From: Paenibacillus massiliensis 2301065 = DSM 16942
GTDB lineage: Bacteria; Bacillota; Bacilli; Paenibacillales; Paenibacillaceae
Direction of reading: 5' to 3'
DNA: 24,000 nt
Assembly: GCF_000377505.1 (NCBI RefSeq)
Contig: NZ_KB898200.1
Location: 21,665-45,664 of the forward strand
Numbering within the stretch: the first letter of the stretch is position 1; every line of letters begins with the position of its first letter. A program made the translations under genes and the position numbers. Shown here one piece after another: positions 1-24,000 of this stretch. The notes below the pieces were generated by a model. It saw only the letters and a list, made by a program, of their open reading frames with translations, was not told the origin of the DNA and made no database searches.

Positions 1-672
1 ACAGCAATAGTGCATTATATATATAGGCTTGTTGAATCAATTCGTATCGTTAATTCGAATGCAGAGAATAAAATAAGTGCATTATTATTATTTTTATCCT
101 CTGTTTGTGATAATAAAAACAATAATAAAATAGGATCTATTTTCTTATATCCATTTTTAACTATGTTTTGCAATAGACATTACAAAAGTTTAGAAGATGC
201 AGGAGTAACTGCTGAATTTTTATCTTCAGATAACGATTTACTTCGTGAGCTAGTAAATGGAAATGTTGAAAGGGCTATAGAGATTTGTTTGAATTATTCA
301 CATAAATCGGAATATAGTAACGTTATGAAAGTTTTGACTCAAATTTCATTTGATCAAAATAGAGATTCTATTAATAAGGAAGTAGAATTCTTGGCTCTAG
401 CGAGTCCTAATATAAGTGATAATGAACTAGCAGAAGTAATTATAAGAATTTTAACAGTGAGCCCTCTTAATAAAGATGCATTAATTCATAAACTAATTTT
501 GATGCATCGGCTCGGTGATTTCATTACAGCACTCGAGACTGCTGAAGTTTTAAGAGTATTCTACCCGAAGGACAACAAAGTTTTATTATTAATTGCCCAA
601 TTTTATAGTGCAATTGGATTAATTGAGCAAAGCGAAAGTCTACGAATTGTAGGCCATTCAGACCTTGAGTAA
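1..672 (+). CDS. C-terminal part of a larger protein entering from upstream; helical-repeat (TPR-like) tail, function unknown
   Basis: Frame 1 is open from nt 1, with no stop before the track's GTG at 10. The stop is TAA at 670-672. It has the same AT-rich composition and strand as the downstream sugar genes. The last ~90 aa read like paired amphipathic helices (LILMHRLGDFITALETAEVLRVFYPKDNKVLLLIAQFYSAIGLIEQ). I recognised no family-diagnostic motif. Confidence 0.55.
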   Translation, partial: TAIVHYIYRLVESIRIVNSNAENKISALLLFLSSVCDNKNNNKIGSIFLYPFLTMFCNRHYKSLEDAGVTAEFLSSDNDLLRELVNGNVERAIEICLNYSHKSEYSNVMKVLTQISFDQNRDSINKEVEFLALASPNISDNELAEVIIRILTVSPLNKDALIHKLILMHRLGDFITALETAEVLRVFYPKDNKVLLLIAQFYSAIGLIEQSESLRIVGHSDLE

Positions 673-732
673 CCACTCATCATCTTTTTCGTATAATCTG
701 AATTTTTAGAAAAGTAATAGGGGCGTGTAAAA

Positions 733-1512
733 ATGAAAGTTGTGATTCTGGCTGGGGGATATGGTACTAGAATTAGTGAGGAAAGTCATTTAAAACCAAA
801 GCCTATGATTGAGATAGGCGATAAGCCAATTCTTTGGCATATTATGAAAATCTACAGTCATTACGGATATAACGATTTTATAATTTGTCTTGGTTATAAA
901 GGTTATGTCATAAAGGAATTTTTCGCTGATTATTACCTTCATGCCTCAGATGTTACCTTTGACTTTGTAAATGAGAACCGACTAACCATCCACAATAATG
1001 TATCTGAGCCTTGGCGTGTTACGCTGGTTGATACGGGGCGTGACACTATGACTGGTGGAAGGATAAAAAGAATTCAGAAATATATAGGCCAAGAAAGATT
1101 TATGATGACTTATGGAGATGGAGTTTCTGATGTAGATATTAGCGCTCTTGAACAATACCATTCTCTGTCAGGCGGTTTAGTTACAATGACAGCAATTCAG
1201 CCTGGAGGGCGATTCGGTGTACTAGATATTGACGAAGCTACAAATCGAGTAGAAAGGTTTGCAGAGAAATCGAAAGAGGATGGTGGATGGATCAACGGAG
1301 GTTTTATGGTAATTGAGCCTGAAATATTTGATTATATTCATGACGACAAGACAGTATTTGAAAGCGAAGCTTTATCAAGAGTTGCTGAAGATGATAAGTT
1401 GGAAGCTTTCAAACACCATGGTTTTTGGCAGTGTATGGATACCCAACGTGACAAGGGAGTTTTGGAAAACCTTTGGAGAAGTGAAAAAGCGCCTTGGAAA
1501 TTATGGGATTAA
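733..1512 (+). CDS. rfbF: glucose-1-phosphate cytidylyltransferase (RfbF/DdhA type; makes CDP-glucose)
   Basis: The N-terminus MKVVILAGGYGTRISEESHLKPKPMIEIGDKPILWHIMK is the nucleotidyltransferase G-loop. The full 259-aa protein (YGDGVSDVDI, GGFMVIEPEIF, HHGFWQCMDTQRDK) matches my memory of RfbF-type enzymes. An AGGGG RBS lies ~9 nt upstream of the ATG. Confidence 0.9.
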   Translation: MKVVILAGGYGTRISEESHLKPKPMIEIGDKPILWHIMKIYSHYGYNDFIICLGYKGYVIKEFFADYYLHASDVTFDFVNENRLTIHNNVSEPWRVTLVDTGRDTMTGGRIKRIQKYIGQERFMMTYGDGVSDVDISALEQYHSLSGGLVTMTAIQPGGRFGVLDIDEATNRVERFAEKSKEDGGWINGGFMVIEPEIFDYIHDDKTVFESEALSRVAEDDKLEAFKHHGFWQCMDTQRDKGVLENLWRSEKAPWKLWD

Positions 1513-1540
1513 CTACATTGAAGTGAAATGGGGTTTTTAG

Positions 1541-2629
1541 GTGGTAATATCTAACATTACGAAAAATGATATGAGTTTTATCTATAATAATTTGTCTCAG
1601 GATGACAAAGAAAAGTTGAAGGGCAGCACGCTTCTCGTTACGGGTTATGCTGGATCACTCGGATATTCGTTACTTCACTTTTTTGTTGAATATGGTGAAG
1701 TGTTAGGTGTTAAAAAAGTGTTTGGCATTGATAATTATATGTTTGGAAAACCAGCATGGGTTAAAAGAGTTTCAGAGCATCCTTTATTTGATTTGCGCGA
1801 GTTGGATATTATTAATTGTGATCTCGAATTTGCAGAGAGTGCTGATATTATTTTTCATATGGCTTCACTAGCCTCTCCTGTTTATTATCGACTACATCCG
1901 ATAGAGACAATTGATGCGGATGTAACTGGGGTAAGACGTCTATTAGAATTTTATAAAACCAAAAAAATAAAAGGTTTTTTATTTTATTCTAGTAGTGAGA
2001 TTTATGGGGACCCCCATCTTTCTCAAATTCCAACTCCAGAAGAATATTGGGGGAATGTTAATCCTTGTGGACCTAGAGCCTGTTATGATGAATCAAAACG
2101 TTTTGGCGAAACACTCTGTTATAATTTTTCAAGACAGTTTGGTATGCCAACAACAATCGTACGTCCTTTTAATAATTATGGACCTGGGATGAGAATTAAT
2201 GATCAACGGGTTGTAGCTGATTTTGCTCAAGCTATAGTAAATAATGAGGATATTGTTATTTACTCGGATGGTACTCCAACACGAACCTTTGACTATATCC
2301 CTGATGCTACAGTCGGTTATATAAAGTGTGCATTGTATGGGAAGTTTGACATATTTAATATTGGATCTGATGGTCCAGAAATTAGTGTGAGACAGCTAGC
2401 TGAAATGTACCGTAATATTGGTTTTGAAATTAATCAGTATTCTGGAAATATATCATTTAAAGTTCATAATGATGAGGAATATCTTGTTGATAATCCTAAT
2501 AGACGTTGTCCCAATATAAATAAAGCAAAACATATACTTGGTTATAATCCTCAAATTCATATTGAGGAGGGAATAAAAAGATATCTTAATTATTTGGTGA
2601 ATTGCGACCGAGAGGAGTATTTCTGGTGA
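1541..2629 (+). CDS. extended SDR NAD-dependent epimerase/dehydratase, UDP-glucuronate decarboxylase (UXS/ArnA-C)-like
   Basis: It has a GxxGxxG Rossmann loop ([11 protein letters not shown]). The block [38 protein letters not shown] closely parallels the UXS signature [30 protein letters not shown], which includes the YxxxK catalytic pair. The GTG start at 1541 is the first start after the in-frame TAG; an ATG at 1571 is an alternative. Confidence 0.8.
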   Translation: [362 protein letters not shown]

Positions 2630-3753
2630 ATGATTTTTCGATCGATATGTTGACAAACCAAGAAAATAAAGCCGATATTTTTTTGAAAATATGTTCTGAG
2701 GCTTTAGAAAAAGAAAAAAAACCGATAATTTTGTTGGGATCAGGGATAATTGGTGAGTTTTATTTGAGTTATATTAAAGAAATTGAAATGGATGTAGAAA
2801 TATTATTTTGCGATAATGACCCTATTAAATGGGGAACATATATAAATGGGATTCTTGTAATTAGCTTTGAAGAATTGATCCAAAGATATAGGGACTCTTA
2901 TTTTATCATTTCATCATTTAATTACTATGATGAGTTAAATACTCAATTATCAAATTATGCTTTGGAACCACTTGTGAAATTGAAGAAAAACGAGATTTTT
3001 GTCGATGATTATGATTTTTATTTCAAATTTAAAAACTATAAAAAAGTAATTGAAAATAATTTACTTAAATTTAAACAAGTTTATGATCTTCTTGAGGATG
3101 AAGAATCAAGAAGGATATTTATCGATAGAATAAACTATTGTATTTCTTTAAACAGCAATTTTTTGGCTCCCCTAAGAAGTCAATCACCTCAGTATTTTGA
3201 GGAGGGGATAATTTCATTGAATGATGATGAAATTTTCATTGATGGTGGAGGATGCATCGGAGAAACAGTTAAAGAGTTTGTAGACCAAACTGGGGGTCAG
3301 TATAGAAAGATTTATTCTCTGGAGCCCGAGACTGTTAAACATAAGGAATACTCAAAAAGAGTATTCATGGATGAGAAAATAGAAATTGTGCCTATGGGTC
3401 TATGGAATAAACGTTCGAAACTTAAGTTTGTTGGCAGGAATAGTGGCACCAGTTCTATTTCTCCAAACGGCAACATGGAGGTGGATGTAATATCCATAGA
3501 TGAATTGCTGCATGGTTCAGAAGCTACTTTTATCAAAATGGACATTGAAGGTTCAGAGATGAAAGCACTGATTGGAGCTCAAAATACTATTGAAACTTAT
3601 AGGCCAAAGTTAGGAATATGTATTTATCATGAACCATTAGATATTGTTGACATACCTTTGTACATTAAAGGGCTTGTCCCAGAGTATAAAATCTATATGA
3701 GGCACTATAATTATGGTTCATCTGAAACAGTTTGCTATGCAATAAGTATCTGA
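2626..3753 (+). CDS. FkbM-family SAM-dependent methyltransferase with an N-terminal Rossmann-like module
   Basis: The C-terminal half carries FkbM-type motifs (IFIDGGGCIGETV, ATFIKMDIEGSEMKALIGA, ICIYH). I chose the GTG at 2626 over the track's 2602 because GAGGAG lies 9 nt upstream and GTGA overlaps the upstream stop. Confidence 0.8.
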   Translation: MNDFSIDMLTNQENKADIFLKICSEALEKEKKPIILLGSGIIGEFYLSYIKEIEMDVEILFCDNDPIKWGTYINGILVISFEELIQRYRDSYFIISSFNYYDELNTQLSNYALEPLVKLKKNEIFVDDYDFYFKFKNYKKVIENNLLKFKQVYDLLEDEESRRIFIDRINYCISLNSNFLAPLRSQSPQYFEEGIISLNDDEIFIDGGGCIGETVKEFVDQTGGQYRKIYSLEPETVKHKEYSKRVFMDEKIEIVPMGLWNKRSKLKFVGRNSGTSSISPNGNMEVDVISIDELLHGSEATFIKMDIEGSEMKALIGAQNTIETYRPKLGICIYHEPLDIVDIPLYIKGLVPEYKIYMRHYNYGSSETVCYAISI

Positions 3754-3801
3754 ATATTAGAAAGTTTCACCTCGTGACAAGTTTAAAAGGCGGTGGTTTG
3801 A

Positions 3802-5127
3802 GTGAGTGATGTAAGCGACAAAGCCCTTGTACTAATTGATAAAATAAAATCCAGAAAATTAACTGTGGGTATAGTTGGTTTGGGTTATGTTGGTCTTCCG
3901 TTGGCCTTGGCGTTCACAAACGCATTGATAAAAGTCATTGGATTTGATATAGACCCGTCTAAAATTAGAGCTCTAAAAAAGGGAGAAAGTTATTTTTCTC
4001 ATATTGACTCTAGTCAAATAAAAGAAGCTGTAGAAAAAGGATTATTAGACGGAACAACTGAATTTTCAAGAGTTCAGGAAACAGATATTGTCATTTTGTG
4101 TTTGCCTACCCCACTGAATAAATATAGAGAACCTGACTTATCTTATGTTACAGGCACACTAGAGTCTATATTACCTTATTTAAGAAAAAATCAGGTAATA
4201 AGTCTTGAGAGTACGACCTATCCTGGAACAACTGATGAAGAGCTTAAAACAAGATTGGAGGAAAATGGTTTTAGAATTGGCGAAGACTTTTATTTGATTT
4301 ATTCACCTGAACGAGAAGATCCAGGAAATCCTAATTTTACAACTAGAACTATTCCTAAAATAGTTGGAGGTACTACTCAAAATTGTTTGAAAGTAGGAAC
4401 TGCACTGTATGAGATTGTTGTTAGTAACGTGATACCAGTAAGTTCCACAAGGGTTGCAGAACTAACAAAACTTCTCGAAAATATTTATCGCTCTATTAAC
4501 ATAGGGCTTGTTAATGAAATGAAAATTATTGCTGATAAAATGAATATTGATATCTGGGAGGTGATAGAGGCTGCTTCGTCAAAACCTTTCGGATTTACTC
4601 CTTTTACTCCAGGACCTGGATTAGGTGGACACTGCATACCAATTGATCCATTCTATCTGACTTGGAAGGCAAAGGAATATGGGATTCATTCTAAATTTAT
4701 AGAATTGTCTGGGGAAGTAAATACTTCAATGCCTAGTTGGGTCATCAACAAGGTCTCAGATGGTCTCAATGAAAGAGAGAAATCAATTAAAAATTCTAAT
4801 ATCCTAATAGTAGGTTTGTCATACAAAAAAAATATTGATGATATTAGAGAGTCTCCCTCAGTTGAACTTATGGAAATTCTAAGAGATAAAGGTGCTAAGC
4901 TTTACTATTCTGATCCTTATATCCCTTCCTTTCCTAAAATGCGTGAGCATTTTTTTCATATGGAAAGTGTTGAGTTAACTACTGATATTTTAGAAAAAAT
5001 GGATTGTGTTTTGATTAGTACAGATCATGATCTTTTTGATTATGATTTAATTCTTAAACACAGTGACTTAATTGTAGATACAAGAGGCGTTTATAGAGGT
5101 GAAAAGGAAAACGTTATACGAGCATAA
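3802..5127 (+). CDS. nucleotide-sugar dehydrogenase, UDP-N-acetyl-hexosamine 6-dehydrogenase type (WbpA/WecC/TviB-like)
   Basis: It has the N-terminal NAD loop VGIVGLGYVGLPLALAF and the catalytic-Cys motif GLGGHCIPIDPFYL. The 441-aa length and the IVGLSYKKNIDDIRESP C-terminal domain are typical of this subfamily. The substrate assignment is inference. Confidence 0.85.
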   Translation: MSDVSDKALVLIDKIKSRKLTVGIVGLGYVGLPLALAFTNALIKVIGFDIDPSKIRALKKGESYFSHIDSSQIKEAVEKGLLDGTTEFSRVQETDIVILCLPTPLNKYREPDLSYVTGTLESILPYLRKNQVISLESTTYPGTTDEELKTRLEENGFRIGEDFYLIYSPEREDPGNPNFTTRTIPKIVGGTTQNCLKVGTALYEIVVSNVIPVSSTRVAELTKLLENIYRSINIGLVNEMKIIADKMNIDIWEVIEAASSKPFGFTPFTPGPGLGGHCIPIDPFYLTWKAKEYGIHSKFIELSGEVNTSMPSWVINKVSDGLNEREKSIKNSNILIVGLSYKKNIDDIRESPSVELMEILRDKGAKLYYSDPYIPSFPKMREHFFHMESVELTTDILEKMDCVLISTDHDLFDYDLILKHSDLIVDTRGVYRGEKENVIRA

Positions 5128-5163
5128 TCAAATCCTTCAAGATTTTGAAAGGTGCTAATTTTT

Positions 5164-6345
5164 ATGATAAGAGGAAATAAAATCAAAGCTTTATTTGTTA
5201 ATGGTTTGCCTATTGATATGGGAGGAATTGAAAAGTCAACTATGGAAATTCTACGCGAGATTAATCATGAAAAGTTGCAGCTTGATTTCGCAGTAAGAAA
5301 GCCCGATAAAGGTTGTTTTCACGATGAAATAGAAAATTATGGTGGGGAAATATACAATGTTTTTGAAAAGACTAAGCATAAGGGAAAGAAAAAATGGAAT
5401 TTAATAATGGATATATACTCCTTATTTGGGTTCTATAGAATTCTCAAACAAAAAGGCCCTTACAACGCGATTCACATTGTTCATCCTTTTCTTGATGGTT
5501 TTTTAATTATTGCCGCCATATTAGCTAAGGTTCCGGTTAGAATCGTTCATAGCCGTTATACTGGGATAGATGACAAAATTAAACCTGGTATTCTTCTTAA
5601 ATTAACTCGTAAGTTTAGAGCTTCATTATGCAAAAAATATGCTACTCATATTTGGGGATGTTCAATAGCTGCAGCCCAACATCATTTTGGTAAAACAATA
5701 ACGGATGATAAAAGGTTGGAGATACCTGAAAATCCAATAAAAGTAGTTGATTATTTGACGAAGAAATGTACTAAGGATGAAGCATGCTCCATCTTGAATA
5801 TTTCTTATGACAATATAAATTTTTTGCATGTTGGTAGGTTTACAGATTCAAAAAACCAGTTATTCCTACTCTCTTTATTCTCCCAATTATTAACGAGTGA
5901 AGGAAACATTCATTTGGTAATAGTGGGGGGAGGGGCATTGGAAGATCAATTGAAAGATCGTATACAAACTCTTGGTATTGAACGTAATGTGACTATGTTA
6001 CCAAGTGATACAAACATACAGATCGCTCTCGCAGCATCAGACTATTTTCTCTTTCCCTCATTGTATGAAGGTTTTGGTAATGTCCTAATTGAAGCACAAG
6101 CAGCTGGAGTCCCATGTATAGCATCCGATAGATGTCCAACTGAAACCAATATGGGCTTAATTGATTATCTTCCTTTAGAGCAAGGAACGGAGTTATGGGA
6201 AAAATTTATTTTGAACATTTTAAAGAATCCAAATAACAGGGAACTTATGGTCGAAAAGATTCTAAATCATGATGTAACAGTAGTTGCTCCTCGCATGGAA
6301 GGTGTATATATAAAAGGACAAAAATACTATGAAAACTACAATTGA
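5164..6345 (+). CDS. glycosyltransferase, GT-B fold (GT4/'group 1')
   Basis: The C-terminal signature FLFPSLYEGFGNVLIEAQAAGVPCIASD is the EX7E-type GT4 motif. I preferred the ATG at 5164, which follows GAAAGG; the track's GTG at 5152 is an alternative. Confidence 0.85.
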   Translation: MIRGNKIKALFVNGLPIDMGGIEKSTMEILREINHEKLQLDFAVRKPDKGCFHDEIENYGGEIYNVFEKTKHKGKKKWNLIMDIYSLFGFYRILKQKGPYNAIHIVHPFLDGFLIIAAILAKVPVRIVHSRYTGIDDKIKPGILLKLTRKFRASLCKKYATHIWGCSIAAAQHHFGKTITDDKRLEIPENPIKVVDYLTKKCTKDEACSILNISYDNINFLHVGRFTDSKNQLFLLSLFSQLLTSEGNIHLVIVGGGALEDQLKDRIQTLGIERNVTMLPSDTNIQIALAASDYFLFPSLYEGFGNVLIEAQAAGVPCIASDRCPTETNMGLIDYLPLEQGTELWEKFILNILKNPNNRELMVEKILNHDVTVVAPRMEGVYIKGQKYYENYN

Positions 6346-6364
6346 GAAGCTAGGTGAAGGGTTA

Positions 6365-7618
6365 ATGAACTATAAAATAACAGTTTTCGGCCTTGGATTC
6401 GTAGGATTAACTACGGCCCTTGCCTTTGCAGAAAAAGGTCATACAGTTCATGGTTATGATGTTAATGTACAAAGAACAGAATTACTTAATTCAGGTAAGC
6501 TCCCATTTGTAGAACCAGGCTTAGATGATGCATTATTAAGACATATAAATAATAAATTTAGTATTACCACAGATGTAATTACTTCTGTCAAAGAAAGTGA
6601 TTTTATTTTTCTGTGCGTCGGCACGCCACAAGGAGAGAATGGCGAAGCTGATTTGAAGTATATTTTCTCTGCTATAGATACTTTCTCGCCTATTTTAAAT
6701 GATAGTAAGTATAGAACAGTAGTTATTAAATCTACAATTCCACCATCGACTACTGCTGAACGAATAGTACCCTATTTTTCTTCGAAAGACCTACTCCCGG
6801 GTAAAGAATTTAGTATTGCCAATAATCCTGAGTTTCTCAGGGAAGGGAAATGTTGGGAGGATATGATGAATGCCGATCGCATTGTGTGCGGAGTGGCTGA
6901 TTCTAGAGGTGAAGAGATGCTCAAATCTCTATATCGTTCGTTTGATTCCCCTTTCTTTGGAGTTTCTTTGAATACTGGTGAATACATTAAATATTTATCC
7001 AACACCCTACTAGCTACGATGATTAGTTATGCAAATGAAATGTCTAAAGTTGCTGATGCAATTGGTGGTATTCAAATTAAAGAAGCGTTCGAGATTCTTC
7101 ATATGGATCGTCGTTGGGGGGGGGCTTCAATGGCGTCTTATGTCTACCCTGGTTGTGGTTATGGTGGATATTGTTTGCCAAAGGACACACAAGCCATGTA
7201 TGCTAAATCGCTATCGAAAGGATATGCACCTGAAATTTTAAAACATGTAATTGAAGTTAATGATACAATGCCTGAATTTATGGTAGATAGAATCATGAAG
7301 GTTGCAAAAGAAACGGACAGTATAGGAATACTTGGTTTATCCTTCAAGCCTGGTTCAGATGATGTAAGAGATAGTTCCTCAGCTAAAATTATAAAATCAT
7401 TAATGGCGTCCAATTATAAAAATATTAATGTGTTTGATCCTGTTGCTAATAAAGCATTTGCTAGTGAGTATGATCTAAGTATAAATTACTACGATACCTT
7501 AGATGAGATTTGTACCGAATCTACAGTGCTTGTTTTAGTCACCGCATGGGACGAATTTGCTGCAGTCAATAAAAAATATCCATTAAAGACATTTGTAGAC
7601 TGTAGATATTATTTGTGA
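6365..7618 (+). CDS. UDP-glucose/GDP-mannose dehydrogenase family protein (UDP-glucose 6-dehydrogenase-like)
   Basis: It has the NAD loop ITVFGLGFVGLTTALAFAEKGH, ANNPEFLREG, and the catalytic Cys in GYGGYCLPKD. I preferred the ATG at 6365 (GGTGAAGG upstream), which avoids overlap with the GT4 gene; the track start is 6329. Confidence 0.85.
   Translation: MNYKITVFGLGFVGLTTALAFAEKGHTVHGYDVNVQRTELLNSGKLPFVEPGLDDALLRHINNKFSITTDVITSVKESDFIFLCVGTPQGENGEADLKYIFSAIDTFSPILNDSKYRTVVIKSTIPPSTTAERIVPYFSSKDLLPGKEFSIANNPEFLREGKCWEDMMNADRIVCGVADSRGEEMLKSLYRSFDSPFFGVSLNTGEYIKYLSNTLLATMISYANEMSKVADAIGGIQIKEAFEILHMDRRWGGASMASYVYPGCGYGGYCLPKDTQAMYAKSLSKGYAPEILKHVIEVNDTMPEFMVDRIMKVAKETDSIGILGLSFKPGSDDVRDSSSAKIIKSLMASNYKNINVFDPVANKAFASEYDLSINYYDTLDEICTESTVLVLVTAWDEFAAVNKKYPLKTFVDCRYYL
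7116..7124 (+). repeat. G9 homopolymeric tract inside the dehydrogenase CDS
   Basis: Direct reading gives ...cgtcgtt GGGGGGGGG cttcaatgg..., translated W-G-G. It is in frame as sequenced. Confidence 0.95.
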
Positions 7619-7626
7619 GGTGTTTT

Positions 7627-8928
7627 ATGCCACTTTTGAGTATTATCATTCCAGTGTATAATGTTGAACATTATCTTGAAGATTGCCTCAAAAGCATACT
7701 TAGCCAATTATTTCAGGATTATGAGGTTATCCTAGTTAATAATGCATCAACTGATAGTAGTGGAAGTATATGTAGCAAGTATGCCGAACAATACAGTTGC
7801 ATAAGGACAGTTCATCTCGAGCGTAATGTACTACCTGCTGGAGCAAGAAATGTTGGGCTAGAGATCTCGCAAGGCGATTATGTACACTTTTGTGACAGTG
7901 ATGATTATTACACTGAAGGAAGTTTGCAATTATTGGCGGATTTACTGAATCAAAGGGGCCCATCGGTTGTAATGGGCCAATTTTTATGTGTTCCTGAAAA
8001 AGGGGCATATGTAACCTCCGATGTTGATTTAAACTCAGAAATCATAGAAAAAGGAAACTCATCAAATATATCTGAGTATCTTCTTTCTTTGCCACAGTTA
8101 TTATGCACTCCATGGAGACTGGTCGTAAAAAGGGATGTTCTTATAACTAATGATATAAAGTTTCCTGAGGGGATCCACTCAGAAGATGAGGAGTGGTTCC
8201 CAAAAGTTATCTGCTGCTCAGACACTTTTGCACATCTACCAGTTCCCTTTTACTGTTACCGTCCAAGAGCAGTTGGTTCTATCACTTCATCCAAATCATT
8301 CATAAATAGTAAGTCACACCTTGTGGTAGCATTGAATTTAATTCGTTTTTTACTGAATAAAAAATACACAGATAGAAGAAAAAAACTGATTGAATCACGA
8401 ATCACTTTTCTATTGGGGCTGTTTTCAACTCGATGTGATACCTTTACCAGGTCTGAAATTGCCGAGTTGGCAGTTATTTTGAGAGAGGAGCTAGAGCCAT
8501 TAACAGATGTTGAAGAGTCTCTTTATTCTTCACTATTCAAACTTGTGAGTCTATTTGGAGCTACTATGGGATTGCAGTTGTATAAAACTCTTGTTGAAGA
8601 AGTTACTATAGGTTTGGTATCAACCCACGAGGGCAAAGATATCTATGTTTTTCCAACGGGCTATAACGGTGAGGCAACTGCAAGAATTTTGAAAAAGCAA
8701 GGATACAGTGTGAAAGGTTTCTTAGATAATAGCGTGTCAAAAGCAGGTTCTGAGTTAAATGAACTTCCAGTAATGTTACCAAGTGTTCTTCAAGAGATAC
8801 CGGCTTCTAATCTTGAAAATACCTTTGTCATCATATCAACGCAGCAGGAAAAAATATCAAGCGCTTTAATGAATCAACTTAGAGAATTAGGCTTGAAGGA
8901 TAGTCAATTTGCTAAAAGAATTTATTAG
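7627..8928 (+). CDS. GT2 (GT-A fold) glycosyltransferase fused to a C-terminal Rossmann-like module
   Basis: It has LSIIIPVYNVEHYLEDCLKSILSQ, ILVNNASTDSS and a DxD motif (FCDSDDYY). The ATG at 7627 lies 5 nt after GAGGTG. The last ~100 aa (GKDIYVFPTGYNGEATARILKKQGYSVKGFLDNSVSKAGS) lie outside the GT2 fold. Confidence 0.85.
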   Translation: MPLLSIIIPVYNVEHYLEDCLKSILSQLFQDYEVILVNNASTDSSGSICSKYAEQYSCIRTVHLERNVLPAGARNVGLEISQGDYVHFCDSDDYYTEGSLQLLADLLNQRGPSVVMGQFLCVPEKGAYVTSDVDLNSEIIEKGNSSNISEYLLSLPQLLCTPWRLVVKRDVLITNDIKFPEGIHSEDEEWFPKVICCSDTFAHLPVPFYCYRPRAVGSITSSKSFINSKSHLVVALNLIRFLLNKKYTDRRKKLIESRITFLLGLFSTRCDTFTRSEIAELAVILREELEPLTDVEESLYSSLFKLVSLFGATMGLQLYKTLVEEVTIGLVSTHEGKDIYVFPTGYNGEATARILKKQGYSVKGFLDNSVSKAGSELNELPVMLPSVLQEIPASNLENTFVIISTQQEKISSALMNQLRELGLKDSQFAKRIY

Positions 8929-8951
8929 TGAAATTAGGGGGGGAGAGTAGG

Positions 8952-9902
8952 ATGGAACTTAGTCCACATAAAATGAGCGTTATAATGTGCACTTATAATA
9001 GACCAGAATTTCTGGAACGTTCCATTGAAAGCATTCTCTCGCAAACATTTGAGGATTTTGAATTTGTATTAGTTAATAATGGATCGACGGATAGCAGTTT
9101 TGAATTGTGTGAGTATTATCAAGCAAAAGACAAACGAATCAAACTTATCAATATCCCGATCAACGAAGGAGCTGCTAAAGGTAGAAACAGGGGGCTAATG
9201 GAAGCTTCGGGGGAGTATATAACCTTTGTTGATGATGATGACTATTGTGAACCAAGGATGCTGCAGGTTCTTTGGGAGTTATCTCAGACATATGATGCTG
9301 ATATTGCTTTATGCGGTAGTTGGAATAATATTAACGGGGAATTAGAGCCTTATTTTATATTTGATGACACCCTTGTACTTAATAAAGTTCAAGCACTAGA
9401 CGAGCTTTTGTTAAGAAAACGTTATAATGTTGCTCCCCCTACAAAGTTATTTCGAAAAAAACTATTTGATGGCGTAACATTTAAGGAAAATGTTTTGGTG
9501 GATGACATACATGTGATTTATAAGGTTTTTGCCAACGCGGATATAGTGGTAGCTAACGGTGAACCTCTTTATAGTTTTAGAAAACATCCTAATAATATGA
9601 CGCATTTTATTCAGAGTAATAGGCCTTCTCCAGAAATTATTAAGGAATACTTATCAGCATTTAAAGAGCGTACAGCTTATCTATCTGAAAAAGTGAGACC
9701 AATATCAGAGAGGGCTAAATACTCAGAACTCTCATATATGTTATCCATGTGCAATAGAATTAAAAACTTTGAAGAAATTGATTATTCTAAGCACTACAAT
9801 GAAATGTTAAATGAAATTAGTGATAATTACCAATTTTTGATTAATTGCCCTTACACTGAGGAAGAAGAAATAAAGCTTCTTAATACACTAATGATACGAT
9901 AA
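8952..9902 (+). CDS. GT2 (GT-A fold) glycosyltransferase
   Basis: It has MSVIMCTYNRPEFLERSIESILSQTF, VLVNNGSTDSS and DxD (FVDDDDY). I preferred the ATG at 8952, with GGAG 6 nt upstream; the track's GTG at 8928 is an alternative. Confidence 0.85.
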   Translation: MELSPHKMSVIMCTYNRPEFLERSIESILSQTFEDFEFVLVNNGSTDSSFELCEYYQAKDKRIKLINIPINEGAAKGRNRGLMEASGEYITFVDDDDYCEPRMLQVLWELSQTYDADIALCGSWNNINGELEPYFIFDDTLVLNKVQALDELLLRKRYNVAPPTKLFRKKLFDGVTFKENVLVDDIHVIYKVFANADIVVANGEPLYSFRKHPNNMTHFIQSNRPSPEIIKEYLSAFKERTAYLSEKVRPISERAKYSELSYMLSMCNRIKNFEEIDYSKHYNEMLNEISDNYQFLINCPYTEEEEIKLLNTLMIR

Positions 9903-9986
9903 AATGTTGAACTATAATAGTAAGTGGCGTAATGAAGTATTATGCGAATAATTAAGTTATACATTTTCGAATGATGGAGCCGTGAC

Positions 9987-10025
9987 AAATCCCTGCTGTC
10001 CTAACTAGCAGGGATTTATTATTTG
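9987..10025 (+). terminator. intrinsic terminator closing the AT-rich operon
   Basis: A perfect 11-bp stem, AAATCCCTGCT (9987-9997) paired with AGCAGGGATTT (10007-10017), encloses a 9-nt loop and is followed by ATTATTT. Confidence 0.8.
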
Positions 10026-10047
10026 AGCACTCATTGGAATAGGCTGT

Positions 10048-10074
10048 TGTAGATTTAATTTGATATGCCGATAT
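10048..10074 (+). promoter_or_regulatory. candidate sigma-D (sigma-28, flagellar) promoter
   Basis: There is an exact 8/8 match to the B. subtilis sigma-D -10 consensus GCCGATAT at 10067-10074. It sits 66 nt upstream of the fliB-like ATG and after the terminator. The -35 is poor: TGTAGATT matches TAAAGTTT at 5 of 8 positions, and there is no clean TAAA at the 15-nt spacing. Confidence 0.45.
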
Positions 10075-10139
10075 TCTTTAGAGAAGCCCTTGTGTAGTTA
10101 AAATGCTAATGGACTAGGTCCTAATTTAGGAGTGAACGT

Positions 10140-11408
10140 ATGAGCACAGCAAAGGCACTTGTCCCTGAATATATGACACAATTTCAATGTATTGGTTCCA
10201 CATGTGAGGACAGCTGCTGCATTGGTTGGAAGGTTGTTATGGATAAGAAAACATACCAAAATCTTTCCAACGTACCACATAAGCAGCTCAGAGAGACCTT
10301 TAAGAATGGTTCTGTAAAACGGGAGCAGAAGGTCCGAACGGATGATCAATTTGCCATGATGAAAATGGATGCGGAGACAGGCTGCTGCTCCATGCTGAAT
10401 GAACAGAAGCTATGCAACATTCATGCTTCCATTGGTGAGAACTATCTAGCGCCAATCTGTGCAACTTATCCACGTAATATTCACTACGTCAACGAACAGC
10501 AGGAAATATCGGCAGTCATGTCCTGTCCTGAAGCAGCACGGCTAGCGTTATTGAATCCTGACAAAATGGCATTCACTTATGTCGAACCTGTAGAGTATGG
10601 GAACGCGCTGATTAAAGCTAACATTTTTCCAGAGCGCCAGTCCGCCAACTATATGGGAGCATTTTGGCCAATTCGTATTTTTGTCATTGAGATCCTGCAG
10701 AGTAGAGAGTTCAGCTTTCCACATCGAATGTTAGTTCTGGGACTGTTTTGTGAGCAGCTGCAGCAACTTATCAGCCAAGGTATGGATCAGGAAGATAAGG
10801 TTCAAGATCTGATTGAGCGCTTTAAAATCATGATGACAACGAATGAAGAGCTGCGTAACTTCGATACTTTTCCGACAAATTCAGAGTTCCAATTCATTAC
10901 ATTAAATAATATTGTGTCGAAAAATCTGAATAACATCGGCTCTAATGAAAGATTCAGAGAATGTATCAGGGATTACCTGGAGGGCATGAACCCAAGCGAG
11001 CTGGAGAACAGGACGGAGGCTAATGTCGTTGATCGATATGATCAGGCTTACATGGACTACTATAAGCCTTTCATGGATGAGCATGAGCATATTTTTGAGA
11101 ACTATGCGGTGAACTTTATGTTCTCACACCTGTTCCCCAAGAATAATAGCCGAAATGTATTTAAGATCTATACGATCTTGGTTAGCCATTATGTACTGAT
11201 GAAATTACTGCTCATCGGAATGTCAGCGAAGCATCAGGGCTTAACGGCTCAATTGGTAGTAAAGCTTATACAGACATTTACCAAGACCTCGGAGCATTCC
11301 AATCAATATGTAGATAACATCCTGGAATTCCTGACGGCTAACCAGTATGGGACGGTAGGCCACATGAGTCTGTTGATTAAGAATGGATTGGGGGAAGTAG
11401 CCAAATGA
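10140..11408 (+). CDS. fliB: FliB-family protein (flagellin lysine-N-methylase homologue)
   Basis: The Cys-rich N-terminus FQCIGSTCEDSCCIGWKVVMDKKTY, then CCSMLNEQKLCNIHASIGENYLAPICATYPR and MSCPEAARLALLNPD, follow the motif order I recall for Salmonella FliB (F.C.GS.C.D.CC.GWK..LDK; LC..H; C..FPR; SCPEAA..L.NP). An AGGAG RBS lies 7 nt upstream of the ATG. Confidence 0.75.
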   Translation: MSTAKALVPEYMTQFQCIGSTCEDSCCIGWKVVMDKKTYQNLSNVPHKQLRETFKNGSVKREQKVRTDDQFAMMKMDAETGCCSMLNEQKLCNIHASIGENYLAPICATYPRNIHYVNEQQEISAVMSCPEAARLALLNPDKMAFTYVEPVEYGNALIKANIFPERQSANYMGAFWPIRIFVIEILQSREFSFPHRMLVLGLFCEQLQQLISQGMDQEDKVQDLIERFKIMMTTNEELRNFDTFPTNSEFQFITLNNIVSKNLNNIGSNERFRECIRDYLEGMNPSELENRTEANVVDRYDQAYMDYYKPFMDEHEHIFENYAVNFMFSHLFPKNNSRNVFKIYTILVSHYVLMKLLLIGMSAKHQGLTAQLVVKLIQTFTKTSEHSNQYVDNILEFLTANQYGTVGHMSLLIKNGLGEVAK

Positions 11409-12148
11409 GTGTATCAGCAGCTATGATTGTAAGAGATTCCGAGCGATGTATTGCTCGCTGCCTGGATAGTATAGTTGATGCTGTAGATGAGATTGTCATC
11501 GTGGATACGGGTTCTACGGATCGAACATTGGATATTATCGAGCAATATATCAAGAACTATCATCATATTAAGCTCTATCACTTCAAATGGATTGATGACT
11601 TTGCCGCTGCGCGCAACTACTCTCTTGGGAAGGTTACCCACGACTGGGTATTTGTCGTTGACTCCGATGATGTTTTGCCCGCCACAGAGCAGGCAAAGGT
11701 GCGCTCTTATGTCCAGAGACAGCTGGAGACAGCGCAGGAAGCCGTCTTTGATATTGTATATGATAACACCGTGGCCGGAGACATCGTTGAGGTAATTGAA
11801 GTGGGATATGTAAGACTGTTCCCGGCGCATTTAAGATATGAGGATCGCATCCATGAACAGATATCCTTTGGGGACCTGCCACGGCTACGGAGTGATATTC
11901 ACTTGCTGCATGATGGCTATGACGTAAACATTGTCGACCTTAAGGCCAAGAAGAAACGTAACGTTGACTTACTCATTGCGAGTCTGCAGGCTAATCAAGA
12001 TAACGCCAGATTATGGCTTCATTTGGCAAGAGAGATGTCCGTGCTGGATCAGGCTAAGGCGCGGAGATATCTGGATATTGCAGAATCAAAGACTAGTAAT
12101 GTTGATCTCTTAAGGCTTATTAATAATGAAAGATCAGCAATATCCTAA
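11405..12148 (+). CDS. small GT2 glycosyltransferase of the protein-modifying, TPR-associated type
   Basis: SAAMIVRDSERCIARCLDSIVDAVDEIVIVDTGSTDRTLDII .. WIDDFAAARNYSL .. VVDSDDV is the signature of the GT2 subgroup usually fused to TPR repeats. A short helical tail (ARLWLHLAREMSVLDQAKARRYLDIA) follows. An ATGA overlap with the fliB-like stop suggests translational coupling. Confidence 0.8.
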   Translation: MSVSAAMIVRDSERCIARCLDSIVDAVDEIVIVDTGSTDRTLDIIEQYIKNYHHIKLYHFKWIDDFAAARNYSLGKVTHDWVFVVDSDDVLPATEQAKVRSYVQRQLETAQEAVFDIVYDNTVAGDIVEVIEVGYVRLFPAHLRYEDRIHEQISFGDLPRLRSDIHLLHDGYDVNIVDLKAKKKRNVDLLIASLQANQDNARLWLHLAREMSVLDQAKARRYLDIAESKTSNVDLLRLINNERSAIS

Positions 12149-12278
12149 TTATCTTGTAGCTACTGTTTCATGTTCTCTGAATCCGGTTACTAATCAATAA
12201 AGTGTACTCTACCCATAGATTCGACAAGTATTTACATTAGCATGACATTATATTACAAAAAAACATTTACATTTCCAA

Positions 12279-12308
12279 TTGACAATGGATAACCTTGGGT
12301 GGTATAGT
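12279..12308 (+). promoter_or_regulatory. sigma-A promoter for the cold-shock gene
   Basis: TTGACA (12279-12284), an 18-nt spacer ending in TGg (extended -10), and TATAGT (12303-12308). Confidence 0.7.
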
Positions 12309-12362
12309 CGGAAATGTGGGCGAGAGCTTCACTTCATTTGATGACGAAGGGAATGTTAGTGC

Positions 12363-12560
12363 ATGCAAGGTAAAGTAAAATGGTTTAACGCAGAAAAAGG
12401 TTACGGTTTCATTGAAACAGCCGAAGGCGGCGACGTATTCGTACATTTCTCCGCAATCCAATCTGAAGGCTTCAAAACCCTCGAAGAAGGACAAGACGTT
12501 GAATTCGATATCGTTGAAGGCGCTCGTGGTCCGCAAGCAGCTAACGTAATCAAATTATAA
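12363..12560 (+). CDS. cold-shock protein, CspA/CspB family
   Basis: [62 protein letters not shown] contains the RNP1 (KGYGFI) and RNP2 (VFVHF) motifs. It is near-identical in pattern to B. subtilis CspB. Confidence 0.97.
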
Positions 12561-12625
12561 TCATCCCGGCTCGGCCGACCTACATAATTGGTAAGATGGT
12601 TAGCAATTTAGACAACGCTAGCAAT

Positions 12626-12655
12626 AACCCTGGAACAGATTCCAGGGTTTTTTTA
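12626..12655 (+). terminator. intrinsic terminator of csp
   Basis: A 10-bp perfect stem, AACCCTGGAA paired with TTCCAGGGTT, has a CAGA loop and runs into T7. Confidence 0.9.
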
Positions 12656-12802
12656 TATGTTTTGAGCCTATAAATCTATAATGAAAATGTTTTCTTCGTG
12701 TCAAGAAAACTTTCATGAAATGTCGAAATTACACGAAAGAAAAGATGTGAACTAAAATACTTTTTCATTTTAACAAATTGTTAGAATTCTGCTTCATGGC
12801 TT

Positions 12803-12831
12803 TTACGTGAGGTTAACACATGTGGTATAAT
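12803..12831 (+). promoter_or_regulatory. candidate promoter for hpf
   Basis: TTACGT (12803-12808), a 17-nt spacer ending in TGg, and TATAAT (12826-12831). The -35 is weak. Confidence 0.5.
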
Positions 12832-12855
12832 GAAGAAGCAAAGGAGGCGTGTCTT

Positions 12856-13413
12856 ATGAACTTTACAGTTCGAGGTCAACAAATCGAGGTTACTGACGCT
12901 TTGAAAGAGTATGTTGAGAAAAAGCTTAGCAGACTTGAGAGATACTTTGATGCACCCCCAACATCTGATGGAAGTGTCACGTTAAGCACCACAAGAGGAC
13001 TTCACACCGTAGAAGTTACCATTCCTTTGCCGGGGTTAGTACTCCGGGCCGAAGACGAAAGTGAGGATATGTACGCATCCATCGATGCAGTTACGGACAA
13101 GCTTGAACGTCAGATCCGCAAGCACAAAACAAAGCTGAACCGCAAATTCCGCCAGGATCGTGGCTTGAAGACGCTGTTTGTAGAAGAGCCGGTTACGAAT
13201 GGCTCCGCTAGCGCTGATGAGCTGGATCATGATGATCTGGAGGTCGTGCGTACCAAGCGTTTCCTCTTGAAGCCAATGGATGTGGAAGAAGCGATTCTGC
13301 AAATGAATATGGTTGGACATAATTTCTTTGTATTCTCCAACATCGACAATGAAGAAGTGAATGTAGTGTATAAGCGTAACGACGGCAAGTATGGCCTGAT
13401 CGAGCAAGAGTAA
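12856..13413 (+). CDS. hpf: ribosome hibernation promoting factor (long HPF, YvyD type)
   Basis: MNFTVRGQQIEVTDALKEYVEKKLSRLERYF .. LERQIRKHKTKLNRKFR .. RTKRFLLKPMDVEEAILQMNMVGHNFFVFSN..VNVVYKRNDGKYGLIE aligns along its length with B. subtilis YvyD as I recall it. AAGGAGG lies 8 nt upstream of the ATG at 12856; the track start at 12820 has no RBS. Confidence 0.95.
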   Translation: MNFTVRGQQIEVTDALKEYVEKKLSRLERYFDAPPTSDGSVTLSTTRGLHTVEVTIPLPGLVLRAEDESEDMYASIDAVTDKLERQIRKHKTKLNRKFRQDRGLKTLFVEEPVTNGSASADELDHDDLEVVRTKRFLLKPMDVEEAILQMNMVGHNFFVFSNIDNEEVNVVYKRNDGKYGLIEQE

Positions 13414-13492
13414 GGACAAGCCAGCCGAAGTGGTCGCTATCTATATGGAACTAACTCATTGCCATCTTTAACAATTGCATAGCGTATATTCC

Positions 13493-13533
13493 AAGCCCTT
13501 GTCTGTGCTGTATTAGCCGGACGGGGCTTTTTT
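13493..13533 (+). terminator. intrinsic terminator of hpf
   Basis: AAGCCCT(T)GTC (13493-13503) pairs with GACGGGGCTT (13520-13529), with one bulge and one G-U pair, followed by a T6 run. Confidence 0.65.
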
Positions 13534-13935
13534 GATAACATAGAGCTGCGGTAACGGGGGGGAAGAGGTGGGCCTGCCGTTAACGCATGGTAGCGTCTAT
13601 TGGCAAATTCACTATGTGTGCTTCTTACCTTACATACTGTTATATAGATAGCTGCGATCTGACTGTTCGAGTAAGCGGACATAATGGTCGGTTGGTCGGG
13701 TGATTCCTCCTACACATCAGAAGTCGAGCCGACAATAAGTTGATGTTACTAAAGCTATCGTGAAGCGGTGTAGCGATGTCTCATTAAACCCCTTATATAC
13801 CAAATTAAGTATGTACGGAACTAAAGCTACACTTGACTCGTCTATAAATAGATAGCAGCCAGAAGAGGGTTGTAGATTATATGAACTTTAATAGTTATGA
13901 TTAGCACCAACTTTAATAGTAGCAGGCCGTGTGTG

Positions 13936-13964
13936 TTGCGGCATCTTCTACAAACTGTTACAAT
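13936..13964 (+). promoter_or_regulatory. candidate sigma-A promoter that would give secA a ~260-nt leader
   Basis: TTGCGG (13936-13941), a 17-nt spacer ending in TGt, and TACAAT (13959-13964). I saw no better promoter closer to the secA ATG. Confidence 0.5.
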
Positions 13965-14230
13965 TTATCCAAAGACTTTTTTTGCGAAAAAGGAATCAAT
14001 TTCACCATGGTCCCTTTATGAACATCGGGGATTAGCAGCTTCTGATAAGTCTGCAACTGGCTGATTCCCAAGGATATACACCTACATTTGCTCAGAGTGA
14101 GCTGTTATATGGCTGTCTGCATTCATTTGGACGGCTGTGAGGCTGTCTGTCGTCAATGGATGTATAGCTGATTTTTTGTATTTTGTGAAATTGATTTCTA
14201 ACCATTGTTGTTGCACGAAAGGGGTAAGCC

Positions 14231-16738
14231 ATGCTAGGCATTGTTAAGAAGATTTTTGGAGATACAAATGAGCGTGACGTGAAGCGTCTTATGAAGACCG
14301 TGGATATGATCAATAAATTGGAGCCGGATCTTGCTGCGTTATCGGATGAGCAATTGAAGGGCAAGACAGAGGAATTCCGTTCACGCCTGGAGCAGGGTAC
14401 CAATCTGGATGAACTCTTGCCAGAAGCATTTGCTACAGTTCGTGAGGCTTCCAAGCGTGTCCTGGGCAAACGCCATTATGATGTGCAGATGCTGGGCGGT
14501 ATTGCGCTGCATGAAGGTCGCATTTCCGAGATGAAGACAGGTGAAGGTAAGACACTGGTAGGGACGCTGCCGGTGTATTTGAACGCACTGGCTGGCAAAG
14601 GCGTGCACGTAGTAACAGTCAATGACTATTTGGCACAACGTGACAGCGCCGAGATGGGACAGATTTATGAGTTCCTCGGTATGACAGTGGGTCTGAATTT
14701 GGCGGGTATGAGGCATGAAGCGAAGCAAGAGGCCTACGCCTGCGATATTACCTATGGTACGAATAATGAATTCGGCTTTGACTATCTGCGTGATAACATG
14801 GTTCTGTACAAGGAACAAATGGTTCAACGTCCATTACACTTCTGTATTATTGACGAAGTTGACTCCATTCTCGTGGACGAGGCTCGTACACCACTTATTA
14901 TCTCGGGTGCAGCTGAGAAGTCGACAGAGCTGTATTTCGCAGCTGATCGCTTTGTGAAGAACCTGAAGGTGGACGAGGATTATACTGTAGATATCAAGGT
15001 CAAATCTGTGGCGTTGACCGAGAACGGTGTATCCAAGGCTGAGAACTTCTTCGGACTGGAGAATCTCTATGACCAGAAGAATGTAACGATTAACCACCAT
15101 GTCGTACAGGCACTCAAGGCCAATGTCATCATGAGACGTGACGTTGATTACGTCGTGACTGAAGATGAGATCATGATCGTGGATGAGTTCACAGGTCGTC
15201 TCATGCAGGGCCGTCGTTATAGTGATGGTCTGCATCAGGCTATTGAAGCGAAGGAAAATATTCATGTTCAGAATGAGAGCATGACGCTGGCGACGATCAC
15301 GTTCCAGAACTACTTCCGTATGTACCGCAAGCTTGCAGGGATGACAGGTACAGCGAAGACAGAGGAAGAGGAGTTCAAGAAGATTTACGGTCTGGAGGTA
15401 CTGCAGATTCCGACGAACCGTCCGAATCAGCGTGTGGATATGCCAGACGTAGTCTACAAGAGTGTTATTGGCAAATTCAAGGCGGTAGTTGAAGAGATTC
15501 AACAACGTCACCAAAATAAACAACCAGTTCTCGTCGGTACGGTTTCCATTGAGAACTCTGAGCTACTGTCCGAAATGCTGAAGCGCAAAGGCATTCAGCA
15601 CAAGGTCCTGAACGCCAAGTATCACGCAGAAGAGGCAGAGATCATCACGAAGGCTGGACAAGCCGGAGCTGTAACGATTGCCACCAACATGGCTGGTCGG
15701 GGTACGGACATTATGCTGGGTGAAGGTGTGGCTGAGATTGGCGGACTGCATATTATAGGTACAGAGCGCCACGAATCTCGCCGGATCGATAACCAGCTAC
15801 GTGGACGTGCGGGCCGTCAAGGTGACCCAGGCTCAACGCAGTTCTACCTGTCCATGGGTGATGAGCTGATGAAGCGCTTCGGTGCAGATAACGTACTAGC
15901 CATGATGGAGCGTCTGGGCTTCGAAGAAGACCAACCTATTGAGAGTCGGATGATCAGCCGTGCGATCGAGTCTGCTCAAAAACGGGTGGAAGGCAACAAT
16001 TTCGATATGCGTAAAGTCGTCCTCCAATATGACGATGTTATGAATCAGCAGCGTGAGATTATCTACAAGCAACGTAAAGAAGTACTGGAATCCGAGAATA
16101 TCAAGCAAATTGTATTCGATATGATCAAACCGACCATTGAGCGTGTGGTAGAGGCTCATTGTAGCGATGATATTCCGGAGAACTGGGAGCTTGAACAGGT
16201 CGCTGAGTATGTGAACAACAATATGCTCGAAGAGAATGCTGTATCGCGTGATGAGCTGTGGGGTAAGGAGCAGGAAGAGATTGTGGACTTCCTTTTCACC
16301 AAGGTCACAGATAAATACAATGCACGTGAAGAATCTATTGGTCAGGAAATGGTCCGTGAGTTCGAGAAGGTTATTGTGCTGCGTTCGGTAGACAGCAAAT
16401 GGATGGATCACATTGATGCGATGGATCAGCTTCGTCAGGGTATCCATCTCCGTGCATACGGCGGTACCGATCCGCTGCGTGAGTATCAATTTGAAGGCTA
16501 CGAAATGTTCAATGCGATGATTGCAACGATCCAGGAGGAAGTCTCCAAGTACATCATGAAGGCTCAGATTGAGACGAATCTGGAGCGTCAAGCGGTAGTC
16601 GATGAGAACAAGATTACGACTAGCGGCGACTCTGCGGAGAAAAAGCCGGTTCATGTCGGTGAGCAAGTTGGCCGTAATGATGCTTGTCCTTGCGGAAGCG
16701 GTAAAAAGTATAAGAACTGTCACGGTCAGAACGCCTAA
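14231..16738 (+). CDS. secA: preprotein translocase ATPase SecA
   Basis: The 835-aa protein has [10 protein letters not shown] (Walker A), the [23 protein letters not shown]-like box, [10 protein letters not shown], and the C-terminal zinc finger [14 protein letters not shown]. Confidence 0.99.
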
Positions 16739-16937
16739 TCCGATATTTGTCGGAATAGCGATACCCGGTTCATGCGGGTCTGTTCGTAGATGGGGTTAAC
16801 AGCTCCCCGAAGAGTGTATGTATGATGGCTGGTGCGTTACAAATGGCCGGCGGTACACACTAGCCGGGGAGCTATCTTTGAAATGATGGTCTGTCATCAA
16901 GTGAGGCATAACTAATGAGGCAAAAGGAGCAATGAAC

Positions 16938-18054
16938 ATGATAGATCCAAGTGTTAAGCATGATCTGCGTGAAATTGGCAAGAAATTAAATAATCTTAGG
17001 GGGTCTCTTTGACTTAGATCTCAAACAGGAAATGATTGCGAACTTTGAAGAAAAGATGGCCGCTCCGGATTTCTGGGACGACAATGAAAAGGCACAGTCT
17101 GTCATTGCCGAGATGAATGCAGTAAAATCCGCTGTGGATGAGTATAACAAGCTGTATCAGGAATATGAGGATGCTTCCATGATGGCCGAGCTGGCGGATG
17201 AAGAGAGCGATGAGGAGCTTGCAGGAGAGACAGCCGAGCAGGTGACTGCACTTGTTGGTAAGCTGGAGGCCTTTGAACTGCAGCTGCTGCTGAACCAGCC
17301 TTATGATCGGTTGAACGCCATTCTTGAGCTTCACCCCGGTGCGGGGGGCACGGAGTCTCAGGATTGGGGACAGATGCTACTGAGAATGTACACGCGTTGG
17401 GCTGACAAGCGAGGGTTCAAGGTAGAGACGCTGGATTACCTGCCTGGTGATGAAGCGGGAATCAAGAGCGTGACGCTGTTGATAAAAGGCTTTAATGCCT
17501 ACGGTTATCTGAAGGCGGAGAAAGGGGTCCATCGTCTTGTGCGGATATCCCCGTTCGACTCCTCTGGACGTCGTCATACCTCCTTTGTATCCTGTGATGT
17601 GGTACCGGAAATTGCGGATGATGTGGAGATCGAGGTACGGACTGAGGATCTCAAGATTGACACCTATCGTGCAAGTGGTGCGGGCGGTCAGCATATTAAC
17701 ACCACGGATTCTGCGGTACGAATCACGCATATCCCTACAGGCATTGTCGTGACCTGTCAGAATGAGCGCTCCCAGATCAAGAACCGGGAACAAGCGATGA
17801 CAATGCTGCGCTCCAAGCTATACGAACGCAAGATTGAAGAGCAGAAGAAGGAGCTCGACGAGATCCGGGGGGAACAATCCGATATCGCTTGGGGCAGTCA
17901 GATTCGCTCGTATGTATTCCATCCGTATAGCATGGTGAAGGATCATCGTACAAGTGTGGAATCCGGTAACGTCGGAGCGGTAATGGATGGAGAGCTAGAT
18001 CCCTTCATTGATGGCTATCTGCGTAGCCAGATCAAATCCGAAACTGAATCCTGA
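16938..18054 (+). CDS. prfB: peptide chain release factor 2, translated via a programmed +1 frameshift at 17010
   Basis: Frame-0 ORF (ATG 16938, 8 nt after AAGGAG; alternative ATG 16932): [24 protein letters not shown], then TGA at 17010-17012. The +1 frame continues with [16 protein letters not shown]... and runs into the track ORF 17032..18054. That ORF carries [15 protein letters not shown], the SPF motif ([15 protein letters not shown]) and GGQ ([21 protein letters not shown]). Confidence 0.95.
16998..17013 (+). promoter_or_regulatory. prfB autoregulatory recoding site (internal SD-like AGGGGG plus CTT TGA C slippery/stop context)
   Basis: The sequence AGG GGG TCT CTT TGA C matches the conserved bacterial RF2 frameshift cassette (E. 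coli AGG GGG TAT CTT TGA C). Confidence 0.9.
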
Positions 18055-18056
18055 TA

Positions 18057-18113
18057 AAATTCCTGCAGAGCGCCTCCTGAGTTGGTGAGAGGGTACTCTG
18101 TAGGAATTTTTTT
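18057..18113 (+). terminator. intrinsic terminator of prfB
   Basis: AAATTCCTGCAGAG (18057-18070) pairs with CTCTGTAGGAATTT (18096-18109) over 14 bp with one G-U pair. It is followed by T7. Confidence 0.8.
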
Positions 18114-18172
18114 GTGCTTTACTGTACATACCTAAATGATTCAAGATTTCAACTTGGAAAAGGAGAACCAAC

Positions 18173-19096
18173 ATGGCACCTTCAAATAGCTCTTCCTCAG
18201 CCCGGACTACGTCATCTACACGAAGAAGGCGATTGTCCGATGTGATTCCCGCGAATGGTCCCTGGCGCACTCTGCTGGATGTCATCCTGATTGTGACAGG
18301 CTCTCTGATTACGGCCCTGTCTTTTAATATGTTCCTGCTCCCTAGTCGGATCGCCTCTGGCGGTGTATCTGGTCTGTCTATTCTCGTGCAAGAGCTGCTG
18401 AGCATTGAACCAGCCTATACCCAATGGGCCCTGAACATCCCCTTGTTTATTGCGGGGGTTGCACTGCTCGGCAAGCAGTACGGGGTTCGTTCCTTACTTG
18501 GCAGCATTCTGTTGCCGCTCTTCGTGTACCTGACGAAGGATCTGCCTGTGCCTACGACGAACATTCTACTGTCCTCCCTCTATGGAGGCATCGGTGTCGG
18601 TCTGGGACTGGGTATTGTATTCCGCGGACGTGGCTCCACTGGCGGACTGACGATCCTCGCCCAGATCATTCAGAAGTATACGGGCTTCAGCTTTTCTTTG
18701 TCTGTCGTACTGCTGGACGGTACGGTCATTCTGCTGGCTGGCATACTGCTGACTCCAGAGAATGCGCTCTACGCGCTCATTGGGTTATATGTCACCGGCA
18801 AAGTAATTGATGCTGTCGAGATGGGGCTAAGCTATTCGAAGGTGGCGTACATTATATCGACGGAGAAGGAACGAATGGCGGAAGTTATTCTAAATGATCT
18901 GGATCGTGGCCTGACAGAGCTGGCTGGACGCGGTGGATTCACACAGGAGGAGCGACCGGTATTAATGGTTGTAGTCGGTCAGAATGAAATTACCAAGCTG
19001 AAGATGCTCGTTCGCATGGTGGACCCGGACGCTTTTGTCATTATTGGCGATACGCATGAGGTGCTGGGTAAGGGCTTTAAGCGTGAGTCAGCCTGA
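18173..19096 (+). CDS. YitT-family (UPF0750, YvjA-like) membrane protein with C-terminal DUF2179 domain
   Basis: Several hydrophobic spans are present, including the family motif IASGGVSGLSILV and GRGSTGGLTILAQI. The soluble C-terminal domain reads ERPVLMVVVGQNEITKLKMLVRMVDPDAFVIIGDTHEVLGKGF. AGGAG lies 7 nt upstream of the ATG. As I recall, B. subtilis has yvjA next to prfB. Confidence 0.85.
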   Translation: MAPSNSSSSARTTSSTRRRRLSDVIPANGPWRTLLDVILIVTGSLITALSFNMFLLPSRIASGGVSGLSILVQELLSIEPAYTQWALNIPLFIAGVALLGKQYGVRSLLGSILLPLFVYLTKDLPVPTTNILLSSLYGGIGVGLGLGIVFRGRGSTGGLTILAQIIQKYTGFSFSLSVVLLDGTVILLAGILLTPENALYALIGLYVTGKVIDAVEMGLSYSKVAYIISTEKERMAEVILNDLDRGLTELAGRGGFTQEERPVLMVVVGQNEITKLKMLVRMVDPDAFVIIGDTHEVLGKGFKRESA

Positions 19097-19406
19097 GCAA
19101 TAGATTGCTGCACAGGACACTAGATATTGTGTGGATCTACAGTGTAGAGCTGATAACCAGTTGCTATATACTCCCTTGGTCAAGGTTCGATTCTTATTAT
19201 ATATTTCATGGCTCCAATCGTGACTCGACACCATGTCCAACGCCAGTCTGAACGCAGTTATTGGATAGGTACAGGGAGAGAGTAGATACATGGCCCCATT
19301 CGTGCTTACGAAGCAAGGACTATGCGTCTAGTTCTAAATGCATTGTTTTGAAGAGCGAACTTCTCAGACCTTAGTAGCGTTTTGGGATTTTTCCAAAATA
19401 TTTCTC

Positions 19407-19432
19407 TAAAACGTCTAAAATGTAGCCGATAC
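19407..19432 (+). promoter_or_regulatory. candidate sigma-D (flagellar) promoter upstream of the HD-GYP gene
   Basis: cTAAA (19407-19410), a 14-nt spacer, and GCCGATAC (19425-19432), compared with the consensus TAAA-N15-GCCGATAT. That is 7 of 8 in the -10 box with the spacer one nt short. Confidence 0.5.
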
Positions 19433-19545
19433 TAAGAGTACTTGGTGCAGACAAGCTAAATATGGAGTTGGGTCATCATGACGGCTTGGCTCTATATTCC
19501 ATATATGCAGCTGCTGGCATTTACTTTTCGGAGGAGGCAATTCGA

Positions 19546-20634
19546 ATGAGAGTTCACGTGATGGACCTTCAACAAGGTGACCTATTAAAGGAAGATACAT
19601 TTAACAAGTATGGTGTCCACTTATTGAAGGGTGGCGCTCAAATTAACAACGAGGCATTATCCTTGCTGCTTCAGCATGGAATTGATTATGTAGAGGTTGA
19701 GGATCGCGACCTTCAGACAGCACAGACACAGGCCATGACCGCCGAGCCTTCCATAGATGTATCAGCCGAGGATTTATACGATGCATCAGCAGAGAAGCTG
19801 AAGAAGAATATTGATAGCACGGTAGCAAGCTACCAGTCCTTGTTCCTTGATGTAATCACGAAGGGAAAGATATCAAACGATCGTATTGATAACAGCTTAT
19901 CAGAATTGCTGGATAGTCTTGAGGAGCAGAAGGATGTAGTATCCCTTCTCTTGATGCTAGAGCGTGAACATACCAATACATATGCGCACTCTCTGAAGGT
20001 AGGGGTGTTGTCCTACTACATAGCGAAATGGCTAGGCTACTCCGAGGACGAGATCTACAAGATCACCAAGGCAGGGTACCTTCATGATATCGGCATCAGC
20101 CGGATCTCACCATCGCTACGCAATCTGTCATTGGACCTGACTGAAGCGGAGCAGGATGCTTTTAAGCGCCATACGGCTTATGGCTATGAGATTATTATTA
20201 ACTCCATTCAGGATGAGGTCTCTGCGCTAGTTGCCTTTCAGCATCATGAACGTGGCGACGGCAGTGGCTATCCGAAGGCGCTTACCAAGGATGAGATTCA
20301 TCCCTATGCCCAGATTGTAGCCGTAGCGGACGTATTCGTTGAAATGGGACTGACGGGCCCCGGTCAGATCAAGGAGGGCTTCCTGACTGTGCTGCGCAAG
20401 GTACATGAGATGAGCTTCGGAAGATTGAGCGAGAGGCCTGTGCAAATTATGATGCAGCATCTGCTGCCACAGCTTGTTGGCAAGCAGGTCAGTCTGAGCA
20501 ATGGTGAGACCGCCGTTATTGTATTGAATAACCCGTTGGATTTCTTCCGACCTCTCGTGAAGGTTGGAGAGCAATTCCGTGATTTGTCCAAGGAGCAGCA
20601 GATTTCAATGGTTGACATCGTTGAAGCTGTCTAA
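19546..20634 (+). CDS. HD-GYP domain protein (putative c-di-GMP phosphodiesterase or signalling protein)
   Basis: It has the HD motif (HSLKVGVLSYYIAKWLG..AGYLHDIGISRI) and the HHERGDGSGYPKAL GYP motif. I preferred the ATG at 19546, 8 nt after GGAGGAGG; the track start at 19462 has no RBS. The N-terminal ~150 aa carry no recognisable motif. Confidence 0.85.
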   Translation: MRVHVMDLQQGDLLKEDTFNKYGVHLLKGGAQINNEALSLLLQHGIDYVEVEDRDLQTAQTQAMTAEPSIDVSAEDLYDASAEKLKKNIDSTVASYQSLFLDVITKGKISNDRIDNSLSELLDSLEEQKDVVSLLLMLEREHTNTYAHSLKVGVLSYYIAKWLGYSEDEIYKITKAGYLHDIGISRISPSLRNLSLDLTEAEQDAFKRHTAYGYEIIINSIQDEVSALVAFQHHERGDGSGYPKALTKDEIHPYAQIVAVADVFVEMGLTGPGQIKEGFLTVLRKVHEMSFGRLSERPVQIMMQHLLPQLVGKQVSLSNGETAVIVLNNPLDFFRPLVKVGEQFRDLSKEQQISMVDIVEAV

Positions 20635-20667
20635 CTTACCGTAACCGGTGCACTTTCTATGGATGAT

Positions 20668-20717
20668 AATCCCTTTGCTATATTCCCCTACAGGCGGGAG
20701 GCGAAGGGATTTTTTTC
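20668..20717 (+). terminator. intrinsic terminator of the HD-GYP gene
   Basis: AATCCCTTTGC (20668-20678) pairs with GCGAAGGGATT (20701-20711) with one G-U pair and a 22-nt loop, followed by T7. Confidence 0.75.
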
Positions 20718-20741
20718 GTACATAAACTTAACATGCAGTGG

Positions 20742-20770
20742 TTGTATTTATATGAGTAGAGTCGTATAAT
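20742..20770 (+). promoter_or_regulatory. sigma-A promoter of the arg operon
   Basis: TTGTAT (20742-20747), a 17-nt spacer, and TATAAT (20765-20770), 38 nt upstream of the argC ATG. Confidence 0.65.
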
Positions 20771-20807
20771 AATACACAACTCGATAGCTTCGGATGGGAG
20801 GAGCAGC

Positions 20808-21857
20808 ATGGTTAACAAGGTAAAAGTGGCAATTGTCGGTTCCACCGGCTACGGCGGGGTGGAACTGATTCGTTTTTTACAGCATCATCCACAGGTAGAG
20901 ATCGTATCGGTTATTTCCTCTTCCAGCAGTGGTAAGCCGATCAGTGAGGGGTTTCCTCATTTAACGAATATTGTGACACAGAATCTGGATGGAGTGCATC
21001 CAGCAGAGATTGCAGCTAAGGCAGACCTCGTATTCACGGCTACTCCTTCCGGTATTAGTACAGAGCTGGTGCCTCAGCTACTGGAGGTCGGACTGAAGGT
21101 TATTGACCTGTCAGGAGACTTCAGGCTCAAGGAAGGCGCTACCTATGAAGAGTGGTATAAGAAGCCTGCAGCACCGGAAGCCTACTTGGAGGAGGCCGTG
21201 TATGGCCTGTCCGAGGTGTATGGCGACCAGGTGGTTGATGTTCGATTCATCTCGAACCCTGGCTGCTACCCGACTGCTACGCTGCTTGGCTTGATTCCGG
21301 CGGTAGAAGCGGGCTGGATTGATCACCGCAGTATTATCATTGATGCGAAGTCTGGTGTATCTGGGGCAGGACGCGGAACAAGCCTGATGACTCATTATGC
21401 GGAGATCAATGAGAATTTCAAAGCCTACAAAATCAACAAGCATCAGCATATTCCCGAGATCGAGCAGGTACTGGGCAATGTCGCGGGAGAGCGAGTAACC
21501 GTAACCTTTACAACACATTTGGCACCGATGACACGCGGTATCATGTCAACGATGTATGCCACGTTGAAGGGTGCTCACTCAGAAGCAGAGCTGATTGAGC
21601 TCTATCGCAACTACTATAAAGATCGTCCATTCGTGCGTGTGCGCGATGAAGGCATCTGGCCTTCTACGAAGGAAGTATCCGGCTCGAATTACTGCGATAT
21701 CGGCTTTGCGGTGGATTCCCGTACGAATCGTCTGACGGTTATTGCAGTCATTGATAATGTCGTCAAGGGAGCGGCTGGGCAGGCTATACAAAACATGAAT
21801 CTGATGATGGGATGGAAGGAGAGTCTCGGACTGGAAATGACACCAGTGTACCCGTAA
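20808..21857 (+). CDS. argC: N-acetyl-gamma-glutamyl-phosphate reductase
   Basis: VAIVGSTGYGGVELIRFL, the catalytic-Cys motif ISNPGCYPTA, and VIDNVVKGAAGQAIQNMNLM. A GGGAGGAG RBS is present. Confidence 0.97.
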   Translation: MVNKVKVAIVGSTGYGGVELIRFLQHHPQVEIVSVISSSSSGKPISEGFPHLTNIVTQNLDGVHPAEIAAKADLVFTATPSGISTELVPQLLEVGLKVIDLSGDFRLKEGATYEEWYKKPAAPEAYLEEAVYGLSEVYGDQVVDVRFISNPGCYPTATLLGLIPAVEAGWIDHRSIIIDAKSGVSGAGRGTSLMTHYAEINENFKAYKINKHQHIPEIEQVLGNVAGERVTVTFTTHLAPMTRGIMSTMYATLKGAHSEAELIELYRNYYKDRPFVRVRDEGIWPSTKEVSGSNYCDIGFAVDSRTNRLTVIAVIDNVVKGAAGQAIQNMNLMMGWKESLGLEMTPVYP

Positions 21858-21877
21858 ATGGGCCGGGGCATACACAT

Positions 21878-23110
21878 ATGAGCATGAGTGCACATGGTTT
21901 TGAGATTGTGGAGGGCGGCACGGTTGTGACGCCGAAGGGATTTACGGCTGGTGGCATGCATTGTGGCTTGAAGAAGACGGATCGTAATGATATTGGAGCG
22001 ATTCGTTGTGAGGTGCCAGCTACAGCTGCAGCTGTGTACACGACGAATATTTTCCAAGCAGCACCACTGCAGGTAACCCGAGAAAGCCTGGCTAACGGTA
22101 GACTTCAAGCGATTATCGTAAATAGTGGAAATGCGAACGCCTGCACAGGACAGCAGGGAGAAGAGGACGCTTATGCCATGCGTGCTGCAGCAGCCAGGGA
22201 ACTGGGTGTGGCTGAACAGGATGTTGCAGTAGCCTCTACTGGCGTCATTGGTGAAGTCTTGAACATGGATGCTGTGCATCATGGCATTGCAGGACTTCCT
22301 GCGCTGATGTCTGCGGATCAAGAAAGCGCAGAGGCTTTCTCTCAAGCCATTCTGACGACAGATCTGGTCAAAAAGGAAGTATGTGTAGCCGTTCAGGTGG
22401 GCGGACAAACGGTGCATATTGCAGGAGCAGCCAAAGGCTCAGGCATGATTCATCCGAACATGGCCACGATGCTGGCGTTCATGACCTGTGATGCGACGAT
22501 CCAACAGGAAGCGCTACATGGCTTGCTGAAGCAGGCCACTGATCAGACCTTCAACATGATTACTGTGGATGGGGACACAAGCACGAATGATATGCTGGTG
22601 GCGATGGCTAGCGGCCTGGTTGCCCATGAGGAGCTTAGCGAGCAGCACCCGGACTGGAAGAACTTTGCCGATGCTTTTACTTATGTGTGCCAAGTACTGG
22701 CGCAGGCGATTGCCCGTGACGGCGAAGGCGCGACGAAGCTGGTTGAAGTATCGGTGACGGGTGCAGTGAGTGAACAATCTGCACGAGCCATTGCCAAGAC
22801 TGTCATCGGCTCCAGCCTCGTGAAGTCTGCTGTATTCGGCGCAGATGCCAACTGGGGACGAATTATTGCAGCTGTTGGACGCGCGGGTGAGCCTGTCAAC
22901 CCTCATACGGTAGACATTCGGCTCGGTGACATCGTCGTGCTGAAGGGCTCACGGCCGATTTCTTTTGATGAAGAGGAAGCATTGGCTTACCTCCGTGGCG
23001 ACACCGTGCGGATCGTAGTGGATCTGCATCAGGGTGAAGGACATGCGACGGCTTGGGGCTGTGATCTGACGTACGATTATGTAAGGATTAATGCAGCTTA
23101 CCGGACCTAG
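21878..23110 (+). CDS. argJ: bifunctional glutamate N-acetyltransferase / amino-acid acetyltransferase (ornithine acetyltransferase)
   Basis: VTPKGFTAGGMHCGLKK, VNSGNANACTG, the self-cleavage region KGSGMIHPNMATMLAFMTCDA, and WGCDLTYDYVRINAAYRT. The track ORF (21812) overlaps argC. The first ATG after the argC stop is 21878; 21884 is also possible. Confidence 0.93.
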   Translation: MSMSAHGFEIVEGGTVVTPKGFTAGGMHCGLKKTDRNDIGAIRCEVPATAAAVYTTNIFQAAPLQVTRESLANGRLQAIIVNSGNANACTGQQGEEDAYAMRAAAARELGVAEQDVAVASTGVIGEVLNMDAVHHGIAGLPALMSADQESAEAFSQAILTTDLVKKEVCVAVQVGGQTVHIAGAAKGSGMIHPNMATMLAFMTCDATIQQEALHGLLKQATDQTFNMITVDGDTSTNDMLVAMASGLVAHEELSEQHPDWKNFADAFTYVCQVLAQAIARDGEGATKLVEVSVTGAVSEQSARAIAKTVIGSSLVKSAVFGADANWGRIIAAVGRAGEPVNPHTVDIRLGDIVVLKGSRPISFDEEEALAYLRGDTVRIVVDLHQGEGHATAWGCDLTYDYVRINAAYRT

Positions 23111-23223
23111 CTCTAAGTGTGCTAAGTGATGATAAGGCAGACTCGCTGGGATCGGTACAATGAGTAGTACCTCGACGTATCTGATTTCAGCTTGAATAGT
23201 CTGGAGAGCGTAGTTGTTAGCGG

Positions 23224-23340
23224 AAAGCAGGGAAGCCCTAGAGAAACGAAGTGCCCGCCTTTAAGCTTGCTGTTCATCTGCTACTCTAATTAGATTAAAG
23301 AACAACAAGCTTAACAGCGGTCGACAGGGCTCCCTGCTTG
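23224..23340. repeat. ~115-nt imperfect palindrome (rod-like hairpin; MITE-like or REP-like element) in the argJ-argB spacer
   Basis: The outer arms, AAGCAGGGAAGCCCT (23225-23239) and AGGGCTCCCTGCTT (23326-23339), pair over 14 bp with one bulge. The inner arms, TTAAGCTTGCTGTTC (23261-23275) and GAACAACAAGCTTAA (23300-23314), pair at 14 of 15 positions. CCGC pairs with GCGG between them. TAGCGG occurs on both flanks (23218-23223 and 23341-23346). Confidence 0.7.
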
Positions 23341-23424
23341 TAGCGGCTCTATACTCACATATGATCTGATCAAGGTACAGAGGGACGGATAAGGATTGTG
23401 CAATATAAGTAGAGGGAGGCTGTT

Positions 23425-24000
23425 ATGGAGCAGCAGTTTGTAATGAAATGCGGAGGCAGCACCCTGGCAGCACTGCCAGATTCCTTTTTTGACGATCTGG
23501 TATCCTTGCAGCAGCAGGGGGTTCAGCCTGTGATCGTGCATGGTGGTGGACCGGCTATCTCTGAGAACCTCGCCAAGCTCGGCATTCCTACCGAATTCGT
23601 GCAGGGACTTCGCAAAACGACTGAGGATGTGCTGGATGTCGTGGAGATGGTGCTGGCAGGCAGTATTAATAAGCAGATTGTACGCAGGATTTTGACCCAT
23701 GGGGGTCAATCGCTGGGCTTGTCCGGCTCTGATGGATTGCTGATTCAGGCCAAGCCCGTTCATAATCATGCAGAGGTCGGTTGGGTCGGTGATGTGACCG
23801 ATGTCAAAGTAGAGATTATAAGCGGTGTGCTCGGCATGGGCTATATGCCGGTGATTGCTCCGGTAGGAATCGATGCCCAGGGACAGCGTTACAATATTAA
23901 TGCAGATACGGCTGCGGGCGCAGTAGCCTCCCATCTTGGGGTAACCCGTATGATCGTGGTTACGGATGTGCCGGGTATTTTGAAGAATGTGGACGGAGAC
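23425..24000 (+). CDS. argB: acetylglutamate kinase (5' part; continues beyond the window)
   Basis: This is not in the ORF track because there is no stop before the window end. Translating from the ATG at 23425 (GGGAGG RBS upstream) gives MEQQFVMKCGGSTLAALPDSFF..QPVIVHGGGPAISENLAKLGIPTEFVQGLRKTTEDVLDVVEMVLAG..YNINADTAAGAVASHLGVTRMIVVTDVPGIL. This carries the classical AAK-family argB motifs. Confidence 0.93.
   Translation, partial: MEQQFVMKCGGSTLAALPDSFFDDLVSLQQQGVQPVIVHGGGPAISENLAKLGIPTEFVQGLRKTTEDVLDVVEMVLAGSINKQIVRRILTHGGQSLGLSGSDGLLIQAKPVHNHAEVGWVGDVTDVKVEIISGVLGMGYMPVIAPVGIDAQGQRYNINADTAAGAVASHLGVTRMIVVTDVPGILKNVDGD

What the first reader, a model, noticed from the sequence alone, without database searches (positions are those of the whole stretch)
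1..10025. AT-rich sugar/glycosyltransferase operon with no export machinery, next to hpf-secA-prfB: candidate horizontally acquired flagellin glycosylation island
Seen: nt 1 to about 9,960 are far more AT-rich than the rest. 60-nt spot counts give 30% G+C at 1-60, 40% at 10,141-10,200 and 52% at 15,001-15,060. Nine co-directional, tightly packed ORFs (for example the GTGA overlap at 2626-2629) end at a strong terminator (9987-10025), just after the composition changes. The eight annotated enzymes and the truncated first ORF all look soluble, and none shows multi-span hydrophobic segments. The window has no Wzx/Wzy, ABC exporter, chain-length regulator or polyprenyl-phosphate priming transferase. 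Established: surface-polysaccharide loci need those functions, whereas cytoplasmic O-glycosylation of flagellin (Campylobacter, Clostridium, Listeria, Paenibacillus and others) does not. In B. subtilis, hpf (yvyD)-secA-prfB lie directly downstream of hag-fliD-fliS-fliT. Inference: this operon, together with the adjacent fliB-like/GT2 pair, is a flagellin-modification island. The enzyme set (CDP-hexose, uronic acids, a possible pentose, O-methylation, three glycosyltransferases) would build a glycan unlike the nonulosonic-acid glycans usually described. No integrase or transposase is visible, and the left border is outside the window.
Basis: partly seen in the sequence, partly recalled or inferred. 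Interest (0 to 1): 0.72.

Follow-up and report, generated by a model that had tools for sequence, protein, structure and literature searches.

The report
Strain-variable flagellin glycosylation gene island
This AT-rich block of sugar-making and sugar-transferring genes in a Paenibacillus massiliensis-type genome is very probably a swappable cassette that decorates the flagellar filament protein with sugars inside the cell. Islands of this kind are already known, although this one has an unusual predicted sugar set.

Summary
Positions 1-10025 are 34.6% G+C (GC3 20-30%), against 48-50% (GC3 46-58%) to the right. They hold nine packed, same-strand ORFs with no multi-span membrane protein, ending at a strong terminator (9987-10017).

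- The next genes are a flagellin lysine-N-methylase (FliB equivalog, 302 bits) and a small GT2 whose best solved relative is the catalytic domain of GmaR, the Listeria flagellin O-GlcNAc transferase.
- Close strains with 92-97% identical hpf-secA flanks carry four unrelated low-GC sugar cassettes at this site, one of them NeuB-type.
- In the nearest strain the order is flagellin-flaG-fliD-fliS-…-TPR-GT2s-FliB-sugar cassette-CSD-hpf, with no exporter family recorded for any gene.
- P. amylolyticus has fliD…FliB-CSD-hpf with no sugar genes.

The truncated first ORF is the TPR-like tail of another large GT2.

Not shown: the flagellin gene on this genome's own contig, because the left flank could not be fetched, and the modification itself.

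This is a new member of a known kind (Gram-positive flagellin glycosylation islands, as in Geobacillus and Clostridium).

Side lead: rfbF, the UXS-like SDR and the Ugd-like dehydrogenase form a module conserved in metagenomes. It hints at an undescribed CDP-glucuronate/CDP-pentose route.

The parts
1..672 (+). 3' end of a large glycosyltransferase gene. It encodes the C-terminal helical, TPR-like domain; the N-terminal GT2 domain or domains lie left of the window.
   Evidence: The frame is open to base 1. The word-indexed search found no hit. The exhaustive search found 31-39% identity to the last ~210 residues of 578-917 aa proteins, which carry one or two N-terminal GT2 domains. The family profile hits designed TPR proteins, E=3.5e-6. 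Metagenome contig L014 has the same order: ORF1-like, rfbF, SDR.
733..1512 (+). rfbF, glucose-1-phosphate cytidylyltransferase (makes CDP-glucose).
   Evidence: TIGR02623 equivalog, 411.8 bits against a cutoff of 300. Pfam NTP_transferase.
1541..2629 (+). UXS-like short-chain dehydrogenase: predicted NDP-glucuronate decarboxylase, giving NDP-xylose or a 4-keto-pentose.
   Evidence: Best solved relative is human UDP-glucuronate decarboxylase 2b69, E=2e-52, 182 bits; the next family scores 93 bits. It scores only 42.6 bits against the CDP-glucose 4,6-dehydratase model. Its subfamily is linked to rfbF and a Ugd-like gene in metagenome loci.
2626..3753 (+). FkbM-family methyltransferase, with predicted methylation of the glycan. 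Its start overlaps the SDR stop (GTGA).
   Evidence: PF05050 8e-12 and TIGR01444 51 bits. The 375-aa gene call on the identical Logan contig also records PF05050.
3802..5127 (+). NDP-N-acetylhexosamine 6-dehydrogenase (Cap5O/WecC/TviB-like), making a UDP-HexNAc uronic acid.
   Evidence: TIGR03026 429.5 bits. Best solved relative is Cap5O 3ojl, 1.8e-69. Below the equivalog cutoffs for WecC and TviB.
5152..6345 (+). GT4 glycosyltransferase (predicted elongating enzyme).
   Evidence: Glycos_transf_1 5e-27. One hydrophobic segment only.
6329..7618 (+). Ugd-like NDP-glucose 6-dehydrogenase, making an NDP-glucuronate.
   Evidence: TIGR03026 383.7 bits. AglM and TuaD models score 290 and 275 bits, below their cutoffs. 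Orthologues at 46-58% identity sit directly after the UXS-like gene in metagenome loci.
7615..8928 (+). GT2 glycosyltransferase with an extra ~200-residue C-terminal region.
   Evidence: Glycos_transf_2 1.9e-34 at residues 9-128. No hydrophobic segment reaches the threshold used.
8928..9902 (+). GT2 glycosyltransferase, the last gene of the cassette.
   Evidence: Glycos_transf_2 1.2e-35.
9987..10025 (+). Intrinsic terminator closing the cassette operon.
   Evidence: 12-bp stem with 5 G-C pairs, a 7-nt loop and a T-rich tail. Top site of the scan; also read directly.
10026..10139 (+). Junction between variable and shared DNA. Homology to sibling strains starts at about 10107. GCCGATAT at 10067-10074 resembles a sigma-D -10 box.
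   Evidence: blastn breakpoints against L006 and L007. Motif search gives 5 hits against 0.76 expected. The box is not conserved in the siblings.
10140..11408 (+). fliB, flagellin lysine-N-methylase.
   Evidence: NF038110 equivalog, 301.6 bits against a cutoff of 85. 100% identical to P0001 (UPI00036F533A); its 90%-identity cluster includes WP_233426241.1, named as Paenibacillus massiliensis. 95% identical in L094 and L007.
11405..12148 (+). GmaR-type GT2: predicted flagellin-directed (initiating) O-glycosyltransferase. Its start overlaps fliB by 4 nt.
   Evidence: Best solved relative is the GmaR catalytic domain 22ao, E=1.7e-26, aligned over residues 3-195. Next are the peptide S-glycosyltransferase SunS and a related Glyco_trans_2-like protein, 7msk. 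35% and 25% identical to the GT2 domains of the two TPR-GT2s beside flagellar genes in L010.
12363..12560 (+). Cold-shock-domain gene, the first gene of the conserved right flank. Homology to strain FSL K6-1230 starts at 12196.
   Evidence: ORF read. CSD Pfam in the gene tables of L003, L005, L006 and L007. blastn breakpoints.
12856..13413 (+). hpf (ribosome hibernation factor), a conserved flank marker followed by secA and prfB.
   Evidence: Pfam S30AE plus S30AE_C. The identical protein is found on five contigs.

Best explanation
The region is the right-hand part of a flagellin glycosylation island in a Paenibacillus massiliensis-type genome. The island sits between the late flagellar filament genes and the CSD-hpf-secA-prfB block.

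Proposed mechanism.
1. Cytoplasmic enzymes of the AT-rich cassette make activated sugars.
- RfbF makes CDP-glucose.
- The Ugd-like dehydrogenase and the UXS-like SDR convert an NDP-glucose to the uronic acid and then to a pentose.
- The Cap5O/TviB-like dehydrogenase makes a UDP-HexNAc uronic acid.
- FkbM adds a methyl group.
2. A protein-directed glycosyltransferase attaches the first sugar to Ser/Thr of unexported flagellin. Candidates are the GmaR-type GT2 next to fliB and/or the TPR-tailed GT2 whose end is ORF1.
3. The GT4 and the two plain GT2s extend the chain, and FliB methylates flagellin lysines.
4. Flagellin leaves through the flagellar type III export channel. This is why no lipid carrier, flippase, polymerase or ABC exporter is needed.
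5. The cassette is exchanged between strains by recombination in the conserved flanks, giving strain-specific filament surfaces.

Shown: the gene identities, the composition break, the cassette replacement, and the flagellar neighbourhood in relatives. Inferred: flagellin as the target, which enzyme initiates, the order of sugars, and the sugar identities.
For: Composition and packing.

Enzyme identities.

fliB is an equivalog-level match.

The GT2 at 11405-12148 aligns to the whole GmaR glycosyltransferase domain. GmaR transfers GlcNAc to flagellin (PMC9638930).

ORF1 is the TPR-like tail of a GT2. GT2 plus TPR is the signature used to pick flagellin glycosyltransferases in Clostridium islands (PMC13317340).

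Synteny:
- L010 has flagellin-flaG-fliD-fliS…FliB…sugar cassette-CSD-hpf-secA in a strain 97.4% identical in the flank.
- L009 (P. amylolyticus) has flagellins-flaG-fliD…FliB-CSD-hpf with no sugar genes.
- L001 (Sporosarcina) has flgK-flgL-fliW-flagellin…FliB.

Four different low-GC cassettes occupy the site:
- the window itself;
- L006/L094, a CDP-sugar C-methyl/amino/formyl type with TagD/TagF-like genes;
- L007, a NeuB type with an ISL3 transposase;
- L010.
The sharp homology breakpoints are at window positions 10107 and 12196.

No exporter or priming-transferase family is on record for any called gene in about 15 kb (L010) and 19 kb (L094) of sibling islands.

An independent metagenome island, L023, places the same UXS-like plus dehydrogenase pair 4 kb from a flagellin gene, among TPR-GT2s.

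The pattern matches published Gram-positive flagellin glycosylation islands: 13-30 kb, G+C 8-15% below the genome average, and type varying by strain (PMC5109656).
Against: - The flagellin gene of this genome was not seen. The identical Logan contig runs about 21 kb further left, but only 10 kb flanks are served, and look-ups of the window's own island and fliB proteins returned 'not on record'.
- In sibling L094 no flagellar gene appears within 19 kb left of fliB, so the island is long and its left part here is unknown.
- The sugar enzymes belong to families that also serve wall polysaccharides. There are sub-threshold hits to TuaD, TuaG, TuaC and TviB.
- The fliB-linked GT2 is only 247 aa and lacks the long TPR domain of GmaR. 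It is almost as similar to the glycocin S-glycosyltransferase SunS.
- There is no biochemical evidence of any kind.
Confidence: 0.85

Rival explanations
1. The cassette is part of a cell-wall or capsular polysaccharide locus (teichuronic-acid-like). Its priming transferase, flippase or ABC exporter and polymerase would lie in the unread DNA to the left, and its position next to fliB would be coincidental.
For: There are sub-threshold similarities to TuaD, TuaG, TuaC, TviB, TviE and EPS glycosyltransferases. Uronic-acid enzymes are typical of such polymers. The left flank was not read. Sibling L094 carries TagD/TagF-like genes.
Against: No membrane protein or export function is found in 10 kb here. 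No exporter family is on record for any called gene in 15-19 kb of the sibling islands at the same site. In L010 the whole interval from fliS to hpf is covered and has none. Several of the sibling transferases carry TPR domains, including the TagF-like one, and ORF1 is TPR-like; this suggests protein substrates. The flanking genes are flagellin modifiers.
Confidence: 0.07
2. The glycan is made for another protein or peptide target rather than flagellin. Examples are an S-layer or other surface protein (the VWA/TIG protein seen in the sibling) or a glycocin-type peptide, given the similarity of the small GT2 to SunS.
For: The GT2 at 11405-12148 scores 74-84 bits to SunS and a related Glyco_trans_2-like protein, against 96 bits to GmaR. 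A 1062-aa VWA/TIG protein lies inside the sibling island. Paenibacillus species glycosylate S-layer proteins (own knowledge).
Against: S-layer O-glycosylation uses a lipid carrier, an ABC exporter and a multi-span oligosaccharyltransferase (own knowledge), and none is present. No glycocin precursor, peptidase-ABC exporter or thiol-disulfide genes are seen. The GT2 is translationally coupled to fliB, a flagellin-specific enzyme. The site lies at the end of the filament operon in relatives.
Confidence: 0.05
3. The cassette is a decaying or silent horizontally acquired remnant with no current function.
For: Its composition is strongly foreign. The locus turns over quickly between strains. P. amylolyticus carries a split fliB copy, and L011 has a fragmented GT2-TPR.
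Against: All nine ORFs are intact and full length relative to their families. They have coupled starts and stops and a terminal terminator. An independent Logan assembly is 100% identical over window 2856-13538, which includes most of the cassette.
Confidence: 0.03

Closest known systems
Flagellin glycosylation islands of Geobacillus (De Maayer & Cowan 2016, PMC5109656)
   Same: Gram-positive Bacillales. The island is inserted in the late flagellar filament locus, is 13-30 kb long, has G+C 8-15% below the genome average, and differs in type between close strains. It is made of GT2/GT4 transferases plus sugar-nucleotide and methyl/formyl modification genes. Transposases occur occasionally. Some strains lack the island.
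   Different: In Geobacillus the island lies between flaA2 and flaG and mostly encodes nonulosonic acids with Maf transferases, or rhamnose. Here, judging from relatives, it lies after fliS/fliT and before CSD-hpf. It is joined to fliB and a GmaR-type GT2. It encodes a CDP-glucose/uronic acid/pentose set, and no Maf is seen in the part read.
Flagellar hypervariable regions/FGIs of Clostridium and Clostridioides difficile (PMC13317340; PMC5207245)
   Same: These are strain-variable cassettes next to flagellin genes. Flagellin glycosyltransferases are recognised there as GT2 domains with TPR repeats. Categories without nonulosonic acids are described (dTDP-Fuc4N, glucose, a 3,6-dideoxyhexose).
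   Different: The genus and the insertion point differ. No fliB coupling was seen in the passages read. The sugar enzymes differ.
GmaR of Listeria monocytogenes (flagellin O-GlcNAc transferase and MogR anti-repressor; PMC9638930, PMC3150276)
   Same: The 247-aa GT2 at 11405-12148 aligns with the whole ~180-residue GmaR catalytic domain, with shared DTGSTD, DxD, IHEQ and HxGY motifs.
   Different: GmaR has 637 residues, with TPR, linker and anti-repressor domains. The window protein has only about 50 residues after the catalytic domain and no anti-repressor part. The sugar it transfers is unknown.
FliB flagellin lysine-N-methylase (NCBIfam NF038110; the Salmonella enzyme is known from my own reading)
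   Same: Equivalog-level match over the full model.
   Different: Here it is translationally coupled to a glycosyltransferase and sits at the border of a glycosylation cassette.
UDP-glucose dehydrogenase plus UDP-xylose synthase (UXS) or ArnA decarboxylase pathways
   Same: The SDR is closest to human UXS1 and has a Ugd-like dehydrogenase as a partner. In L016 and L023 a DegT aminotransferase is also present, as with ArnB.
   Different: This SDR subfamily is linked to a glucose-1-phosphate cytidylyltransferase rather than a UDP-glucose source: 20 of 30 loci, against 1 of 50 for more distant UXS relatives. The nucleotide may therefore be CDP. No paper describing a natural CDP-glucuronate or CDP-xylose route was found.

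Membership tests
Flagellin glycosylation island (FGI) | Lies within or directly beside the flagellin/late filament gene cluster. | tested here: inconclusive
   fliB is adjacent in the window. Flagellin-flaG-fliD-fliS lie upstream of the equivalent island in the 97%-related strain and upstream of fliB in P. amylolyticus and Sporosarcina. The window genome's own left flank could not be read.
Flagellin glycosylation island (FGI) | Encodes glycosyltransferases together with nucleotide-sugar synthesis and modification enzymes. | tested here: met
   Five GTs (the ORF1 tail, GT4 and three GT2s), RfbF, a UXS-like SDR, two NDP-sugar dehydrogenases and an FkbM methyltransferase.
Flagellin glycosylation island (FGI) | Has a protein-directed flagellin glycosyltransferase (Maf, or GT with TPR/GmaR-type domain). 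| tested here: met
   GmaR-type GT2, E=1.7e-26 to PDB 22ao. ORF1 is the TPR-like tail of a GT2. This rests on homology only; the acceptor was not tested.
Flagellin glycosylation island (FGI) | No lipid-carrier priming transferase, flippase, polymerase or ABC exporter. | tested here: met
   None in window 1-12148. No such family is on record in the sibling islands L010 and L094. The unread left part remains open.
Flagellin glycosylation island (FGI) | Atypical composition and strain-to-strain presence/absence or replacement. | tested here: met
   G+C is 34.6% against 49.8%, and GC3 is 20-30% against 46-58%. Four different cassettes lie between 92-97% identical flanks, and P. amylolyticus has none.
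Flagellin glycosylation island (FGI) | Flagellin is actually O-glycosylated in a cassette-dependent way. | not testable with these tools
   This needs mass spectrometry of flagellin from wild type and deletion mutants.
Wzx/Wzy- or ABC-dependent surface polysaccharide / teichuronic acid locus | An initiating phosphoglycosyl transferase (WbaP/WecA/TuaA type) plus a flippase or ABC exporter and a polymerase, all multi-span membrane proteins. | tested here: not met
   No such Pfam or NCBIfam hit and no protein with more than one hydrophobic segment in 1-12148. No such family is on record in the sibling islands.
S-layer protein O-glycosylation (slg) cluster of Bacillales | WsfP-type initiation enzyme, ABC transporter and multi-span O-oligosaccharyltransferase (own knowledge of the family). 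| tested here: not met
   Absent from the window.
GmaR orthologue | GT2 catalytic domain with the DxD motif. | tested here: met
   Alignment of query residues 3-195 to GmaR residues 11-200, with DSDD aligned to DADE.
GmaR orthologue | Central TPR domain and C-terminal MogR anti-repressor domain (637 aa; PMC9638930). | tested here: not met
   The protein is 247 aa, with about 50 residues after the catalytic domain. It works like the GmaR transferase domain but is not a GmaR orthologue.
Mobile genomic island (integrative element) | Integrase or transposase, a tRNA or other attachment site, and flanking direct repeats. | tested here: not met
   No such ORF in the window. No Rfam RNA family was matched; a dedicated tRNA scan was not run. 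The left border is unread, so repeats could not be tested. An ISL3 transposase occurs in the L007 cassette and a resolvase next to L023. Replacement by flank recombination fits better.

The most novel reading that the evidence does not exclude
rfbF (733-1512), the UXS-like SDR (1541-2629) and the Ugd-like dehydrogenase (6329-7618) would form a cytidine-linked sugar pathway that has not been described: CDP-glucose to CDP-glucuronate to CDP-xylose or CDP-4-keto-pentose. In some loci the product would then be aminated by DegT. The flagellin of this strain would then carry a methylated pentose/uronic-acid glycan made from CDP-activated donors.

The support is gene linkage only.
- Among 80 metagenome loci, SDR relatives at 43% identity or more have an rfbF homologue close by on the same strand in 20 of 30 cases. 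Most of the exceptions lack left-flank sequence. A Ugd-like gene follows directly.
- Relatives at 40% identity or less have rfbF nearby in 1 of 50 cases.
- No CDP-glucose 4,6-dehydratase accompanies rfbF in the linked loci.
- The full-text searches found no natural CDP-glucuronate or CDP-xylose pathway.
Probability: 0.3. Interest if true: 0.6.

Novelty: new member of a known kind. Interest (0 to 1): 0.4.

Why it matters
Flagellin glycans shape filament assembly, motility, phage attachment and immune recognition. In Gram-positive bacteria they have been described in only seven genera (PMC13317340).

This locus adds a clear Paenibacillus example. One chromosomal site, bounded by the filament genes and CSD-hpf-secA, holds at least four unrelated sugar cassettes in strains that are otherwise 92-97% identical. 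That makes it a natural system for studying how filament surfaces diversify.

It also points to a conserved pair, FliB plus a GmaR-type GT2, as a marker for finding such islands.

The predicted sugar set (HexNAc uronic acid, hexuronic acid or pentose, O-methyl) differs from the nonulosonic acids that dominate the literature.

The rfbF/UXS-like/Ugd-like module may reveal a new nucleotide-sugar route that can be tested with three purified enzymes.

Tried and rejected
Attempts to extend the window's own contig to the left all failed.
- Exact-product look-ups of window FliB (both starts), RfbF, the 441-aa dehydrogenase and P0001 all returned 'not on record'.
- Only the hpf look-up worked. It gave a Logan contig (SRR892148_107) 100% identical to window 2856-13538, which ends short of the window start.
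- ORF1 found nothing in the word-indexed protein search or in the genome or metagenome scans.
- The FliB scan of species-representative genomes gave only a 37%-identical Sporosarcina locus.
- I clustered the sibling's flagellin, FlaG, FliD, FliS and neighbouring proteins to find a P. massiliensis member. None is within 90%.
- A FliD homologue search gave no hit traceable to the window genome.

Other negative results.
- ORF1 shows no BLASTP similarity to the TPR transferases of L006 or L010.
- The idea that the FkbM N-terminus and the C-terminus of the GT2 at 7615-8928 share a domain was not supported.
- A sigma-D promoter for fliB is not established. The -10 box GCCGATAT is perfect, but the -35 is poor and the box is absent in the siblings.
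- Rfam found nothing in the window.

Readings considered and rejected.
- A classic rfbF-rfbG 3,6-dideoxyhexose pathway: the SDR is UXS-like, not a CDP-glucose 4,6-dehydratase.
- A mobile-element reading: there is no integrase or transposase in the window.

Full report
**Observation**

The composition break is real and large. G+C in 1-kb windows is 0.31-0.37 up to position 10000, 0.42-0.45 from 10000 to 14000, and 0.46-0.54 beyond. Mean G+C is 34.6% for 1-10025 and 49.8% for 14231-24000. Third-position G+C is 20-30% in each of the nine left-hand ORFs, against 46-58% in fliB, the small GT2, hpf, secA, prfB, yitT, the HD gene, argC and argJ.

The nine ORFs are all on the + strand, with spacings of 60, 28, -4, 48, 24, -17, -4 and -1 nt. 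The GTGA overlap at 2626-2629 is there. A 12-bp stem-loop with a T-rich tail at 9987-10025 is the strongest terminator-like site in the first 14.3 kb. No island protein has more than one hydrophobic 19-mer, whereas the YitT control has three. No transporter, flippase, polymerase, chain-length or priming-transferase family is hit.

**What the genes are**

- 733-1512 is an equivalog-level glucose-1-phosphate cytidylyltransferase (TIGR02623, 412 bits against a cutoff of 300).
- 1541-2629 is an SDR whose best solved relative by a wide margin is human UDP-glucuronate decarboxylase (182 bits, next family 93 bits). It is not a CDP-glucose 4,6-dehydratase (42.6 bits).
- 2626-3753 is an FkbM methyltransferase.
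- 3802-5127 is a Cap5O/WecC/TviB-like HexNAc 6-dehydrogenase.
- 5152-6345 is a GT4.
- 6329-7618 is a Ugd-like dehydrogenase.
- 7615-8928 and 8928-9902 are GT2s.
- ORF1 (1-672) is open to the window edge and has no word-indexed homologue. An exhaustive search shows it is 31-39% identical to the C-terminal ~210 residues of 578-917 aa proteins, which carry one or two N-terminal GT2 domains. A profile of this family hits designed TPR proteins (E=3.5e-6). ORF1 is therefore the TPR-like tail of a further large glycosyltransferase.

Right of the terminator, 10140-11408 is a flagellin lysine-N-methylase (NF038110, 301.6 bits against a cutoff of 85). The 247-aa GT2 that overlaps it by 4 nt aligns over its whole catalytic domain with GmaR (PDB 22ao, E=1.7e-26), and next with the peptide S-glycosyltransferase SunS and a related Glyco_trans_2-like protein. 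GmaR's N-terminal ~180 residues transfer GlcNAc to flagellin (PMC9638930). Then come a cold-shock gene (12363-12560), hpf, secA, prfB, yitT, an HD-domain gene, argC and argJ.

**Source and relatives**

FliB is 100% identical to P0001 (UPI00036F533A). Its 90%-identity cluster includes WP_233426241.1, which is named as Paenibacillus massiliensis. An exact look-up of Hpf returned a Logan contig (SRR892148_107) that is 100% identical to window 2856-13538, along with contigs of related strains. These relatives share the right flank but not the cassette.

- ERR4163192 (L006/L094) is 95% identical over the shared flank and the compost MAG GCA_003942105.1 (L007) is 92% identical. Their homology to the window starts at 10107, 33 nt before the fliB ATG.
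- In Paenibacillus sp. FSL K6-1230 (L003/L010), 97.4% identical over hpf-secA, homology starts only at 12196.

What lies to the left differs in every strain:
- L006/L094 has a CDP-sugar C-methyl/isomerase/formyl/amino cassette, several TPR transferases, and TagD/TagF-like genes.
- L007 has a DegT-SDR-NeuB-acetyltransferase (nonulosonic acid) cassette with an ISL3 transposase.
- L010 has two TPR-GT2s, a different FliB, a GT2 and a seven-gene CDP-sugar cassette.

All are low in G+C, at 0.33-0.40.

**Flagellar context**

- In L010 the full order is flagellin (277 aa)-flaG-fliD-fliS-106-aa ORF-VWA/TIG protein-GT2-TPR-GT2-TPR-FliB-GT2-cassette-CSD-hpf-secA.
- In P. amylolyticus (L009) it is flgK…DUF6470-fliW-two flagellin genes-split FliB-flaG-fliD…FliB-CSD-hpf…prfB-yitT, with no sugar genes.
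- In Sporosarcina (L001), FliB follows flgK-flgL-DUF6470-fliW-flagellin.

So in this genus the position just upstream of fliB/CSD/hpf is the end of the filament operon. The sugar cassettes are an optional, replaceable insert there. No exporter or priming-enzyme family is on record for any gene in the 15 kb (L010) or 19 kb (L094) of sibling island. In L094 no flagellar gene is reached within 19 kb of fliB, so these islands can exceed 20 kb. The window therefore probably holds only the right half of its own island.

**Limits**

I could not read the window genome's own left flank. All exact look-ups of its island and fliB proteins failed. ORF1 is absent from the genome and metagenome collections. 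The sibling's filament proteins have no relative at 90% or above from this genome. A FliD search led only to an unrelated MAG. The presence of flagellin upstream in this genome is therefore inferred from synteny, not seen. Modification of flagellin is untested.

**Mechanism proposed**

1. Soluble enzymes make the donors. RfbF makes CDP-glucose. The Ugd-like dehydrogenase and the UXS-like SDR give a hexuronic acid and then a pentose. The Cap5O-like dehydrogenase gives a HexNAc uronic acid. FkbM methylates.
2. A protein-directed GT2, either the GmaR-type enzyme or the TPR-tailed ORF1 enzyme, starts the chain on flagellin Ser/Thr in the cytoplasm.
3. The GT4 and the two GT2s extend the chain, and FliB methylates lysines.
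4. The flagellar export apparatus carries the modified protein out.

Gene identities are shown. The acceptor, the order of steps and the sugar identities are inferred.

**Comparison with known systems**

This matches the published picture of Gram-positive flagellin glycosylation islands.
- Geobacillus islands are 13-30 kb, have G+C 8-15% below the genome average, fall into five types, and are absent from half the strains. They contain GT2/GT4, sugar-nucleotide and methyl/formyl genes (PMC5109656).
- Clostridium flagellar hypervariable regions include types without nonulosonic acids, and GT2-plus-TPR proteins are taken there as flagellin transferases (PMC13317340).

The differences here are the insertion point, the fixed FliB plus GmaR-type GT2 pair at the border, and the sugar set. 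It is a new member of a known kind, not a new kind.

**Side finding**

In 80 metagenome loci retrieved with the SDR, relatives at 43% identity or more have an rfbF homologue close by on the same strand in 20 of 30 cases. Most of the rest lack left-flank sequence. Where right-flank sequence is available, a Ugd-like gene nearly always follows directly. Relatives at 40% identity or less have rfbF nearby in 1 of 50 cases. No CDP-glucose 4,6-dehydratase accompanies rfbF in the linked loci. Two loci add a DegT aminotransferase. One of these, L023, is an independent flagellin-adjacent island with three TPR-GT2s. This suggests a CDP-glucose to CDP-glucuronate to CDP-pentose route. Full-text searches found no natural pathway of that kind. 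Alternatively, the RfbF-like enzyme may simply feed an ordinary UDP-xylose pathway.

**Verdict**

- Observation: confirmed.
- Interpretation: supported, confidence about 0.85.
- Novelty: new member of a known kind.
- Interest: 0.4. The value lies in the clean cassette-replacement series and the possible cytidine-linked pentose pathway, not in the existence of the island itself.

Noticed in passing
window 733-2629 and 6329-7618; loci L014-L043: rfbF, a UXS-like SDR and a Ugd-like dehydrogenase form a module conserved across many metagenome contigs, usually adjacent in that order. No CDP-glucose 4,6-dehydratase accompanies them. This may be a CDP-glucuronate/CDP-pentose pathway.
   Followed up: partly
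L023 1-15062 (metagenome contig ERZ808040 NODE-999): An independent flagellin-adjacent island: GT, resolvase, GT2-TPR, GT2, flagellin, GT2-TPR, GT2, UXS-like SDR, dehydrogenase, DegT. The same SDR-dehydrogenase pair therefore occurs beside a flagellin gene elsewhere.
   Followed up: partly
window 10067-10074 (also 2671-2678 +; 10506-10513, 20087-20094 and 21697-21704 on the - strand): GCCGATAT, the Bacillus sigma-D -10 consensus as I recall it, lies 66 nt before the fliB start. The octamer occurs 5 times in the window against 0.76 expected. The -35 is poor, and the box is not conserved before fliB in L006 or L007.
   Followed up: partly
L010 114-3646 versus the window genome: Flagellin, FlaG, FliD and FliS of strain FSL K6-1230 have no relative at 90% or above from P. 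massiliensis. Its FliD is closest to a Logan contig (84%) and then to a second Logan contig (69%) and P. illinoisensis (68%). Yet hpf-secA is 97% identical to the window. The filament genes seem to be exchanged together with the sugar cassette.
   Followed up: partly
window 16938-17013: prfB has the usual programmed +1 frameshift. A short ORF starts at ATG 16938, followed by AGGGGG and CTT TGA C at about 16999-17013. The main frame continues to 18054.
   Followed up: no
L007 6373-7239: An ISL3-family transposase sits inside the NeuB-type cassette of the compost MAG, between two methyltransferase genes. The window cassette has no transposase.
   Followed up: no
L094 524-2413 (- strand): The sibling island contains a TagD-like cytidylyltransferase and a TagF-like glycerophosphotransferase that carries TPR repeats. 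This suggests glycerol-phosphate decoration of a protein-linked glycan.
   Followed up: no
window 19280-19784: The 5' part of the HD-domain gene and its upstream spacer are only 82-86% identical to sibling strains, while the flanking DNA is 94-97% identical.
   Followed up: no
window 13414-14230: The 818-nt hpf-secA spacer has no convincing ORF and no Rfam match. Sibling L007 has a 79-aa gene called there.
   Followed up: no
L012 1-11624 (GCA_001513335.1, unrelated MAG): A NeuB/ATP-grasp/PIG-L/CMP-sugar synthetase cassette lies directly upstream of flaG-fliD. It is another example of the same kind of island, found by accident.
   Followed up: no
L009 5148-6234: P. amylolyticus carries a second fliB copy, split into two ORFs, between its flagellin genes and flaG. 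An intact copy lies before CSD-hpf.
   Followed up: no

What the first reader, a model, noticed from the sequence alone, without database searches (positions are those of the whole stretch)
10048..12148. FliB-like lysine methylase translationally coupled to a protein-type GT2 behind a sigma-D-like -10 box: possible dual methylation plus glycosylation module
Seen: a 422-aa protein carries the Cys-rich FliB motif series (FQCIGSTCEDSCCIGWKV.. / LCNIH / CATYPR / SCPEAARLALLNPD). Its stop overlaps (ATGA, 11405-11408) the start of a 247-aa GT2 of the subgroup normally fused to TPR repeats. An exact GCCGATAT (10067-10074) lies in the 114-nt gap between the island terminator and this pair. Established: FliB methylates surface lysines of Salmonella flagellin, and to my knowledge the family is functionally characterised only there. 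GCCGATAT is the sigma-D/sigma-28 -10 consensus. GT2-TPR enzymes are the flagellin or peptide glycosyltransferases in several Firmicutes. Inference: the pair is a flagellar-regulon operon that modifies flagellin in two ways, and the GT2 may add the first sugar that the AT-rich operon then elaborates. A methylase and glycosyltransferase coupled in one operon in a Gram-positive organism would be an under-described arrangement. The G+C here is intermediate (about 40-45% by spot count), so this pair looks older or more resident than the AT-rich operon.
Basis: partly seen in the sequence, partly recalled or inferred. Interest (0 to 1): 0.68.

Follow-up and report, generated by a model that had tools for sequence, protein, structure and literature searches.

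The report
Flagellin methylase and glycosyltransferase gene pair
Two overlapping genes at the end of a Paenibacillus flagellin sugar-decoration island encode a clear FliB-family flagellin lysine methylase and a short GmaR/SunS-type protein glycosyltransferase; both are ordinary, already annotated parts of such islands, and their pairing is confined to one lineage.

Summary
ORFs 10140-11408 (422 aa) and 11405-12148 (247 aa) overlap by ATGA, and GCCGATAT sits at 10067-10074.

The 422-aa protein is a full-length FliB-family member. It scores 301.6 bits against NCBIfam NF038110 (cutoff 85) and has the CX4CX3CC motif plus four more invariant Cys. In 67 of 80 related loci fliB lies among late flagellar genes.

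The 247-aa protein is a conserved Paenibacillus/Cohnella short GT2. Its nearest relatives are the Listeria GmaR flagellin glycosyltransferase domain and SunS/ThuS. Its orthologues always sit in flagellin loci, usually as the last island gene before csp-hpf-secA, and the upstream partner varies (FliB, GT2-TPR, a methyltransferase, csrA).

FliB-GT2 adjacency is therefore lineage-specific and not a conserved module.

The sigma-D claim is weak for this window. There is no -35 element, the octamer occurs five times in the window, and the box is absent from a 92.6%-identical relative. CCGATAW boxes do recur upstream of fliB in other Bacillota (20 of 78 loci against about 3.7 expected).

Co-occurrence of fliB with glycosylation genes has already been described for Clostridium. 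This is a new member of a known kind, of modest interest.

The parts
1..9902 (+). Context: the AT-rich flagellin-glycan biosynthesis and transfer operon. It encodes a helical protein running off the left end, glucose-1-phosphate cytidylyltransferase, an SDR dehydratase/epimerase, an FkbM methyltransferase, two nucleotide-sugar dehydrogenases, a GT4 and two GT2s. This is the variable cassette.
   Evidence: Family assignments. G+C is 0.27-0.38. The cassette is replaced by a different one in L087.
9987..10017 (+). Terminator-like hairpin at the end of the island operon. The T-run that follows is interrupted (ATTATTTGAG).
   Evidence: 12-bp stem, 5 GC pairs; -19.8 kcal/mol, z = -2.94.
10067..10074 (+). 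GCCGATAT, an exact match to the sigma-D/sigma-28 -10 consensus. It has no recognisable -35 element and lies on the island (variable) side of the breakpoint.
   Evidence: Absent at the equivalent place in L087.
10107..12654 (+). Conserved 'resident' block shared at 92.6% nucleotide identity with relative L087: the fliB leader, fliB, the short GT2 and csp. Its left edge (10107) is the breakpoint of the glycan-cassette replacement, 33 nt before the fliB ATG.
   Evidence: blastn of the window against L087 and the L087 gene list.
10128..10132 (+). AGGAG ribosome-binding site, 7 nt before the fliB ATG at 10140.
   Evidence: Sequence read directly.
10140..11408 (+). fliB: FliB-family flagellin lysine-N-methylase, 422 aa. 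It has CX4CX3CC at C17/C22/C26/C27 and further invariant Cys at C83, C92, C107 and C129. A 7-residue C-terminal extension (GLGEVAK) beyond the family's usual ...LIKN end creates the overlap with the next gene.
   Evidence: NF038110, 301.6 bits, profile 1-373 of 373. (alignment A1, invariant columns). (Salmonella FliB motif and numbering). (AlphaFold2 model, pLDDT 84.6).
11390..11397 (+). GGGGGAAG, a Shine-Dalgarno-like sequence inside the fliB 3' end that serves the GT2 start codon.
   Evidence: Sequence read directly.
11405..11408 (+). ATGA: the GT2 start codon overlaps the fliB stop codon, a geometry that allows translational coupling.
   Evidence: The same overlap occurs in L087. L086 has a 68-nt gap instead.
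11405..12148 (+). Short (247 aa) GmaR/SunS-type family-2 protein glycosyltransferase. It has a complete GT-A catalytic domain (about residues 1-175; DTGSxD, DxD at D86/D88, H150-E151, H169) followed by four helices (179-246) that correspond to the start of the TPR region of longer relatives. It has no TPR array.
   Evidence: PF00535 72.8 bits; SunS model partial, 91.6 bits. (GmaR 22ao E = 1.7e-26; ThuS; SunS). (invariant residues). (pLDDT 94.7; SunS/ThuS TM 0.79-0.85).

Best explanation
The window comes from Paenibacillus massiliensis and shows the 3' end of its flagellin modification island, which sits in front of csp-hpf-secA-prfB. In related Paenibacillus genomes this region follows the late flagellar genes.

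Gene 1 (10140-11408) is a FliB-family enzyme. By homology it should bind a [4Fe-4S] cluster through C17/C22/C26/C27 and use SAM to N-methylate lysines of flagellin in the cytoplasm before export.

Gene 2 (11405-12148) is a stand-alone catalytic-domain version of the GmaR/SunS-type GT2 enzymes, which transfer a sugar directly onto a protein or peptide. In this Paenibacillus clade it is the conserved last gene of the flagellin glycosylation island, whatever glycan cassette lies upstream. Most likely it acts on flagellin or on the flagellin-linked glycan.

The two genes are co-transcribed and, through the ATGA overlap, probably translationally coupled in this lineage. They are evolutionarily independent modules that ended up adjacent, not a dedicated two-enzyme machine. 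Transcription probably comes from read-through of the island operon and/or a weak promoter using the GCCGATAT box.

Shown: family membership, conserved catalytic residues, gene order and conservation patterns. Inferred: the substrates, the methyl and sugar chemistry, and the promoter.
For: FliB membership:
- NF038110 equivalog at 301.6 bits against a cutoff of 85, covering the whole profile.
- The eight invariant Cys, including CX4CX3CC at the same residue numbers that were mutated in Salmonella FliB.
- RefSeq names the protein flagellin lysine-N-methylase [P. massiliensis].

Flagellar link:
- Of the 80 best loci, 67 have late flagellar genes within 10 kb. The commonest order is flagellin-fliB-flaG. 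The closest ones (L001, L002) read fliT-fliB-csp-hpf-secA.

GT2:
- A conserved 246-251-aa family in Paenibacillus/Cohnella, from 93% down to about 50% identity.
- The best solved relatives are the GmaR glycosyltransferase domain, ThuS and SunS.
- The model matches SunS/ThuS at TM 0.79-0.85 with E about 1e-21, ten orders of magnitude better than the next fold match.
- The catalytic residues are invariant.
- Orthologues always lie in flagellin loci: csrA-GT2-flagellin (L081), fliT-GT2TPR-GT2 (L083), and island-GT2-csp-hpf-secA (L084, L085, L089).

Residency: window 10107-12654 is 92.6% identical to L087, which has a different cassette upstream.
Against: - No biochemical data exist for any Gram-positive FliB in the literature I could search.
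- The closest fliB-bearing Paenibacillus genomes have short flagellins (255-256 aa) with 0-2 lysines in the roughly 25-residue central segment. The methylation targets are therefore not obvious.
- The short GT2 lacks the TPR array that the GmaR authors propose recognises flagellin. It may need a partner, or it may act on a sugar acceptor instead.
- The flagellin gene of this genome lies outside the window and could not be retrieved.
- The sigma-D box is not conserved in the nearest relative.
Confidence: 0.7

Rival explanations
1. The pair is a dedicated sigma-D-driven two-gene operon that forms a coordinated dual-modification module, with the GT2 installing the first sugar on flagellin and the AT-rich operon elaborating it.
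For: - Exact GCCGATAT 65 nt upstream of the ATG, following a terminator.
- CCGATAW occurs within 245 nt upstream of fliB in 20 of 78 loci against about 3.7 expected (binomial p about 5e-10). Fifteen of the 20 fall in a 16-nt positional band. L001 and L002 both have terminator-TTAA-N17-GCCGATAT-fliB.
- The GT2 is nearest to enzymes that glycosylate proteins directly, and it is conserved regardless of cassette.
- The ATGA overlap is kept in L087, and FliB-GT2 adjacency also occurs in L086.
Against: - No -35 element. The -35 block scores -5.0, the 13 flagellin promoters used to build the matrix score +4 to +13, and 61.5% of all CCGATA sites score at least as well.
- The box is absent in L087, where fliB follows the upstream gene after 68 nt with no CCGATA box. 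The box lies outside the conserved block.
- The octamer occurs 5 times in the window, mostly inside genes.
- The pairing is not conserved. None of 80 fliB loci has an adjacent orthologue of this GT2; the only hit that is best to it scores 116 bits and lies elsewhere in its locus. GT2 orthologues follow a GT2-TPR, a class I methyltransferase or csrA in other genomes.
- A larger GT2-TPR protein (651-662 aa), found right after fliT in L081/L082 and L083 and at the upstream edge of L085, L086 and L089, is an equally good candidate for the initiating transferase.
Confidence: 0.2
2. The short GT2 is not a protein-initiating enzyme. It is a glycan-elongating or capping transferase, or a catalytic subunit that works only together with a TPR-containing partner encoded elsewhere in the island.
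For: - It lacks the TPR array present in GmaR, SunS, ThuS and nearly all more distant homologues.
- In several genomes it directly follows, and in L083 overlaps, a GT2-TPR gene.
- It retains only four helices after the GT-A domain.
Against: - Its closest sequence and structure relatives are all direct protein or peptide glycosyltransferases.
- In L081 it sits immediately upstream of the flagellin gene with no adjacent TPR gene.
Confidence: 0.3
3. The FliB-like protein in Bacillota modifies something other than flagellin lysines, for example another late flagellar protein, or it performs a different Fe-S/SAM-dependent reaction.
For: - The family has been characterised only in Salmonella.
- The fold has no solved neighbour: best Foldseek E = 1.9 for a model with pLDDT 84.6.
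- Neighbouring Paenibacillus flagellins are short, with few central lysines.
Against: - The curated equivalog model is passed by a wide margin.
- All eight conserved Cys are retained.
- fliB lies directly after the flagellin gene in 34 of the 80 loci.
Confidence: 0.12

Closest known systems
Salmonella enterica FliB, the flagellin lysine-N-methyltransferase (NCBIfam NF038110; Pfam PF27117 FliB_C)
   Same: - Full-length match to the family model.
- CX4CX3CC at C17/C22/C26/C27 plus four more conserved Cys, matching the '8 highly conserved cysteines' and the [4Fe-4S] ligands described for Salmonella FliB.
- Encoded next to late flagellar genes.
- No recognisable known fold, as that paper also states.
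   Different: - Gram-positive host.
- 7-residue C-terminal extension that overlaps the next gene.
- Embedded in a glycosylation island, whereas enterobacterial methylase and glycosylation islands are mostly mutually exclusive. Two Pantoea strains with fliB plus a GT25 are the exception.
- Activity, Fe-S cluster and substrate are untested.
Listeria monocytogenes GmaR, the flagellin O-GlcNAc transferase and MogR anti-repressor
   Same: - Best solved-structure sequence match: 22ao, E = 1.7e-26, query residues 3-195 against GmaR 11-200.
- GT-A catalytic domain with the same DxD, HEQ and H-x-G-Y motifs.
- Flagellar gene context.
   Different: GmaR has 637 residues, with TPR, linker and anti-repressor domains. 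The window protein has 247 residues, with only four helices after the catalytic domain. No regulatory role is implied.
SunS / ThuS glycocin S-glycosyltransferases (PDB 7msn, 7msp, 7msk; TIGR04195)
   Same: - Closest fold: TM 0.79-0.85, E about 1e-21.
- Partial match to TIGR04195: 91.6 bits, model positions 58-274.
   Different: - Far below the family cutoff of 350 bits.
- Lacks the N-terminal extension and the C-terminal TPR-like domain.
- The neighbouring genes are flagellar and sugar-pathway genes. I did not specifically search for a glycocin precursor or an immunity/export gene.
Flagellar glycosylation islands of Clostridium that contain fliB (C. butyricum CFSA-TJ-E, C. beijerinckii NCIMB 8052)
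   Same: The same concept. fliB is encoded inside or beside a variable flagellin glycosylation island, and flagellin is predicted to be both methylated and glycosylated. In my sample, 21 of 80 fliB loci have sugar-pathway or glycosyltransferase genes within 10 kb.
   Different: - Different genus and different island position (before csp-hpf-secA).
- Here fliB is overlapped with a specific short GT2.
- Those predictions are also purely genomic.
Paenibacillus alvei flagellin O-glycosylation system (Janesch et al. 2016, Glycobiology; cited, paper not held, details from memory)
   Same: Same genus. Flagellin is O-glycosylated and glycosyltransferase genes sit beside the flagellin gene. Glycosylation is needed for filament assembly and motility, as stated.
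   Different: I could not read that paper. Whether its transferases are orthologues of the 247-aa protein, and whether fliB is present there, was not tested.

Membership tests
FliB flagellin lysine-N-methylase (NF038110 / PF27117) | Scores above the curated equivalog cutoff over the full length of the model | tested here: met
   301.6 bits against a cutoff of 85. Residues 9-394 match profile positions 1-373 of 373.
FliB flagellin lysine-N-methylase (NF038110 / PF27117) | N-terminal CX4CX3CC motif ([4Fe-4S] ligands C17, C22, C26, C27 in Salmonella) and eight conserved cysteines | tested here: met
   C17, C22, C26, C27, C83, C92, C107 and C129 are invariant across 21 Bacillota homologues. Motif and numbering as reported in PMC8598068.
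FliB flagellin lysine-N-methylase (NF038110 / PF27117) | Encoded within or next to the flagellin / late flagellar gene cluster | tested here: met
   67 of 80 homologous loci have late flagellar genes within 10 kb. The closest relatives read fliT-fliB-csp-hpf-secA. The window has the same csp-hpf-secA-prfB flank. The flagellin gene itself lies outside the window.
FliB flagellin lysine-N-methylase (NF038110 / PF27117) | Binds an oxygen-sensitive [4Fe-4S] cluster and transfers methyl groups from SAM to flagellin lysines | not testable with these tools
   Requires protein purification, spectroscopy and mass spectrometry of flagellin.
GmaR/SunS-type protein-directed GT2 glycosyltransferases | GT-A fold with a DxD motif and the clade's HEQ and H-x-G-Y motifs | tested here: met
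   PF00535 at 72.8 bits. D86/D88, H150-E151, H169 and G171-Y172 are invariant or nearly so. The model has pLDDT 94.7 and matches SunS/ThuS at TM 0.79-0.85.
GmaR/SunS-type protein-directed GT2 glycosyltransferases | C-terminal TPR array fused to the catalytic domain | tested here: not met
   The protein ends after four helices (residues 179-246). Long-form homologues continue for 100-200 more residues with TPR Pfam hits. The short form is itself a conserved family of 246-251 aa.
SunS family peptide S-glycosyltransferase (TIGR04195 equivalog) | Scores above the equivalog cutoff | tested here: not met
   91.6 bits against a cutoff of 350; partial coverage of model positions 58-274 of 421. It is not a SunS equivalog.
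GmaR/SunS-type protein-directed GT2 glycosyltransferases | Transfers a sugar directly onto a protein acceptor (flagellin) | not testable with these tools
   Supported only by context: orthologues always lie in flagellin loci.
Sigma-D (sigma-28) dependent promoter | -10 element GCCGATAT | tested here: met
   Exact match at 10067-10074. The octamer is weakly specific here: 5 copies in the window.
Sigma-D (sigma-28) dependent promoter | -35 element TAAA about 15-16 nt upstream of the -10 | tested here: not met
   No TAAA-N13-17-GCCGATAW match in the window. The -35 block scores -5.0 on a matrix from 13 flagellin promoters that themselves score +4 to +13, and 61.5% of all CCGATA sites in the fetched loci score at least as well.
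Sigma-D (sigma-28) dependent promoter | Conservation of the box in front of the same gene in relatives | tested here: inconclusive
   Absent in the closest relative L087. Present in L001 and L002. Enriched across Bacillota fliB loci: 20 of 78 against about 3.7 expected, with positional clustering.
Sigma-D (sigma-28) dependent promoter | Transcription depends on SigD | not testable with these tools
   Needs RNA-seq or 5'-RACE in wild type and a sigD mutant.
Conserved FliB-GT2 two-gene module | The two genes are adjacent wherever either occurs | tested here: not met
   Adjacent only in the window, L087 (same 90% protein cluster) and L086 (68-nt gap). The GT2 is absent next to fliB in 80 of 80 other fliB loci. 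FliB is absent next to the GT2 in L081, L083, L084, L085, L088 and L089.

The most novel reading that the evidence does not exclude
The TPR-less 247-aa GmaR/SunS-type GT2 could be a universal 'anchor' transferase of Paenibacillus flagellin islands. It would install the invariant linkage sugar and borrow substrate recognition from whichever enzyme is encoded immediately upstream and translationally coupled to it (FliB here, a GT2-TPR or a methyltransferase elsewhere). In this lineage a physical FliB-GT2 complex would then methylate and glycosylate flagellin in one pre-export step.
Probability: 0.1. Interest if true: 0.55.

Novelty: new member of a known kind. Interest (0 to 1): 0.3.

Why it matters
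Flagellin decoration affects filament assembly, surface properties, recognition by flagellum-targeting phages and immune detection. FliB has been studied biochemically only in Salmonella, yet the family is large: 674 clusters at 50% identity with E <= 1e-30. It sits beside flagellin genes in most Bacillota loci sampled. A Paenibacillus strain that carries both fliB and a glycosylation island would be a convenient system to ask two questions. First, are Gram-positive flagellins methylated at all? Second, how do methylation and glycosylation share the small exposed surface of a short flagellin? As a genomic finding it mainly confirms existing annotation and adds no new kind of system.

Tried and rejected
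1. Retrieving the window's own contig to see the flagellin gene. The flagellin of this genome was therefore not examined, and related loci were used instead.
2. Finding a structural analogue for FliB. The AlphaFold2 model is good (pLDDT 84.6, pTM 0.83), but Foldseek against the PDB gave nothing better than E = 1.9. A profile search of PDB sequences gave only a spurious hit at E = 0.0027. There is no mechanistic lead beyond the published Fe-S/SAM chemistry.
3. Pfam scan of FliB in the local copy: no hit, because PF27117 is newer than that copy. NCBIfam settled membership.
4. Rfam scan of the whole window: no known RNA family.
5. Homology between the left-end ORF (1-672) and the first gene of L087: none. 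Pfam gave only a sub-threshold DUF4476 hit. Function left open.
6. Shewanella as a second characterised FliB. The paper shows glycosylated and lysine-methylated flagellin but does not identify the methylase. I therefore dropped my recollection that a FliB homologue had been assigned there.
7. The idea that the 247-aa GT2 is a truncated pseudogene. Rejected because a family of 246-251-aa orthologues spans 93% down to about 50% identity with all catalytic residues intact.
Full report
**Observation**

The two ORFs are as described: 10140-11408 (422 aa) and 11405-12148 (247 aa), with the GT2 ATG overlapping the fliB TGA as ATGA. An AGGAG lies 7 nt before the first ATG, and a GGGGGAAG lies 7 nt before the second. 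GCCGATAT is at 10067-10074. It sits downstream of a 12-bp terminator-like hairpin at 9987-10017. G+C is 0.41-0.47 over the pair, 0.27-0.38 in the upstream operon and 0.44-0.56 downstream. The organism is Paenibacillus massiliensis: both proteins are identical to RefSeq entries from that species, named 'flagellin lysine-N-methylase' and 'glycosyltransferase family 2 protein'.

**Gene 1 is a FliB-family protein**

- It scores 301.6 bits against NCBIfam NF038110, an equivalog model with a cutoff of 85, across the whole profile.
- In an alignment with 20 Bacillota homologues, eight cysteines are invariant: C17, C22, C26, C27, C83, C92, C107 and C129.
- The first four form CX4CX3CC at exactly the residue numbers that ligate the [4Fe-4S] cluster in Salmonella FliB. 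That paper also notes eight conserved cysteines.
- The family is large. There are 674 clusters at 50% identity with E <= 1e-30.
- An AlphaFold2 model (pLDDT 84.6) has no structural neighbour in the PDB. This agrees with the published statement that FliB resembles no known fold.

**Context ties the family to flagellin**

Of the 80 best loci, 67 carry late flagellar genes within 10 kb and 60 carry a flagellin hit. The commonest order is flagellin-fliB-flaG-fliD-fliS. The closest loci in the genome collection (L001 and L002, 61-62% identity) read flagellin-flaG-fliD-fliS-fliT-fliB-csp-hpf-secA-prfB. The window has the same right flank: csp 12363-12560, hpf, secA and prfB. Compared with these relatives, the window has a glycan operon in front of fliB and an extra GT2 behind it.

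**Gene 2 is a short, conserved, protein-type GT2**

- It belongs to a family of 246-251-aa proteins in Paenibacillus and Cohnella, from 93% down to about 50% identity. More distant homologues are 330-430 aa and carry TPR repeats.
- The best solved relatives by sequence are the GmaR glycosyltransferase domain (E = 1.7e-26), ThuS and SunS.
- By structure, the model (pLDDT 94.7) matches SunS/ThuS at TM 0.79-0.85 and E about 1e-21. The next fold, TarS, is at 1e-10.
- The nucleotide-binding DTGSxD, the DxD (D86/D88), H150-E151 and H169 are invariant across short and long forms. The enzyme therefore looks active.
- It fails the SunS equivalog cutoff (91.6 bits against 350) and lacks the TPR array. 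I file it as a TPR-less member of the GmaR/SunS-type clade, not as SunS or GmaR.
- GmaR's N-terminal domain transfers GlcNAc to flagellin, and its authors propose that the TPR domain recognises flagellin.

**Is the pair a module?**

I examined eight further loci carrying orthologues of the 247-aa GT2; L081 and L082 show the same arrangement.

| Locus | Gene order around the GT2 |
|---|---|
| L083 (P. crassostreae) | fliT-GT2TPR(662 aa)-GT2, with a 4-nt overlap |
| L084, L085, L089 | GT2 (353-356 aa)-GT2, then csp-hpf-secA-prfB; directly in L085 and L089, after a 1316-aa ORF in L084 |
| L088 | class I methyltransferase-GT2 |
| L086 | FliB-GT2, with a 68-nt gap |
| L087 | FliB-GT2, with the same ATGA overlap |

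Conversely, none of the 80 fliB loci has an orthologue of this GT2 next to fliB. The short GT2 is thus a conserved member of Paenibacillus flagellin islands, typically the last gene before csp, and its upstream partner varies. FliB is an independent and far more widespread flagellin-locus gene. Their adjacency is lineage-specific. The window's FliB carries a 7-residue tail (GLGEVAK) beyond the family's usual C-terminus. This tail is what produces the overlap, which is consistent with a secondary juxtaposition.

**Residency**

L087 encodes a FliB of the same 90%-identity cluster. It matches the window at 92.6% nucleotide identity from 10107 to 12654 and at 94-95% further downstream. Upstream it carries a different cassette, with a C-methyltransferase, a sugar isomerase, a formyltransferase, WbqC, an aminotransferase and a GT2-methyltransferase fusion. 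Only the cytidylyltransferase gene is weakly similar (71%). The cassette breakpoint is 33 nt before the fliB ATG.

**Promoter**

The GCCGATAT box and the terminator both lie on the variable side of that breakpoint. In L087, fliB follows the preceding gene after 68 nt with no CCGATA box.

Within the window, the octamer occurs five times (0.76 expected) and the other four copies are intragenic. There is no TAAA-type -35. I built a matrix from 13 flagellin-gene promoters taken from the fetched loci. These show the canonical CTAAA/ATAAA element spaced about 17 nt from CCGATAT. On this matrix the window's -35 block scores -5.0, whereas the training promoters score +4 to +13. Of the 911 CCGATA sites in the loci, 61.5% score at least as well.

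On the other hand, CCGATAW occurs within about 245 nt upstream of fliB in 20 of 78 loci, against about 3.7 expected (p about 5e-10). Fifteen of those 20 fall in a 16-nt band about 45-55 nt before the ATG. L001 and L002 conserve terminator-TTAA-N17-GCCGATAT ahead of fliB.

A sigma-D-type promoter with a weak -35 in front of fliB is therefore a recurrent theme in Bacillota. For this window it is plausible but unproven. I put it at roughly one in three.

**Literature**

- FliB biochemistry exists only for Salmonella.
- In Enterobacteriaceae, methylase and glycosylation islands are mostly mutually exclusive. Two Pantoea strains with fliB plus a GT25 are the exception.
- In Clostridium, a 2026 comparative study lists fliB inside flagellar glycosylation islands and explicitly predicts flagellins that are both methylated and glycosylated.
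- Shewanella oneidensis flagellin has been shown experimentally to carry both O-glycans and methyl-lysines, but the methylase was not identified.
- In my own sample, 21 of 80 fliB loci have sugar-pathway or glycosyltransferase genes within 10 kb, which is a lower bound.

The concept of dual modification, and the co-location of fliB with glycosyltransferases in Gram-positives, is therefore not new.

**Caveats**

- The flagellin gene of this genome could not be retrieved.
- The nearest fliB-bearing Paenibacillus genomes have 255-256-aa flagellins with only 0-2 lysines in the short central segment. The methylation sites are not obvious.
- All functional statements rest on homology and gene context.

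**Verdict**

The family assignments and the flagellar association hold. The sigma-D promoter and the 'coupled module' are weak. First-sugar transfer by the GT2 is untested.
- This is a new member of known kinds, already annotated as such. Interest is about 0.3.

Noticed in passing
window 1-10106 compared with L087 1-9967: Two genomes whose FliB proteins fall in the same 90%-identity cluster (92-95% nucleotide identity downstream) carry entirely different flagellin-glycan cassettes at the same site. The right-hand breakpoint is at window 10107, 33 nt before the fliB ATG. Only the glucose-1-phosphate cytidylyltransferase gene is weakly shared (71% over 730-1139). This is a clean example of cassette replacement in a flagellin glycosylation island.
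   Followed up: partly
window 19407-19432: TAAA-N14-GCCGATAC lies 30 nt upstream of the HD-domain gene at 19462-20634, whose best family hits are to c-di-GMP phosphodiesterase-type HD domains. It matches sigma-D better than the box before fliB, because it has a TAAA -35. It may place this gene in the motility regulon.
   Followed up: no
window 12252-12654: Cold-shock protein gene (12363-12560, 65 aa) with a near-consensus TTGACA-18-TATAGT promoter at 12279-12308 and a terminator at 12626-12649. The region is 84-86% identical between Paenibacillus species, more than the flanking coding genes at 73-77%. No terminator-like site was found between the GT2 stop and csp, so fliB-GT2 transcripts may read into csp.
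   Followed up: no
window 16937-17032: Classical RF2 (prfB) programmed +1 frameshift site: ORF0 MIDPSVKH...LRGSL ends in AGGGGGTCTCTTTGAC, and the main ORF 17032-18054 matches RF2 from residue 24 onward.
   Followed up: yes
window 10140-10175: The RefSeq model WP_233426241.1 is 411 aa, which corresponds to a start at M12. The nearly invariant residues L7, P9 and Y11 lie upstream of M12, and an AGGAG precedes the ATG at 10140. The 422-aa start is the better call.
   Followed up: yes
window 12654-12688 compared with L087 12516-14100: L087 has an extra minus-strand gene (431 aa, DUF6270) inserted between csp and hpf. The window lacks it.
   Followed up: no
window 1-672: An ORF running off the left edge (at least 223 aa, 27% G+C) has no family assignment beyond a sub-threshold DUF4476 hit. 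It shows no similarity to the 1004-aa TPR/GT protein at the equivalent place in L087.
   Followed up: partly
window, whole: GCCGATAT occurs 5 times (2671, 10067, 10506-, 20087-, 21697-) against 0.76 expected, and none of 100 shuffles reached 5. Four copies are intragenic. The excess is unexplained.
   Followed up: no
L081-L089 (Paenibacillus flagellin islands): Many Paenibacillus islands share a frame: a GT2-TPR of about 650-660 aa (directly after fliT in L081/L082 and L083, and at the upstream edge of L085, L086 and L089), a divergently transcribed CTP-transferase plus glycerophosphotransferase-TPR pair (seen in L081, L083, L084, L085, L086 and L089), variable GT2-methyltransferase fusions, and the 247-aa GT2 as the last gene. 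This suggests glycerol-phosphate-containing flagellin glycans.
   Followed up: no
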